Translations under genes and position numbers: made by a program
The notes under the pieces: model-generated
Database searches by the model: none
What the model saw: only the letters and a program-made list of their open reading frames with translations
Told to the model about the DNA's origin: nothing
Shown here: piece by piece, positions 1-64,000 of the stretch
Numbering within the stretch: position 1 is the stretch's first letter
Layout: every line of letters starts with the position of its first letter
Origin: a bacterium
GTDB taxonomy: Bacteria > UBA8248
Length of the DNA stretch: 64,000 nt
Assembly (NCBI GenBank): GCA_965204535.1
Contig: CBDBEV010000001.1
Span: 1,696,001 to 1,760,000, forward strand
Direction of reading: 5' to 3'

Positions 1-979
1 GGCCGGACTCCGCCTCTTTCCAGCGCGAACCGCGCCGGAGGCCTTCTACGGGAAGGGGACGTCCGGGCCGTGATCGTGAAGCTCCTGCTGCTCCAGTTCG
101 CGGCGCCAAGCATAGCGGCCGGTGCGTGACGACCACTCGAAGTGCTCGTCTTTCCCGTCGGGCAGTTCATAGCGATGAAAGGCGGACCAATCCCCACCCC
201 GGGACCCCCGCCACAGGACGCACGATAGGGCCGTGAGGAGGCTCCAGAGGGCCGAACAGGCCCAGAACGGCCCCCACAAGGAGGCGGAGGCCGATGCCTG
301 TCGCGAGAGAGAGGATTGTGGCGAGGAGCGCCAGGGCGGGTCCCGCCAGAACGAGAACCCGGGTGGATCGGGATGGATTCCGGTTCGTCATGGGTCGCGC
401 CTCCGGTGCTGCAGGTGAGGGGAATGCGGGCGCCGCCCGGCCTCTCCGACCCGGCTCCCGCGCCCCCTCCCGTCCCGGCTCGGCTTCTCCGGGGCGAAAG
501 GTATGGCGGAGGACAGCGTCGGAGAGACGATGACGCGACGGGGCATTGTTCGAGAGTGCCGCGTCGCTGGGGTTGGACGGCTTGCGCAGGTTGCTGTTGT
601 GCGCGCGGGACCATCCTCGACCAAAGAGGAGAACTGTCGGCCAGATGGCGTCCGGACCCTGTAGGCGTCATGCTTTCAAGCAAGTGTTCATGAGCCGTCA
701 GTGACGATGGCTGTCCGGACCCTAAACTTCATGGACGTCTCTTCCCTGTGGCGCTTTCGGTCATACTGAAAGCAAATTGTCCATGTTGAAGATGAGGTTT
801 CGATTTATTTTCATGCATCATGCCGTTCTTTGCTGCGCGGAGGTGGAGAGAAACGCGGCTATGGCGAGTCTTTCGCAAGGGACGTATAGATATCCATTTT
901 TAATAGAAATAATCGGAGTCTGAACGTGATATGTGTCTTCGGATTGTGGGGATAAGGATTTTTTCAGGAAAATAAAAAT

Positions 980-1015
980 TGCATTATATTTGCACTTTAT
1001 AAATGCATTATATTT
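980..1015 (+). promoter_or_regulatory. Direct repeat TGCATTATATTT x2, candidate XRE operator/promoter region
   Basis: Identical 12-mers at 980-991 and 1004-1015 in AT-rich DNA ~50 nt upstream of the XRE gene. Confidence 0.4.
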
Positions 1016-1063
1016 TGATACTCATTGTCATATTAATTAACCTTTGATAAATGGAGAACTGAA

Positions 1064-1996
1064 ATGCAGATAAATCACATCACCCTGAAGAAACTCCGTA
1101 AAGAGCAAGGCTACAGCCAGGAGGAGTTGGCAGAGATAGCGAAAATTTCCAAGAGAACGATAGCGGAAATTGAAGGCGGAAAAAAAGAAGTAGGGACACG
1201 CGGCTCCACGGTGAGACTGCTCGCTGAAGCTTTACGCGTCGAACCCGAAGTGCTGGGTCAAGAACCTGAATCCGATGCGGTAAGGGAGGTGGAGATCAGA
1301 AAATACGGCTTGCGATTTGCAAATCTCCCCCTCAAGGATGAAACGATACTCTCGTATGATTTGATCAAGGATCGCTATGGCGTCGAGATGGGGCAGATCG
1401 TCAATGCCGCGCCGTTTCTCTTCACCCTGCTCGCCGAGATGAGCTTGGCCGACCGCCGCCGTCGCCTAAAGGAAGCGGAGGAGGCGATGGACGCCTTCAA
1501 CAGGGTTTGCCCGGAACATATCACGGGACGCTATTGGGATGGCTTCTCTGAAAAAGATTCCATCGCCAGGAGAGACCTTTTCGCAACCTTCATAGACTCG
1601 ATGGAAGCCGACATGGGTTATTACTCGGAAGAGCGCAACCCGTTCACTGATTACCTCGTCCGATTGGCAGAGGAGCTGGGTCCCAACGACGCAATCGACC
1701 CCGAAGAAATCCATTTTGATGCGGATGGATATCTCGATTACGTCCCTCTTTTCGAGGAATATGTTAAAGGCCTTACGAGTGGATCTCGCCGCGCCGGGTA
1801 TGCCCTGTCTCGCGGATTCGCACGCATCAGCCAAATCCCGAAAGAACTGGTAGATGAAGAAGCCGCTTCTGAGCGCAAAAAATGGTTGGAATCGAAAATT
1901 TCAGATACTGAATATGCTGAATATGAAGATGAAAGAATTCGGATCGCACAATTACTCGAAGAGGTGTCAAGCAAGGGAGGTGCGGATGATGTATAG
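1064..1996 (+). CDS. XRE-family HTH transcriptional regulator with extended C-terminal domain
   Basis: N-terminal LKKLRKEQGYSQEELAEIAKISKRTIAEIEGG is a classic HTH_3 pattern; GGAGA SD upstream. Confidence 0.85.
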   Translation: MQINHITLKKLRKEQGYSQEELAEIAKISKRTIAEIEGGKKEVGTRGSTVRLLAEALRVEPEVLGQEPESDAVREVEIRKYGLRFANLPLKDETILSYDLIKDRYGVEMGQIVNAAPFLFTLLAEMSLADRRRRLKEAEEAMDAFNRVCPEHITGRYWDGFSEKDSIARRDLFATFIDSMEADMGYYSEERNPFTDYLVRLAEELGPNDAIDPEEIHFDADGYLDYVPLFEEYVKGLTSGSRRAGYALSRGFARISQIPKELVDEEAASERKKWLESKISDTEYAEYEDERIRIAQLLEEVSSKGGADDV

Positions 1997-2342
1997 AACC
2001 AGACACGCCGAAACCCGTATGCGCCAGAGGGGAGTCCGATGGGCGGATATCGAGTTGGTTCTGAACTGCGGGACACAGCTCGCCCCCGACGTTTGGTTCA
2101 TGAGAGATGTCGACGCGAGCCGCGAGATCGCCGACCTGAAGCGTACGTTCCGGCGGATTGAACGTACGTTGCAAAAAGGGAAGCAACGGCTCGAACGCGC
2201 CCTGAAACGTAGGATACAGCGGCTCGAACGTCTGAGGGGTCTCCAGGTCATCGTCGTGGGTGAGGCGGTTCTCACGAGCTACAGGCCCAGCCTTGCGCAT
2301 CAGCGGCGGGCGCGCCGCATGGGGAAAAGGGATCGCTTATGA
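1986..2342 (+). CDS. Small basic DUF4258-like protein (possible toxin)
   Basis: ATG at 1986 after GGAGG; TRHAETRMRQRGV...IELVLNCG resembles the DUF4258 HAxxRMxQRGI motif; overlaps both neighbours. Confidence 0.6.
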   Translation: MMYRTRHAETRMRQRGVRWADIELVLNCGTQLAPDVWFMRDVDASREIADLKRTFRRIERTLQKGKQRLERALKRRIQRLERLRGLQVIVVGEAVLTSYRPSLAHQRRARRMGKRDRL

Positions 2343-3325
2343 GTGGCGTGGCGAACCCGTTCGAGGAACTCTGCCGCCTCGCTTCCTTGAGCCGCTGGTG
2401 CCAGAATCCCGCCTGCACGACCTGCGGGAACCGTCACCTGAGCGTGGATCTGGCGCTCATCGCGCATGGCGTTCCGATCGCCGCGTGGGACCATACGAAG
2501 ACGAGATGGCCAAAGGAGTTGGTTCCGTGGACTCGGTGGACGCTAGGAGCCGCTGAATCCGCGCGTCTCGCTGAAACCCTCGGCGACGCTGATCTAGTGG
2601 CGATGGGAAAGAAATTCAGGTCGCCTCTACTGGACTGCTTGGAACTTGTTCTAGTCCGCTCGGGGCTGTCCGAGTCGGATCGGGATAAGGTCGAAAAGGC
2701 ATGGAGTGAACGGCAGGGACGAGAGAGCAGAATGGAAAAAGAACAACGGCGCTTGAGTCTTTTGGAAAGCATCAGGCAAAAGCATCCGGACCTTGTTAAA
2801 CGCGACATAAAAAACAGATTCGAGGAGCTTTGCCATCTGGCAGCCTCGAACAACTGGAACTGGAGTATACGAACTCCCAATCTTCACCTGCGCGCCGGCC
2901 TGCTGCTTATTGCGCGCAACATGCCGTTTGGTGAATGGGATTACACGAAAGACCGGTGGCCGGATGAATTGCTTCCGTCCGGCCGGGGCAGACTGATTCC
3001 TCTCGAGGATACCGAATCCGCAATTCTTGCCGAAGTACTCTGCGCCGCTGATTTGGTGGCGATAAGAAGGGATGCTGTATTCCGTTGGCTTGAATCATCA
3101 CGTGGTGGCATCCGGGAGTATTGGCTGGGCTACTTGGGAGTCGCCTTGCACCGCTCCCGGTTTTTACCGCCGCACCGCGAGCGGGTCGGGAAGTCATGGC
3201 GGGCTCAATTGAATCGCATGGCCGGAAGCAACACGCCATGTTCGACACCCGTCTCTTTTGAGGAGCTTAAGACTTACGAATGGCGTTTATCGCAAGAACC
3301 CATAGAGGAAATATACGGGATATGA
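2339..3325 (+). CDS. Hypothetical protein with internally duplicated domain
   Basis: 328-aa ORF, ATGA overlap; NPFEELCRLAS...WDHTKTRWPKEL repeated as NRFEELCHLAA...WDYTKDRWPDEL. Confidence 0.65.
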   Translation: MSGVANPFEELCRLASLSRWCQNPACTTCGNRHLSVDLALIAHGVPIAAWDHTKTRWPKELVPWTRWTLGAAESARLAETLGDADLVAMGKKFRSPLLDCLELVLVRSGLSESDRDKVEKAWSERQGRESRMEKEQRRLSLLESIRQKHPDLVKRDIKNRFEELCHLAASNNWNWSIRTPNLHLRAGLLLIARNMPFGEWDYTKDRWPDELLPSGRGRLIPLEDTESAILAEVLCAADLVAIRRDAVFRWLESSRGGIREYWLGYLGVALHRSRFLPPHRERVGKSWRAQLNRMAGSNTPCSTPVSFEELKTYEWRLSQEPIEEIYGI

Positions 3326-3464
3326 GTTTCACCGCTCTGTATGGAGACATCACTTGGGAGGGCGCGGAATACGTTCGCAGGAGCTGGTATAAATAGGTTT
3401 CCTACCCCTACGCCACGCCTCTCTTCCTTACGCTGTCCGCTGCTTTATCCCATGCGTCCAACCA

Positions 3465-4334
3465 CTACGGGGCAGGGAGTCGACAATTGTCGCACGCACG
3501 GCTAATGGACACTTGTTGTCCGATCCTTTCGCAGTGGCTACAACCGTGTTTGCCAAAGAACCAAAGGGCAGGATCGAGCGCTGCGCAAGTATCGGCTATT
3601 CCTTGCGGTCCTCCGATCCTTGCACACTGAACCGCACTTTGCCAAGCAGACTGGATCTCCGGTTTAACTTCTTTGAGTTCAAGCCCCGAGGTGTCCGTCA
3701 CACCCAAGTTTTCGGTAGCCCGGCGAACGTGTACATCCACCGCTACAGGGATGGCGTCGATATGAGCGATTTTCGCCCCGCCCGGGTTCGCCATGATCCG
3801 CACCCACATCGGCCCAATCTTGGGACCACGAAGCATCGGATATCGTGGGCGACCCGCGCTATCGTGGCTGCGTAGCTCTTTCTGCAACTCCCTTGCATCG
3901 CCATTGCCGGAGTCGACCACCTGACACACTGAATCGCTTCCTGATGTCAAGCTGCATGCAATCCTGTGCCATGCTTCAGCGTCCGGCCCGTGGCGTTGGC
4001 TTACACCGCTTTCAAAAAGCAATGAAGTCAGCGTTTCGGCAGACATCGAAGACACCTGATCCGGGTCGAAGACCTCAGGATGCAGTTTGAAGAGGCTAAC
4101 GCCCGCACACCAAAGCCGGGTGGCGTCTCTCGCACGATCCATGGCCGAAACGAAAGTCAGAAACAATCGGAGTGAACGCTCAGACGTGCCGAAGGCTCGG
4201 AGTTTTTGCGCGCATTCAACTTCTGGCACGAGCGACCAATTGGTACCCAAAACCTCTCCTCTTTCCGAGAGATCAAACCGGTCATTATAGAAATCGTCAG
4301 CAATCATCTTGGCCAGTTGCGCGGTGTCAGGCAT
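3465..4334 (-). CDS. HhH-GPD/endonuclease III-like DNA glycosylase superfamily protein
   Basis: LRGPKIG HhH-like segment, PVAVDVHVRR catalytic-Asp motif, LWFFGKHGC and C-terminal CxxC...CxxC. Confidence 0.7.
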   Translation of the reverse strand: MPDTAQLAKMIADDFYNDRFDLSERGEVLGTNWSLVPEVECAQKLRAFGTSERSLRLFLTFVSAMDRARDATRLWCAGVSLFKLHPEVFDPDQVSSMSAETLTSLLFESGVSQRHGPDAEAWHRIACSLTSGSDSVCQVVDSGNGDARELQKELRSHDSAGRPRYPMLRGPKIGPMWVRIMANPGGAKIAHIDAIPVAVDVHVRRATENLGVTDTSGLELKEVKPEIQSAWQSAVQCARIGGPQGIADTCAALDPALWFFGKHGCSHCERIGQQVSISRACDNCRLPAP

Positions 4335-4416
4335 TAGAGGAACTCATGATAGACAAGTGTAGCATTATCATAATTATCCAGTTGAATAACCATATTGCAA
4401 GATGTAGTGTTGCGCA

Positions 4417-4935
4417 ATGGACACGAAGAACTGGCTTTGCTCACTTTTGGCATTATGCAATATGTTTCTGTTTGTCTTGGGCGTTCCGGGACACATTGAT
4501 GATGCAAAGGCCTGGGGCGAAGCCATGAAAGACTTAACACTGTTCCATTACGTATGGGGTTTTTTGACCGTTTTGCTCGGCATTTACGGAACATCTCCGG
4601 TTTGGATGAAATTGCTTGGTTTGTCTCCTGAGAATACGATAAAAAAAGCCTTAAAAACGGGGCTGGCTGTAGAATATGAGGAAATATGTAAATGGAGAGA
4701 TGTTTTGCATGACGCACACTTGAGGGAAGGACTGCACCAAGGATCGATAAACTGGCGCATGGCAGTTCGAGGCCTCATTCTCGTTTGTGAAAAGCATTCA
4801 ATTCCGCACCCAGGGCCTCTATCGTTTAGGGACGATAACAAGAACCTTGAGGAATGGCGAAGTTTTTCATCAGACCTAGCTTTCTTTGCGAAAAACAACG
4901 ATATCGAAGAAGCTCGGGACTTTTGGAATGCTTAG
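4417..4935 (+). CDS. Hypothetical membrane protein
   Basis: 172-aa ORF with two N-terminal hydrophobic segments. Confidence 0.5.
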   Translation: MDTKNWLCSLLALCNMFLFVLGVPGHIDDAKAWGEAMKDLTLFHYVWGFLTVLLGIYGTSPVWMKLLGLSPENTIKKALKTGLAVEYEEICKWRDVLHDAHLREGLHQGSINWRMAVRGLILVCEKHSIPHPGPLSFRDDNKNLEEWRSFSSDLAFFAKNNDIEEARDFWNA

Positions 4936-4939
4936 ACGC

Positions 4940-5443
4940 TCACCTTTTCCACCGCTTGTTGCACGCTTTTTCGTTTACGCGGAGAAACTCAGCGATGAAT
5001 TTGTCGATTTGTTGCGAAAGCACAGGGAAAATTCGGGCTTTTGTTCTCCCTTTACCGCTTACGCCAGTTTGCCAAGTTGTTGTGGGAAGCTTCACTTTAG
5101 AATAGTCGTCATAAAGCAACTTGCTAAAAAACATCCAAACGTAAAAGTCATTACTGGAAACGTTAACTCCCACATAAATGCTGTGGGACAAGTTTCTTGC
5201 TTTTTGAGAGTCGCGATAAAGGCGAGCGGCGCGAAACCGGCTTTCAACGATATATCGAATCGCCTTTTCGCTGAACTTGGGCTTTGGGTCTTTCGGGGCG
5301 TTCAGTTCTACCGATACAAACATCGGCTTGCATTCAGCGAAAAGCATGAATCTTTGGTAATTAACCGATTTGTTGGATATGTCCATTGCCGACACTGGCG
5401 ACGTCAAAAGAAGCAAGACGAAAACACCAAGCAATTTACGCAT
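4940..5443 (-). CDS. Hypothetical exported protein
   Basis: Signal peptide-like MRKLLGVFVLLLLTSPVSA. Confidence 0.6.
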   Translation of the reverse strand: MRKLLGVFVLLLLTSPVSAMDISNKSVNYQRFMLFAECKPMFVSVELNAPKDPKPKFSEKAIRYIVESRFRAARLYRDSQKARNLSHSIYVGVNVSSNDFYVWMFFSKLLYDDYSKVKLPTTTWQTGVSGKGRTKARIFPVLSQQIDKFIAEFLRVNEKACNKRWKR

Positions 5444-5675
5444 AGCACATCCCCATTGCCGAAAAAATTTGTTCCTTTCGGCGCAGTTTCATTGTCTCGA
5501 GTGGTGGGGTGTGTTAAGCAGGGAGTCCAATCTGTTGGATGATGACTAACCCCACCATGCCGGAACCCTCGTTGGCGCGGGAGTTTCGGCGCATTTATAT
5601 TTCATTCCCTATTCGCAATTGTCGCACAGTCAACGGCGTATTCGATAAAATAGCAGATATTTCTGGGGTAAGTTA

Positions 5676-8600
5676 ATGGAGTCTTTCAAAAACACAACGC
5701 CCGATCCTAACTATGATGTGGCTGCTGCGCTCCTGGCGAACTTTGCGGCTGACGACATGCGCGAAATCAGAGGGATGGTCTTGCGTCTAGCGCGCGTGAG
5801 CAAGCGTCTTGAGAAATTCAGTTTTCCTCTAGTAGCTCAAAGTCTGGCCAGTTTGCTTATACGCCCCGAGAATCATACCGCCACCGCGCGAATTGAGGCA
5901 TTGATTCATCTGGCTGCGTTTGCCTGTCGAGGCGAAAAGGGACCGACACCAACCCAAGTGAGCGAATGGTTGAACGTCATGGTCTACAAGGATCCGATCA
6001 CGGAGCTTGAGGGCCCCGTAGAGGATGTCTTCGTTTCGAACGTTGCCACTTGGTTCGGAAATGTCCGGTTGTTTGAGGGGCGCTGGCAAAACAATGGGGA
6101 CTATATGCAGGCCTGCATCCTAGCGATGTACAGGGTCGCGGAACATTCGTGGGCAGCGGAAGCGTTTCGTTGCATCATGGCCTTGTTTCGGGTCAGCGAG
6201 GCTGTTGCTGAACGCGCCAAAGTTGATCGGTATTTACGCACGGAAAGCAGTCCGAGAGCAAAGATCGCACTAAATTTCTCAAATGCCACGGAAACCACTG
6301 GGTATGTGAGTTTCAGTCGCGAAGAGTTGATCGCCATCGGTGTCGATCCCGTAGATCTCGATCCCTTCGTGTTTCAGGAGGAACATGCAGACTTGCTCGT
6401 GGAACAGTCTATCGGGCATACGGCGTTGGAACGACGACCCTTGGTGAGATTAGGAGGCCGGACGATAGTTGTGCTACCTACTGCTATCGGCGCGGCGATC
6501 AGGCGATTTGTTATTGAACGTGCCGAAGCGGCAGGCGACCTAGACATATTCCAGTCAGCATGCCATCAGGCGCAATATGGCGAAGTCTTTCTGTTAGGCC
6601 GTGCGGCGTGGGAAATCGAATTCATCAAGGCGCTGCAACATGATCCCGACGACGATTTGAGGGAGTTCGTGGGAACTTTCGACGACGGCGGGTATGTCCA
6701 TCTTATCTTTGTTCCCGATGATTTTGGAGAAATAGCCCGGGATGGATTTGTAAGCACTCACAAGCTCAAGGGCATGATCAAGGACCGAATCCATGATCGG
6801 GCGGCCTACCTAGCGGCCAAGCCAGACTATCGCCGGGGATTGACCGTGCTGGTTCATGGTGGCATTGGTCGCGAGTTTTCCCCGCCTTGGGGAGAGCTTC
6901 CAAGCGGTTGGCATCAACTGTGTTTGTCCGCACCTGACTTCATGCTCCTGGGAAATGAATCCGAGTTTACGGCCCTGCGTGCCTGGAAATTGCTTCAACA
7001 GGTGGACGATCTGGAAGCAAAAGGCGTCGTCTTTCCGAACCTGCGCGGGTTTTTAAACTTGGCGGCTTTCGCTTACTACGGCGACTTTGAACTCGTACCA
7101 GTGAATATGAGCCTCGCTCCAATCTATCTGCACAGCGACTTTATTTTGCCTCTACGCCACAGAGTGCGAACTGCTCTCGACCAGCACGCAGTGTTGGCTC
7201 CCGATGGCAAGTCATGGGTCAGCGTCCAGCGTGAGACGACGAGCGGCTTCCTCGGCCAAACGCAAGGAAGACCGGTTTTCATCAATCCTGGGTATATGGC
7301 TCAACACAAACTTCTGGCATGTGTCGAAACCAACGCACGGCCGTGGTGGGTTCATTGTAGTGAGTTACCGGAGTCCAGATGGCATCGTGGCATGGTGTTC
7401 AACATTCTGGAGTTGGTTCTCGGCTGGCTGGTTCGCTTGAGTCCATTGCTTGAAGAATGGATATGCTCGTTGCCATCGGGACCTGTCACTTTCCAGTTCC
7501 GGTTTCCAGACATAGAGATTTTGAGTCAAAACGATATACAGACGACGAAAACGCCTTCAGCGCCAACGGTTGCGGTTGAAGATGGGCAGATCGTAATCGA
7601 CTGCACGCTGCTCTATCTTCGGAGTTTCCTGAGCGCTGCCAATACGGGTGACCGCTTAATGATTAGTGCAATGATGCGAGGCGTGCATGAGCTTTGCGGC
7701 AATCTGGCACCCTCAGATACCGAAATGGGAGAATTGGTGCAAACCGTGGTGGGTTCGGAAGACGCACGATTCTTCCAAATGACTCCCGGCAGAACACCCC
7801 AGGATATGATCTATGACGTAGCTGCGCTTCCAATGCCGCGCTTGGTGATGCCGGAGGATCAAGCATGGAGTCGCCTCGACCTCGTACGTAGGGCGGGATA
7901 TGAGGCCGCACCAGGCCCTATTCCATTGGGCAAGGCCCAAGCGACCCTTGGAAAGGCGGTGGATTGTGTTTGGGAGCGCGCCAGGTCTCGATTGAGCAAC
8001 TTGAACCGGGAAAGCGTGATAGAAAGTTCTCTTCTGAATTTCATGGCTATCCAGAAGGAACACAGGGATTGGCTCCGTTCAGCGGCGGCGCAGCTTGCGC
8101 TCCACGACAATGACGAGGTGCTGGCGGCCGCAAACGAACGTGGCTTTCGACGGGATATTGCTGGTCTGTCTTGCCGTGTCATTTCAGAGATGGCGTTGTG
8201 CACATCGCCCTATCAGGACGATTCTTCCTGCACAGGAGCGGACTTGGACTTCCTGATAGCAGAGGTTGCGACGCTTCTGGAATGTGCCAGTCATAGTGAT
8301 GCACTGCGCTACTGCCTGGCGGCAGGACAACCAAGCATGCTCCCCAACGGATCTTTCGATTTCGATCCTTCGACAGTTCAGGCGATAAAACAACTTCTGA
8401 ATGAATATGGCAAGCGAACATTTCAAGATGCAGCGCTTGAGCGCGGCACCGAATTTGGAGGTGGAGACGAAGTTGCAGATGCGGACTTCGAAGCGGCGTT
8501 TATCGCCGAGTTTGGGCTAAGCATGGATCAATATGGGAAGTTCGTTCTTGATGTAACACTGGAAGCCCTGGAACATGGCGAAGCTCTCTTTCAGCTTCGA

Positions 8601-9404
8601 AGAAGTGAGGTGATTCAGCGGCTACGAGAGGTAGGCACTATGAATCCGGAGCGGGTTTTCGAGGCATTCGCCCTCAAGCCTAGGGCGCGGTGGGATGAGA
8701 AAAATCCGACAAACGCCAAAGAAAGAGACTGGTACCCTTGGCGGTACAACAGGCGTCTGTCGATTCTGCGGCGCCCTCTCGTGCAATTATCGATGGAGGA
8801 CGACCCGGTCGTGCTCGTGATGCCGTCGATTCTTGGAGGCACACTGGATTACTTGCAGCAAGCGTCATTTGGCCGACTGCCCGTAGAACTTTTTGACAAC
8901 CCCGAGATGGCTTCGTGCATCGGGCGTGCGGCTGACAGGAACGGACGTGATTTCAACCGAAGGGTTGCCGAGCGATTTGACCACCTGGAATGGAAGACAG
9001 AGCAGGAAGTAGCTCTCACCCGGCTCGGTGGCGCGGTGGAACTCGGCGATATTGACGTCCTCGCATGGCGGTGCGACACAGGACTTGTCTACGTAGTCGA
9101 GTGCAAGAGTCTCCGGTTCGATCGCACCTGTGGTGAGATCGGGGAACGTCTGGCGGAATATGCTACCGGCACCGTTGACGGTAAGCGCACTCCATTACAG
9201 AAGCATCTCGACCGTATTTCATATCTCGAAGGCAACAGGGAACGGCTCTCACATCTTACGGACATCTCTCTTGAGAAGTTACAATTGCGCTCGGCACTGG
9301 TCACCGAGAAGCTTGTTCCAATGCAATTTACCGGAAGAGCTCGGGAGATGTTGAACATTGTTACGGACTATGAGTTGCTTGAGGAAGTAATTGTAAATCA
9401 GTGA
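5676..9404 (+). CDS. Large protein with C-terminal PD-(D/E)XK (NERD-like) nuclease domain
   Basis: 1242-aa ORF; C-terminal GDIDVLAW...VYVVECKS nuclease motif. Confidence 0.75.
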   Translation: MESFKNTTPDPNYDVAAALLANFAADDMREIRGMVLRLARVSKRLEKFSFPLVAQSLASLLIRPENHTATARIEALIHLAAFACRGEKGPTPTQVSEWLNVMVYKDPITELEGPVEDVFVSNVATWFGNVRLFEGRWQNNGDYMQACILAMYRVAEHSWAAEAFRCIMALFRVSEAVAERAKVDRYLRTESSPRAKIALNFSNATETTGYVSFSREELIAIGVDPVDLDPFVFQEEHADLLVEQSIGHTALERRPLVRLGGRTIVVLPTAIGAAIRRFVIERAEAAGDLDIFQSACHQAQYGEVFLLGRAAWEIEFIKALQHDPDDDLREFVGTFDDGGYVHLIFVPDDFGEIARDGFVSTHKLKGMIKDRIHDRAAYLAAKPDYRRGLTVLVHGGIGREFSPPWGELPSGWHQLCLSAPDFMLLGNESEFTALRAWKLLQQVDDLEAKGVVFPNLRGFLNLAAFAYYGDFELVPVNMSLAPIYLHSDFILPLRHRVRTALDQHAVLAPDGKSWVSVQRETTSGFLGQTQGRPVFINPGYMAQHKLLACVETNARPWWVHCSELPESRWHRGMVFNILELVLGWLVRLSPLLEEWICSLPSGPVTFQFRFPDIEILSQNDIQTTKTPSAPTVAVEDGQIVIDCTLLYLRSFLSAANTGDRLMISAMMRGVHELCGNLAPSDTEMGELVQTVVGSEDARFFQMTPGRTPQDMIYDVAALPMPRLVMPEDQAWSRLDLVRRAGYEAAPGPIPLGKAQATLGKAVDCVWERARSRLSNLNRESVIESSLLNFMAIQKEHRDWLRSAAAQLALHDNDEVLAAANERGFRRDIAGLSCRVISEMALCTSPYQDDSSCTGADLDFLIAEVATLLECASHSDALRYCLAAGQPSMLPNGSFDFDPSTVQAIKQLLNEYGKRTFQDAALERGTEFGGGDEVADADFEAAFIAEFGLSMDQYGKFVLDVTLEALEHGEALFQLRRSEVIQRLREVGTMNPERVFEAFALKPRARWDEKNPTNAKERDWYPWRYNRRLSILRRPLVQLSMEDDPVVLVMPSILGGTLDYLQQASFGRLPVELFDNPEMASCIGRAADRNGRDFNRRVAERFDHLEWKTEQEVALTRLGGAVELGDIDVLAWRCDTGLVYVVECKSLRFDRTCGEIGERLAEYATGTVDGKRTPLQKHLDRISYLEGNRERLSHLTDISLEKLQLRSALVTEKLVPMQFTGRAREMLNIVTDYELLEEVIVNQ

Positions 9405-9994
9405 TTGTAGTCGTCTGCACTTGGGAGGTGTACCCGAATGAACATCGCGGTTGCAGAAAAACGTTTATTCCGTTGCGCCGTGGTGTGGTGATTCCTGCGC
9501 CTTGCGGATGTCTTTGACGAGTCCGTCCAAGGTTTCACCTCATTTTCCCTGGGTCATGCATTTGCATGGAATTCATTCCGGGGGCGCTCACCCGGGCGGT
9601 TAGGTACAGCGAGATTGCGCCCCGTCGCGCTCTTTGCGAACATGCATGCTAGCATGCGGTTCTCTTCCGGGAACAAAATATGGAAGTCCGGTATCGCGCG
9701 GTTTGTGCAAGAGGCGCTTGTGAAGGCGCTCCAGAGCGTTCTCGCGAGGGGGAAATGCTTTAGTGCCCGAGATTTGACGAGCACTCGATCGGGAGCCGGA
9801 CGGCGCTGCGGCTTCCGGTAAATTCTTGCACATAGGCTGCCGGGGGGTGTCAGGCGGCGACGGAATTACGGCTTTCATGCGGTGTTGCTATAGTGTTGAT
9901 TCGATGTCGGATTGAATGATCGATCATATCTCCATCCATGCAACTTATTGTAATAAATTCGCTTACACAATACCCTCTGCAGGAAATTCCCTAG

Positions 9995-10350
9995 ATAGCC
10001 AAATCGCCAACCTGTCCATCGCCACGGACGAGGGCTACGTCGACAAGCAGTCCGGCGAGCGGGTGGACAAGACCGAGTGGCACCGGGTCGTCACCTTCCA
10101 GCCCGGGCTGGTCGACATGTTCGAGAAGCACGCGAAGAAGGGCCGCCTGGTCTACATCGCGGGCAAGCTGCAGACCCGCCGCTGGAAGAAGGACGAGGAG
10201 GACTCCGATCGGTTCTCGACCGAGATACTCATCGCGCCTGGCGGGCGCATTCAGTTCCTCGACAAGGTGAACGGGAACGGCAATGGCAACGGCGCGCACG
10301 CCGAGGCGACGGTGCCCGCAGGCGTAGCCGGGGACGACATCCCGTTCTAG
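9995..10350 (+). pseudogene. ssb: Single-stranded DNA-binding protein, 5'-truncated
   Basis: IANLSIATDE...KTEWHRVV...KGRLVYIAGKLQTRRW and C-terminal DDIPF tail; the normal N-terminal strand is replaced by unrelated AT-richer sequence, with a composition switch near 9995. Confidence 0.8.
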
Positions 10351-10355
10351 GCTCA

Positions 10356-10392
10356 GAAGGGGTCGGCGCTTCGGCGTCGGCCCCTTTTTCTT
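10356..10392 (+). terminator. Rho-independent terminator after ssb
   Basis: GGGGTCGGCGC-TTCG-GCGTCGGCCCC hairpin followed by a T-rich tract. Confidence 0.7.
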
Positions 10393-10689
10393 TGCTCCTT
10401 ATCCAGAGGAGGTCCGCTCTGTCGGTCCTCTCATCTACCGGGAACACCCGGTCAATCCTCCGGTTCCGTGAACGATGAACCGTGTTCCCGGAAGATCGGC
10501 TTGCACCTGCAATCATCCCATAATTCCAGACAGTGGCTCGGTCCACCCCCCGCTGCGGGAATTTCGGGCCGGAAAAACGGCCCGAAATGACCCTTTCCGC
10601 AGCATGAGAGATTGTTTCCCGATGAGCTTCGCCTTCATCGTGAAACACCAAAAGCTCTTGTGTCCCGGTGGCGGTACTACCCTCTCTCT

Positions 10690-10880
10690 CTTAGCGCTCC
10701 CATTTTAGCACGCACGGCGCGGGGTCAAGGGTGCTTTTGCAAAAAACGCAAAAGCATCTTTTTTCAGAAAAAATCGGTGAAACGTGGATTTTTTCCGCTG
10801 CGCGCCCTCCGGGTGAAAAAAGACTGAAAACCGCCCCTGACGCCCACGCCTAGCACGTGCTGAAAATGGGACGCTAAGAA
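10690..10880 (+). promoter_or_regulatory. Long imperfect stem-loop, ssi/Frpo-like single-strand promoter candidate
   Basis: CTTAGCGCTCCCATTTTAGCACG pairs with CGTGCTGAAAATGGGACGCTAAG; lies just upstream of mobile-element genes. Confidence 0.5.
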
Positions 10881-10914
10881 GCGCATCCGTTAACTCTCTG
10901 GAAAGGAGAAAGGC

Positions 10915-11289
10915 ATGGAAACCACCGTGGTGAACCTGAACGACTACGTTGCTCCCCAGTTCGGAGGCGGCTTGCTGGTCAGGATCGACCGGGCGACGAA
11001 GTGGGGAAACCCCTTCCGGGTCGGCAAGGACGGCTCCCGCAGCGAGGTCATCGAGAAATACCGGCGATGGCTGTGGGGAAAAATCCAGCGCGAGGAGCAG
11101 GACCTCCATGAACTCGCCGACCTGCAAGGCTGCGAGCTCGGCTGCCACTGCCATCCCCTGCCGTGCCACGGCGACGTACTCGCGCGTGCCGCCGAGTGGG
11201 CAGCCAGGTATCTCGACGAGATGCCGAAAGAAGTGGGGCGCAACGAGCGTGGCTACGCTCTTCCCGAATTCAACCATCCCCTCGCTTGA
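10915..11289 (+). CDS. DUF4326 domain protein
   Basis: IDRATKWGNPF...R.EVIEKY...L.GCELGCHCHPLPCHGDVL motif; AGGAGA SD. Confidence 0.85.
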   Translation: METTVVNLNDYVAPQFGGGLLVRIDRATKWGNPFRVGKDGSRSEVIEKYRRWLWGKIQREEQDLHELADLQGCELGCHCHPLPCHGDVLARAAEWAARYLDEMPKEVGRNERGYALPEFNHPLA

Positions 11290-11310
11290 GGACAACGAAA
11301 GGAGTGAACG

Positions 11311-12264
11311 ATGACCGCCACCGAGACACACAAGGAGATGATCATGCACGAGGTTGACACCATCGAAGCGCAGAACGAATCCTTCACCGCCATGGTATGC
11401 GAACAGGCAGCACTCTTCGGCGCGACCCCCGGCCCCGACGAGTTCGACAACCGGCCCGTCTGGGGCGAGGCGGAGTCCACCGCCGCCGTCCTCAAGGCCT
11501 TCGGCGCACTCGCGGAAGCCGCACCCGACGGAACGCAACTCGCGGATGAGCGGGCGAGCCTCCTGTGGGGCTTCGTCAACACCCTCGACGCCCAGACCCA
11601 GCGCCTCGACCGCGCCGCCGACAAGCTCATCCCCGGCATCCGTGAAATGCAGCGCGAGCAGGACGGCTCCGAGATCAGGTCCCGCGAACTTGAACTCGCC
11701 ACCGATCGGGCCGAGAATCTCACCGCCCGCCGCGACGCCTTCGAGGTGCTGCGCGACACGGCCGCCGAGGCCTACCGCGTCGAGACCGGCGAGGTATGGC
11801 GGCCCAGGCGAGGATCGCACGTCTCACAGACCGGCAAGCTCACATCGGCGGTGATCGAGGCGCGGGACTTCCAGCGCGCGAGAAAGGACCGCGAGAACAC
11901 CGCCCACCTCCCCCAGGGAACCCTCGTCGCCGTCGCGGGCGGCAAGGAAGCCACCGACGCCGGCAGGATCATCGGCCAGCTCGACAAGCTGAAAGCCAAG
12001 TACGCCGACGTCGTCCTCGTCCACGGCGGCGGCCCGGGTGCGGAGAAGGTTGCAGCCGGCTGGGCCGAGCGCAACGGCGTCCACCAGGTCGTCTGCAAGC
12101 CCGACTGGGACGCCCACGGCAGGGCCGCTCCCTTCAGGCGCAACGACGAGTTGCTCTCCCTCCTCCCCAGGGGCGTGATCGCGTTCCCGGGTTCGGGCAT
12201 CACCGACAACCTCGTCGACAAGGCCCGAAGCCTGGGCATCCCCGTTCAACGCGTGGCCGCCTGA
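11311..12264 (+). CDS. DUF2493 (YspA/SLOG-related) domain protein of conjugative elements
   Basis: VAVAGG...LVHGGGPGAE...AAPFRRNDELL...IAFPGSGITDNL SLOG-like motifs. Confidence 0.8.
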   Translation: MTATETHKEMIMHEVDTIEAQNESFTAMVCEQAALFGATPGPDEFDNRPVWGEAESTAAVLKAFGALAEAAPDGTQLADERASLLWGFVNTLDAQTQRLDRAADKLIPGIREMQREQDGSEIRSRELELATDRAENLTARRDAFEVLRDTAAEAYRVETGEVWRPRRGSHVSQTGKLTSAVIEARDFQRARKDRENTAHLPQGTLVAVAGGKEATDAGRIIGQLDKLKAKYADVVLVHGGGPGAEKVAAGWAERNGVHQVVCKPDWDAHGRAAPFRRNDELLSLLPRGVIAFPGSGITDNLVDKARSLGIPVQRVAA

Positions 12265-12302
12265 TGTGAACACTCCTCGGGTCGCGTCGTCGTCGCCCGG
12301 CG

Positions 12303-14084
12303 GAGACTGTGAGAGTATTGGATTTCACAGTCTCCGGAACAGGGCTCGCTTACGCTTGCAGCCCGATGGCCGGACACTGTCTTCAACTTCGGGAGCAACA
12401 ACACCGCAGAGCCGGGAGAGAAACGTCTCGGCGGCCGGTCAGCTCGGGGTCGCGGTCAAGTCCTCGAAGAATCGGCTTCAAGTTCACACGCCATTCGTCC
12501 CCAACCGCTGTTTTTGCAGACAATGCTCCACAAATGCAGCTCCGCCCAGCACACGCATGACCCGCTTGAAGTTGTAACCCAGCGTCATCAGGCTGAATTC
12601 GCCGCGGCATTTGCCGAGTCCGCGCATCACAAAATGATCCATCCCCGCCCAGCGCTTGATCGTACCGAATGGATGTTCGACGAGTGTGCTTCGCCCGCGC
12701 ATCAATGGCACACGGGCGTTCATCTTCTTGCGATGCCGGTCCACCACGTCCTCATGCTCCCAGCGTTGTATCCTGCGCGTCGATCTCGACTTTGTCAGGC
12801 ATCGGCCCGACAACGAACAGTCCCGGCAAACCGCCGCCGTCCCGCGATAAAAGTAATACAGCCTGCCCCTGACGGTGGTCGTGCCGCCTCGAACCAGACG
12901 CTCTCCGGCCGGACAGACATACGTGTCATCCTGCGCATCGTAACGGAATTCATCGCTGCCGAATCGTCCGTCCTTGCCCTTGCGGGCCGTCTGGTTCGGT
13001 ATCGGAACATACACCTCCATTCCCTTGTCTTCGCAACTCTTCAACTGTGCGCCGTTGAAGTAGCCCGAATCCGCCAGGCCGACCAGGCGTTCGCTGCCCA
13101 TGGCTTCGCCGGCTTTCGTCATCATCGGCTCCAACTGAGCGGAGTCATTGCCGTCCTGCACCACATCCTCCGCGACAATCAGCTTGTGCTTGTCGTCCAC
13201 CGCGATCTGGCAGTTGTATCCGCCCACCATTATATCGCCGTTCCTCAGAAGTCGAGCATCTGCATCGACCCCCGATACCTGACGCTCTCCGCTTTCCTGC
13301 AAATGCTCTTGCAGTGCCTTCTTCTTTTGTTGCCTCTCGATCAAGGCCTTGAGCTTCACCGGCAGGTCCGGATCCTCCGAACCGTCCCCACACTCCTCCC
13401 CGCGCGCATCCGCCTCGTCCAACTGCCGGTGATACGCCGCAATCCTCTTCTCCAAACGCCTCAGGTCCCTTGCCAGGGACCGCTTGGTTTGGAAGCTGTC
13501 CAGGTTCGCATCGGCCTTCAAAAAAGTCCCGTCGACCGCCACCCGGCTGCCGCCCAGCAGCGAGAGTTCGCGGCACAGCAGCACGAACTCCCGGTTGGCC
13601 TCCTGCAGCGCAGCCACATTGTTCTTGCGAAAATCCGCAATCGTCTTGTAGCTCGGCGTCGCACCCTGGCACAGCCAGATCACTTCCAGATTGCGCCGCG
13701 TCTCCGCTTCGAGACGGCGCGAACTCCGTACCCGGTGCTGGTAGCCGTACAGATACAGCTTCAGCAGCAGCGCCGGGTCGAAAGCCGGCTGACCGGCGCC
13801 GCAGTTCGCTTCGGCATGCGCGAACCCCAGCGCCTCCAGGTCCAGCGTGCCGACGAACGCATCGATCGCGCGCACCGCATTGTGCTCGGACACGTAGTCG
13901 TCCAGACACGGCGGAAGCAGCATCATCTGGCTTCGGGACTGCACCTCCTGATAACGTCTCTCGGACATGGTGGTGACCCTTTATGTGGTTATCTCACTCA
14001 CCGGTAAAGATAGCATGTACAGACAACCCGGGCATCGCTCGCCAGCGTCACCCACCAGAATCGTGGGAATACTTTCACAGTCTC
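12303..14084 (-). mobile_element. Complete IS1182-family insertion sequence
   Basis: 17-bp terminal IRs GAGACTGTGA(G/A)AGTATT with one mismatch; 12-bp direct repeat CGTCGCCCGGCG at 12291-12302 and 14085-14096. Confidence 0.9.
12484..13968 (-). CDS. IS1182-family transposase
   Basis: LLKLYLYGY...SSRRLE, PSYKTIADFR, VAVDGT, ADSGY, VEHPFGTIK DDE motifs. Confidence 0.92.
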   Translation of the reverse strand: MSERRYQEVQSRSQMMLLPPCLDDYVSEHNAVRAIDAFVGTLDLEALGFAHAEANCGAGQPAFDPALLLKLYLYGYQHRVRSSRRLEAETRRNLEVIWLCQGATPSYKTIADFRKNNVAALQEANREFVLLCRELSLLGGSRVAVDGTFLKADANLDSFQTKRSLARDLRRLEKRIAAYHRQLDEADARGEECGDGSEDPDLPVKLKALIERQQKKKALQEHLQESGERQVSGVDADARLLRNGDIMVGGYNCQIAVDDKHKLIVAEDVVQDGNDSAQLEPMMTKAGEAMGSERLVGLADSGYFNGAQLKSCEDKGMEVYVPIPNQTARKGKDGRFGSDEFRYDAQDDTYVCPAGERLVRGGTTTVRGRLYYFYRGTAAVCRDCSLSGRCLTKSRSTRRIQRWEHEDVVDRHRKKMNARVPLMRGRSTLVEHPFGTIKRWAGMDHFVMRGLGKCRGEFSLMTLGYNFKRVMRVLGGAAFVEHCLQKQRLGTNGV

Positions 14085-14354
14085 CGTCGCCCGGCGGCGG
14101 CGCGGCCCGTCGCTTCTCCTGATTGCTCCGCTCGCCTCCTCCCGCTCACTCGCCGCGGCGGCTTCCGCTCGCCATCCTCTCCGGCGAAAATTCCCCTGTC
14201 GTTCGTTCCCAAGAATCCGCCGTTAGCCGCCCTTCGGCGCTTCGGATTTCACACCGGACGCATCGCTGATGCAGGTGTCGCGTTGGTGCGGCTGCCTGCG
14301 ATATGCTTTGAAAATTCGCATCCCCGGGTATTCCTGTCGCGCCGAAAAAAGTAA

Positions 14355-14497
14355 TACCAATCTGGTAGCACTCGAACCTTTTGAAATCATTTCACTTAGA
14401 GAATCGCGTATGCTCATGTAATACGGGGAGTTCCTAAAAGATACCAGATTGGTAGTACACGGAGGCGCGCTGCGCTATGATGGCTACCATTTTGGTA
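14355..14497. promoter_or_regulatory. Three TACCA-N3-TGGTA palindromic sites
   Basis: Sites at 14355-14367, 14442-14454 and 14485-14497; the first two are exact inverted copies. Confidence 0.55.
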
Positions 14498-14628
14498 GTT
14501 CATGAAACGGCGTCACGGGCATCGTTTTTGGGCCCGATGCGGGTGTGTTTGGTGCAGGAAATGAGAATTTTGCGGTCGTTTTGCGACCGGTACGGATGAA
14601 AATCTTGTTGAGAGGAGCGGCGAAACGG

Positions 14629-14970
14629 ATGGTTCAGACGATACAGAAGAACATCAGGGTCACGCCCGAACAGTGGAAACGAATTGAAAATGAGGCCGAA
14701 AAGCGCGAAATGTCGCCCAACCGACTGGTGGTAGAGCTCGTGATGGAAGCCCTGGAGCGCCGCGAATGGCCCCGCACAGAGGCCGAAATCCATCTGTTGC
14801 GCTCTGCGATGTTCACCGCGCAGGCCATCATCCGCGACATGGAGAGGACCGGACGAGAGGAAGAAATTGAGCAAATCAGCAGGAATATTTCCGAAGTCGC
14901 GCCCGAATTGCCCGACAAATTAACGAAAGACCCACAAAATCGGGCGGATTCGCAGAACGGCGATGTATGA
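14629..14970 (+). CDS. Ribbon-helix-helix-like DNA-binding protein (relaxosome accessory type)
   Basis: MVQTIQKNIRVTPEQWKRIENEAEKREMSPNRLVVELV fits a beta-alpha-alpha RHH pattern; GAGGAG SD. Confidence 0.6.
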   Translation: MVQTIQKNIRVTPEQWKRIENEAEKREMSPNRLVVELVMEALERREWPRTEAEIHLLRSAMFTAQAIIRDMERTGREEEIEQISRNISEVAPELPDKLTKDPQNRADSQNGDV

Positions 14971-15367
14971 GTCGGCTTCCTCAGGGGAAGTGGTCAGCTG
15001 GATTAAACCAAAGTTCATTGGCGAAGACGGTCATCGATAACTCACGCTACACGGATATCTAAACTGCATTCCGAATAACTATTATAAGGTATGTTGGCTC
15101 CTTTTCTGTCTGCATTAACTAGGGCAATTTACGGAAAACAGGTAGCGTTGGGCGAACCAAGTGCGGTATCTTCGATATACGGTGCTAAGTAGTAAGTAAT
15201 AAAAGATATTGTATCATGTTGCGTTCATCTGGCGGTTTAGAATCTGTCTGTGTATTCAACTAGTGCTTGAATCGACTCAGCAAAGCAAAAGACTCAAGGT
15301 TGTCGGATGGGAGGGCAGCTTGATAAGTCCAACACGACGAATAAATTGTTAAAATTATTGATGGGCT

Positions 15368-16774
15368 ATGGCCATGCCACTTTCTAGCGCTGAAAAAAAA
15401 AGTGATCAGGCACGGCCTGTCGTTCAATTAACCCAAGAATGGGGAGATTGGAGCAGTGTTTCACTCTACCTCGATCGGTGCCGCGTAGATACACCCTTGC
15501 ATTTAATTGAGGCAATATGGGCACACGTTAAGAATCTTCGTAGAACTGTTGGGAAAGTCCTAGATTTTGGAGCAGGTGACGGGCGATTTTCCCGAGGCGG
15601 AGTTTACGGTGAATACATTGGGTATGAAATTGATGACTCACTCTGTCAGAATTCAATCTTGCCAGACAACGCGAAATTACTGAATCAATGTGCATTTTCT
15701 GATGAAATATCCGACGCAGATCTTTGTATTGGGAACCCTCCATATGTGAGAAATCAGGATCTTCCCACTGGATGGCGGCAATATGTTTCAGAGATACTAC
15801 AACGAAGATCTGGAGTTGCTGTTTCTGGTCTGGCTAATGCGTGGCAATATTTCTTTCTTCATGCTTTGACCTCGTTGAAAGATGATGGGCTATGTGTACT
15901 AGTAATTCCATATGAATGGGTATCACGTCCATCAGCCAAGGCCCTGCGGGACTATATCCATGAGCATGGCTGGAACGTAAAAGTCTATCGTTTGGTTGAT
16001 TCGAGTTTTGACAACGTTCTAACCACCTCTTCCATTACAATTGTCGACAAAGCCAAATCAGATGGAAAGTGGGAATATTACGAAGAAACTTCGGCTGGAC
16101 GCTCTATCCCAATAAAATCCCCAAGTGGCTCAAAAGCTGAGGTGTTAGATTATCTTTGTAAGAGGGACATTCCCCGAAACACCCCTTTGGCAAAAAGAGG
16201 TTTGAGTCCTGGAACGCAAAAAGTTCTTACCCTTACTGAGGGTGAGCGCGTAAGAAACGGACTCGTTATCGATCTGGATGTCGTGCCTTGTGTAACCAGT
16301 TTGAGAAACTTATCTGCGGATATCAAAGAACTTAGCGATGAAATCTTTCGACTCTATTATCGCGATCAGGGTCGGAAGTGTTGGTTAATTCGAACAGACA
16401 AAGAGGTGAGTCCCGCATTACGCCTTTACCTTGATGCAGTTCCCGAGTCGAACTATCAGACAGCGACATGTCTTGGGCGCGAAGAATGGTGGAAATTCAC
16501 CATGCCGTCTGTACCATCCATGCTGATTGCACAAAGCTTCAAGGGCAAATTCCCCAAAAGAGTATACAATCAGGTAAAAGCACGAGCAGTAGGTAGCGTG
16601 TGCGGAATCTATAATGTAAACAAGGGGCAAGCTCAGCGAATTGCTCACGGTTTGGGTATTTCCGATCTACGTAATCAAGTTGTTGCCCATGCTAACGGGT
16701 TTTATAAAATCGAAATCAACCAGTTAAACTTTCTGCTTCAACGGGAATTTGGAGCATTAGAGGCCTATGAATAA
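15368..16774 (+). CDS. N6-adenine DNA methyltransferase, gamma-class (Eco57I/TaqI-like)
   Basis: Motif I VLDFGAGDG precedes motif IV GNPPY; C-terminal TRD-like region. Confidence 0.85.
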   Translation: MAMPLSSAEKKSDQARPVVQLTQEWGDWSSVSLYLDRCRVDTPLHLIEAIWAHVKNLRRTVGKVLDFGAGDGRFSRGGVYGEYIGYEIDDSLCQNSILPDNAKLLNQCAFSDEISDADLCIGNPPYVRNQDLPTGWRQYVSEILQRRSGVAVSGLANAWQYFFLHALTSLKDDGLCVLVIPYEWVSRPSAKALRDYIHEHGWNVKVYRLVDSSFDNVLTTSSITIVDKAKSDGKWEYYEETSAGRSIPIKSPSGSKAEVLDYLCKRDIPRNTPLAKRGLSPGTQKVLTLTEGERVRNGLVIDLDVVPCVTSLRNLSADIKELSDEIFRLYYRDQGRKCWLIRTDKEVSPALRLYLDAVPESNYQTATCLGREEWWKFTMPSVPSMLIAQSFKGKFPKRVYNQVKARAVGSVCGIYNVNKGQAQRIAHGLGISDLRNQVVAHANGFYKIEINQLNFLLQREFGALEAYE

Positions 16775-19040
16775 TTCGTCATTGGCGACACAAAACCTGC
16801 TCGATAAGGGAACACTGTCATTCACGATTGAGAGCAGGATTCTCCGCGAACTCGGTGAACGCCTTGTCAAGCAGCCGGAAGTTGCTGTGGTTGAACTGGT
16901 CAAGAATTCCTATGACGCAGATGCATCAAAGTGCGTGGTGGCTTTCAACTCTCCAGAATCGGTCACTGTTTCAGATGACGGAATTGGAATGACGCTGGAC
17001 CGCTTTATCGAAGGTTGGATGCGGATCGGGACTTCTTCTAAAGAAGAATCAGTTGTTAGTGAAAAATTTGTCCGGCTTATAACAGGTGAAAAAGGTATCG
17101 GGCGCTTCGCGGTGCGTTTTCTTGGCCGGGAACTAAAATTAGAATCTATTGCTGACGATCCTGACAGAGGAGTTCGTACTCTGTTGACGGCCAATTTTGA
17201 TTGGCCGAACTTTGACCGAAATGAAGATCTTGGACAAGTGCAGGTTCCCTATGAACTCGTTAAGGTAGAAAAGACTACTGGGACTGGGACTAAATTAGAG
17301 ATAACTCGTCTTCGGTCGGTAACAAATCGGCTTAATCTGAATACAATTCGAACAGGCTCAATCGGTATTTTGTCCCCACTACGTTCCCTTTTCCGAGAAA
17401 TGTCAGCTGGCGCTAACGTTAAAATCCGAGATAGGTTTTCTGATCCAGGTTTTACGTTGGAGCTAAAGACTGAAGATTCTTCTGATGAGATTGACGACGT
17501 TGCGTCCCAAATTCTCAATTCGTTCGTTTTGCGTGCATGGTTGAGTGTAAACAAAAATAAAATTAATCTAAGAATTTATTGTCGCAACTCGAAAAAGCCA
17601 TATCTTGAAATTACAGACTCTTATCCAAATGAAATTGGAAAGCTTAACGCGGATATACGATTTTTCCCCCGCCGCGCGGGAACATTCACAAACATGCCTC
17701 TTGATGGGCGACGCGCGCAACGTTGGATAACCAATAATCATGGTGTTGCTGTTTTCGATCGGAATTTCCGTGTCCCGCCTTATGGATACCGAGGAAACGA
17801 TTGGTTACAACTTCAGGCAGATGCTGCCCGCAACCGCCGAGACCCACGGTCCGAGTTGGCTAAAAAGCACTTTCAAATGACACAACCCGTTAAGTCCGAT
17901 ACTTCACTAAATTGGATGTTGCGGCTTCCGCAGTCACTCCAACTCGTGGGGCTTGTGCAAGTCCAAGCTCATCGAAGCAAGGTATCTGATACTCAACAGG
18001 ATGAAATGAGATTGATTGCGTCAGCCGATCGCCAAGGGTTCGTTGAAAATACTGCATTTGAACAGCTTCAAGATCTTGTCCGTGGGGCCGTAGAGGCAAT
18101 CGCGTTCGTTGACCGTCAACTGCAAATAAAAGAAGAAGAAGCAGAACATCGGGCACAAGTAGCGGCGATCCAAGAGCAAACAAAAGCAGCAATCTCGGAA
18201 TTGGAAGCCAACCCTGGTATATCTGCTCGAGCTAAAGCACAACTCATTGGTGTTTTAGCTGAAACACAGCGCATGGTAGAAAAGCAAGAGGAGAGTTCCA
18301 AGGAGCGTGAACAACAATTGGAAGTCATGAGTCTCCTAGGTGTTGTTGCCGGGTTTATGACCCATGAATTCGACGCTGCATTAAAGAAGCTAGAACAAAC
18401 TCACAAAGAATTACTCAAGATAGCTAATACAACTCCGAAGTTTGGGGAAGCAGCCAATCAGTTTTCTCTTCGGATTAAGCAGTTGAAAGAGTTTGTGACT
18501 TACTCAAAGGGCTATATCCAAGGTGCTCGTGTAGCACCTGCAAAACCATATCCAGTAAGACCTCGGCTTCGCCAAGTTCAGCGAGTTTTCGGAAAGTACG
18601 CAGAGGATCGCAACATCCAAGTTCAAATCATGGCAGACGCTGAGTTGATAGCACCGCCAGTACCGGTTTCGCTTTACAATGGTCTTGCACTTAATCTCTA
18701 TACGAACGCCTTGAAGGCCGTCACGGCTAAGTTAGGAAGACGGCAAGGAAAAATTGCATTCCGTGCTTGGAACGATGGTCGGTGGCACTATCTTGAAGTA
18801 TCAGACACGGGGATCGGCATACCATCTGCATTACGGGAGAGAGTATTCGACCCACTTTTTACCACAACCGATTCTCGTAATGACCCAATGGGTTCCGGAA
18901 TGGGACTCGGTTTAGCTCTCGTGAAGCGCGGCGCTGAGGCATTCGGCGGAAATGCCAGTGTGGTCGACCCTCCAGGAGAATTTTCAACTTGTGTTCGTGT
19001 TCGCTTGCCTTTAGCTACGAAAGAGACCCAGCATGAATAA
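16767..19040 (+). CDS. MORC/MutL-type GHKL ATPase fused to a C-terminal histidine kinase
   Basis: N-terminal ELVKNSYDA, DDGIGM, GEKGIGRFA, GTKLEI; coiled coil; H-box FMTHEF, N-box NLYTNA, DTGIGI, FDPLFTT, GSGMGLGL; no transmembrane segment. Confidence 0.88.
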   Translation: MNNSSLATQNLLDKGTLSFTIESRILRELGERLVKQPEVAVVELVKNSYDADASKCVVAFNSPESVTVSDDGIGMTLDRFIEGWMRIGTSSKEESVVSEKFVRLITGEKGIGRFAVRFLGRELKLESIADDPDRGVRTLLTANFDWPNFDRNEDLGQVQVPYELVKVEKTTGTGTKLEITRLRSVTNRLNLNTIRTGSIGILSPLRSLFREMSAGANVKIRDRFSDPGFTLELKTEDSSDEIDDVASQILNSFVLRAWLSVNKNKINLRIYCRNSKKPYLEITDSYPNEIGKLNADIRFFPRRAGTFTNMPLDGRRAQRWITNNHGVAVFDRNFRVPPYGYRGNDWLQLQADAARNRRDPRSELAKKHFQMTQPVKSDTSLNWMLRLPQSLQLVGLVQVQAHRSKVSDTQQDEMRLIASADRQGFVENTAFEQLQDLVRGAVEAIAFVDRQLQIKEEEAEHRAQVAAIQEQTKAAISELEANPGISARAKAQLIGVLAETQRMVEKQEESSKEREQQLEVMSLLGVVAGFMTHEFDAALKKLEQTHKELLKIANTTPKFGEAANQFSLRIKQLKEFVTYSKGYIQGARVAPAKPYPVRPRLRQVQRVFGKYAEDRNIQVQIMADAELIAPPVPVSLYNGLALNLYTNALKAVTAKLGRRQGKIAFRAWNDGRWHYLEVSDTGIGIPSALRERVFDPLFTTTDSRNDPMGSGMGLGLALVKRGAEAFGGNASVVDPPGEFSTCVRVRLPLATKETQHE

Positions 19041-20136
19041 GGTCAAATCGGCGATTTTGGTAATCGACGATGATGAAAAGAGTCTCAAAGGGCTCTCTGC
19101 TCTTTTGAAAAATCTGCTCCCAGATGTTGTTGTTAATTCATGGCAACCAACAGAAAAAGATGCTTCGCCAGCGGAGGCTTTTGAAAAACACCTCGGTAAT
19201 AATACGGAACTAGTTGTTACAGACTACGACTTGACGACAACCGTGAAGGGTCTATTTGGCTTGAGCGTTGTAGGGTGGTGTCAACATCGGACAATCCCCG
19301 TCGGTGAATTTGCGCGGATTAATGTTGACGCACTCCCGAAGGAACCCAGCCTTTTTGAGCTTCGGGTTCCCACGGATGAAGAAGAGGCTGCAAAATTTAT
19401 AGCGAACACATTCGAAGGTTTTAGAGAAGTTCGAACAAGCATTGAGCGCAACCCTACGTTAATTTCTGAAGGTCGAAGCTTATCAGCCGTGTTATCAGTG
19501 TTGCTGGAACGTCCTCATTTGGAAAGTCAATTCGCAGCATATATGTCTCGGCTTGGTTCGACAAACTCCGCGCTCCTCGAAATTCTTAAAAGTTTTGCCA
19601 ACAGGAAAGATAAGCAAAATGACGACGAAAAGCTTAAACTCTTAACTTACGTGTTGGGACATGTCTTGGTGAATTCTGTGTTGAAATATCCAGGACCTAT
19701 TCTGTCCGAAGAAGTCCTGTGCGCTTACCTTACGACCGAGGGAGAAGCAATCGATGCAGTGAAAAATTGCTTCGAGGAGGCTAGGTATAAGGGGCCGTTT
19801 GGTCAGGTAGGCCATTTATACTGGCGAGATGAAGTAGATGTTATTCTAGATGACTTGGCAACAACAATTGAAAATATTGATGAAGAAGTCTTCGATTCCT
19901 TCGGTGAATATAACCGCTACATTATAGAAAGTGCCTTGAAAATTGATCTTCCACCACATCAATGTGATCGATGCAAAGGTAGAAAAGGCGGATTCTGGTG
20001 TCCTTTCACAAAACGTCCCATCTGTGAACGCGCCGACTGTTCAGTACCTGCGAGTAGTTGGATTCCTTCAGGAGCGCAACTCTGTCGAGTAGAACGAGAT
20101 TATTACGACGAGTGGGCACCTCTTCTTGGTTTGTAG
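19033..20136 (+). CDS. Atypical response-regulator receiver protein with Cys-rich C-terminus
   Basis: ILVIDDDE and VVTDYDL phosphoacceptor motifs; C-terminal CDRC...CPF...CERADC...LC; no recognisable HTH output domain. Confidence 0.75.
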   Translation: MNKVKSAILVIDDDEKSLKGLSALLKNLLPDVVVNSWQPTEKDASPAEAFEKHLGNNTELVVTDYDLTTTVKGLFGLSVVGWCQHRTIPVGEFARINVDALPKEPSLFELRVPTDEEEAAKFIANTFEGFREVRTSIERNPTLISEGRSLSAVLSVLLERPHLESQFAAYMSRLGSTNSALLEILKSFANRKDKQNDDEKLKLLTYVLGHVLVNSVLKYPGPILSEEVLCAYLTTEGEAIDAVKNCFEEARYKGPFGQVGHLYWRDEVDVILDDLATTIENIDEEVFDSFGEYNRYIIESALKIDLPPHQCDRCKGRKGGFWCPFTKRPICERADCSVPASSWIPSGAQLCRVERDYYDEWAPLLGL

Positions 20137-20152
20137 CGTCCGGACCATTCTC

Positions 20153-20884
20153 ATGAATCAACACGCTTTTCGAGTAGAGCAAAAGGTTCATTCCGCTTGG
20201 AATGGAGTTCTCGACGGTCTAAAGCAGATGAATCAGGCGAGTACAGTGCGTCCAGAAGTTCCTTCGATGGTATTCAAGGTTGACCAATGTGCGCCTGATG
20301 ACGTTGTTAAACTGTTGGTTGGTCCAGTCGTATTTAACATTCCTGAACGCGCGAATGGCCAAGCAGCAAATCTTTTTATTGTGATAAAAGGGTGGTTGAC
20401 TTTTGAGGGGCCAGATTTTGGAAACACACCGTTCAAGACGGGGAATTTTGGAACAAATGTGGCATATTTTCGATTAAAGGATAGTCGACTCGAACATGTT
20501 TTTGGCGCGCATTATGATATGGACGAAATGAGAAATGGGCACCCAGTATTTCACGCACAGTTTAGCTCCCAAATTAATATTGGCTCAAGCATAAAAGAGC
20601 TCTTCAATCGCAGTGATGAGTTGGTTGATCATTTAGAAAAAATTCTTAACAGAGTCCGAACACCTACTGCGCAGATGGACGTATTCTCAGTCTTTACACA
20701 GATATGCGCGGATCATCTGATGTGGGAACAGTCGGCGCCGGAGGTGCAACGCGCTTTTGAACAAACACGCAGTTCATGCAACTTTATCGTTGGTGCTGCT
20801 CATCGCTTAGCATACCTTAATAGCAAGCCCGCTATTGGATGTTATCGATCAACTCACTGGTATGGGCCCAATGTTAAAGTTTGA
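20153..20884 (+). CDS. Hypothetical protein, candidate effector
   Basis: ORF starts 16 nt after the receiver gene; His-rich HYDMDE...HPVFHAQ and RTPTAQMD motifs. Confidence 0.7.
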   Translation: MNQHAFRVEQKVHSAWNGVLDGLKQMNQASTVRPEVPSMVFKVDQCAPDDVVKLLVGPVVFNIPERANGQAANLFIVIKGWLTFEGPDFGNTPFKTGNFGTNVAYFRLKDSRLEHVFGAHYDMDEMRNGHPVFHAQFSSQINIGSSIKELFNRSDELVDHLEKILNRVRTPTAQMDVFSVFTQICADHLMWEQSAPEVQRAFEQTRSSCNFIVGAAHRLAYLNSKPAIGCYRSTHWYGPNVKV

Positions 20885-21300
20885 TGAAAGCGATATTTCG
20901 AATCGCAGAAATACGCACCTCATTGAATAAAATGCACACTCCTATGCACATAGAGAAAAATTCGAATAAAGCCATGCCATCATATAGGCGTAATACAATT
21001 TAGACTAGGTAGCCATCAAAGCTAGGAAGGTTGTGTATGGGCCTACCAAAGCTCCATTCTTCTTTATTGGATTTGGCTACGCATCCAGCCGATTATCATC
21101 TCAGCTATCGGATAGCTCGTGCTGAGAGCGAAGATGCCATCCATATCAAAGGTGTGGTCACGAGCGTGATGACATCGTGAGTTGTGTCAGCACTCGTATG
21201 TGGGTCAAGAGTTATTCAACCATCGACAGATCTTTCTCGAGAAATATGTATAGGTGCAAACGAATACAAAAGTGACGAACTCTCATATCTTTCAATCTTA

Positions 21301-21855
21301 TTATTTGTTTCTAAGCAACAATTTCGATAACACGGCCACCTGACTATTTTCATAACTTTCCTTTGATATTTCCTCCAGTTTTTTCTCTAACCATTCGTTG
21401 TCCAATAGTATCCAACCATTATTATTGAAGTGCTCGCGAAGTTTCTTCCCATCCGAAGCCCTCACGATTTTTCCACATGCAAGAGCAAGTTTGATTGTGG
21501 TTTTAGTCTTGCTTGCGATGAGCCCTTTGTCATACATTTGGTGGCGCAGTCGCTCGAAAACAACGCGCCTCAAATTCTCATCGTTGAACAATTTGTAACG
21601 TTCCGCCGCCTTTGGATTGCTGCCATCGAACGCCTTGTAAGCAACACCTCCTGAATCCAGAAAACTTTTGCACTCAACAACAAGGAGTTCGTTCCGGTTC
21701 GCACTGTATCCAACCAGGTCAAGTTCCCATCTCGGACTCGATGGTCGACCTATTGCTCTTTTCTCCCCCTTGGTCAGTTCAACCTTGAAAGCGCTTCGGA
21801 TCCAGTACCCATCCCGATGCAAGATTTCACCGACCACGCTCTCAAAGGCATCCAT
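21301..21855 (-). CDS. PD-(D/E)XK-family endonuclease
   Basis: AFESVV...WELDLVGY...LLVVECKS motif. Confidence 0.75.
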   Translation of the reverse strand: MDAFESVVGEILHRDGYWIRSAFKVELTKGEKRAIGRPSSPRWELDLVGYSANRNELLVVECKSFLDSGGVAYKAFDGSNPKAAERYKLFNDENLRRVVFERLRHQMYDKGLIASKTKTTIKLALACGKIVRASDGKKLREHFNNNGWILLDNEWLEKKLEEISKESYENSQVAVLSKLLLRNK

Positions 21856-21930
21856 AGCGGTTCTTTATAATAAATGATTCGAAAGTCATCTCAGTTGAGA
21901 CACCACCCTACCAAGTAGAAGCTCTCCCGC

Positions 21931-24900
21931 TCACTTGATCTCCTTCTCGATAAACCCGAGCGTGATGGCGTTCTCGGTTAGGGTGCGGACTTTCCCTTGA
22001 TCAAGGCCCTCGGGAACCTCGGCGTCGATTTCAAGCTTGATGGACACCTCACTGCCGGGAAGGGTAGTGAGTTGTTCAACAACGCCTTCAATAACTTGGT
22101 GGATGTCACGGGCAGGACGCTCAGGAGAGATCATCACCGTGCCGACAAAGCGCGTCGGCTTTTTCTCGTCCGGATCAGGCGGAACGGGTTTGTTGATATC
22201 TGGATCTGGGGGGAGTTTCTTCTCTCGACGTTTCTCAGGCGGTTCGGGGCGATTCGCCTCCGCGACCTTCGAGGCCACGATCAGGCTCTCGCTGTCGATG
22301 ACGACCTGCACATTTACAGCACTGTCTATAGCGAGACCCCGATAAGCGCCGGCAGCATCGTCCCAACCCTCGGCATAGGCGAAGGGTCCTGGATGCAATT
22401 CGCTGATGGCAGAGGTGATGGACCTGGCGAGCACCGAGCGGTTTTTCAGCCGTGGCAGGTAGGTGTAGCGATTGCAGTATTCCCATAGGTCTTTCAGGGA
22501 AAGGTGGTCCTTGTCTTTCCAGATATATTTTTGAAGCTCGTTATCGAGACGCTGCGGGCCGATTTCGATCAAGAGTGCCTCTTCGTCCACCAGACGCTTG
22601 CTCGCCCGCCTGAGCAGACCGTCTTGAACCGATATCTTTCCCGATACCCATTCGACCTCGGCCTCGGGGCTCTCTTGCGCCGGATAGAGGAGGTAGCACC
22701 AGGCCTCTTTGAGCCGCGCGCCCAGCGCCTCTTTCGCTTCCTTGAGTTTCTCTTTCGCAAGCGCGCTGTCGCTCTGGGTGAGATTGAGCCGCTCGGTTTC
22801 GCGTACGATGCTCTCCCAGGCGAGGACGTCGCGCATGCCGTCCTTGAGAATTCCAATCTGACGCGCTTCGGCAGCGAGAAACACCAGCATGTTGCGGTTG
22901 ACGCGGGGCGTAGAACCGCGATTCAGCAGAATTTCCCCGCCGAACTCCAAGGCTTCCGATTTCTCGCGACCGTTGTGCGGATGAGTCACGCCGAGCACCA
23001 CCGCGCGCACCCCGCCCGCTTCATCGGGCACGTCCCCTGAATTTCCCGGCGCTACCTGAACGGCGTCGAAGTGCTCCCGATCTCTTTGGCTGTTGATGTA
23101 GACCGCCAGCGCCTTATCGATCTCGACGAGGACAAGTGCCTCCTCAACCTGACCCGCCCGGTCTGCGGCCAACCGGTTGAGGCTGGCCGAAACCGAATAC
23201 CAGTAGCGTCCGAGATCGGTGTGGAGGAACCGCGCATGGTTGCCGAGCCGCCGCAGCGCATCGCTGAAGAGCGCCGGACGCTCACCCGGCTGGATAACAC
23301 CCAGGTTAATCTGCTTATCGTCCAATCCCTTGTTTTCCTGGCTGTGAACAGGAGCCGTGCCCATGAAGATCGCCCGCGCAACCCGGCGTGTTGCTGAATA
23401 GCGGTTCAGGTTGGGTGTTGATTGGTCGATCTTGTAAGGAATGGAACCACCGCCTTCTACATCGCCAGCGATAATCGCTTGCCAATTCACGTCGAGGTAG
23501 CGCAGCAGTTCCGGTCCTACCCGGTCTGAGTCGACCGCAATGTTTCCCGGCATGATCATTACCGAAGGATCGCCCTTCATCCACAACTCGTGTACAGCTT
23601 GCGCCATCAGACGCAGCACGCCACGAGTGCGCTGGAACTCCTCCAGCGAGCCCCAACTCGTATATAATTGGTCGAAGAGTTCCGGGTGGATGGGGTAGGC
23701 CTTCTCCATCTTGCGGCGGTAGTCCTCATCGGCCGAGCCGCGCGGGAACTCGTTCGCGTTGTCTCGGTAGAGTCTGGCGAATTGCTTGAGCGTGTTGTCG
23801 CGATGGTGGTATCTGTCGCCGGGTATCTCCCTGAATAGGCGTCGACGGACTATCTCGTAGCTTTCTTCCTGGGATGCTGGCCGCCAGGAGGATTCGATGC
23901 GCGAGAAGGTCTGCTTTAGCCGGTCCAAAGCCTCGGCACCGCCTTCGCCTCCCACCTCGATCTGTGAAGCAGGCAGAGCCGCCACGAGCACGGTCTGAGG
24001 GCTGGCCTTGACCGCCTCGGTAAGAGACTGAACGAAGCTCAGATTGGCGTCGAACGAGCCGGCCGGGAGTCCTTCCGTCCTGTAAATCTGACGGAGATAA
24101 GCTACCCATTCGTCGATCAGGATGAGGCAGGGGGCGCAGTCCCTGAAAATGGCCTCAAGAATATCTGAGCCGGGCGCGATCCCCTTGGCGTCGTTTTCGG
24201 CTATCGCATCGAAGGCCGCAGACCCGCCCAATTGCCAGGCCATCTCGCCCCAGGTCGTGCGGATTTCCCTTCCGCCCTCACAAGAAATCGTATCCTGTGG
24301 GCCACGGGAGGTGCCGACCATCACCGCGCGTTTGATTTCCTTCGGCAAGGATACATCATGCTCCGAGAGAAGCTGGTCGAGGCCCGGCAGGTCCTGCGCG
24401 GGCGTGTCTCCCGCCATGTGGTAGAGCGCCAACATGGAGTGGGTCTTGCCGCCGCCGAAGTTGGTCTGAAGCTCCATCACGGGGTCACCGCCTGCTCCTG
24501 ATAGCCTTTTGGCTGCACTCACCAGAAGCGTTGACAGGCCGTCAGTCAAATATGTTCGGCTGAAAAACTCTTGCGGGTTCAGGTATTCAGAAGGGGCGCT
24601 GCCGGCGTGAACATTGCCCAAATGAGCAGCGAATTCCGCTTGTTGGAACTCGCCCGTGGCAACATCCTCGTGCGGTTCGACCACCTCGCGCCAGGGCCGC
24701 AGGCCGCCCGCCGCCTCGATGGAGAGTTGCTGCCCCTTCGTCTTTCGGCGTTCTTCGTTCCGCCGAAGCTCCGCAAACTTTGTGCGCAATATCGTATCCC
24801 GCATTTTGCCGAGTTGCCCGGCGGCATCGCCTGCACCGATCGCCTCCGTCAGGCGGCGCATGGAATCGAGCGCGCGCTCGGCATCGTCGTAGCTGAAAGT

Positions 24901-25197
24901 CTCGTTGTGAGAGAACCTGTTTCGCACGTCGAGCAGTTCGTTGACGATTGCGCGCTCCGCCCGCCCCAGCACAGCGCCGAAGGCATCTCCCCAGTAGCGG
25001 TTCATGGCGTGGAGCAACCCTGCCTGATCCCAGGCGATGTTGTCGCTGCTATCAGTTCGAAGGCGGAATTTTTCGACCATCTCCACCTGCCAATGGCCGG
25101 TAAGAGCGTTTTCCAGACGTTTTTCGACAAAAGGCGCCAGCGCCTCGGGCAGGACTTCCATACCTTCAAAAACGATTTGGCGCGCGCTCTTGGCCAT
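21931..25197 (-). CDS. Swt1-like HEPN domain fused to DUF499 AAA+ ATPase
   Basis: N-terminal RNRFSH (RxxxxH HEPN); Walker A QTNFGGGKTH; Walker B ILIDE; YPIHPELF; FQRTRGVLR. Confidence 0.9.
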   Translation of the reverse strand: MAKSARQIVFEGMEVLPEALAPFVEKRLENALTGHWQVEMVEKFRLRTDSSDNIAWDQAGLLHAMNRYWGDAFGAVLGRAERAIVNELLDVRNRFSHNETFSYDDAERALDSMRRLTEAIGAGDAAGQLGKMRDTILRTKFAELRRNEERRKTKGQQLSIEAAGGLRPWREVVEPHEDVATGEFQQAEFAAHLGNVHAGSAPSEYLNPQEFFSRTYLTDGLSTLLVSAAKRLSGAGGDPVMELQTNFGGGKTHSMLALYHMAGDTPAQDLPGLDQLLSEHDVSLPKEIKRAVMVGTSRGPQDTISCEGGREIRTTWGEMAWQLGGSAAFDAIAENDAKGIAPGSDILEAIFRDCAPCLILIDEWVAYLRQIYRTEGLPAGSFDANLSFVQSLTEAVKASPQTVLVAALPASQIEVGGEGGAEALDRLKQTFSRIESSWRPASQEESYEIVRRRLFREIPGDRYHHRDNTLKQFARLYRDNANEFPRGSADEDYRRKMEKAYPIHPELFDQLYTSWGSLEEFQRTRGVLRLMAQAVHELWMKGDPSVMIMPGNIAVDSDRVGPELLRYLDVNWQAIIAGDVEGGGSIPYKIDQSTPNLNRYSATRRVARAIFMGTAPVHSQENKGLDDKQINLGVIQPGERPALFSDALRRLGNHARFLHTDLGRYWYSVSASLNRLAADRAGQVEEALVLVEIDKALAVYINSQRDREHFDAVQVAPGNSGDVPDEAGGVRAVVLGVTHPHNGREKSEALEFGGEILLNRGSTPRVNRNMLVFLAAEARQIGILKDGMRDVLAWESIVRETERLNLTQSDSALAKEKLKEAKEALGARLKEAWCYLLYPAQESPEAEVEWVSGKISVQDGLLRRASKRLVDEEALLIEIGPQRLDNELQKYIWKDKDHLSLKDLWEYCNRYTYLPRLKNRSVLARSITSAISELHPGPFAYAEGWDDAAGAYRGLAIDSAVNVQVVIDSESLIVASKVAEANRPEPPEKRREKKLPPDPDINKPVPPDPDEKKPTRFVGTVMISPERPARDIHQVIEGVVEQLTTLPGSEVSIKLEIDAEVPEGLDQGKVRTLTENAITLGFIEKEIK

Positions 25198-25211
25198 CCT
25201 CTACTCCTCCT

Positions 25212-27995
25212 TTAAAGGTCCAGTTCGCCTTGCAGGTCGTCGGGCGTATCGCCAATCGCCGCCGCCTGCCGGGTGAGCTCCGGCCAAACGGCTATCAGGC
25301 CGTTCCATGCGGTTGCCTCCGCCGCATCTTTTCGTTTGTTGGCAGCAATGTCGTAGAGGCAATAGGCCAAATCTCTGGTCGCGTCGGTATTCCTGGGGCC
25401 GATCTTCTTGAGAAGCACGGCGGCACCATTTTCTCCGTTATGCTCAAGCGCGCGGACGAGATGCTGGCTGCATTCCCAGACGGTAAGGTGCCCGTCCTGC
25501 GCCGGGTCCCAGCCCGAGTCGAGCTCGTCGCGTCCGAGGATGCGGACCTTGCCGCCTGAAGCCTCCACGATCCCGGCGTGGCGGACACCCTCAACCGAGA
25601 TGCCGCGCGCCGTAGCGATGCTGTTCGCCACCCCGAAATCGCCCGCCTCCACCCCGTGCTGTTCGAACCAGGTGAGAGCGAAGCGTGTTTCGGCGTCGAA
25701 CTCGCCCTGTATGCCACCCAGGTATTCGTCGAGTTCGCGGTTGATGAGTTGCAGCGCAGTTTTCACGGGCATGGGAGTATCGGCGGCTTCCAGCACGGCC
25801 TTGCAGCGGCTGAAGACGGCCATTCCCGGGCCGATGGCCGCTTGCGGCATGTCGGCGGGTGCGATGTTCGCCTTTTGGAGAGTTTCGATAGCCGGGGGAA
25901 GTTGTCTCTTTAGAGCGCGTATGAATTCTGCGCGGCTGAGGGTTTCTGCGTTGCCATCCCGTTTGCGGCAAACTAAAACGACGGAGTTGGCAAGAGCGTT
26001 ACTTGCTTGGCCTCGCATGCGGTTGGGCAACTCTGTACGTATTGGCCATGTTCCGACGACGGCAAAACCTGCATTGATGATGGCCTCAAGAAACGTCGCC
26101 CAACCGGTCGAACTGATACCTTCGTCATTGATTTCGCTTTGCTTGAAGGCATAATAGAGAGTGGCTGGGAAATTGTCCGACGATTGGCGAACCATATTTG
26201 CAATCGCCTTGGACATGCCCCTAAGGAAAAAATATTCTGCCTTTTCCTTTCCTCCGTGCCGACAAGGTGTAGCGACCAGTTCCTCTTGCTTGGGGGTCGC
26301 AAGCACTCCGAACAAGTCCGGATAAACTGACTGAAGAGCGGGCTTCATCCAGCAAAAGAAAAAATCAGAGAGATCTGCGTATCCGATATTGTCGTAGTAA
26401 GGCGGGTCGGTGGAAAATACCGTGTCCTTAGGAAATCCAGCGGATTGGGCGTCGTATTGGCATAACGAACCACTACTGTTCAGCTTCAAATTAGCGAGCA
26501 CCTTCCATACCCAATCGCACATCGACATCCAATTGCCGGTGGATGTACTGAAAGGATTTGCTTCTGCGAAATCCCAGACCATAGGGATCGCTTGGCGGCC
26601 GAAAGTATTCCTCACTTTTGTGTATCCTGAATCCCAAGAACATATTGCGCTTCCCCGATCTGCCAGTCGATTTATGGTTAATCCTAAATACACACTCACC
26701 GCCTCGGCATAGGCTTTCGCGCCGGTGCCGCCGTGACGTACTGGGGTCTGGGCGTCGGAAAACCCGGCCGCCAGTGCGTCGCATTCAATTACTTCGCGGG
26801 CTTCATGAACCAATTCACTAAACGTGTTAAGCGCGGCAATTTGACGATCAGTGAAAAGGTCTCCGAAAGTAGTCAAGCCATAGCTACCAATCCTGAACCC
26901 GAGCGCATTCGGTTCGAAAACGATGTCAGGACGTTTTTCTGGTTTAACAGAACGAGCTAATTCTTCATGTTCAATTGTCGGGGGAATATATGTTCGGCCA
27001 TGTAACCCTTCGACGACGACAGCCATCAGCCTTACGCCTATATTACATTTTCGACCTTGAGCACGAATATACTCGAAAGGCATTGCCGCATCGGAAACAA
27101 GGCAAATCCCGCCTCGTCGGTTCATGGTTCCTTCAAGACCGTAGCGCGCGTCCCCATTTGCCGTAGAACGAATTGTAAAATAATAATCTTTGCCTTCAAC
27201 GATTGGCTCGACCCAGACTTCTTTTCCTTTCTTTGTCGAAAGATCAAAACTCCGAACCAGCGGCACATGCGCATCCGAAAACGCCGGATCAGGGCTTGGC
27301 ACGGTGCGTGTCCATATCCAGGCAATTACCGTCGCCTTGCCGCCGCCATGCTCCTTGGGGAGATCCACCTTCGGGTACAAATGGCCAATGCGCTCGAAGG
27401 CCTGCTCCCGCATCCAGGCGCCGTAGTATTTAACGTCTTCGGCCAAGCCCTCGGCGTTGCGATAGTGGTTGCGTTCCTTGGGACCTGGATGCGCCGGCTC
27501 TCTTTCTTTGAACAGTGGGGGAATCTCGATCATCGCCTTGCCGATCACCACGGCTACGGGGTTAAGATCGCTGCCATAAGCAGGAAGGCCAAGGCGCTGT
27601 GCCTCAAGCGGGATGGAGCCTCCGCCCGAGAAGGGATCGTAGATGGGGGGCAGTTCTCCTTTGCAACTACGGGCTATTTCCGCACGAGCGCGCGCGAGCA
27701 CCTCCTCGTTTGTGGAATTTTCCCATTTCACGAGGTCTTCGATGATCTTGAACAGCCGTCGTCGCTCCTTCTCGACGGTCTCTTGCGTGGGGAACTTTTC
27801 GGGATGGCTGGAGGGGTCGTCCACAAGTTGCGCGAACAGCACCGCCCGGCAGGCCGCCAGTGGCCTTCTGGCCCACCATAGGTGGAGCGTGGAAGGGTGG
27901 CCGTGGCGGATCGATTTCTCCCGCGCCGATGCGGCGTTGATCATATCGAGCGGAAGCGCAACCTCGATGAGTTTTTTCCTAACGCCTGAGTCCAT
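25212..27995 (-). CDS. DUF1156 adenine DNA methyltransferase, copy B
   Basis: HLWWARRPL, DPFSGGGSIP, TDPPYYDNI. Confidence 0.92.
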   Translation of the reverse strand: MDSGVRKKLIEVALPLDMINAASAREKSIRHGHPSTLHLWWARRPLAACRAVLFAQLVDDPSSHPEKFPTQETVEKERRRLFKIIEDLVKWENSTNEEVLARARAEIARSCKGELPPIYDPFSGGGSIPLEAQRLGLPAYGSDLNPVAVVIGKAMIEIPPLFKEREPAHPGPKERNHYRNAEGLAEDVKYYGAWMREQAFERIGHLYPKVDLPKEHGGGKATVIAWIWTRTVPSPDPAFSDAHVPLVRSFDLSTKKGKEVWVEPIVEGKDYYFTIRSTANGDARYGLEGTMNRRGGICLVSDAAMPFEYIRAQGRKCNIGVRLMAVVVEGLHGRTYIPPTIEHEELARSVKPEKRPDIVFEPNALGFRIGSYGLTTFGDLFTDRQIAALNTFSELVHEAREVIECDALAAGFSDAQTPVRHGGTGAKAYAEAVSVYLGLTINRLADRGSAICSWDSGYTKVRNTFGRQAIPMVWDFAEANPFSTSTGNWMSMCDWVWKVLANLKLNSSGSLCQYDAQSAGFPKDTVFSTDPPYYDNIGYADLSDFFFCWMKPALQSVYPDLFGVLATPKQEELVATPCRHGGKEKAEYFFLRGMSKAIANMVRQSSDNFPATLYYAFKQSEINDEGISSTGWATFLEAIINAGFAVVGTWPIRTELPNRMRGQASNALANSVVLVCRKRDGNAETLSRAEFIRALKRQLPPAIETLQKANIAPADMPQAAIGPGMAVFSRCKAVLEAADTPMPVKTALQLINRELDEYLGGIQGEFDAETRFALTWFEQHGVEAGDFGVANSIATARGISVEGVRHAGIVEASGGKVRILGRDELDSGWDPAQDGHLTVWECSQHLVRALEHNGENGAAVLLKKIGPRNTDATRDLAYCLYDIAANKRKDAAEATAWNGLIAVWPELTRQAAAIGDTPDDLQGELDL

Positions 27996-28061
27996 GTGCT
28001 TGCCTCGTGTTTTCCGCTCGGCGCAGCTGATTTATGCACCGAAGGTTTCGTTTCAAATCCC

Positions 28062-30878
28062 TCAAAGATTCAGCACGCCTTGCAGGTCGCCGGGCGTTTC
28101 GCGAATCGCCGCCGCCTGTTGGGTGAGTTCCGGCCAAACGGCTATCAGGCCGTTCCATGCGGTCGCCTCCGCCGCATCCTTTCGCTTGTTGGCCGCGATG
28201 TCGTAGAGGCAATAGGCCAAATCCCTGGTTGCATCGGCATATCTGGGGCCGATTTTCTTGAGAAGCACGGCGGCCCCGTCTTCGCCGCCATGCTCCAAAG
28301 CGCGGACGAGATGTTGGCTGCACTCCCAGACGGTGAGATGCCCGTCCTGCGCCGGGTCCCAACCCGAGTCGAGCTCGTCGCGTCCAAGGATGCGGACCTT
28401 GCCGCCGGAAGCCTCGGCGATCCCGGCATGACGCACGCTTTCCACCGAGATGCCGCGCGCCGTAGCGATGCTGTTCGCCGCACCGAAATCACCCTCCGTC
28501 ATGCCGTGCTGCTCGTACCAGGTGAGGGCGAAGCGCGTTTCGGCGTCGAACTCGCCTTGGATACCGCCTAGATATTCGTCGAGTTCGAGGTTGATAAGTT
28601 GTAGCGCGGTCTTCACGGGCATTGGCGTGTCGGCGGCTTCCAGCACGGCCTTGCAGCGGCTGAACACGGCCATGCCCGGGCCTATGGCCGCCTGCGGCAT
28701 GTCGGCGGGTGCGATGTTCGCTTGTTGTAACGTCTCAATAGCTGGTTGGAGTTCTCGCTTGAGCGTGCGGATAAATTCCGCGCGGCTTAAGATCTCAGCA
28801 TTATCGTCTCGTTTGCGGCAGACGAGTACGACCGAGTTGGCAAGAGCGTTCACATTTTTCTTAAGATTTCCGGTCAATTCACTGCGGATTGGCCACGTCC
28901 CAAAGACAGCATACCCAGCATTGATGACGGCCTGTAGAAAGGTCGCCCAACCAGCTGAATTTATATGCTCTTGTTTAACCTCGCTTTGTTTAAAGGCATA
29001 CCAAATGACTGCGGGAAATTCGTAGGATGATTTTTGCGCCATATTGGTGATAGCCTTTGACATGCCATCCAGAAAAAACGATTCTGCCGCTTCCTTTCCT
29101 CCGTGTCGATAGGACGTGGCAACCAGTTCTTCCTGCTTTGGGGTCGCAAGCACATCGAACAAGTCTGGATAAACTGACTGAAGGGTGGGCCTCATCCAGC
29201 AAAAGAAAAAATCAGAGAGGTCGGCATAGGCGATATTGTCGTAGTAGGGCGGGTCAGTGGAAATTACTATGTGTTCCGGAAAAGAAGCGTTTTGCGCTTC
29301 CTGTTGATTGATCTCCCCCTTGGAACCCAATCCCAATTTAACGATGACTTTTGTCAAGTAATCGAGTTGTCCTAGGAAATTACCACTGGAGTTACTGAAT
29401 GGATTACCCTCGCAAAAATCCCAGACCATAGGTAGTGCTTGTCGGGCGAATACCTGTTCTACTGTTTGACGTCCGGTGTGCCAGAACGTTAACGAAGACT
29501 GCCGATTGGCGAGGCGACCGATATTCAACCCCAAATACACACTCACCGCCTCGGCATAGGCTTTTGTGCCGGTTCCACCTTCGCGCAGTGGAGTAGGGTC
29601 GTCGGAAAAACCCGTCATCAGAGCGTCCCGTTCTATTTCATAGCGGGCCTCATGCGCCAACTCGCTGAAGGTGCTCAGCGCGACAAGCTGCCGGTCAGTG
29701 AAGAGCTTCCCCCATTGATCCAACCCATAACCATGACAAGTGCCGCCTGTGAGCTTCGATGGAGTGTCGGCTGATAGAAATGTATTGCGGCATTTTTGAG
29801 CAATGTCGCTCATTTGGGGTGATTTTGCCGCAGCAGTGTGTAAGTCACTAGGAGCGAAATAGTTGCGGCTACGTTTCCCTTGGGTGACTATAGCGATAAG
29901 AGTTTGACTCATTTTTCCAGATTTGCCGCATTTTTTCACATAGTCTGCAGTGATAGCAGCACCGGATAACAGACACTGAAATATTCCACGCCCCGCTTTT
30001 GTTCCTGCCTTTGCTGCTAAAATTTCGTCCTTAGCCCCGGCTTTTCGGATACGGTAGCGGATTGTCTTCTCTGACTTGTCTAAAATAGGCTCGATCCATA
30101 CTTCTTTCCCGGCTTTGGAATTCAGTAGAAAACTCGATGCAATAGGCACCTGCACCTCAGAAAACGCCGGGTCCGGGCTCGGCACGGTGCGCGCCCAAAT
30201 CCAAGCGATCACCGTCGCCTTCCCGCCACCATGTTCCTTGGGCAAATCCACCTGCGGATACAGATGACCGATGTACTCGAAAGCTCGCTCTCGCATCCAT
30301 GCGCCGTAGTATTTGACGTCCTCGGCCAGGCCTTCCGCGTTACGGTAATGGTTGCGCTCTCTCGGGCCCGGGTGCGCCGGCTCTCTATCTTTGAACAGTG
30401 GGGGTATCTCGATCATCGCCTTGCCGATCACGACGGCCACGGGGTTCAGATCGCTGCCGTAGGCGGGAAGGCCCAGGCGCTGGGCCTCAAGCGGGATGGA
30501 GCCGCCGCCCGAGAAAGGATCGTAGATAGGGGGTAATTCGCCGTTACAACTTCGGGCAATCTCGGCGCGGGCGCGCACGAGTACCTCTTCGTTGGTGGAG
30601 TTCTCCCACTTTACAAGGTCTTCGATGATGGCGAAGAGCCGCTTGCGCTCTTTATCCTCAGCCTCTTGGGTGGGGAATTTATCGGGATGGCTGGAGGGGT
30701 CGTCCACCAGTTGCGCGAACAGGACCGCGCGGCAGGCCGCCAGCGGCCTGCGCGCCCACCACAGGTGGAGCGTGGAAGGGTGGCCGTGGCGGATCGATTT
30801 CTCCCGCGCCGATGCGGCGTTGATCGCATCGAGCGGAAGCGCAACCTCAATGAGTTTTTTCTTAACGCCTGGGTCCAT
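28062..30878 (-). CDS. DUF1156 adenine DNA methyltransferase, copy A
   Basis: Same motifs as copy B; near-identical termini and divergent centre. Confidence 0.92.
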   Translation of the reverse strand: MDPGVKKKLIEVALPLDAINAASAREKSIRHGHPSTLHLWWARRPLAACRAVLFAQLVDDPSSHPDKFPTQEAEDKERKRLFAIIEDLVKWENSTNEEVLVRARAEIARSCNGELPPIYDPFSGGGSIPLEAQRLGLPAYGSDLNPVAVVIGKAMIEIPPLFKDREPAHPGPRERNHYRNAEGLAEDVKYYGAWMRERAFEYIGHLYPQVDLPKEHGGGKATVIAWIWARTVPSPDPAFSEVQVPIASSFLLNSKAGKEVWIEPILDKSEKTIRYRIRKAGAKDEILAAKAGTKAGRGIFQCLLSGAAITADYVKKCGKSGKMSQTLIAIVTQGKRSRNYFAPSDLHTAAAKSPQMSDIAQKCRNTFLSADTPSKLTGGTCHGYGLDQWGKLFTDRQLVALSTFSELAHEARYEIERDALMTGFSDDPTPLREGGTGTKAYAEAVSVYLGLNIGRLANRQSSLTFWHTGRQTVEQVFARQALPMVWDFCEGNPFSNSSGNFLGQLDYLTKVIVKLGLGSKGEINQQEAQNASFPEHIVISTDPPYYDNIAYADLSDFFFCWMRPTLQSVYPDLFDVLATPKQEELVATSYRHGGKEAAESFFLDGMSKAITNMAQKSSYEFPAVIWYAFKQSEVKQEHINSAGWATFLQAVINAGYAVFGTWPIRSELTGNLKKNVNALANSVVLVCRKRDDNAEILSRAEFIRTLKRELQPAIETLQQANIAPADMPQAAIGPGMAVFSRCKAVLEAADTPMPVKTALQLINLELDEYLGGIQGEFDAETRFALTWYEQHGMTEGDFGAANSIATARGISVESVRHAGIAEASGGKVRILGRDELDSGWDPAQDGHLTVWECSQHLVRALEHGGEDGAAVLLKKIGPRYADATRDLAYCLYDIAANKRKDAAEATAWNGLIAVWPELTQQAAAIRETPGDLQGVLNL

Positions 30879-31031
30879 GAACTAGCCTCGTGTTCGTTCT
30901 TTTTGGCGTTGTTACGTCGTTATTCCGTTTTCAAAAGCGCTTTTCATCTCCCCGATAAAGCGCTCAAGTCGGCACCGCCGCATCTATGAGCGTATCAAGC
31001 GTAAGGGCGGCCCCGATGAGTTATTTGCTTG

Positions 31032-32051
31032 TCACCTAGTAGCTACAAGTCCGGCTGTTTTAGAAATGTTTTTGGCCAATTCTTTGTAATCACCATAGGC
31101 TTTGTTTACGGCTATCGAATGGCTGCCGATGGCCCCATCGGCGGAAGTCAACTGAAAGATCGGCTTGCGCATCTCTTGGGCCATCGGCACGAGGCTGCGG
31201 TAATGACGAATGGTAGCCAGGCAATTTCCGTCTTCCGCTGGAGTATTGGCCGGAGGCAGTAATTCGTCTGCTGCGCCTCCCAACATTTCGGCGTATTCCG
31301 CGGGCATTCTGTTGACCCATTTGTCATAAGCCTTGGCCGGTCGATCCAACCTGACCCCGTGTTGCTGAATAATATAACCTACGGGCTGCATCCTGCCCTC
31401 TGGCAGCGGAAAATCTGGATTCTCCCAGTTCTCCAGTCGTTTTCTCCAATCCTGGCGCCATTGGCGCAACGTCGGGCCAAGGTTGCGCAAACCCTGAAGT
31501 GAGAAGAGATCGGCCGCTAGAGGCACGATGACCTTGTCCGTCGCTATCAACGCCGACCGGTTGATGGCTCCGAGATTGGGGCCGACGTCGGCAATGATCA
31601 CCGTCGCATCGCATTTTTCCGCCCCGTTCTGCATCACAATCCAAAAGCTTGAAAGGATACGAAACGCCCGGTACAGGCTATCGGAGCCGAGGGCGTTTGG
31701 CCACTGCTCCGACAGCGTGCTCTCGAAACCGGACAGCGCCAGGTCACCAGGCAAAACGGAAAGTGACGACGTAATTCTTTGAACGTCCGGCGGCAGGAGA
31801 TCGCCGACTTCCGTCAGCGGCTTGACGCACTGAAAGATAGTCGCGCCGCGATTTTCCTTTTGTCCCCCATTCCAGATTTCTTCCAAGAAATCCTCTTCGA
31901 GAAACGCCGCCGTCAGGTTGGCTTGCGGATCCAAATCGCACACGAGCACGGTATGGCCGATTTCAGACAGCATCCAGGCCAGATGATAGGCAAGCGAAGT
32001 CTTGCCCACGCCGCCCTTGTTGTTGAAAAACGTAAGAACTGGAACGGTCAT
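31032..32051 (-). CDS. ParA/MinD-like ATPase (AAA_31)
   Basis: FFNNKGGVGKTS deviant Walker A, DLDPQANLT, DVGPNLG; ATGA overlap with upstream gene. Confidence 0.88.
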   Translation of the reverse strand: MTVPVLTFFNNKGGVGKTSLAYHLAWMLSEIGHTVLVCDLDPQANLTAAFLEEDFLEEIWNGGQKENRGATIFQCVKPLTEVGDLLPPDVQRITSSLSVLPGDLALSGFESTLSEQWPNALGSDSLYRAFRILSSFWIVMQNGAEKCDATVIIADVGPNLGAINRSALIATDKVIVPLAADLFSLQGLRNLGPTLRQWRQDWRKRLENWENPDFPLPEGRMQPVGYIIQQHGVRLDRPAKAYDKWVNRMPAEYAEMLGGAADELLPPANTPAEDGNCLATIRHYRSLVPMAQEMRKPIFQLTSADGAIGSHSIAVNKAYGDYKELAKNISKTAGLVATR

Positions 32052-33256
32052 CCGTTCTTTCCTTCGATAATTGCCAAAATGAAGTTGTCGTTCACTTCAA
32101 ATCGAAGCTCGGGGTTTCCATTGTCTACAAGCGCCTTACGCGCATTCGCGATGCCTACCCCGAAGCGTTGCACGAAACCGAGCACTTTCATGGCTTCCGC
32201 CAGGTTCGGGTTGCGGTAGTCGGTCACGCCAGGCCGCCCGAAATTCTCCCGCGTCACACTGCCGAACGGCCCACCAGGATTCTGGAACTCAATGCGATTA
32301 TTAAACCATGTAATCCTTACCGGCGCGTTTGTGCCTTCGTAAGTTCGGTGCATAATTGCATTCCGCGAAATCTGCTGAAGAGCGACGAGTGGATAGGATG
32401 GTGATCTGAGTTCCGTATCCGATGTCGTCAAATCGACTCGCGTATGGATATGCGCTTTCATCTTCTCGTCAATCCGCCTTACTACCAAGGCCAAATCACC
32501 GCTGATTTCTTCCTCGTCGATTACGTCGTCCGACAATTCCGTTCCGTCAATACGGAGAAACTGAACCCATGCGTTGAAGATATCATCCCGAGGACTCGTG
32601 CCGAATGTTAAGAGGCCAAGGACGGTCGGTATGGGTTCGTCTGCCGAGGCAACCATTTTCGTAGCCGCGAGGCGTTCGGTCAGGCTTCGCTCGTTTTCTT
32701 CGAGGGTTTCCGCATCAAATGCCCTAGGAAGGTATTCATTTTCAAACTGGTATTGATTCAAGGCAGAGATATCGGCAGTCGGCACGGGTTGGATGTCGAA
32801 GGGTATATCCAGGGCGCGTCTTTTCTCGTTAAGAATGCGCTCATCTTGCGCCGTCGCAACGTCGCGCCTCGGGCCAATCCGTACATGGATGCGCCCTCGA
32901 TAACGCACCGGAGGGGAGTCCGACGGCGTCACGGTGACAACGGCCACGTCGCTACCCATCATCTCTCTCTTCTCGACCAGCATGGTAGGCGGCGGCACAA
33001 TCTGGCCGTCACTCTTCACGTCGGCAAGTTGACGCAAAACCTCATCCGTAATTCTCAGTCCCGTTGGTCGCCCTTTGTCGTCGACACCCACAAACAAGAT
33101 GCCCGGCTGCCCGGAGCCCGGCAAGTCGTTGGCAAAGGCGCAAACTGCTCTTCTGATATCACGCGGAGTTTGTCCACCTAGGCTTTCTTTGAACTCAACG
33201 CGAAAATTCTCCCCCTCTTCGAGAAGTCTTTCCAGTTCCTGATCATCCAATCTCAT
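32048..33256 (-). CDS. AlbA_2 (Schlafen-like) domain plus HATPase_c_4 domain protein
   Basis: GENFRVEFKES...VCAFAN...GILFVGVDDKG; NAIMHRTY...NPGG...YRNPNLAEAMKVLGFVQRFGVG. Confidence 0.85.
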   Translation of the reverse strand: MRLDDQELERLLEEGENFRVEFKESLGGQTPRDIRRAVCAFANDLPGSGQPGILFVGVDDKGRPTGLRITDEVLRQLADVKSDGQIVPPPTMLVEKREMMGSDVAVVTVTPSDSPPVRYRGRIHVRIGPRRDVATAQDERILNEKRRALDIPFDIQPVPTADISALNQYQFENEYLPRAFDAETLEENERSLTERLAATKMVASADEPIPTVLGLLTFGTSPRDDIFNAWVQFLRIDGTELSDDVIDEEEISGDLALVVRRIDEKMKAHIHTRVDLTTSDTELRSPSYPLVALQQISRNAIMHRTYEGTNAPVRITWFNNRIEFQNPGGPFGSVTRENFGRPGVTDYRNPNLAEAMKVLGFVQRFGVGIANARKALVDNGNPELRFEVNDNFILAIIEGKNG

Positions 33257-36200
33257 TTCGGCGCCTCCGCACGTTCCAGCAGCCGTTTCAAATTGTACTG
33301 GATGGCGTCCTGCTCGAAGTTCGGTTCGTGTTCATCCAAAGCGCCCCGGACATAGCGTGGCGCATTTGAAGAGCCGTTACTCACTTCAACTATCGCGAGA
33401 ATGAACTTTTCCGGCTCGTGTAATGAAGTGATGATCTCCTGGCGGGTAATCATAACGGATTGAGCGCCATCCGCTCGACCTTTGACCTCGATGAACCGAT
33501 AACCCTTGGCGTCGGGGTCGAAAGATTCGATGTCGTAGCCGACCTTTTTCGCCGAGACGTCGACCGGTTTGTTGCCAAGCTCCCGCTCGATTTCCATGAC
33601 TGCATTCATGGCTGCCAGCTCGATTTCCCGCCGTGCATCTACGTCGGCTGAAAAATCCTCAGAGACACCCTCATCTATCAGACCACGAGGGATGACGAGC
33701 ATGCCGCCGCGAACGCGAGGGGGTCGGGACGAGATGAATTTCTCCTGCTCCAGAAGTACCATACGCCGCTGCAGGCGATCAGCCAAATCCTCGGCGCGCT
33801 GCTTGGCGTTTTGCCAATTCAGCCTCGTCTTCCTGCCGGCGCGCTCCTGTTCTTTCAGCTCGAAGGCGCGGGAATCCCAATAGTTAATCTCTTTCTTCAG
33901 ACGCGCTTCAACTTCACGCTCGACTTTTTCGATTTCCGGCAGGCGGCGCGCCCGGATAGCCTCGACATGCTCGCGCGCCAACTCCGTAGTCGCGAACTCC
34001 GTCGCCCTTTGCTCAAAATCGCTCCGCAACCACGCCTCGGTCGATGCGTCCTCGATGAATGCGATCTCCTCCTGACGAGCGGGGCGCAGGTTAAGGTGCG
34101 GTGCGATTCCCGCGCTGTTCACAGCGCCATCCTTGCCGATGGCCGCAAACTGGAGTTTTTCAGAAACGATGTGCGGCTTTCCGGTTGCTGTCGTCCGCGC
34201 GTCCTGGACGCTGTGCTCCAGCAGCACCACGGCCGATAACGCTTCGCTCGGGTCAGTTTCATCAACCAGGACCGCACCCTGCTGCATCAGATAGCCGTAC
34301 TTCTCGCGTATGATGCTGATCACGGCTTCGAGTAGCGGGTGTCCGGGCGCAACAAAAACGGCGACGGGCTGCTGGTCAATCTTGTCTTTCTCGAAGCAGA
34401 TGCGCTCGTAGCGTCTTTGTACAACAGCTCCGAAGCCGACCTGGCGGTCGCGTTCTCGAATGGCAGCAGGAACATGGGTAATCTCCCAGCGGCCTACTTC
34501 GCGCTTTTTCATGCGTCCGCCGAGATGCTGGAATGCCTCAATGAAAAAGCTCTGGATATGGCAGGGTTGTAGGCGCTGGGCTTCTGCACGCTCCATTTCG
34601 AGCCGAAGCTCCTCGACCGTAGCCGCCCCAAGAGAGTCATTGGTCAGGGCGCGGCGCTCTAATAGTCGCAATAAACGGTCTTGATCCGCTGCACCGTCGA
34701 CTTTTTGGAACAGCCGGGCCTTCACCTCTTCCTGCTCGCCGTACTGAATCGCCTCGAACAGGAGGTCTTTGAGCGCCGTATCCTCAAAGAGTTCCCCGAG
34801 CACATCGTAGACACGTCCCCCGAGCGCCTCGCGCGCAGTTTCCAGCTTGTCCAGCAACCGTGCATAAACTTCCCCCTCGCGCGTGTCCGTTGCAACCAGA
34901 TTCCACAAGTGACAAACCTCGGTCTGCCCGATGCGGTGAATGCGCCCGAAGCGCTGCTCGATCCGGTTCGGGTTCCAGGGCAGGTCATAATTGACCATCA
35001 GATGCCCGCGCTGGAGGTTCACTCCCTCACCTGCTGCATCGTTCGCGACCAGCACCAGCAAATCGCGGTCGGCCATGAAACGCTCAACGATCTTGCGCCG
35101 TTCTTCGCGGCGGACGCCGCCATGGATGGCCGCTACCGCCTCGGGGTTGCCCAGGCGCGCGCGGATTTTATCGACAAGGTAGTTGAGCGTGTCCTTGGGT
35201 TCCGTGAAGACGATGAGCTTCCGCCGGACACCGCTTGGGTCCGTCATCAATGGGTCATCCAGAATTCGGTCGAGTTGCGACCACTTCGTGTCCTGCCCCG
35301 AATGGAGCACGCCAAGCGCCTGGCGCTCCAGACTCTGGAGCGTCTCAATCTCCAAGGCGAGTTGCTCGGCCGTCTCGGACGCTGTGGATCCTGTAGCGAT
35401 GCGCTCTTCCAAGGCTTCTGCTTCGTCTTGGCCGAATTCTTCGAAGTCCTGCCACTCTTCATCATCCACTTCCATAGCGCCAGGACGAACCCCTTGACTT
35501 TTCGCTGCCAGTCGCGCCTCGCCAAGCTGAAACTCGAGCCGCTTACGCCGACGCTTCAGGGACTGGTAGATCGCAGCTGGGGAAGAGGCAAGTCTGCGCT
35601 GTAGGATTTGCAGGGCGAACCCGACAGTGTTTCGCTTCCGCCCGTCGCTTTCCGCAAAGCGCTGGACGCGGTTCATCTCTTTGCGGACATAGTTGGTGAC
35701 AGCGGTATAAAGAGCGGCTTCGTCGGGCGAGAGTTCGTACTTCGCGGTGTAGGCGCGCCGCTCTGGGAACAAGGGTCGCGCATCGAAGCGCAGCAACTCT
35801 TCCTTGGTAAGTCTGCGCATCAGGTCTTCGGTGTCGGCTAAATGAACGCCGTCGCGGAATCGCCCTTCGAACCTGTCGCCATCCAGCAGCGCCATGAAAA
35901 GCTGAAAATCCTCCTCCTTGCCGTTGTGGGGTGTCGCGGTCATGAGCAGGAAATGGCGGCAAACCCGGCCCAGAAGCTGGCCAATCCGGTAACGCTTCGT
36001 GTACTTCACCTCACCGCCGAACCAGGTGGCGGCCATACGGTGGGCCTCGTCGCAAACAATCAAATCCCATTCGGTGGCTTGTTCGAGCTTCTCCTGAAGC
36101 GTTTCGTCACGCGCCAACATGTCGAGGCGCGCGATCAGCCAGTTGCGGTCCTCAAAGGGATTCCCGGAACGTGAGGACTCGATCATCTCGCGAGTGAGGA

Positions 36201-36744
36201 TATCGAATTCCAGACCGAATTTTTCTCCGAACTCGTCCTGCCATTGCTCGACCAAGCTTCCGGGGGCAACGATCAGGCAACGTTCCAGAGCGGCACGCGC
36301 GATGAGTTCTTTAATCAGCAGCCCGGCCATGATCGTCTTGCCCGCGCCCGGATCGTCGGCGAGCAGAAAGCGTAACGGTTGGCGTGGGATCATCTCGTCA
36401 TAGACGGCGGATATCTGGTGGGGCAGCGGGTCCACACGGCTGGTGTGGATGGCGAGGTAAGGATCGAAGTGGTACGCGAGTTCTATCCGGTTCGCCTCTG
36501 TGACCAATCGCAGGAGCGCCCCGTCGCCGTCGAATGACCATGTTCGGCCACGCTCGTCGATGCCAAGGCGCGGTTCATCATCACGATATAGAGTAGTCTC
36601 TGACACGCTGCCGTTCGGATCACGATAGATCAGATTTATCGCCTGGTTGCCAATCCATTCGACCGAAACTACTTGCACCGGCTGGTCTGGAACCACTCCT
36701 CGGACCATGGTGCCAGGGCCGATGTCTTCAAGCACACTCATCAA
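33253..36744 (-). CDS. SNF2-family helicase with C-terminal DUF3883 nuclease
   Basis: LLADDPGAGKT, DEAH, TATPH, EGVNLQ, EQRFGRIHRIGQ; C-terminal GYDIES...FIEVKGR. Confidence 0.93.
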   Translation of the reverse strand: MMSVLEDIGPGTMVRGVVPDQPVQVVSVEWIGNQAINLIYRDPNGSVSETTLYRDDEPRLGIDERGRTWSFDGDGALLRLVTEANRIELAYHFDPYLAIHTSRVDPLPHQISAVYDEMIPRQPLRFLLADDPGAGKTIMAGLLIKELIARAALERCLIVAPGSLVEQWQDEFGEKFGLEFDILTREMIESSRSGNPFEDRNWLIARLDMLARDETLQEKLEQATEWDLIVCDEAHRMAATWFGGEVKYTKRYRIGQLLGRVCRHFLLMTATPHNGKEEDFQLFMALLDGDRFEGRFRDGVHLADTEDLMRRLTKEELLRFDARPLFPERRAYTAKYELSPDEAALYTAVTNYVRKEMNRVQRFAESDGRKRNTVGFALQILQRRLASSPAAIYQSLKRRRKRLEFQLGEARLAAKSQGVRPGAMEVDDEEWQDFEEFGQDEAEALEERIATGSTASETAEQLALEIETLQSLERQALGVLHSGQDTKWSQLDRILDDPLMTDPSGVRRKLIVFTEPKDTLNYLVDKIRARLGNPEAVAAIHGGVRREERRKIVERFMADRDLLVLVANDAAGEGVNLQRGHLMVNYDLPWNPNRIEQRFGRIHRIGQTEVCHLWNLVATDTREGEVYARLLDKLETAREALGGRVYDVLGELFEDTALKDLLFEAIQYGEQEEVKARLFQKVDGAADQDRLLRLLERRALTNDSLGAATVEELRLEMERAEAQRLQPCHIQSFFIEAFQHLGGRMKKREVGRWEITHVPAAIRERDRQVGFGAVVQRRYERICFEKDKIDQQPVAVFVAPGHPLLEAVISIIREKYGYLMQQGAVLVDETDPSEALSAVVLLEHSVQDARTTATGKPHIVSEKLQFAAIGKDGAVNSAGIAPHLNLRPARQEEIAFIEDASTEAWLRSDFEQRATEFATTELAREHVEAIRARRLPEIEKVEREVEARLKKEINYWDSRAFELKEQERAGRKTRLNWQNAKQRAEDLADRLQRRMVLLEQEKFISSRPPRVRGGMLVIPRGLIDEGVSEDFSADVDARREIELAAMNAVMEIERELGNKPVDVSAKKVGYDIESFDPDAKGYRFIEVKGRADGAQSVMITRQEIITSLHEPEKFILAIVEVSNGSSNAPRYVRGALDEHEPNFEQDAIQYNLKRLLERAEAPK

Positions 36745-37065
36745 ATGACCTCACCTGCTGAAATGGAATTTCCGCGCACTGTTCTTCTTGACACTGTCAA
36801 TGATCGTTTTCTTGTCAACGAGGAGGGACTATAACATGGTAGTTTCGGTAACGCATTTTGTCTGCGAAAGTTGAAGCTCGTCTATCTAAACGACCTGATG
36901 TACGGGAATACGGAGTACGAAATGAGCGGATACGCAGGAATACCTTACATCTACTGAGTGCTCGCTGCAGACGCTTGGGAAGGATACCGAAGCACATAAT
37001 TTCGTGGATTAGGGCGACCCGGCAACAGGAAAGAAAAGGGAATTATATAGCTGACTAAGCAAAAA

Positions 37066-37158
37066 GGGCTACCCAGGCGGGATTCGAGCCCGCAAGCCCC
37101 CCAGCAGGGCACCAGATTCGCAATCTGGTGTGTATACCGATTCCACCACCGGAATAGC
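37066..37158 (-). tRNA. Non-canonical tRNA-like cloverleaf (class II Leu/Ser-type body, anticodon GCG)
   Basis: Minus strand reads GCTATTCCGG TG GTGGAATCGGTATACAC A CCAGA TTGCGAA TCTGG TGCCCTGCTGGGGGGCTT GCGGG CTCGAAT CCCGC CTGGGTAGC CC: D-arm, 5-bp anticodon stem, long variable arm, 5-bp T stem; irregular acceptor stem; no encoded CCA. Confidence 0.7.
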
Positions 37159-37160
37159 TG

Positions 37161-37284
37161 GCCGAGGACATTCCTGGTTTCGATGTCCTCGGTCATCGCG
37201 CATGTGAACGCCACCCCTCTCAGCCAATGGCAGGAATCTTATGGGATCCCAAACGAGAGGGGTGACTTGCCGCCCATAGGCGGC
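37161..37284 (-). ncRNA. Run of stem-loops directly 5' of the tRNA-like element
   Basis: CCGAGGACAT/ATGTCCTCGG (37162-37192), CACCCCTCTC/GAGAGGGGTG enclosing two small hairpins (37212-37264), GCCGCC/GGCGGC (37269-37284). Confidence 0.5.
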
Positions 37285-37424
37285 CAATTCATTGGGTATT
37301 ACTCATTGAATTAGACGGGGAGACCGATATGCAAATATATCTTTCGAAAGACCGACTGGAATTACGGCCGCAATCAGACGATGAATGGAAAGTCCTACAA
37401 GGACTCGCCATTGCTCTCAAGGCG

Positions 37425-37733
37425 CTACGTTCTGTTCAGGGGGGGATCAAGATCTTCAATCAATAGAGCCTCTATTGCCTTCCGCTTGGCTTCATCCGGA
37501 ACCGTTAGTGCCTGAATGTGGGTAACTCCAAGTTTCACAGCACCTTTCCATTTTTCGTGGGACTTGACCAGACGGGTTGAAAAGCTATCTGTTCGCCCAA
37601 CGTATAGGGGTTCATGCTTGTCTTTTGATGCAATATATTTCGTGAAAATATATACCCCAGGAGCATCGCTCCATTTTTGGGGGATATCGTAAACATTAAA
37701 CTCAAATTCCAACCATTTCATTGTTTCGGGCAT
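37425..37733 (-). CDS. Small stand-alone GIY-YIG nuclease-family protein
   Basis: PGVYIF...PLYVGRT...RL...E.LLI..LDPPLN. Confidence 0.75.
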   Translation of the reverse strand: MPETMKWLEFEFNVYDIPQKWSDAPGVYIFTKYIASKDKHEPLYVGRTDSFSTRLVKSHEKWKGAVKLGVTHIQALTVPDEAKRKAIEALLIEDLDPPLNRT

Positions 37734-38063
37734 TTATTTCTCCTTTCTGGGTGGAGTTTTAAATCCTATCTGGTGGCGCTCGTCAGTAATTTCGGTGTTT
37801 TGCTGTAATGCTTTTTCTCTCAATTCACTCAATAAATTATGTCCCGCCCATGTCAAGCCTTTGATTACATAGTCCACGCCACCGTCCTCACCATCGACGG
37901 TTTCCAGGTAATATTCGAAATCAATGCAGTTTTTCTCTTGTAGCAATTCGACATGATAATCGATCTCGCCTTGGTCATATCCAGAGATATGTAAAACTGG
38001 ACTCGCTTCCTCGGCTTCAATTTTCTCGAGTATTCTTAGAACAAGCTGAATATCCCGTTTCAT
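37734..38063 (-). CDS. DUF2513 domain protein
   Basis: MKRDIQLVLRILEKIE...IDYHVELL...LTWAGHNLL. Confidence 0.8.
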   Translation of the reverse strand: MKRDIQLVLRILEKIEAEEASPVLHISGYDQGEIDYHVELLQEKNCIDFEYYLETVDGEDGGVDYVIKGLTWAGHNLLSELREKALQQNTEITDERHQIGFKTPPRKEK

Positions 38064-38329
38064 TTCTTTTCTTCCGTGACTGATTGAAGATAATTGACCA
38101 AATTTTCTATCTTTTCTAATTCAATGGAATAATGACATCCCCCGTTGCCAATGAGATCTTGGGTTTTATCGTTCGATATCACCACAAGGGAAATTTCCCC
38201 CTTTTTCGTTTGTTGTATATCGAAGTCCTCGATTTTTACTGGAGTCCTGAATCTATTTCTTGCTTCTGCCGCAAATTCCTTGCTACTCATATTATCAATG
38301 GCGTAATCTCTCATTATTCTTTCTCCCAA
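38060..38329 (-). CDS. Hypothetical protein
   Basis: Short ORF with ATGA overlap to the DUF2513 gene; start uncertain. Confidence 0.5.
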   Translation of the reverse strand: MGERIMRDYAIDNMSSKEFAAEARNRFRTPVKIEDFDIQQTKKGEISLVVISNDKTQDLIGNGGCHYSIELEKIENLVNYLQSVTEEKK

Positions 38330-38499
38330 TCCCAGACGGCTGTTTTGTCAGTGTGTGGGTCGACCATTTGCTTATTGATGATCGAGGGTGAACCCGTGAG
38401 GGTGCCGCGGACTTCCAAATTTCCCTTCTTTGCTCAGACCTTCCCCCTTTCTGCGGACGCACTATGCCCCCGCACCCACTTGACAAAAAAATGGAAAGA

Positions 38500-38543
38500 A
38501 GGGGTATTTCAGGGCACATTCTAGAGTGTCCTGAAATACCCCT
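38500..38543. repeat. Long inverted repeat
   Basis: AGGGGTATTTCAGGGCAC...GTGTCCTGAAATACCCCT. Confidence 0.6.
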
Positions 38544-38701
38544 CACCACGCCTCCGGCTGCTACCGGGGGCTTTTCACGTCTGGCATTCTATTCTGAACA
38601 TGCTGATCGATCAACCGAATTTTACAAATTCGGTCTGCCGACCCACGTTATATAGGCGTTCGCATGAAACTTCGGTACCCAAAACACCGGGAGGTCCCGA
38701 A

Positions 38702-39401
38702 ATGTTCGAGCAAGTGGCGAAACCACGCTTGCGCGGAAACTGCCAGCTGGTGCGATACGCCGATGACTTTGTCGTCGCCTTCGAAGACCACCACAAAGGC
38801 AAGCGATTACTCGATGTGCTGGGCAAACGTCTCGGTCGATACGGACTCACGCTCCATGAGGCCAAGACGCGCTATGTGGACTTCCGCCGGAGGCGTCCCT
38901 ACGGGCGACACTGGATGGCGTCGGCCACGTCGTTCGGCTTCCTCGGCTTCACCCACGTCTGGGGGCGGTCGATGCGAGGCAAGGACGTCGTTCGTCAAAT
39001 CACGGCGAAAGGCCACTTCACCCGCGCGCTGAAATCGGTGCACGAGTGGTGCAAGAGACACCGGCACCTGCCGGTCAAGGCGCAGCGTGACTATCTCGTC
39101 CGGGTGATACGAGGCCACTGCGCATATTACGGTCTGACAGGGAACGGCAAGCGTCTTCGGTGGTTCCGCTACCAGATGGCTCGCACGTGGCGGCAGTAGC
39201 TTTCGCGCCGCAGCCGCCTGCACCGGATGAACTGGGACCGGATGAACGCGCTCCTCATGCGATACCCCCTTCCATTTGTCTCGTACGCGCGCTCACGGCA
39301 AAGCTCCTTGAGCGAACCAGTCAGGTGAGGGACCGAGTGCGTCAATCGCGCACGCTCGGATCTGTGGGGGGAGGGCTCGACAACGACCCCTCCTACCCGG
39401 C
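38702..39401 (+). mobile_element. 5'-truncated group II intron remnant (RT/maturase pseudogene plus domains V-VI)
   Basis: LVRYADDFV, FGFLGFTH, domain X IRGHCAYYG with an in-frame TAG (WRQ*LSRRS); DV-like GACCGAGTGCG...CGCACGCTCGGATC followed by a DVI hairpin ending TACCCGGC. Confidence 0.85.
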
Positions 39402-39792
39402 CCCGAACGCGTAACCGTTCGCTGGTGGGGTGATAATGCCGCAAGGCTCAGAGGCAGTTGTTGGTATGGCACGGGGTATCCGGTTTGGGACGGCGGATTT
39501 TTGATGCTCATCACCCTGCCACCGAATGGTTACGAACGCTTACGGACGCGCGCCCGCCGTGATGCGCTGGAGTTTGAACGAGTCCGCTTTCGGCTTGATT
39601 ACGGAGCGGGGAGGGCGGATTCCGGCAGAAACAGATATCTCATTTAGTATCAATGAGATAAATGGATTTTACCGTTGTCGGAAATGGCTTGAAAAATCTA
39701 ATTTATCGAAAAACCCCGTGAATTTATCGATATTTACCGTATTTTTCAGTATTTCCCCAAAGCCTCGAAGAGGCCGAACCCGACCGGGGAGA

Positions 39793-39994
39793 GGCGGTTG
39801 AAAAAGCCATCCACGCTCGGAATTCACCGCCGCCGGAATGACCAACAAAGCCGCAAGAACTGTAGGGACAGGCCCCCGTGCCTGTCCGATGCCCTGTTCT
39901 ACAAGGGACTACCACAGGGGGTTGTCCCTACAATTCCCCCTCCCCCGGCCGGCTCCATACGCAGAATCACGAAAGCAGGCCTTTTTCAACAGCC
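39793..39994. mobile_element. MITE-like element with GGC(T/G)GTTGAAAAA termini containing a GTAG-type REP pair
   Basis: GGCGGTTGAAAAAG ... CTTTTTCAACAGCC; internal GTAGGGACAGGCCCCCGTGCCTGTCC, also present near 51357. Confidence 0.6.
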
Positions 39995-40470
39995 CCGATG
40001 AAAGAGCAATCGCGCTTCCCCGGGAAGGGGAAAATCGCGCCTCCTGAAGCCGAATCGCCCGAATCATTTCTCCCCTCCTCGCGCCGGCAAGCGCGGCAAT
40101 CCCCCGAGCGGGATCGATTTTCCGCGAGGGATTCTCTCCCGCCCCGCGAAAAACCCGATAACGCCAAATGCGGGAAAATGCGCGGCATGAAGAACGCCAA
40201 CCATTCCACCGGACATCTCGCGCCCATTCGTATTCGCGCGCGCCGCATCACCGGATTTCCGCTATCTCCCCCTGAAAAATCTTGCTCCCGCGCGCTGCAT
40301 ATCGTAACCTAAACGCATAAAGAGTATTCACGACATTTTCACGCCCGCTTCGCCGCATCGGAAACGAAGCAGCGCATCTCGTCCACGCCTCGATGAGGCC
40401 GGGTGTCGGCGCGCACGAACGCCCCGTCGCGCTTCCCGGCGCGGACGGCCCAAGACACGAGGAGAACGCC

Positions 40471-43400
40471 ATGAGGACCCTGAAACCGTTATTTTTCTTT
40501 TGGCTCGCCCTGACCCTGGCCGGCGCATTGGCCGCCGCGCCCCCCGTCTTCGCGCAGGATAGCTGCCCGCTCCCGGCGGGCGTCACGGCGAATCCGCTCG
40601 CCACCCCGAGCGTCACGGCCGCTCATGTGGAGGCGGATTCCAACCGACTGACGGACTTCGCCCTGGCGGCGAGAGATTATATGGAAAGCGTCCGGCCCCC
40701 GGGCGAATTGGCGCACAACGCTTGCATCATTCGCCAGGAGGGCCCCTGGAAGTCCGGCGGCACCTACCTCGTCACCGTCTCCCTCGATGGAAGGGTGTTC
40801 TTCCACTCGGCCAGGGCGGCGTTGGGCGGCAAGCCGCTCAGCAATGCAGTTCGTCTAGCCATTTATCGCGCGCTGGGAATCACCTCCACTGCACCTGCCG
40901 GCATCCGCGCCGCCTTGGTCAATGTGGCCGAAACAGGGAGCTTCCCGAACGCGGATGGGGGCGCTCTGCAGGGAGTTGGCGGCTACGCCGTCGGGTTCAG
41001 GCGCACCGGGGGGAATCCGCTCATACTGGTCGCCGGACTCGATATCGGGGAAGCTCACCTCGGCACGGAAACCGTCGATCCCGGCGACCCCGACGTACGG
41101 GCCGACGAGGTGGTGGACCGCGCTACGCTCAAGGCCTTCGTGGAGGGAGCGACGCAGTACGTCATCGACCGCTACCGGTCGGAAGGCCGCAGCGCTTTTA
41201 CACAAATAAAGAGCGTCTTGAGGGACCCGAGCGGCCCCTGGAGGCACGGCCCCACCTATCTCTTCATCATGGAGCCCACCGGCTACACGATCTTTCACGG
41301 TGCGTTCCCGGACAGGTTCGAGTTCCAGACGCCGACCAATACCCTGAGAGAGCAGCTGCCGTCGGGTGAACCGGGTGACCTTATTCTGCCGAAGATCATC
41401 CGGACCGCGAGAAGCAATCCCGCCGGCGACTTCGTGGAGTATTATTTCGACAACCCGGACGACCCGAACGACGACTTCAACACCCTCAAGGTGAGCTTCG
41501 TGCGCCAGCACGTCTTCCAGGCCAGGAGGGCGGACGGGACCACGTTCGAATACCCGCTCATCTTCGGCGCAGGCATCTACGGAGAAGGGACGGGCGGGAT
41601 GACGCAGGCCTGCCCGCTCCCGGCGGGCGTCACGGCGAATCCGCTCGCCACCCCGAGCATTACGGCGGAACAGGTGGAGGCGGGCTCCGCCGATTTGAGC
41701 GATTTCGCCCTGGCGGCGAAGCGATACATGGAGAGCGTCGAGAGAGGGCCGGAACTGGCGCACAACGCCTGCGTCGTCAGGCAGGATGGACCCTGGAAGT
41801 CCGGCGACACCTATCTCGTCACGATAAATACCGAGGGAAGGGTGTTCTTTCACGCGGCGAAGGCGGCTTTGGGCGGCAGGCCGCTCAAGCGTCCCATCTG
41901 GCAGGCGATCGCCGCCGCGACGGGCGCTGCCGCATTGCGCACGACAGGCGCCTTCGGGAACCCGAACGGCGGCGCATTACCGGCGCAAATCGGCGGCTAC
42001 GCCATCGGGTTCCAACGCGAAGGAGGAAGCCCGCTCATCCTCGTCGCCGGTCTCGATATCGGGGAAGCTCACCTTGATACGGAGACCATCGACCCAGGCG
42101 ACCCGACAGTGCGGGCCGACGAGGTGGTGGACCGCGCAACGCTCAGGACCTTCGTGAACGAAGCGACGGATTACGTCCTGAGCACTTTCCGCTCAGAAGG
42201 CCGCGCCGCGTTCAACAAGGTAAAGAGCGTCTTGCGGGATCCGAACGGACCCTGGAGGCACGGCCCCGTCTATCTCTTCATCATGGAGCGCACCGGCTAC
42301 ACGATCTTTCACGGCGCGTTCCCCGACAGATTCGAATTCCGGAGGCCCACGGACACCCTGAGAGACGAAGTCACCGGACGACTCATTCTGCCGCAGATCA
42401 TCCGGACAGCGACAAGCAGCGAGGACGGCGGTTTTGTCCAGTATTATTTCGACAACCCGGATGACCCGAACGACGATTTCAACACACTCAAGGTGACCTA
42501 CGCGCGCCAGCACGTCTTTAGCAGCACGCTGGCGGACGGGACCACGTTCGAATACCCGCTCATCTTCGGCGCCGGCATCTACGGGGAAGAGGGCGCGGTG
42601 TCGGAGCGGAGCGTGGCGGCGACGAGGGGCTGGCTCGCGCGCTTCGGCCGCGCGGTGGGAAGCCGGGCGGTGGAGATGATATCGAGCCGCCTGAACGCGC
42701 CCGCTCCGAGCGGGGCGAAGATGACGCTGGGCGGCCAGACGGTGAAGCTGGATGCGGATCCGGAGCGCTACCTGACGAGAGAAGGCGCGGGCTTCGGGTT
42801 CGCCTCGCTCGCGCATGATGGAATCGGCGCCCGCGGCCTCTCGCGCCCGATACTCACGAACCGGCCGGCCAATGGGGAGGAGGATTCCCCGGGGGCCTAC
42901 CGCGAGATGACGATGAGCCAGCTACTCTCGGGCGCTTCGTTCCACTTGGCTTCAGCTAAGGAGGCCGCGGAGGCGGCGGGCAGCCGATGGTCGATCTGGG
43001 GCCGCGGCGCGCGGACGAGCTTCGAAGGCGGAGGGGAAGCTGCCATCGAAGGCGACGTGACGACGGCCATGCTGGGCGTGGACTACGAGAAGGGCAAGTT
43101 CCTCGCGGGCGTGGCGCTCTCGCGCGCCAGCGGCGACGGCGGCTTCAAGAACGGGGGCCGGAGCGAGCTTGAGGCGACGCTCACGAGCGTGCACCCCTAC
43201 CTTCGCTATGAGGCGAGCGAGCGGCTCTCGTTGTGGGGAGTCCTGGGCATGGGCCAGGGCGAGATGACGCTCGATGAGAGTGATCAGAAGCACGAAACCG
43301 ACATCGAGATGCGCATGGGCGCGTTCGGGGTTCGCGGCGCGCTCACGAAGGTGGGCGGGTTCGACCTGGCGGTGAAGTCCGACGTCCTCCTCACGCAGAT

Positions 43401-44061
43401 GGACTCGGACGCGAAAGACGGGCTCGAATCCATCTCGGCGGAGTCGAGCCGCCTGCGGGTGATGCTGGAAGCCTCGCGCAAGGTCGCCATGGAAGGCGGC
43501 GGGACGTTCCGGCCTTCGGTGGAGGCGGGGCTGCGCCACGACGGCGGCGACGTGGACGAGGGGCTGGGCGTGGAGGTGGGCGGCAGACTGCGCTTCACGA
43601 GCCCCTCCATGGGCCTGACGTTCGAGCTGAATGCGCGGGGACTCGTCACGCACGAGGAAAAAGACGTGGCCGACTGGGGCGTGGGCGGCATGATCCGCAT
43701 CGCCCCCGGCAAGGAGGGCCGCGGTCTCGCCCTCACGGTGCGGCCCGAAGTGGGTGAGACGGCGGGCGGCGCGGCGCGCCTGTGGGGTATCAAGGACGCC
43801 TCGCGTCTGGCGCGGGAGGAAATCGAGGACCTGGACCCCCGCGTGCGCGCGGAGGTGGGCTATGGGCTGGACGCCTGGGGCGGTCTGCTGACGCCCTACG
43901 CCGGCCTCTCGGTGTCGGATAGCGGAAACGGGGCCTACCGCCTGGGCGGCCGCTTCAGGATGGGCGAGCGCCTGAGCATGAGCCTGGAGGGCGACGTGCG
44001 CGAGCGCGTTAACGCCGACCCCGTCCACGGCGTGGCCCTTCGCGGTACGATGCGCTGGTAA
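40471..44061 (+). CDS. Autotransporter with duplicated Cache-like passenger modules
   Basis: Signal peptide MRTLKPLFF...PVFA; two ~330-aa repeats; beta-barrel region (WSIWGRG, GVEVGGRL, LTPYAG) ending in W. Confidence 0.8.
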   Translation: MRTLKPLFFFWLALTLAGALAAAPPVFAQDSCPLPAGVTANPLATPSVTAAHVEADSNRLTDFALAARDYMESVRPPGELAHNACIIRQEGPWKSGGTYLVTVSLDGRVFFHSARAALGGKPLSNAVRLAIYRALGITSTAPAGIRAALVNVAETGSFPNADGGALQGVGGYAVGFRRTGGNPLILVAGLDIGEAHLGTETVDPGDPDVRADEVVDRATLKAFVEGATQYVIDRYRSEGRSAFTQIKSVLRDPSGPWRHGPTYLFIMEPTGYTIFHGAFPDRFEFQTPTNTLREQLPSGEPGDLILPKIIRTARSNPAGDFVEYYFDNPDDPNDDFNTLKVSFVRQHVFQARRADGTTFEYPLIFGAGIYGEGTGGMTQACPLPAGVTANPLATPSITAEQVEAGSADLSDFALAAKRYMESVERGPELAHNACVVRQDGPWKSGDTYLVTINTEGRVFFHAAKAALGGRPLKRPIWQAIAAATGAAALRTTGAFGNPNGGALPAQIGGYAIGFQREGGSPLILVAGLDIGEAHLDTETIDPGDPTVRADEVVDRATLRTFVNEATDYVLSTFRSEGRAAFNKVKSVLRDPNGPWRHGPVYLFIMERTGYTIFHGAFPDRFEFRRPTDTLRDEVTGRLILPQIIRTATSSEDGGFVQYYFDNPDDPNDDFNTLKVTYARQHVFSSTLADGTTFEYPLIFGAGIYGEEGAVSERSVAATRGWLARFGRAVGSRAVEMISSRLNAPAPSGAKMTLGGQTVKLDADPERYLTREGAGFGFASLAHDGIGARGLSRPILTNRPANGEEDSPGAYREMTMSQLLSGASFHLASAKEAAEAAGSRWSIWGRGARTSFEGGGEAAIEGDVTTAMLGVDYEKGKFLAGVALSRASGDGGFKNGGRSELEATLTSVHPYLRYEASERLSLWGVLGMGQGEMTLDESDQKHETDIEMRMGAFGVRGALTKVGGFDLAVKSDVLLTQMDSDAKDGLESISAESSRLRVMLEASRKVAMEGGGTFRPSVEAGLRHDGGDVDEGLGVEVGGRLRFTSPSMGLTFELNARGLVTHEEKDVADWGVGGMIRIAPGKEGRGLALTVRPEVGETAGGAARLWGIKDASRLAREEIEDLDPRVRAEVGYGLDAWGGLLTPYAGLSVSDSGNGAYRLGGRFRMGERLSMSLEGDVRERVNADPVHGVALRGTMRW
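40564..42583 (+). repeat. Intragenic tandem duplication (~1 kb x2)
   Basis: TGCCCGCTCCCGGCGGGCGTCACGGCGAATCCGCTCGCCACCCCGAGC at 40564 and 41611; both units end in EYPLIFGAGIYGE. Confidence 0.9.
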
Positions 44062-44080
44062 TATAGAAGGAGAATCACCA

Positions 44081-44118
44081 AGGGGCGGCCCCTGTCCGGG
44101 GCCGCCCCTGTTTGTTTT
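44081..44118 (+). terminator. Terminator hairpin after the autotransporter
   Basis: AGGGGCGGCCCC...GGGGCCGCCCCT followed by GTTTGTTTT. Confidence 0.65.
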
Positions 44119-44158
44119 CCGGCGGAGGGATTTCGTAGAAGCAATCCCGACCAAAGAG

Positions 44159-44661
44159 GGGATTGTTAAAAAAGCCTTTGCCGAAGGAGCAACCCCCCTA
44201 TCCCCCTTATCGGGCTTGTTGAAAAACACCCTGATCGGGCAATGGCAACCCCCTTGAAAGCGAAATCCCATAACGTCAACCCCCCCTACCCCCCCTTGTC
44301 AGGGGTCAAAACCGACTGAAGAGGGAGGTTTTGCAAGACGATGTGTTTCTCGTCAATGGCTTATGCAAACGCTCGTTCACCACTCGCGTTTGACCCCTGA
44401 CAAGGGGGATAGGGGGGATTGGTTTTCAAGTCGAGGGCGAGCGGATGGTATGGCGGATTACACGGCGGTTCCCCTTTCCACCACGCAGGCGGCCACAAAA
44501 CCTCATCCCGAGTAGGCGCGCAGGTCAAACGCGACTGATGAGGGGTTGTTGAAAAACCCCTGCCTGCGACCCTCGTAAACCGCCAACGCCTCTTTCCTCA
44601 CCCTGAGTAGCCGCCGAAGGCGGCGTATCGAAGGGCGAGGAAAGTCGAACGCCTCGCGCCG
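44159..44661. repeat. Cluster of palindromic/MITE-like repeats
   Basis: Three GTT(G/A)AAAAA termini; CCCCCCTACCCCCCTTGTCAGGGG inverted pair; 44541-44661 matches 57217-57337 in reverse. Confidence 0.65.
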
Positions 44662-44760
44662 TGCGGCGCATCGCCTCCGCATCCGCCGCGTTGTTCTTGT
44701 GGCGCTTGCCGAAGGGCTTCACGGCTTGCCGGGGCGTCGGTGTCTCTGCGTGGCGCCGAC
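44655..44760 (-). pseudogene. IS110-family transposase fragment
   Basis: KPFGKRHKNNAADAEA resembles the IS110 KPxxKRxKNDAADAEA motif. Confidence 0.6.
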
Positions 44761-44899
44761 GTACATCCGCCGCGGAGCAGTTCGTTTACGGATGTGATAA
44801 GCTGTTCCTCGCCGTTCGCTCATCAGCCGGCCGGATTCGCCCCCGGCGCCGGAAGGCAAACGCCCGGAATGCGCCGCCGCGTTTTGGAGGCGAAGTCGC

Positions 44900-46549
44900 T
44901 TGCCTGAAATCGAGTATCTCTGGGATATCATCATCGTACTCGGCTCGGCGGTCGTGGTCGCAACGCTGTTGCGCCGCCTGGGGGTCCCGTCGATCGCCGG
45001 ATTCATCCTCGCTGGCGCCCTGGCCGGACCCACGGCATTGAGTCTCGTGGACGATACCCATCAGGTCGAGGTGTTGGCCGAAATCGGCATCGTCCTCCTT
45101 CTCTTCGGAATCGGCCTGGAACTCTCACTCGAACATCTGCGGCGCCTTTGGAAAGTCATCCTTCTGGGCGGGAGCATTCAAGTGGCGGCCACGGTCGCAT
45201 GCGCCGCAGCCCTGGCCAACTGGTTCGGACTCGCAACGGGCTCTGCGGTGTTTCTGGGCTGCGTGGTCGCCGTATCGAGCACCGCCGTCGTTTTGCGAGG
45301 CCTTTCCTCGCGGGGCGAACTGGATGCGCCGCACGGTCGTCTGGCCGTCGGCATACTTCTCTTCCAGGACTTGTGCGTGGTTCCCATGCTCCTGGCGGTG
45401 CCCGTTCTGGCCGGACAAGAGAGTTCGGCGCGGGAAATCGCGCTCGCGGCCGCGACCGGTCTCGCCATCCTGGCGGGCGTTCTGGTTGCGGCCGGGCGCA
45501 TCATTCCGTACCTGCTCTCATTCGTGGCCGAGACGAAAGAGAGGGAACTCTTCGTTCTGGCCGTCTTTCTGGTGTGCTTCGGCATCACATGGAGCCTCTC
45601 GCAGGCGGGGATATCGCTGGCCCTCGGGGCGTTCCTGGCGGGCCTGATCGTCGCCGGAAGCGAGTTCCGCCACCAGGCGACGTCGGATCTGATCCCCGTG
45701 CGGGAAGTATTCGCCGGCGTATTCTTCGTTTCCGTCGGCATGCTGCTGGACGTCTCGGACGTGTTCGAGCACCTGGCGTCGACGCTCGGGCTTCTCGGCC
45801 TCATCCTCGCCGGTAAATTCGCGATCATGCTCGCAACGGGATTGGTTCTGCGTCTGCCGCTTCGCGTGGCCATCCTCTCGGCGGCGACTTTGTGTCAAAT
45901 CGGCGAGTTCTCGTTCGTGCTCCTGAAAGCCGCTTCGGGAACCGGCCTCCTGGAAGCGGGCCTGTCCCACAATCTGCTGGTAGCCATTATCCTGTCCATG
46001 CTGCTCACGCCGATGGTTATCGCATTCGGCCCCCACCTGGCTCTCGGCGCGGGCCGGGTCGCCTGGCTGAACCGGATACTGGATGCGGAACCTCCCGGAA
46101 TCGACGCTCACGAACCGCATAGCGACCACGTCATCGTCGCCGGATACGGCCGGGCGGGCCGGGAAATTTGCCAGGCCGCGCGGGACGCGGGGTTCGCCTG
46201 CATCGCGGTCGACGTGAACGTCGACAACGTCCGCACGGCGAAAGCGGCCGGAGACAAGGCCGTGTTCGGAGACGCCACCCGGAAGGAAGTGCTGGAGGAG
46301 CTCGGCTGCCGGTATGCCCGTCTCGTGGTGGTGTCCATCAACGACACCCGGGCCACCGAGCTTGCCGTCGCTGCGATTCGCCGGACGGCGCCCGACACGC
46401 CCGTCATCGCGCGAGCTCTCTACGACATCGACGAGAACGCGTTGCGGGCCGCCGGCGCCACGAGGATCATCACGGCGGAAGCCACGACGAGCGCCGCGCT
46501 GGTCGGCGCATGTCTCGCGGAACTCGGTTCGAGGAGCAAGGAAGACTAG
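44900..46549 (+). CDS. CPA2 cation:proton antiporter with TrkA-N domain (Kef-type)
   Basis: LAEIGIVLLLFGIGLE, SSTAVV, FQDL, QIGEFSFVL; C-terminal VIVAGYGRAG, GDAT. Confidence 0.9.
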   Translation: MPEIEYLWDIIIVLGSAVVVATLLRRLGVPSIAGFILAGALAGPTALSLVDDTHQVEVLAEIGIVLLLFGIGLELSLEHLRRLWKVILLGGSIQVAATVACAAALANWFGLATGSAVFLGCVVAVSSTAVVLRGLSSRGELDAPHGRLAVGILLFQDLCVVPMLLAVPVLAGQESSAREIALAAATGLAILAGVLVAAGRIIPYLLSFVAETKERELFVLAVFLVCFGITWSLSQAGISLALGAFLAGLIVAGSEFRHQATSDLIPVREVFAGVFFVSVGMLLDVSDVFEHLASTLGLLGLILAGKFAIMLATGLVLRLPLRVAILSAATLCQIGEFSFVLLKAASGTGLLEAGLSHNLLVAIILSMLLTPMVIAFGPHLALGAGRVAWLNRILDAEPPGIDAHEPHSDHVIVAGYGRAGREICQAARDAGFACIAVDVNVDNVRTAKAAGDKAVFGDATRKEVLEELGCRYARLVVVSINDTRATELAVAAIRRTAPDTPVIARALYDIDENALRAAGATRIITAEATTSAALVGACLAELGSRSKED

Positions 46550-46766
46550 GCCGTATCCAACGGCTTCCCGCCGGTCGAGAACGCCTTCGGCGAACTCTCT
46601 TGAGGGTCGGAGCGTACCGAGGAGGGGCCGCCCCCACAAAACTCTTTCCTGCAGGCCGAACGCCACTTTCTTGTTGCAATTCCCCGCCCCGCCTTCTAGG
46701 ATATTTCCCGCTCGGGCACATCCGCGACTCGAACCCGTCACTTACCAAAAACGCGAGGATACAGGC

Positions 46767-48464
46767 GTGAAAACCACCTTCACACTCATCATAGCCATCA
46801 TCACTTTTTTCACCGCGCAGGCGGCGCACGCCGCGCGCGGGGCCGACGGGCATCTGCGCATCATCTACTGGCAGGCGCCCTCCACCATGAACCCCTACCT
46901 CTCGGGCGGCACCAAGGAGATAGAGGCCGCATCGCTGGTTCTGGAGCCCCTTGCGCGCTACGACCAGAACGGGAACATGACGCCCTGGCTCGCCGAACGG
47001 GTTCCCACGCTGGAAAACGGCGGCGTGTCGAAGGATTTGCGCACCATCACCTGGAAGCTCAAAAGCGTCCTCAAGTGGGCGGACGGAACGCCGCTCACCG
47101 CCAGGGACGTCGTCTTCACCTGGAAATACTGCACGCATCCCCAGGGGGGCTGTTCCCAGAGCGAGAAATACAACGACGTAAAAACAGTCGAGGCTCTCGA
47201 CGCGCGCACAGTGCGCGTGACCTTCGGCATCGCGAAACCCTTTCCCTACGGGCCGTTCGTCGGCGCGCAGGCCCCTATCATCCAGGCGGCGCAGTTCGCC
47301 GACTGCCTGGGGGCCAAGGCGCCGCGCTGCACCGACGCCAACTTCAAGCCCGTGGGCACGGGGCCCTTCGCCGTCGCTGAGTTCCGCCCGAACGACGTCA
47401 TCTCCTTCGTCGCCAACCGCAACTACCGCGACCCGGCCAAGCCGGCCTTCGCGCGGGTGACCTTCAAGGGCGGCGGCGACGCGGCGGCGGCGGCGCGTTC
47501 GGTCCTGGAGACCGGGGAGTTCGACTACGCCTGGAACCTGCAACTCGCCCCCGACGTGCTCGCGAACATGAAAAAGGCGGGCAAGGGCGTCGTCATCTCC
47601 TCGTTCGGCACGCTGGTCGAGCGCATCGTCGTGAACCTGACGAACCCGGCCCCCAAACTCGGGGAGGAGCGCTCCACCGCCAGGCATCCCCATCCTTTTC
47701 TCTCGGACCCCAGCGTGCGCAAGGCGCTCTCGATGGCGATCGACCGAAAGCTGCTCGTCGAGATCGGCTACGGCCCCGCCGGCAGGCCGACGTGCAACAT
47801 CCTTCCCGCGCCCGCCATCTACAAATCCACGGCCAACGACGCGTGCCTCAAGCAGGACATCCCCGGCGCCAACAAGCTGCTCGACAAGGCGGGCTGGAAG
47901 CGAGGGCCGGGCGGCGTGCGCACCAAGAACGGGGTCAAGCTCTCGATCCTCTACCAGACCTCCACCAACGCCGTGCGCCAGGATTTCCAGGCGCTGATAA
48001 AACAATGGTGGTCCAAGATCGGGGTCGAGACCGAGCTTCGCAACATCAGCGCCTCGGTGTTTTTCGGCGGCGACCCGGCGAGCGGCGACACCTTCCAGAA
48101 GTTCCAGGCCGACGTGCAGATGTACGCCAACAACTTCGACGGCACGGACCCGGAATCCTACATGGCGAACTGGGCGTGCAAGGAGGCCCCGCGTCCCGAA
48201 ACGCAGTGGCAGGGCAACAACGTGCCGCGCTTCTGCGACCCCGCCTACGACGCGCTCATCGCCAAAATGGCGCGCGCCGGCGCGCTCAAGGAACGGGCCC
48301 GCCTCGCCAGGGCCATGAACGACATGGTGGTGCAGGCCTACGCGATCATCCCGCTGGTCGACCGAGGGCGCGTATCGGCCCACGCCAAAACGCTGGGCGG
48401 CGTGGTTCTGAACACCTGGGATTCGGAGCTTTGGAACATCGCCGACTGGCGCCGCGTCAAATAG
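46767..48464 (+). CDS. Peptide ABC transporter substrate-binding protein (family 5)
   Basis: GTG start after GAGGA; signal peptide; LAERVP...KWADGTPLTARDVVFTW; PVGTGPF. Confidence 0.9.
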   Translation: MKTTFTLIIAIITFFTAQAAHAARGADGHLRIIYWQAPSTMNPYLSGGTKEIEAASLVLEPLARYDQNGNMTPWLAERVPTLENGGVSKDLRTITWKLKSVLKWADGTPLTARDVVFTWKYCTHPQGGCSQSEKYNDVKTVEALDARTVRVTFGIAKPFPYGPFVGAQAPIIQAAQFADCLGAKAPRCTDANFKPVGTGPFAVAEFRPNDVISFVANRNYRDPAKPAFARVTFKGGGDAAAAARSVLETGEFDYAWNLQLAPDVLANMKKAGKGVVISSFGTLVERIVVNLTNPAPKLGEERSTARHPHPFLSDPSVRKALSMAIDRKLLVEIGYGPAGRPTCNILPAPAIYKSTANDACLKQDIPGANKLLDKAGWKRGPGGVRTKNGVKLSILYQTSTNAVRQDFQALIKQWWSKIGVETELRNISASVFFGGDPASGDTFQKFQADVQMYANNFDGTDPESYMANWACKEAPRPETQWQGNNVPRFCDPAYDALIAKMARAGALKERARLARAMNDMVVQAYAIIPLVDRGRVSAHAKTLGGVVLNTWDSELWNIADWRRVK

Positions 48465-48502
48465 GCCCGCGCGCCGCTTAAGGGCCACCGAGGCTTGAGG
48501 CG

Positions 48503-49516
48503 ATGGGAACCTACACGCTGAGGCGGCTGCTCTTCGCCGTCCCCACGCTTCTCTTCATCAGCCTCGTCATATTCCTGCTCCTGGACCTCGCCCCCACCGA
48601 CCCCACGGCGAACCTCCCCCTCACGATTCCGCCCGAGGTGCGCCAGAAAATCCGCGAATCCTTAGGATTGGGCCAGCCCATCCACGTCCGCTACCTGCTG
48701 TGGTGCAAGCAGTTTTTCATCAACGAACCGCTGAACGTGCTCGACGCCCTGCTCGGCTACGCGGGCGATTCCGATCGGCTCCGCGTGCTGAGCTGGCAGA
48801 CGCGCTCCCCGGTCGTGGACTTGATCGTCGAGCGCCTGCCGCAGACCCTCTGGGTCGTGGGGCTCTCCTACGTCATCGGCGTCCTGATCGCGATACCCAT
48901 CGGCATCGTCTCCGCCTACCGGCAATACAGCTGGTTCGACCAGATCGGCACCTTCGTCTCCACCGTGGGGTTCTCGGTGCCGACGTTTTTCACCGGCGTG
49001 TTGCTGATCGTGGTGTTCTCCGTCGGCCTCGGCTGGTTCCCCTCCATCTACGACACCACGCACCGCGTGACGGACTGGGGCAGCTTTCTCGTCCAGGCGC
49101 GGCAGATGGCGATGCCCGTCTTCGTGCTCGCCCTCTACAACGCGGCGCAGATCGCCCGCTTCATGCGCGCCTCCATGCTCGAGAACCTGGGCCAAGACTA
49201 CGTGCGCACCGCGCGGGGCAAGGGTTTTCACGAACGAAGGATTCTCTTCGTCCACGTCCTGCGCAACTCGATGATCCCCGTCGTCACCATCATCGCGCTC
49301 GGCGTGCCGCAGGTGTTCGGCGGCGCGATCATCACCGAGCAGATATTCAAGGTGAACGGGCTGGGGCAGCTGCTCATCGTCGCCATTCAGGGGGGGGATC
49401 TCCCGACCGTGCAGACGCTCACCTTCATCTTCGCGGGGCTGATCGTGGCGTTCAACCTCGTCGCCGACGTCCTCTACGGGGTTCTGGACCCCACCATCCG
49501 CTATGACCAGCGCTAG
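48503..49516 (+). CDS. Peptide ABC transporter permease (OppB/DppB-like)
   Basis: RASMLENLGQDYVRTARGKG; GGAIITEQIF. Confidence 0.92.
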   Translation: MGTYTLRRLLFAVPTLLFISLVIFLLLDLAPTDPTANLPLTIPPEVRQKIRESLGLGQPIHVRYLLWCKQFFINEPLNVLDALLGYAGDSDRLRVLSWQTRSPVVDLIVERLPQTLWVVGLSYVIGVLIAIPIGIVSAYRQYSWFDQIGTFVSTVGFSVPTFFTGVLLIVVFSVGLGWFPSIYDTTHRVTDWGSFLVQARQMAMPVFVLALYNAAQIARFMRASMLENLGQDYVRTARGKGFHERRILFVHVLRNSMIPVVTIIALGVPQVFGGAIITEQIFKVNGLGQLLIVAIQGGDLPTVQTLTFIFAGLIVAFNLVADVLYGVLDPTIRYDQR

Positions 49517-50375
49517 GCGCGGGGCATGGGCGCAGTTCCGCACCCACCGGGGAGCGGTGACAGGGGCGGGGATTCTGCTCCTCGCAGCCCTCGCCGTGGT
49601 GTTCGGCCCGCACCTGTGGAGCATCGACCCACACCTCATCGACATCCGCGCGCGCAATCAGGGAATCAGCCTCGCCCACCCTTTAGGCGCCGACCGCCTG
49701 GGCCGCGACACCCTGGCCCGCATGTTGGCGGGAGGCCGCGTCTCGCTCGCGGTGGCGGGCGCCGCCATGGGTCTGGCGCTTTCTCTGGGCGCGGTAATCG
49801 GTGTGGTCTCGGGCTACTTCAGGCGGCTCGACGGCCCGCTCATGCGGCTGACCGATCTCTTCCTCGCGCTGCCGCTCCTGCCCCTGCTGCTGGTGATCAT
49901 CGCGCTGTTCCGGGACGCCCTGCGCGCCGCCTTCGGCCCCGAGACCGGCATCTTCATCCTCATCGCCTCGGTCATCGGCCTGACCTCGTGGATGAAGACC
50001 GCCCGCATCGTGCGCGGCGAGGTGCTCGCTCTTAAGGAGCGCGAGTTCGTCCTCGCCTCGGGCGCGATGGGAGCGCCGGCGGGGCGCATCATCTTCCGCC
50101 ACATCCTGCCGGGCGTCGTCTCGCCCATCATGATATCGGCGGCCTTGGGCGTGGGCGACGCCATCATCACCGAATCGGCCCTCTCGTTCCTGGGGCTTGG
50201 CTTTCCGCCGGATTTCCCCACGTGGGGGAGGCTGCTCTACGACTCGACCGACTACCTCCAGCAATACCCCGGGCGCGTCCTCTGGCCCGGCCTCGCGATA
50301 TCGCTTACCGTGCTGAGCATCAACTACGTGGGAGACGGACTGCGCGACGCGCTCGACCCCCGGGCGCGGGGTTGA
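49503..50375 (+). CDS. Peptide ABC transporter permease (OppC/DppC-like)
   Basis: HPLGADRLGRD; ESALSFLGLG; GDGLRDALDP. Confidence 0.92.
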   Translation: MTSARRGAWAQFRTHRGAVTGAGILLLAALAVVFGPHLWSIDPHLIDIRARNQGISLAHPLGADRLGRDTLARMLAGGRVSLAVAGAAMGLALSLGAVIGVVSGYFRRLDGPLMRLTDLFLALPLLPLLLVIIALFRDALRAAFGPETGIFILIASVIGLTSWMKTARIVRGEVLALKEREFVLASGAMGAPAGRIIFRHILPGVVSPIMISAALGVGDAIITESALSFLGLGFPPDFPTWGRLLYDSTDYLQQYPGRVLWPGLAISLTVLSINYVGDGLRDALDPRARG

Positions 50376-50541
50376 GCCCCGCCGTTATCGCGCGCTCTCT
50401 CTTGCGGGCCGAAACCCGCTTTCAAACTTGCGCGGAAGGGTGACCTCTGGCACGATTCGGTCTCGGCGGAACACTCTAAAAACATTTAGGCGCGCCGGCC
50501 CGGAGGCTCTCTCCGGCGGCCCTCGGAACAGGAACACCGAT

Positions 50542-50988
50542 ATGGCTGAAAACGTCACTTTCATCTGCCCCGCGTGCGGAATAACCGAACTGCCGCTCGA
50601 CGGTGTGGACGATCCGAACGACATCCTCTACATCCAGCTCGCGGAGATGGACACCTGCGACGAGGCGGCTACCGCACAATTCATATACGGCGACTCTTTC
50701 ACCAAGGGCTTCGGCGGCTTTGTGCGCGACGTGAACGCAGAAGGCGAGGAGCGCCAGCGGTGGGTTCCCCCGAGGGCGGTGATCGCCTATCACTTCGCGA
50801 GAAACGAGGAGCGCATCGGCCATGCGGAGCCCATGAGCGACTTCTACCCCCAGCCGCTCTACCGCAACCTCTCGAAGGGCGACGGTATCGAGAACATATT
50901 CGTCGCCATGGCCTTCCTGCCCCACAACGAGTCCATGACGCCCGAGATGCGCGCGCGGGGGGAAGCCCTCGCCAAGTCTTTGGGGTAG
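50542..50988 (+). CDS. Hypothetical protein with N-terminal CxxC
   Basis: MAENVTFICPACG; host-like codon usage. Confidence 0.6.
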   Translation: MAENVTFICPACGITELPLDGVDDPNDILYIQLAEMDTCDEAATAQFIYGDSFTKGFGGFVRDVNAEGEERQRWVPPRAVIAYHFARNEERIGHAEPMSDFYPQPLYRNLSKGDGIENIFVAMAFLPHNESMTPEMRARGEALAKSLG

Positions 50989-51011
50989 GGGGCTTTGGAT
51001 AATCCGGTTTC

Positions 51012-51400
51012 GTAGGGGCGGCCCCCTGTGGCCGCCCTAACTTCGTGAAGCACCCGTTTCTTAGCGATGGGCCATTCACGAATGTGCGGATTTTGCTCGT
51101 CATTCCGGCGCATGCCGGAATCCAGAACCGAGGAGAAAGGCGATGTTACGGCTTTTCATCCTCCTCTCATCTGAAGGAATCCAAAAGAAAATATAAACAA
51201 AGGCGAAACCCCTGGATTCCGGCATTCGCCGGAATGACCGCAATGAACCACTCCGTGCGGCCATTCGAATAGACACTCCCGATATGGGCAGCCACGGGAA
51301 GCAGGGCGGCCACAGGGGGCCGCCCCTACGGGTTGTTTCGGCTTACGCGGTTTCCGTAGGGACAGGCCCCCGTGCCTGTCCTTTATCCCGGGACAACCAC
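51012..51400. repeat. REP-like composite (GTAG-type REPs flanking a CATTCCGGC..GCCGGAAT pair)
   Basis: GTAGGGGCGGCCCCCTGTGGCCGCCCT and its inverse at ~51303-51329; GTCATTCCGGCGCATGCCGGAATCCAG and its inverse at ~51213-51239. Confidence 0.75.
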
Positions 51401-51446
51401 GGGGGCAAATATATGCAACTATTAAAACAACCCCGCCAGCGAGTGT

Positions 51447-51719
51447 CTAATCCCCGCCCACCAGCCGGTTGTATATCCACGCCAGGATCGTGAAGAAGAA
51501 AAAGCCTATCGCGAACCCCCAGGCCGCGCCGATGATCGCGCCCGGATAGGTGGGGGAAACGCCCGGGTAGAAATCGGCAATCAGCCTCAGCATATCCCCG
51601 CCCACGCCGAACAGCGCGCCCAGAAAGGCGTAGAAGAAAAACATGGCCCCGTAGATGATGCCGGCGGCCAGTCCGAATTTCACGGCGTCCAGTTTCACGT
51701 CGAATCTCCCTGGTGACAT
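51447..51719 (-). CDS. Small two-TM membrane protein (holin-like family)
   Basis: FGLAAGIIYG...YPG...GAIIGAAWGFAIGFF...WIYN. Confidence 0.7.
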   Translation of the reverse strand: MSPGRFDVKLDAVKFGLAAGIIYGAMFFFYAFLGALFGVGGDMLRLIADFYPGVSPTYPGAIIGAAWGFAIGFFFFTILAWIYNRLVGGD

Positions 51720-51858
51720 GGAAATACGCTCCTACATACGCTATTCAATATAAGTCCACAGAAGCATCCCGGCAAAACCACCCGCGAGCCCCAGAGGGGG
51801 CCGCCCGCAATCATCTTGGATGGGCGCATCGCCCGTCCCAACACAGGAGGTCGATTTG

Positions 51859-52236
51859 ATGAGCGAAGAAACACGCCTCGAAAGAGGACTCAAAACCCGC
51901 GCGCGTATATTCGGCGAAGAAGGCGAAGAGAGGCGACAGGCGTTCGCGGAGGCGAGCCCCGCGTTCGCGCAGTTCGTCACCGAATCCGTGTACGGCGATC
52001 TGTACGCGCGCGACGGCATCGACGACAAGACCCGCGAGACCGTGATCCTCTCCGTCCTGTGCGCCCAGGGCCGGGACAGGGAGTTCGGCTACCACGCCAA
52101 GGCGGCGCTTCGCATCGGCATGACGAAAGAGGAAATTCAGGAGATCATCCTGATATGCGCGATCTATGCGGGCGCTCCCAACGCCGTGGGCGCGACGGAC
52201 GAGTCGCTGCGCGTGTTCAAGGAGTTCGGCGCCTAG
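51859..52236 (+). CDS. Carboxymuconolactone decarboxylase family protein
   Basis: YGDLYARDGIDDKTRE...HAKAALRIGMTKEEIQE...YAGAP. Confidence 0.88.
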   Translation: MSEETRLERGLKTRARIFGEEGEERRQAFAEASPAFAQFVTESVYGDLYARDGIDDKTRETVILSVLCAQGRDREFGYHAKAALRIGMTKEEIQEIILICAIYAGAPNAVGATDESLRVFKEFGA

Positions 52237-52242
52237 GCGGCG

Positions 52243-53274
52243 CTAGTCGGGACCCAGGACGTCCCGTATCTTCTCAGCGAGCGCGGTGGTGATGAGCCTC
52301 GCTGCCTCCTCGAGCGGGGGCCGCATGCGCGCGCCCGCGGCGAAGGCGTGGCCGCCGCCGCCGAAGGTGCGCGCGACGTCGTGAATCTCCACGCGGCCCT
52401 TCGAGCGCAGGCTCACGCGGATGCGCCCGTTTTCGAGTTCGGAGAAAAAGGCGATGACCTCGACGGACTCTATCGAGCGGGGAACCGAAATGTATTCCTC
52501 CGTCTCGGAGCGCGAGACCCCGAATCTGTCGAGTTCCTGCGCGCTCAGGGTGAACCAGGCGAGGCGTCCCCCGCAGTCGAGCGCCATGCGGCTCATCAGC
52601 GTGCCCAGCAGCTTCAACGAGCCCGCGCCGTTCGATTCCCAGAAGATCGAGTAGGCCTCCCCGGGGCTCGCGCCGAGTTCCACCAGGCGCGCCGCCCAGT
52701 TCAGCGTGCGCTTCGACGTGTTCGTGAAGCGGAACTGGCCCGTGTCGTAGACGAGGGCCGCCATGAGCGCGCGGGTGATGAGCAGGTCATCGAACGAATA
52801 GCCCTCCTCGTCCAGATAGTCGGCTATCATCTCGCCCACCGCCGCGGCTTCCGCGTCGATGACGGAGGGGCAGTCGATGTTGTCCTCTTCCCTGATGTGG
52901 TGATCGATGACGGCCAGGGGCAGCCCGGCGGACATGAGCGGCTCCTCCAGCCTGCCCAGACGGCTCGCCTTGCCCGTGTCGAGGATGAGGCAGGCATCGA
53001 AGCGCTCCGCCCAGTCTTCCTGCGCGAGAAGATCCTTCCGCGCGCGGACGAGGCCCTCCGGATCAAAAGGCGCGACGAAGACGGGCACCTTGTCCTCGGT
53101 GACGACGGTGGCGTGTTTGCCGATCGCCTTGAGATAGCGGCTGAGCGCAAGGCAAGCGAGGAGGCCGTCGCCGTCCGGCCCGATGTGGGTGAGCAACAAG
53201 AAGCGATCGTGTCGTGCGAGGAAATCTCTTAAAGGCTGAAACCGGCTCGGGCCAGGCGTTTGCTCCTTACTCAT
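52243..53274 (-). CDS. nrnA: DHH/DHHA1 phosphoesterase (NrnA-like)
   Basis: THIGPDGD, ILD, IDHH, DTGQF, SLRS, GGGHAFAAG. Confidence 0.88.
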   Translation of the reverse strand: MSKEQTPGPSRFQPLRDFLARHDRFLLLTHIGPDGDGLLACLALSRYLKAIGKHATVVTEDKVPVFVAPFDPEGLVRARKDLLAQEDWAERFDACLILDTGKASRLGRLEEPLMSAGLPLAVIDHHIREEDNIDCPSVIDAEAAAVGEMIADYLDEEGYSFDDLLITRALMAALVYDTGQFRFTNTSKRTLNWAARLVELGASPGEAYSIFWESNGAGSLKLLGTLMSRMALDCGGRLAWFTLSAQELDRFGVSRSETEEYISVPRSIESVEVIAFFSELENGRIRVSLRSKGRVEIHDVARTFGGGGHAFAAGARMRPPLEEAARLITTALAEKIRDVLGPD

Positions 53275-53287
53275 ACGCTTTCCGTGC

Positions 53288-54460
53288 TCATGCGGATGGT
53301 TCCAGGCCCACGCGGTGGATCTGGCGCAGAACGTAGCTCCTGATCTCCTTTGCCGAAGGCGCGGAGTCAGCGCGCTCGCCGCCTTTCATCACATCTGCGA
53401 GCAGTTGCTCCATCACGCCGCCGCAGGACGCGCAATCGCCGTAGGGCTTGTCGATGGGGATGACGCGCTCCGCCCCGCAGTCGCGGCAGCGCAGCAGATG
53501 TTTCGCGCCCGGCTGCTTGCCGCGCTTGGCGATAGCCTCGCCGTCCACCTCGACGATGTCCATCGAGAAATCGATCGTGGCTGCGGCGCTGACGGACGTG
53601 CCCACGCCGTAGCCGCCGTCCACCACGGGGTTGAGTTCCAGAATCTTCTGCTCGTCCAGCCCCCCGCTCACGAAGAGCTTCACGTGCGGGAAGCCGGCGC
53701 GGTCGAGCTCCCAGCGGATTTCTTCCAGAATCTGGTAGATATTCCCCCGTCTGGAAGCCGGCATATCCACCCGCACCGCCGAGAGGCGATCGGTCAGCGC
53801 GCGCGCCGCCTCCAGGGTTTCGAACCGTTCGTCCCCGAAGGTGTCCACGAGTGCGACGCGGCCCACCTCCGGCTCGATGACTTCGTCGAACGCCTTCGCC
53901 GCGGGCACGAGACCGCCCATGAGGATCACCAGCGCGTGGGGCATCGTGCCCGCCGCCGGAATCTCGAGAAGCTCGGCGCCCTTGACGAGGGCGACGCCGT
54001 CGCAGCCGCCGACGTAGGCCGCGCGCTCGACCATCGGCGCGATGGCGGGGTGTATCCTGCGCGCGCCGAAGCTCACGAGCTGCCTTCCCTCCGCCGCGAT
54101 GCGGCAACGCGCCGCCTTGGTGGCGACCCCGCTCGCCTGGCACATCAGCCCCAGGATGGGGGTCTCCAGCCTGCAGAAATCGTTGTAGGTTCCTGTAATT
54201 TCCAGAACCGGCTGCGAGGGCCGGAAAACCGTTCCCTCGGGCACCGCGCGGACGTCCACGGGAAATCCTTCGAGTAAGCGCAGGATTTCCTCCAGCCCCG
54301 TAAACACGCCCCAGCCCGAGGGGAGTGATTTGGCCGCGAACTCCGCGCGCACGTTTTTTCTGATGCCTTTTGCTTCGAGAATCTTGAGGGTTCGCCCGAA
54401 ATAGACGTCCGCCACCTTGCCGGAGCGGATGTCGTCGAAATCGGCGGTGAAAAGACGCAA
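53288..54460 (-). CDS. pncB: Nicotinate phosphoribosyltransferase
   Basis: DVYF, SFGARR, GTMPH, LVDTF, VRVD, SGGLD, GVGT. Confidence 0.9.
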   Translation of the reverse strand: MRLFTADFDDIRSGKVADVYFGRTLKILEAKGIRKNVRAEFAAKSLPSGWGVFTGLEEILRLLEGFPVDVRAVPEGTVFRPSQPVLEITGTYNDFCRLETPILGLMCQASGVATKAARCRIAAEGRQLVSFGARRIHPAIAPMVERAAYVGGCDGVALVKGAELLEIPAAGTMPHALVILMGGLVPAAKAFDEVIEPEVGRVALVDTFGDERFETLEAARALTDRLSAVRVDMPASRRGNIYQILEEIRWELDRAGFPHVKLFVSGGLDEQKILELNPVVDGGYGVGTSVSAAATIDFSMDIVEVDGEAIAKRGKQPGAKHLLRCRDCGAERVIPIDKPYGDCASCGGVMEQLLADVMKGGERADSAPSAKEIRSYVLRQIHRVGLEPSA

Positions 54461-54485
54461 AAGAGGATTCCGCCAGGGAAACCCG

Positions 54486-55040
54486 CTATTCGGCGGGCGC
54501 CGTCTCGGCGGGAGTCTCGGGCTCGGGCCGCATGTCCGCTTCCTCGTTCCTCAAGCCGAACAGCTTGCCCCACGGCCTGGGGCCGGTGTAGTTCACCTCT
54601 TTCTCCCAGACGTCGTAGAGGCGCTCTTTCTCGTAGACGAGATCGTCGCGGAAATAGCCGGGCGTCTCGTACTGGTGGGTGTGGACGATGGATTTGGGCG
54701 TCGTGGGGCACGCCTCGGTGCAGAGCCCGCAGTACATGCAGCGCATGTAGTCGATGTAGAACTCCTTGGCGTACATCTCGCGGCCCTTGCCCGCCGTGAC
54801 GATGGTGATGCAGTCGACCGGACAGGCCTTCTCGCAGTTCAGGCAGCCGATGCAGAGCTCCTCGCCCGTCTTGAAGTCGCGCGTCAGCCCCAGGAATCCG
54901 CGAAAGCGCTCGGGCGGCTCCCAGCGCTCCGTCGGGTATTGCAGCGTGACGGGCTTTTTGAACATGTGCCGCAGCGTGGCGGACATGCCCTTCACGATGT
55001 CCCAGAGAAAGAACTTCTGGATCCCCCTGGTGAACTCCAT
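54486..55040 (-). CDS. nuoI: NADH-quinone oxidoreductase subunit I
   Basis: VTLQYP...RFRG; CIGCLNCEKACP and CMYCGLCTEACP. Confidence 0.88.
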   Translation of the reverse strand: MEFTRGIQKFFLWDIVKGMSATLRHMFKKPVTLQYPTERWEPPERFRGFLGLTRDFKTGEELCIGCLNCEKACPVDCITIVTAGKGREMYAKEFYIDYMRCMYCGLCTEACPTTPKSIVHTHQYETPGYFRDDLVYEKERLYDVWEKEVNYTGPRPWGKLFGLRNEEADMRPEPETPAETAPAE

Positions 55041-55062
55041 TTCCCTCTCCTCGCCTTGTGCT

Positions 55063-56019
55063 CTAGGAAGCCGCCGCGGCGGCCTTCTTGGCCTCTTCCT
55101 GGGCTTCGAGATATTTCTCCGCCGCCACCGCCGCCGTCGTCGCGTCGCCCGACGCGTTGGTGATCTGGCGGATCAACTGGCTTCTGCAGTCACCGGCCAC
55201 GAACAGGCCCGGAACGTTCGTCTCCATGTTCTGGTCCGTCAGGATGAAGCCGGCATCGTCTTTCTCCACATGATCTTTTATCAAATCCGTGTTCGGAATA
55301 AAACCGATGAAGACGAACAGGCCGGTGGCGTCGAGTTCTTTCGTCTCGCCGGTCTTCACGTTCTTGATGCGCAGCTTCTTCATCTCCCGATCATCGCCCA
55401 CCACTTCCTCGGCCACATAGTCGGTGATGATCTCGACTTTCGGGTTCTCGCGAATCTTGTCCACCAGCACCGCATGGGCGCGGAACTGATCGCGGCGGTG
55501 GATGATGTAGACCTTCGTGCCGAACTTCGTGAGGAACTGTCCCTCTTCCACGGCGCTGTTCCCGCCGCCCACGACGGTGATGACCTCATCCTGAAAGAAC
55601 GCGCCGTCGCAAAGCGCGCAGTAGCTCACGCCCTTGCCGGCGTATTTCTCCTCGCCCGGAATGCCGAGTTTTCTCGGATAGCCGCCGGGGGTGTAGATCA
55701 CCGCCCCGCAGCGGCGCACGCCCATGTCGGTCGTGACGAGGAAATCATCCCCGTCCTTTTTGACCTCCTGAACTTCTTCCATTTCGATGTTGAGGCCGAA
55801 CTTCATGGCGTGATCGGCGAATTTGGCCGCCAGCTCCTGGCCGCCGACCAGCTCGAAGCCCGGGTAGTCTTCCACATGCTCGGTGTTGAGAATCTCGCCG
55901 CCCGGGGCGAGCTTTTCATAGCAAACCACGTTCAGCTTCGAACGCGCCGTATAAAGCCCCGCCGTCAGCCCGGCCGGCCCTGCACCTATGATGATGATTT
56001 CGAAATCACGCTCAGCCAC
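55063..56019 (-). CDS. trxB: Thioredoxin-disulfide reductase
   Basis: IIGAGPAG, GVSYCALCDG, GGGNSAVEE, HRRD, AGD. Confidence 0.95.
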   Translation of the reverse strand: MAERDFEIIIIGAGPAGLTAGLYTARSKLNVVCYEKLAPGGEILNTEHVEDYPGFELVGGQELAAKFADHAMKFGLNIEMEEVQEVKKDGDDFLVTTDMGVRRCGAVIYTPGGYPRKLGIPGEEKYAGKGVSYCALCDGAFFQDEVITVVGGGNSAVEEGQFLTKFGTKVYIIHRRDQFRAHAVLVDKIRENPKVEIITDYVAEEVVGDDREMKKLRIKNVKTGETKELDATGLFVFIGFIPNTDLIKDHVEKDDAGFILTDQNMETNVPGLFVAGDCRSQLIRQITNASGDATTAAVAAEKYLEAQEEAKKAAAAAS

Positions 56020-56073
56020 TACGACTCTCCAGAATTAAGGAAAAGGGATTATATACAATGTTGTTCCGAATGA

Positions 56074-56577
56074 CTAACCGGTCACGCCGTCATACGCCTC
56101 GTCAAGGGTCATCCTGTTTTGAAGGAGAGGCAGAAGGAAACCACGCGCCTCCCGCGCATACGCCTTGCCTTTTTGAGGCGTGGCGAAATAGATGCTCGCA
56201 TGTCCGGGATTGTCTTCCGCGGCCGTATCAACGACTACAAACGCCCTTTCGTCTTCCAGAAAAATCTGGCGAACCGCCAGAGTCTTTAATCTGGACACAC
56301 CCTCACTCGTCCAGGGTTCTTTCCTCTTTCTCGACAATCTCGTCTGTATGGATTTTTTCACGTATTCCTTTGAAACATATTTTATTCTATGAACGGAAAA
56401 GCCGTCTGCAACCAGTTCATTCACAGAAATTGCTCTTTCGATAACTTTCCCTTCTTCGTTGATATGTTGCGGATTGAACATTTCGCGAATCAGTTGTTCC
56501 TCGTCTTCAACGATTCCGGGGGAAATTTCGGGCGCAGCGCTTTTCGACTCATCGAGGTGCAATGTCGGGGACGGCAA
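56074..56577 (-). CDS. Hypothetical protein, possible ART/RES-like toxin
   Basis: Lower-GC ORF; LIR...FSVHR...DNPGHASI pattern; start uncertain. Confidence 0.55.
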   Translation of the reverse strand: MPSPTLHLDESKSAAPEISPGIVEDEEQLIREMFNPQHINEEGKVIERAISVNELVADGFSVHRIKYVSKEYVKKSIQTRLSRKRKEPWTSEGVSRLKTLAVRQIFLEDERAFVVVDTAAEDNPGHASIYFATPQKGKAYAREARGFLLPLLQNRMTLDEAYDGVTG

Positions 56578-56584
56578 CGTCTTG

Positions 56585-56977
56585 TCAGTTTTTGAACAAT
56601 GCTAGAATTTCACAGGGAAAGTCATCCGATACGAGAGCATCCTCTGCATAAATTTTGTTCCCCGATTTTCCGCGCGCAAAATAAGAATAGGAACCTGTCC
56701 CGTAAAACCCCAGATCGATGTGTACCCCGTCCTTTTTCCACAGAAAATTGATTTCCCCGTCATTGGCCAGCCCCATGTCAGGCATGGGAATCGAATCCAG
56801 CGGAAGTTTGCGGACGAACGCTTCCGCGTCCCGAAACGCCCGAGCCGTAGGCCGCGTTGCGCCCGGCCATCGCTCCTCCTCGGGCGTGTTTTCAAACTCC
56901 TTCAATTGCGCGAGCAACTCCCGATTCAATTTGCCAATTCGAGTCGGGCGGAAAGCCGCCTGCGGTTGAGAAACCAT
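56585..56977 (-). CDS. Hypothetical protein, possible antitoxin
   Basis: 130 aa, GGGAG SD, directly upstream of the previous ORF; DGEINFLW motif. Confidence 0.6.
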   Translation of the reverse strand: MVSQPQAAFRPTRIGKLNRELLAQLKEFENTPEEERWPGATRPTARAFRDAEAFVRKLPLDSIPMPDMGLANDGEINFLWKKDGVHIDLGFYGTGSYSYFARGKSGNKIYAEDALVSDDFPCEILALFKN

Positions 56978-57120
56978 CGGGGACTCCCTTTCGCTTCATC
57001 TTCCTGGATGCGCTCTCCATGAGCGCAATAACACTCTATCAAACAATCCATTGCGAAGAAAACAGGCCCGGCATTCCTTGTCCTTCGCTCGTTTTCCCGC
57101 GCCCCATCCGCCCTTTACGG

Positions 57121-57336
57121 CGCTGTTGAAAAACCTCTCTCCGCCTCATCCTGAGTAGCGGTGAAGCCGCGTATCGAAGGTGAAACGTGATTGACGAATG
57201 AGCGTTTGCTCTCGCCCGGCGCGAGGTGTTCGACTCCCCTCGCCCTTCGATACGCCGCCTTCGGCGGCTACTCAGGGTGAGGAAAGAGGCGTTGGCGGTT
57301 TGCGGGGGGCGTAGACGGGACTTTTTCAACAACCCC
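57121..57336. mobile_element. MITE-like element with TGTTGAAAAA termini and internal palindromes
   Basis: GCTGTTGAAAAAC ... CTTTTTCAACAACCCC; internal CCTCA.CCTGAGTAGC...GTATCGAAGG inverted pair; copy at 44541-44661. Confidence 0.7.
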
Positions 57337-57432
57337 TTTATAACTGTGGTCGATGGAACGAACGCGCCGCATTCCCTTTCAAGGCGGTGTTTTTAGAATC
57401 GCCCTCAGCCGGGGCAGGGAAGCGCCTCCCGT

Positions 57433-57675
57433 TTACGCGGCGAGTCCCAAAAGCTCCTGGAGCTTCGCCCGGTCGAAGCCGACCACCTTCTCCTCGCCGA
57501 TGAATACGACGGGCGTCGCCCGCATGTTCGCCCGCTGGAAGAGTTCCTCCAGGGCCTCTTCGTCCTGATCGACGAGTTTTTCCGTGTACGCCACGCCATG
57601 ATGGGAAAGAAACTCTTTCACCGCCTTGCACGGCGCTCAGAACGTGGACGAATAGACCGTCACTTCTTTCGACAT
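57433..57675 (-). CDS. Glutaredoxin/NrdH-like selenoprotein (UxxC)
   Basis: ATG at 57675 with GGGAGA SD gives MSKEVTVYSSTF-TGA-APCKAVKEFL...TPVVFIG...VGFD; the in-frame TGA (57637-57639) sits at the first Cys of CxxC. Confidence 0.85.
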
Positions 57676-57759
57676 CGCAATCTCCCTTCATGCCAACAGG
57701 AGCCGTCCCGGCGGCAGGGCGCGCCTCATGATCAATATCGTTCCGGGGGGTGTTTTGCG

Positions 57760-59130
57760 CTACCTCGGCGTGTTCACCCGCTCGAGCAGGGCGGCCAGCT
57801 CTTTTATCCGGATCGAATCGAGTCTCGATACAGCGTCCACAATCTCCCCGCGCAATGAGGCGTCCGCGTGGGCCTCGCTCAAGGCCTCGAACTTCTCGTT
57901 CACCGTCGCCCAGCTCATCGGCGTGGTGAAATGCCCCTCCCAGGTGGGCTTGTCCAGCTTGTGGACGGCGCCGTCCTTGAGGGTGATGGTGATGAGCACG
58001 GGCGATTGAGCGGGGTATCTGGCCGTCATCTCATCGGAATTGGTGGTACGCACTTTCTTTAAGAGCGTCTGCACGTCGTCTGCGCGGATTCTCGCTTCCT
58101 CGTACTGGGCGGGCAGGACCTGCTCGTCGATGATGGCGGCCGAAAGCACGTAGGGCAGGCTGTGGTCCGCCGTCTCCTTGTTCAGCACGTGCTCGCGCGC
58201 GCCCGCCTTGCCCTCGCCCATGATGAAGTAGGCGCGCTCATAAATTCCGATTTCAACCTCCTCGATGTCCTCGGGCGCAAAGCCGTGCTCGCGCTTCATA
58301 TCGATGACGCCCTCGATGGCCGTCTGGGAATGGAGGCCCGCGTTGTAGCGCTTCACACTGATCTCGAGCATCTTGCTTAAAGATGTATCCGACCAGTCGA
58401 CCTCGAACTCGCCCGTAACGGACTCGAACACGCCCAGGGGACCCTCGATCAGCTGGAGCTGCCCCGTCACCCCGCGCATGGCGAGAAACGTCGAGTGCAC
58501 CCCGCTGTGGCAGCCCGCCGCATAGGCAAAGCCCTTCCAGTGGGAGAGTTCGCCCGTGCGTGTGATGAGCAGGGGGTTCTGGCGCACGCCGCTGATCGCG
58601 ACCGCGTTGGCCGTCTTCTCCGCATCCAGCCCCAAGGCGCGCGATGCGCCCGCCGCCACGGCGTAGGCACCCGCCATGGGCTGGTCGAAACCTCTTTTCT
58701 CGTAGGGCGCGCTGTCGCAGAGGCGGCACTGCACCTCATACGCCAGGGCGAGGGCCGTCATGAATTCCGCCCCGCTCGCATCCGCGTATTCGGCCGCCGC
58801 CATAACGGCGCCCGTGTTGTCGCTCGGGTGCGAGGTGGCGAGCTTGCCCATGAAGCCGTCGTTGAAATCGAGATAGCGAATCAGCGAGGTGTTGTAGAAC
58901 GCCGCGGCGTCGGGCGCGCTCTTGCCGCCGCCGATGAGCGTGCAATGCGGCGCACCTCCGAAATCATCCGCCTGCTCGCGAAGGTAGCGGACGGGGCCTT
59001 CTCCCAGCGAGCCGATGGCGCAGCCGATGGTGTCGACCATGAGGGTCTTTAACTGGGTACGCATCTCGTCCGAGAGGTCATCGAAACTGGTGTTCGCGGC
59101 GAACGCCGCAATCTGTTCCACAATCGTCAT
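57760..59130 (-). CDS. MmgE/PrpD family protein
   Basis: DTIGCAIG, IRYLDFND, HPSDN, WKG, KETADHSLPY. Confidence 0.9.
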   Translation of the reverse strand: MTIVEQIAAFAANTSFDDLSDEMRTQLKTLMVDTIGCAIGSLGEGPVRYLREQADDFGGAPHCTLIGGGKSAPDAAAFYNTSLIRYLDFNDGFMGKLATSHPSDNTGAVMAAAEYADASGAEFMTALALAYEVQCRLCDSAPYEKRGFDQPMAGAYAVAAGASRALGLDAEKTANAVAISGVRQNPLLITRTGELSHWKGFAYAAGCHSGVHSTFLAMRGVTGQLQLIEGPLGVFESVTGEFEVDWSDTSLSKMLEISVKRYNAGLHSQTAIEGVIDMKREHGFAPEDIEEVEIGIYERAYFIMGEGKAGAREHVLNKETADHSLPYVLSAAIIDEQVLPAQYEEARIRADDVQTLLKKVRTTNSDEMTARYPAQSPVLITITLKDGAVHKLDKPTWEGHFTTPMSWATVNEKFEALSEAHADASLRGEIVDAVSRLDSIRIKELAALLERVNTPR

Positions 59131-59175
59131 GTCGTCTTTCCTTCCTCGATCCGGTTTTGGGGGGTAATGCGCGGG

Positions 59176-60195
59176 CTAGCCGCCGTGCAGTTTTCTGTAT
59201 GCTCGCTGCATGATGAGCGCGTCGTATTCGAGCGCCGGACTCTCACACACCACCCGGCCTTCGGCGCCGAAATCGATGAGGGCGCGGAACAAGTCCTTGT
59301 AGTTCATGTCCGACTCGTCGAGTTCCAGGTGATGCGCCTCGCCCTTGTCCGAATACGCGATGCCCGAGAGATGGATGTGCATGGTCTTGAGAACGTCGTC
59401 GCCCATCTTGTTCTTGAGAAGCTCCAGTTGCGCCCCGAACTCGTCATACGTGTTGTGCGCTCCCGCCGAGCGCGCGTGAATGTGCGCGAAATCTATCGTG
59501 AAGCCGACGTTCTTTTCTTTAAGATCGCCGCCCATGTCGGCGATTTCCTCGAGAGAGCCGAACTGCGTGCCCTTGCCCGTCGTTTCCGGATCCAGGCGAA
59601 CCGGACAACTCTCATCTTCCAGGATGTCGGCGAGCTCTCCTATCTGGTTGCAGATGAAGTCGTAGACCTCCCTGGGGTCTCGCTTCTGGTAAAACCCGGG
59701 ATGAAAGCACGCCCCGTCGCCCCCGCACTTCGCCAGGGCGCGCGCGGTGTCGAGCACACGCTTACGGCTCGCCGCCACCTTTTCATCTTCCAGCGAATAG
59801 AGGTTCACGTAGTAGGGACCGTGCGCGGTGATGTGAACGCCCGTCTCCGCCTGGGCGGCCCGCACCTCATCGCACGTCTCCTCGCGGATGCGCACGCCGT
59901 GGACGAACTCCATCTCGTAGACGCCGAGGCCCAGTTCGTGAAGCCTGCGCACCGCGGCGGGGTGTGTCTGCGGCTTGGTGGAATGCGGGACCCCGCCCGT
60001 GCCAAAGAAAATCCTGTCCGCCCGCTTGGGCTTCGCGTTCACGCTCAAGGGGCCGTCATAGGTTCTGCCCTTCGGTTTTTCCTTTGGAACCCCCGGCGCC
60101 CAGCCGCGAACGTCAGCCTTGGGCTTCGCCGCTTTTTTGGGGGCCGGTTTCTTTTTGGCCTCGGCTTTCGGAGCCGCTGTTTTCTTTTCCGGCAC
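59176..60195 (-). CDS. nfo: Endonuclease IV-like TIM-barrel AP endonuclease with Lys/Ala/Pro-rich N-terminal tail
   Basis: EMEFVHGV, HGPYYVNL, FHPG, ETTGKGTQFGSLEE, IDFAHIHAR, HIHLSG, CESP. Confidence 0.75.
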   Translation of the reverse strand: MPEKKTAAPKAEAKKKPAPKKAAKPKADVRGWAPGVPKEKPKGRTYDGPLSVNAKPKRADRIFFGTGGVPHSTKPQTHPAAVRRLHELGLGVYEMEFVHGVRIREETCDEVRAAQAETGVHITAHGPYYVNLYSLEDEKVAASRKRVLDTARALAKCGGDGACFHPGFYQKRDPREVYDFICNQIGELADILEDESCPVRLDPETTGKGTQFGSLEEIADMGGDLKEKNVGFTIDFAHIHARSAGAHNTYDEFGAQLELLKNKMGDDVLKTMHIHLSGIAYSDKGEAHHLELDESDMNYKDLFRALIDFGAEGRVVCESPALEYDALIMQRAYRKLHGG

Positions 60196-60317
60196 GCTCG
60201 TCCTCAGAAGATTTGTTGCGCGAAGGCGCTGTTTTTTTGTCGGATCGCTCTTTCAGGCGGTCGATGGCCCACTCTAGCAGATATGCGCGCATGCTGCGAG
60301 AAACCTCCCTTGTGAAT

Positions 60318-60944
60318 TCAGGCGGCGGGCGCGTCGCGGGGCGGCTCGTTCAGCCACTCGGCCATCTGGGCGAGAATTTCCCGCTTGCCCAGCCCCGTAT
60401 TCGCGCTGCAGAGAATCGGCCCGGACCACCTGCCGTACAATCCACCGCCGTCCACCATGGTCTTGACGAGCGCGTCCAGAACGCCTCTGCGCTCGTTCTG
60501 CTTCAGCTTGTCCGCCTTGGTGAGCACCAGACAGGCCGGCAGGTTCACCGCCGCGAGCCACTCGAGCAGATGCAGGTCCATCTCCCGTGCGCCCCGGCGC
60601 GAATCGATGAGCACCACCACGCCCTGTAGCGTTTCGCGGTGTTCGAGATAGGTCTCGATCATGGGCCGCCAGCGTGCCCTCTCGGCAAGCGGCACCCGCG
60701 CGTAGCCGTAGCCCGGCAAGTCCACGAGGTTGAAGCGATCATCGACGCCGAAGAAATTGACGAGCTGCGTCTTGCCGGGCGTAGCACTTGTCTTGGCGAG
60801 ACTCTTGCGGTTGGTCAGGAAGTTGATGAGCGAGGATTTGCCCACGTTGCTTCTTCCCGCAAAGGCGACCTCGGGCAATTCCGCCCTCGGCCAGCCCGCA
60901 CGCTCGGCGGCGCTTTTGATGAACCGCGCGTTTTGAATTCTCAT
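60318..60944 (-). CDS. engB: Ribosome biogenesis GTPase YihA/YsxC
   Basis: GRSNVGKSS, TPGKT, DLPGYG, TKADK. Confidence 0.93.
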   Translation of the reverse strand: MRIQNARFIKSAAERAGWPRAELPEVAFAGRSNVGKSSLINFLTNRKSLAKTSATPGKTQLVNFFGVDDRFNLVDLPGYGYARVPLAERARWRPMIETYLEHRETLQGVVVLIDSRRGAREMDLHLLEWLAAVNLPACLVLTKADKLKQNERRGVLDALVKTMVDGGGLYGRWSGPILCSANTGLGKREILAQMAEWLNEPPRDAPAA

Positions 60945-60954
60945 GGCGCAAGCG

Positions 60955-62268
60955 TCAGGAGGAATCCCCCGCCGGGGGAGCGAATGCGTGAACGACGAGG
61001 CCGGTGCGTATCTTGGGATAGAAATAGGTGGACTTGTGCGGCATCTTGCCGCCCGCCTTGGCGATCTCGCACACCGACTCAAGTGGCGTGGGGTTCAGCA
61101 AAACGGCCGCCGCGCACTCCCCGCTTCTCGCGGAGTTGAACGCCAGTTCCGGGTCAGGCGTGAAGGCGATGTCCCCCTCCTCGTGAGAGGCCTTGAATGC
61201 GCCGTCCACGATCTCCTCATGGAGGCGGCTCACGTCGAGCGCCGCGACGGCCTCTTCCACGGAGGAGGTATCTCCGTCATGCCTCCCGATGAGATAGCGC
61301 ACGTTCGCGCCGCCGTCATAGAGACAAAACACGCTGGCTCCCCCGTTTTCTTGGGATAACGCCGAGAGACGCTCCGCTACCCGGCTGCAGGCTCCCGCCT
61401 CGGGCGCAGGCTCTTCCAGGACATCGTATTTCTCCGCAAGTGCTGCGAGAGCTTCTTCCGTCGTCGCGGATACCTTCTTCAGGAGTCTGTAGGTGGGAAG
61501 GATCACCATGCCCGGGTCCGCGACGTTGGCGAGGCACATGAGCGTGTAATCCGCCTCGCCCCCTACGGGAGCGCCCCCCGCGCGGGCGGCGTCACGCAAG
61601 TCCAGGGACGTTTCGTAGCGATGGTGTCCGTCGGCGATGAACACCTCCTTATCCAGAAGCGATTCCTGCGCGAGCGCGATGACGGCCGGGTCGTCGCACC
61701 GCCACAGGGTATGACGCACGCCGTCGTCTTCGAAATCGGCGATGGGCGCGCCCTTCTCCGCGCTCCTCAAGGCATTGTTCGCCGCCTCCCGGGGCTCGTC
61801 GTAAAAGCCGAAGATCGGCCCCAGGTGCGCGCCGCTCCTCCCCCACAGGTCGAACAGGTAGCCCTTGGGCTTCGGGAAGGTCTGCTCATGGGGGTGGATT
61901 TCGCCCGCGCCGTATGGTTCGAGCTTCACGACCGCGAAAAACGCATTCCGCTCCAGGCGCGTCCCGTCGGGCAGCGCGAAGCGCTGGCGGTAGGGATAGA
62001 GCGCGGGCGTATCGTCCAGGGTCATCGCCCCGCTCGCGCGCCAGTTTTCGAGATATTCGACCGCGCGTCCCACCCGGCCCGCGTCCCCGTCCTCATTCTC
62101 CAGGATTTCGCCCTGAATCAGCCGCACGATGTTCAGCGGATGTCGCTCGTAAAACGCGCGCCTCATTTCAGGCGTGAAGACGTCATAAGGCGGGGAGGAG
62201 ACCTTTCCCATTTCATCCGGTGCGATATTTGAATACCTCAGCGCGCGAAACGCCCTTACCTCAACCAC
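60955..62268 (-). CDS. DUF1015 family protein
   Basis: SPPYDV, PHEQT, IADGHHRYET, MPHKSTYFYPK. Confidence 0.9.
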   Translation of the reverse strand: MVEVRAFRALRYSNIAPDEMGKVSSPPYDVFTPEMRRAFYERHPLNIVRLIQGEILENEDGDAGRVGRAVEYLENWRASGAMTLDDTPALYPYRQRFALPDGTRLERNAFFAVVKLEPYGAGEIHPHEQTFPKPKGYLFDLWGRSGAHLGPIFGFYDEPREAANNALRSAEKGAPIADFEDDGVRHTLWRCDDPAVIALAQESLLDKEVFIADGHHRYETSLDLRDAARAGGAPVGGEADYTLMCLANVADPGMVILPTYRLLKKVSATTEEALAALAEKYDVLEEPAPEAGACSRVAERLSALSQENGGASVFCLYDGGANVRYLIGRHDGDTSSVEEAVAALDVSRLHEEIVDGAFKASHEEGDIAFTPDPELAFNSARSGECAAAVLLNPTPLESVCEIAKAGGKMPHKSTYFYPKIRTGLVVHAFAPPAGDSS

Positions 62269-62508
62269 GGAAAACCCCTTTCATGAGAACGATGAGAACA
62301 GCGGCGAGGGGATATTAAGGTCGCGCATCCAAGCTGTCAAAACAGGATCGGGTCCATGCGCCGGTACGGATATTCGCCGCGCACTCCGGGCGTTTCGGGG
62401 ACGTTGAAAAAGCCCCGAAAAGGCGAGGTTGACCCGACCGATCGGGGAAGGCGCGCCGAACGCGCTGTTGCTCGTCATTCCGGCATTGCAGGGGTTATCC
62501 GACAACCC

Positions 62509-63927
62509 CTAGAGATCGGGTTTTCTCCCCCGCCATTCGGGGGTCGCTTCCTCATAGGCGTGGCCGACCCGGAAACCGCGCGCTTCATCGCCGGGGCGTG
62601 TCGTGATCTGCATCGCCATGGGGAGTCCGTGAGCCGAATCGAAGCCCGTGGGCACCATCAGGCCGGGAAATCCGAGAAAGTTCTGAACGCCCGTCAGGTT
62701 GCGTCCCAGGCCGATGAAATCCCTCTCCTTGCCGTTCACGAGCGCGGTGGTCGTTTCGATGGGCGCTGCGAGGCAGGGATAGCCCGGCGAGAGCATGGCG
62801 TCGTAAGGCTCCATGAGGTCGAGCATCCGGCGGCTGATCGCCTTTCGGTGGTTGAGCGCGTCGATATAGGTCGCAAGCGTGGTTTTCTCCGCGTTGGCGA
62901 TGCGCTCCTGCAAGCGGAGGCCGTAGCCCTCCGGATGGGCGTGGTAGCGCTCGCCGTGCACGCGGTAGAACTCCGCGTCCGCGATGGCCCGGCGATGGGG
63001 GTTGACCTCTCCCGCGAAGGGGCAGCGCACCTCTTCGATTTCGGCGCCCAGACCACGCAGCACGTCGAGCGCCGCTTGGAAAGCCTCCAGTATCGGCGCA
63101 TCGATCTCGACGTCGATCAGATCGGACGAAATCATGAAGCGCATGCCGCCGACGCCCTTTTCCAGGTCGGCGGTGAAATCGGGCGTATCCATATCGGCGG
63201 AGAAAGGGTCTTGTGCGTCGTAACCCGCGAGCGCCTGAAGCAACAATGCGCAATCGCGCACCGTCCGCGTCAGGGGGCCTACGTGATCGAGGCTCGTCGC
63301 GTTGGGATACACGCCGCGCAGGCTGATGCGCCCGTAAGTCGGTTTCAGGCCCACCACGCCGCAGATCGCCGCCGGCCCCCGCACGGAACCCCCGGTGTCG
63401 GTTCCGAGCGCGCCGGGCGCCATTCTCGCTGCGACCGCCGCGCCGGAACCGCCGCTCGAACCGGCGGGAACGCGGGTGAGGTCCCAGGGGTTGCGGCACG
63501 CGCCGTGGTGGGGGTTCTTGGTCGCCGACTCGGCGGCGAACTCCGCCGTATTGCACTTGCCGATCATGACGGCGCCCGCCTCGCGGAGCCTGCGGACGCA
63601 CTCGGCGTCTTCTTCCGGCACGTTGTCGCGGAAAAAGCTCGACCCCTGCGTGGTGCGCACGCCCGCCGTGTCGATGATGTCCTTGACGCCGATAGGCACG
63701 CCGTGCAGCGGCCCGCGGTTTCTTCCCGCCGCGATTTCCTCTTCAGCCGCTTTCGCCTCGGCGCGGGCGCGCTCGTGGGCCACGGTGGTGAAGGCGTTCA
63801 CCGCCGGGTTCAGCGCATCTACCCACGCAAGATGCGCTTCTGTCACTTCTACGGGGGATAAGTCTCTGGAAGCGATTTTTTTCGAGAGCTCATGAATGGT
63901 GAGATCGCAGATTTCGGTTGTGGACAT
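62509..63927 (-). CDS. Amidase signature family protein (GatA/AtzE-like)
   Basis: GPLHGVPIGVKD, GSSGGSGAAVA, GTDTGGSVR, GLKPTYG; start codon uncertain (63927/63933/63993). Confidence 0.92.
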   Translation of the reverse strand: MSTTEICDLTIHELSKKIASRDLSPVEVTEAHLAWVDALNPAVNAFTTVAHERARAEAKAAEEEIAAGRNRGPLHGVPIGVKDIIDTAGVRTTQGSSFFRDNVPEEDAECVRRLREAGAVMIGKCNTAEFAAESATKNPHHGACRNPWDLTRVPAGSSGGSGAAVAARMAPGALGTDTGGSVRGPAAICGVVGLKPTYGRISLRGVYPNATSLDHVGPLTRTVRDCALLLQALAGYDAQDPFSADMDTPDFTADLEKGVGGMRFMISSDLIDVEIDAPILEAFQAALDVLRGLGAEIEEVRCPFAGEVNPHRRAIADAEFYRVHGERYHAHPEGYGLRLQERIANAEKTTLATYIDALNHRKAISRRMLDLMEPYDAMLSPGYPCLAAPIETTTALVNGKERDFIGLGRNLTGVQNFLGFPGLMVPTGFDSAHGLPMAMQITTRPGDEARGFRVGHAYEEATPEWRGRKPDL

Positions 63928-64000
63928 TCTCATTTCCTCGATTGCGTATGGATGGCCTGACGAGATCGAAAACCGGACTTTCGGCGATTCCATGCGCCAT

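Follow-up and report, generated by a model that had tools for sequence, protein, structure and literature searches.

The window, a 64,000-nucleotide stretch of a bacterial contig, contains an Hma locus, also termed a type-1 BREX-related (BR) system, recognized with PADLOC and Pfam by its SNF2-NOV_C helicase, DUF1156 methylase and HEPN-DUF499 ATPase. The genes and variable modules of the locus lie on the minus strand. The first gene, hmaA (33253..36744; PADLOC HmaA, 1565 bits), encodes a 1163-residue SNF2 helicase with a C-terminal NOV_C (PD-(D/E)xK) nuclease, and its Pfam domains are SNF2-rel_dom, Helicase_C and NOV_C (E 2.6e-20 for the last). The motifs DDPGAGKT, DEAH and QRFGRIHR and the nuclease residues D1071, E1086, K1088 and E1103 are present; the E-x-K and the E 17 residues further on have the spacing given in the available part of Liu et al. 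(PMC11232893). Two embedded cargo genes follow, identified with Pfam: a Schlafen/AlbA_2 protein with HATPase_c_4 (32048..33256, 402 residues) and a ParA-like AAA_31 ATPase (31032..32051, 339 residues). The cassette of the first cargo gene occupies the identical position in G015, L016 and L020 and has homologues after hmaA in G529. The insertion has left a scar (30879..31031), in which a decayed hmaA 3′ end precedes the native hmaA-hmaB intergenic region and ribosome-binding site; the scar aligns over its length with the hmaA-end/hmaB-start junction of G006, from a sister species, and a clearer remnant is found in L016.

Two methylase genes come next, and the earlier note's description of two intact paralogues 66 nt apart is borne out by two intact reading frames. 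Copy A of hmaB (28062..30878; PADLOC HmaB, 1135 bits; Pfam DUF1156) encodes a DUF1156 amino-methyltransferase of 938 residues, laid out as motif I, an insert, DPPY and a C-terminal helical region. Copy B (25212..27995; PADLOC HmaB, 1207 bits) encodes 927 residues. A GAGG ribosome-binding site precedes each copy, that of copy B lying in the 66-nt spacer (27996..28061). The scan found no consensus terminator in this spacer, and its alignment with the start of hmaC is no better than that of shuffles, so it holds no hmaC remnant. The promoter and terminator scan as a whole stayed near the shuffle level (13 versus 8.3; 16 versus 20.4). The last gene, hmaC (21931..25197; PADLOC HmaC, 930 bits), is present once and encodes a 1088-residue HEPN_Swt1 and DUF499 AAA+ ATPase by Pfam, with the motifs RNRFSH, GGGKT and ILIDE (Walker motifs). 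A single helicase and a single ATPase gene thus stand beside two methylase genes, the arrangement from which the earlier note inferred one machine served by two DNA specificities.

The hmaA-hmaB-hmaC order on one strand and the embedded cargo are like those of Hma in the available parts of Payne et al. 2021 (PMC8565338) and Liu et al. 2024 (PMC11232893), and the same three protein types define the Type-1 DUF499-centred BR system of PMC12839542. None of the proteins scanned matches PLD or DUF3780, the features of type-2 BR and PLD-linked systems (an N-terminal HKD nuclease on the helicase, a DUF3780 gene), and the PLD-linked DUF1156 equivalog NF042963 scores 142 and 124 bits, well under its cut-off of 1000. 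No PADLOC match to PglZ, which marks BREX types 1-6, occurs among the 15 proteins of 15368-39199. Unlike known Hma, the locus combines two intact hmaB alleles with a single hmaA and a single hmaC. One methylase is indeed the usual number: of 112 other loci with hmaA and hmaC as their boundaries, just 1 has two full hmaB genes. According to its available part, the survey of Hma by Payne et al. 2024 (10.1101/2024.01.29.577857) kept only loci with each hma gene once. The available main text of PMC12839542 makes no mention of two copies or MTases, paralogs, inversion or a recombinase, and DUF1156 methylases that are duplicated or invertible did not appear in the literature listings searched.

Shared ends and variable modules of the two hmaB copies

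The two proteins are 74% identical overall. In copy A numbering, identity is high at both ends (223 of 240 residues at 1-240 and 217 of 238 at 690-927) and alternates between variable and conserved blocks in the middle: 46/151 at 245-395, 43/59 at 396-454, 39/81 at 455-535, 52/62 at 536-597 and 53/84 at 598-680. The ends, earlier called nearly identical, are so as protein (93% and 91%); as DNA they agree at about 85% (85.4% in codons 1-240, 84.1% in codons 690-836). The centre, earlier described as largely unrelated, proved homologous and alignable, and the short differing segments quoted from it read as written. Both copies retain the expected motifs, DPFSGGG at 120-126 and DPPY at 542-545 (A) and 530-533 (B). 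A dN/dS of 0.059-0.068 shows that the shared ends are under purifying selection.

The differences concentrate in three modules, V1, V2 and V3. V1 of copy A (29694..30146; residues 245-395, signature loop 372-385) is 30% identical to that of copy B and 66% identical to that of L018; V1 of copy B (26847..27263; signature loop 361-373) is 62% identical to those of P0002 and P0016 as against 30% to A, and its loop type recurs in Thermus, G600 and G529. V2 of copy A (29274..29516; residues 455-535) is 48% identical to that of B and is of the allele type found in L016 (78% as DNA) and L017, whereas V2 of copy B (26427..26669) is 83-84% identical to the G006 upstream copy and 48% to A. The V3b loop of copy A (28836..28886; residues 665-681), set between the final two strands of the catalytic domain fold, is of a type that occurs alongside A's V2 allele in 3/3 carriers and in none of 183 others. 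In copy B the loop (25986..26039; residues 653-670, pLDDT below 50 at 654-669) is of an R-x-R-G type that accompanies the LGFR V1 loop in 15 of 19 carriers, against 8 of the remaining 167.

Synonymous divergence between the ends of A and B (dS 0.75-0.79) exceeds that of the G006 orthologues of hmaA (0.49) and hmaC (0.52-0.60), which argues that the second hmaB was probably captured rather than freshly duplicated. A fresh duplication is rejected on these dS values, and an ancestral tandem common to G006 is unsupported, as there is no positional orthology with the G006 pair and the spacers differ. An hmaB from another Hma locus was probably captured beside the resident copy, presumably in the same kind of exchange as has scarred gene ends next to Hma cargo.

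The modules were followed across 186 homologues, a set biased by its A- and B-derived queries and DPPY filter. In this set, N- and C-terminal scaffold distances correlate at 0.40, as against −0.09 to 0.03 for scaffold with the V1 loop or V2; V1 loop and V2 correlate at 0.11-0.14, V2a and V2b at 0.59, and V2 and V3b at 0.37-0.38. AU tests reject an A+B clade in V1 (p-AU 2.1e-15) and not in the scaffold (p 0.76); in V2 a clade of all four tandem copies is rejected (p 7e-5), and the A+B clade alone is not (p 0.24, 84 columns). Nine plasmid alleles from T. thermophilus likewise lose their identity over the same stretches (331-390 and 451-510), and with a tenth Thermus allele added all four V1 × V2 combinations are present. 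V1, V2 and V3 are thus discrete alleles throughout the family, reshuffled independently of the scaffold, and the comparison supports the view that the segments differing between A and B are hypervariable recombining modules of HmaB. Like the target recognition domains (TRDs) exchanged in Type I HsdS and Type IIG enzymes, as set out in the available part of Furuta et al. 2011 (PMC3077401), they recombine at conserved flanks into new combinations; unlike those, they lie inside the catalytic chain and are not mutual repeats.

Read support and related loci

A merger of two strains by the assembly was considered, the assembly contamination being 5.26%. Both copies are present in contigs derived from reads, at a depth matching the flanks: that of run X1 is 28-35 across A and B and 21-29 to either side. 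Runs X1 and X2, which may be the source sample itself, cover all 30 bins of 25000-31100 including the junction, and over this interval their contigs show no differing letters, no joints and no loose ends. The spacer is unique, the copies have distinct ends, and the pair in G006 differs from this one in its alleles and in its spacer. The probability of a merger is practically negligible. A third run from a second sample of the same study (X3) shows no other letters, and each copy reads the same in both samples over the covered stretches, though X3 lacks cover at about 27910-28449 (the 3′ end of A, the spacer and the 5′ end of B). Its contigs run unbroken across common repeats where those of X1 and X2 break (24445-25629 and 30763-32028). 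Collapsed single-copy hybrids would fit this pattern, but no X3 contig joins across the gap, and the depth is uneven (61-198) with sums unlike a mixture; graph cleaning or library bias could also account for the gap, which is given no weight here. Restriction-site density was rejected as its cause (13 sites/kb; only GANTC correlated, rho −0.59, in 1 of 6 tests).

The same data bear on the earlier proposal that the repeats permit deletion or shuffling. Recombination between direct repeats would yield cells with A only, B only or V1/V2 hybrids within one population, a switch that needs no recombinase. Five exact runs flank the modules, the longest of 63 nt (27880..27942, partner 30763-30825) and the others of 36, 35, 35 and 32 nt (starting, in order of position, at 25279, 25594, 25780 and 26686), one of the five falling between V1 and V2; modules recombine freely in the HmaB family, and a recombinase-equipped inverted layout exists in other genomes. 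Such events are possible in principle, but the repeats are only 84-85% identical and, on their dS, not homogenised, no recombinase lies in the locus, deletion is one-way, and no hybrid or collapsed joint appears in the contigs of the three runs at 98% likeness, contigs being prone to lose rare variants. As an account of the locus this switch appears quite improbable.

The recombinase-equipped layout was found in four genomes (G600, G634, G851 and G843), where a full and a partial hmaB lie inverted around two tyrosine recombinases. These pairs are likewise most divergent in the V1, V2 and V3 modules; their homology stops at the same codon in 4/4, exact common runs reach 256 nt, and in the scaffold they are about 65% identical to the copies described here. 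Whereas the C-terminally truncated copy of such loci would allow one allele to be completed at a time, the present copies are direct repeats, no homologue of the recombinase pair lies within the window, and both alleles could be expressed. A similar contrast holds for the PglX inversion loci of BREX type 1 in Lacticaseibacillus rhamnosus (Milman et al. 2023, PMC9881135). They share constant termini and alternative middles with this locus; PglX belongs to another methylase family with a C-terminal TRD and is switched by recombinase-linked inversion, while the hmaB copies are complete, direct and without a recombinase. One supplement file of that paper, the available part, holds no DUF1156 match.

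Direct hmaB pairs under one hmaA and one hmaC occur in two other genomes, and one copy is frameshifted in each. In G006 it is the upstream copy (a 7-nt duplication near codon 840); hmaA also has a stop at codon 1029, and in the spacer lies an hmaB-end/hmaC-start copy of about 105 nt, roughly 90% identical. In G529 the downstream copy is frameshifted, and the pair differs chiefly in V2 and V3b. Remnants of hmaB N-termini stand ahead of a full copy in L020, L131, G856 and G616. Three genome surveys gave matches in 10 of 401 genomes (all single), 52 of 401 (the G978 remnants lying outside the comparison) and 28 of 400 (a tally that takes in G1296, with G1476 unscored), and no near pair in any of them. 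Of 60 plasmid records, one has two hmaB copies, which belong to separate systems 78 kb apart.

These pairs and remnants are what would be expected if the locus were caught during allele replacement, with a new hmaB arriving beside the old one, one copy programming the machine and the other protecting old sites until it decays. The rarity of direct pairs points the same way; that A and B are both intact, with low dN/dS and no difference between the samples where covered, does not. We regard this account as unlikely, though it stands above the other alternatives weighed here. It is compatible with a dual function at present and differs mainly in stability: with a frameshifted copy in each of the other direct pairs, the two-copy state may not last long, and two working copies may be unstable, given those frameshifts and the G006 hmaA stop.

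Catalytic class and the proposed role of two alleles

The AF2 models have a pLDDT of 77.6 (copy A) and 72.1 (copy B). That of copy B has a Rossmann SAM-methyltransferase fold (Z up to 11.8, with rmsd 3.4 across 173 residues); the top matches are the tRNA methyltransferases Trm11 and Trm14 (Z 11.5-11.8), with many SAM enzymes within 1-2 Z. A PDB sequence search gave nothing under E 0.02, Foldseek nothing at E 0.001 or better, and no DNA-bound structural relative was found. In both copies DPPY follows strand 4, which predicts an amino-methyltransferase (m6A or m4C). The m5C methyltransferases have a catalytic Pro-Cys motif rather than DPPY. With DPPY in both copies, HmaB does not fit the m5C class to which PMC8565338 assigns it.

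On the preferred reading, to which we give a probability of roughly 0.55, the two hmaB alleles confer two target motifs, both likely marking host DNA and likely sharing HmaC and HmaA. DNA would be read by V1 and V2, which lie within the insert that separates motif I from DPPY, and by the V3 loops in the catalytic fold. The conserved regions at either end, DUF1156 at the N-terminus and helical at the C-terminus, would dock on the machine that A and B share. The analogy of PglX in BREX suggests that each allele may set both the methylated and the attacked sequence.

The published record on HmaB is sparse: no motif, DNA methylation or HmaB-guided restriction was found reported in the literature. 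The available parts of PMC10609329 and PMC7988955 contain nothing on HmaB. An alternative is that HmaB does not direct HmaA and is a stand-alone modifier, RNA-acting or a sensor of a phage component, two copies widening that other activity. The tRNA methyltransferases among the best fold matches agree with this, and so do findings in the available part of PMC11232893 (Liu et al.): passage of T4 through a host with HmaB did not change its infection, HmaA was protective alone, and hmaB lay near 85.3% of hmaA loci. The T4 and HmaA results also weigh against the preferred reading. Against the alternative stand the motif order of motif I, insert and DPPY, which is that of alpha-class DNA amino-methyltransferases (PMC12839542), the weak D12-class matches of homologues (below cut-off in 3/4), and the swapping of modules between alleles, which recalls the TRDs of restriction systems. 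T4 DNA is also heavily modified, so that T4 is a poor test of HmaB. A separate activity of this kind is improbable, marginally more so than the recombinase-free switch.

Some Type IIS systems divide an asymmetric site between two enzymes, each methylating one strand. The two co-oriented methylases in one operon could do the same, but at most one full hmaB is present in 111 of the 112 bounded loci, and the pairs of G000, G006 and G529 are different allele combinations; the idea is very far from probable.

For the dual-specificity reading, the locus provides two natural hmaB alleles within a common helicase/ATPase background, and comparison across the family marks three swappable segments; therefore both the specificity role of HmaB and the use of two specificities by one machine are directly testable. 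A broader and more tentative proposal treats HmaB as a programmable specificity subunit built of modules, with a V1+V2 code in which V3 tunes each part, and sees it diversified by allele exchange, recombinase-driven inversion and stacking. Stacking would give both specificities at once, together with a recombinase-free reservoir from which A-only, B-only and new V1/V2 hybrid enzymes could arise in a population. Hma/BR systems occur in thousands of taxa (PMC12839542). If HmaB does set specificity and one machine can run two, HmaB would be a new modular methylase scaffold, and part of its diversification would have escaped the published Hma survey, in which loci with duplicated genes were left out.

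The two hmaB copies and their operon

Two intact hmaB genes, encoding DUF1156 methylases, lie 66 nt apart on the minus strand of the window. Copy A (28062-30878) encodes 938 aa and copy B (25212-27995) encodes 927 aa, which bears out the pair of paralogues described in an earlier note; both proteins also keep the FSGGG and DPPY reported there, read here as motif I (DPFSGGG) and DPPY. They are the only two matches in the entire genome (G000). In protein alignment, A and B are 74% identical over their whole length, with an alternating profile: 93% (1-240), 30% (245-395, here labeled V1), 73%, 48% (455-535, V2), 84%, 63% (598-680, V3), and 91% (690-927). The claim of near-identical ends stands for the protein but not for the DNA, in which the ends are only 84-85% identical and synonymous changes are numerous; that of a divergent center stands for the three modules but not for the interleaved blocks at 73% and 84%. 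As material for a recombinase-free switch between the alleles, which is unlikely, the copies share five exact runs longer than 30 nt, the longest being 63 nt.

That the pair is an artefact of assembly has a negligible probability. Contigs from sequencing runs X1 and X2, which come from a single sample that is possibly the source, cover all 30 bins of 25000-31100; they show neither differing letters nor joints nor loose ends and give no sign of the two-strain merge against which the earlier note had cautioned. Judging from this cover, contigs probably bridge the A-B spacer; the spacer contig is not among the listed pieces. In a merge of that kind, each allele would have only part of the depth seen in the flanks, so the X1 depth (28-35 across both copies versus 21-29 in the flanks) argues against it. 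As a separate observation, contigs of run X3, from a second sample and with no cover at about 27910-28449, fork from the 5' end of A into either center and merge into the 3' end of B.

PADLOC and Pfam give a one-strand order of hmaA (SNF2 + NOV_C), an AlbA_2/HATPase_c_4 gene, a ParA-like gene, the two hmaB genes, and hmaC (HEPN_Swt1 + DUF499). The proteins carry the expected helicase, nuclease, HEPN, and Walker motifs, and by its sequence the locus is an Hma system (PMC8565338), which is the Type-1 BR of the nomenclature in the available text of PMC12839542. Between the ParA-like gene and A lie a decayed hmaA 3' end and native intergenic sequence, which together make up a scar.

The target-recognition domain is sited in the insert after core strand 2, according to the available part of PMC12839542. 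In an AF2 model of B (pLDDT 72), this insert runs from ~143 to ~510 and contains V1 and V2, and V3 consists of loops after later core strands. The pLDDT is below 50 in variable loops 363-367, 452-471, 618-630, and 654-669 and also in conserved stretches 25-43, 534-542, and 565-573, so the low-pLDDT variable loops are weak support. In a structure comparison of the model, the fold is that of a Rossmann SAM methyltransferase, with Trm11/Trm14 as top matches (Z 11.5-11.8, with many ties).

Several neighboring features are distinct from the pair. A 184-aa open reading frame 3' of hmaC (21301-21855, minus strand) has no match in Pfam, PADLOC, or NCBIfam; by eye, it holds a D...ExK pattern resembling that of PD-(D/E)xK nucleases. 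Converging on hma is a low-GC block of four genes (15368-20884, plus strand), a second defense-like unit that encodes an Eco57I-like methylase, a double-HATPase/histidine-kinase protein, a weak response-regulator-like product, and an unknown one. A tRNA-like gene (37066-37157, minus strand; ARAGORN; Rfam 37.4 bits) carries the anticodon GCG, and its variable arm is long and its T loop non-standard; a second GCG call lies at C1:919698, and a normal ACG tRNA-Arg is present as well. At 38600-39400 (plus strand), a reverse-transcriptase fragment precedes a stretch that by eye resembles a group II intron 3' end, for which Rfam has no match at gathering score.

Origin of the pair and its module alleles

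A and B are separated by a dS of 0.75 (N-terminal) and 0.79 (C-terminal), with dN/dS of 0.059 and 0.068. Orthologues in G000 and G006, a same-genus genome with its own tandem pair, differ by dS 0.49 (hmaA) and 0.52-0.60 (hmaC). Among the four tandem copies, dS is 0.75-1.19 for every pair, and there is no pairing by position. Locus L016 has the order hmaA-AlbA-ParA-hmaB-hmaC, and its single hmaB, split by an IS, carries the V2/V3 type of A. The simplest reading is that a foreign hmaB would have been captured beside a resident one, separately in G000 and G006.

Queries derived from A and B, with DPPY required, yielded 233 near-full-length homologues, of which 186 were kept at <90% identity. Across these, N- and C-scaffold distances correlate over the variable center (rho 0.40); the V1 loop and V2 show no correlation with the scaffold (-0.09 to 0.03) and hardly any between themselves (0.11-0.14). 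The halves of V2 are coupled (0.59), as is V2 with V3b, a loop of V3 (0.37-0.38). Motif patterns, chosen post hoc among kin that are not independent, also co-occur: LGFR (V1) with R-x-R-G (V3b) in 15/19 versus 8/167, FIRxTF (V2) with RTERxxR in 13/16 versus 3/170, and the V2 type of A with its V3b type in 3/3 versus 0/183. There are 87 V1 x V2 combinations, and loop types reappear in distant taxa.

Trees of 28 rows, made up of nearest neighbors and 10 random ones and built by a quick search without a mixture model, differ by segment. The scaffold tree places the four tandem copies within one starred group of six and does not reject an A+B clade (p 0.76). For V1 this clade is rejected (p 2.1e-15); for V2 it is not (p 0.24), and V2 rejects a clade of the four tandem copies (p 7e-5) as well as one of the G006 pair (p 2e-5). 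Nine Thermus thermophilus plasmid alleles, from 9 of 16 Thermus records, have mean identities of 86-100% in most 30-residue windows, dropping to 50-51% at 361-390 and 451-480 and to 76-79% at 331-360 and 481-510. Once a tenth allele is added, all four V1 x V2 combinations are present, and the V1 and V3b loop types of B also occur among Thermus alleles. This recurrence in the family and in Thermus indicates that A and B hold two old alleles from a common pool. Drifting apart of the modules after duplication is rejected by allele recurrence and reshuffling.

Direct and inverted hmaB pairs elsewhere

The earlier note took one methylase per locus to be usual, and the survey agrees: of 151 loci fetched using A or B as query, 112 have both hmaA and hmaC at their borders, and among these a single one (1/112), that of G006, has two full hmaB genes. 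In the phylum of the window, DUF1156 scores above cut-off in 10/51 genomes and is tandem in two. In the phylum of genome G455, 70/401 genomes match, with scoring limited to 14 candidates in each; the seven near-pairs fetched comprise four divergent, one direct (G529), and two of a remnant with a full gene. Three further samples (10/401, 52/401, and 28/400 genomes matching) contain no near pair of full genes.

The G006 copies (C36:17366-20168 and C36:14407-17217) have alleles different from those of the window; a 7-nt duplication shifts the frame of the upstream one, and the spacer contains the start of hmaC. In G529 (C1:1553464-1568291, L183), of a distant DUF1156 subfamily, a single hmaA and a single hmaC accompany two copies that are separated by 11.8 kb, with cargo genes between them. 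The copies have 92-94% DNA identity and are nearly identical apart from V2 and V3b; the second is frameshifted. That one copy is broken in both other direct pairs (2/2) speaks for a replacement intermediate, which has a fairly low probability for the locus in the window.

The closest hma loci are damaged. In G015 (C2:313683-314366), hmaB breaks off after residue 230, and the 14 kb fetched downstream of it lack hmaC; the IS-split gene of L016 lies at 4027-9470; and hmaA of G006 (C36) has a stop at codon 1029. Separately, T. thermophilus plasmid NZ_AP024935.1 carries two Hma systems 78 kb apart (L166, L178) that share a V1 type and differ in V2 alleles, one helicase being split.

In G600 (C1:3482500-3489900, L179), G634, G851, and G843 (L180, L181, and L182), divergent full and truncated hmaB genes surround a pair of tyrosine recombinases whose catalytic motifs are intact. 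Homology stops at the same codon in 4/4 of these loci, which have orthologous recombinases and hence are not independent; the recombinase pair faces the full copy in two loci and the opposite way in the other two. Such inverted pairs are a candidate specificity shufflon. Paired tyrosine recombinases ~40% identical to those of the inverted hmaB pairs are found at 12 or more places in the G000 genome. At one of them (C2:2695914-2702127), the recombinases sit between inverted paralogues of 442 and 430 aa that have signal-peptide-like starts and share 76% identity in DNA across 785 nt, which makes the locus a candidate for inversion.

Two alleles under one Hma machine

The Hma system itself is already known, as are, from the available text of each source, alternative methylase middles at one locus for PglX (PMC9881135) and TRD movement for HsdS (PMC3077401). 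Payne et al. 2024, in its available part, leaves out loci with repeated hma genes. In the papers that the literature search returned, neither a pair of complete hmaB alleles under a single hmaA/hmaC nor the V1/V2/V3 allele structure of HmaB turned up; the supplements of PMC12839542 and PMC9881135 may bear on the matter.

Two results in the available text of PMC11232893 count against stacked specificities: Halomonas HmaA protected by itself, and HmaB passage left T4 infection unaltered. That HmaB does not direct HmaA is quite improbable, and two-strand methylation is very improbable. Stacked specificities, the preferred reading, have a probability of roughly 0.55. On this reading, the operon likely expresses both alleles, A and B likely methylate different motifs, and their conserved ends likely engage a shared HmaC/HmaA.
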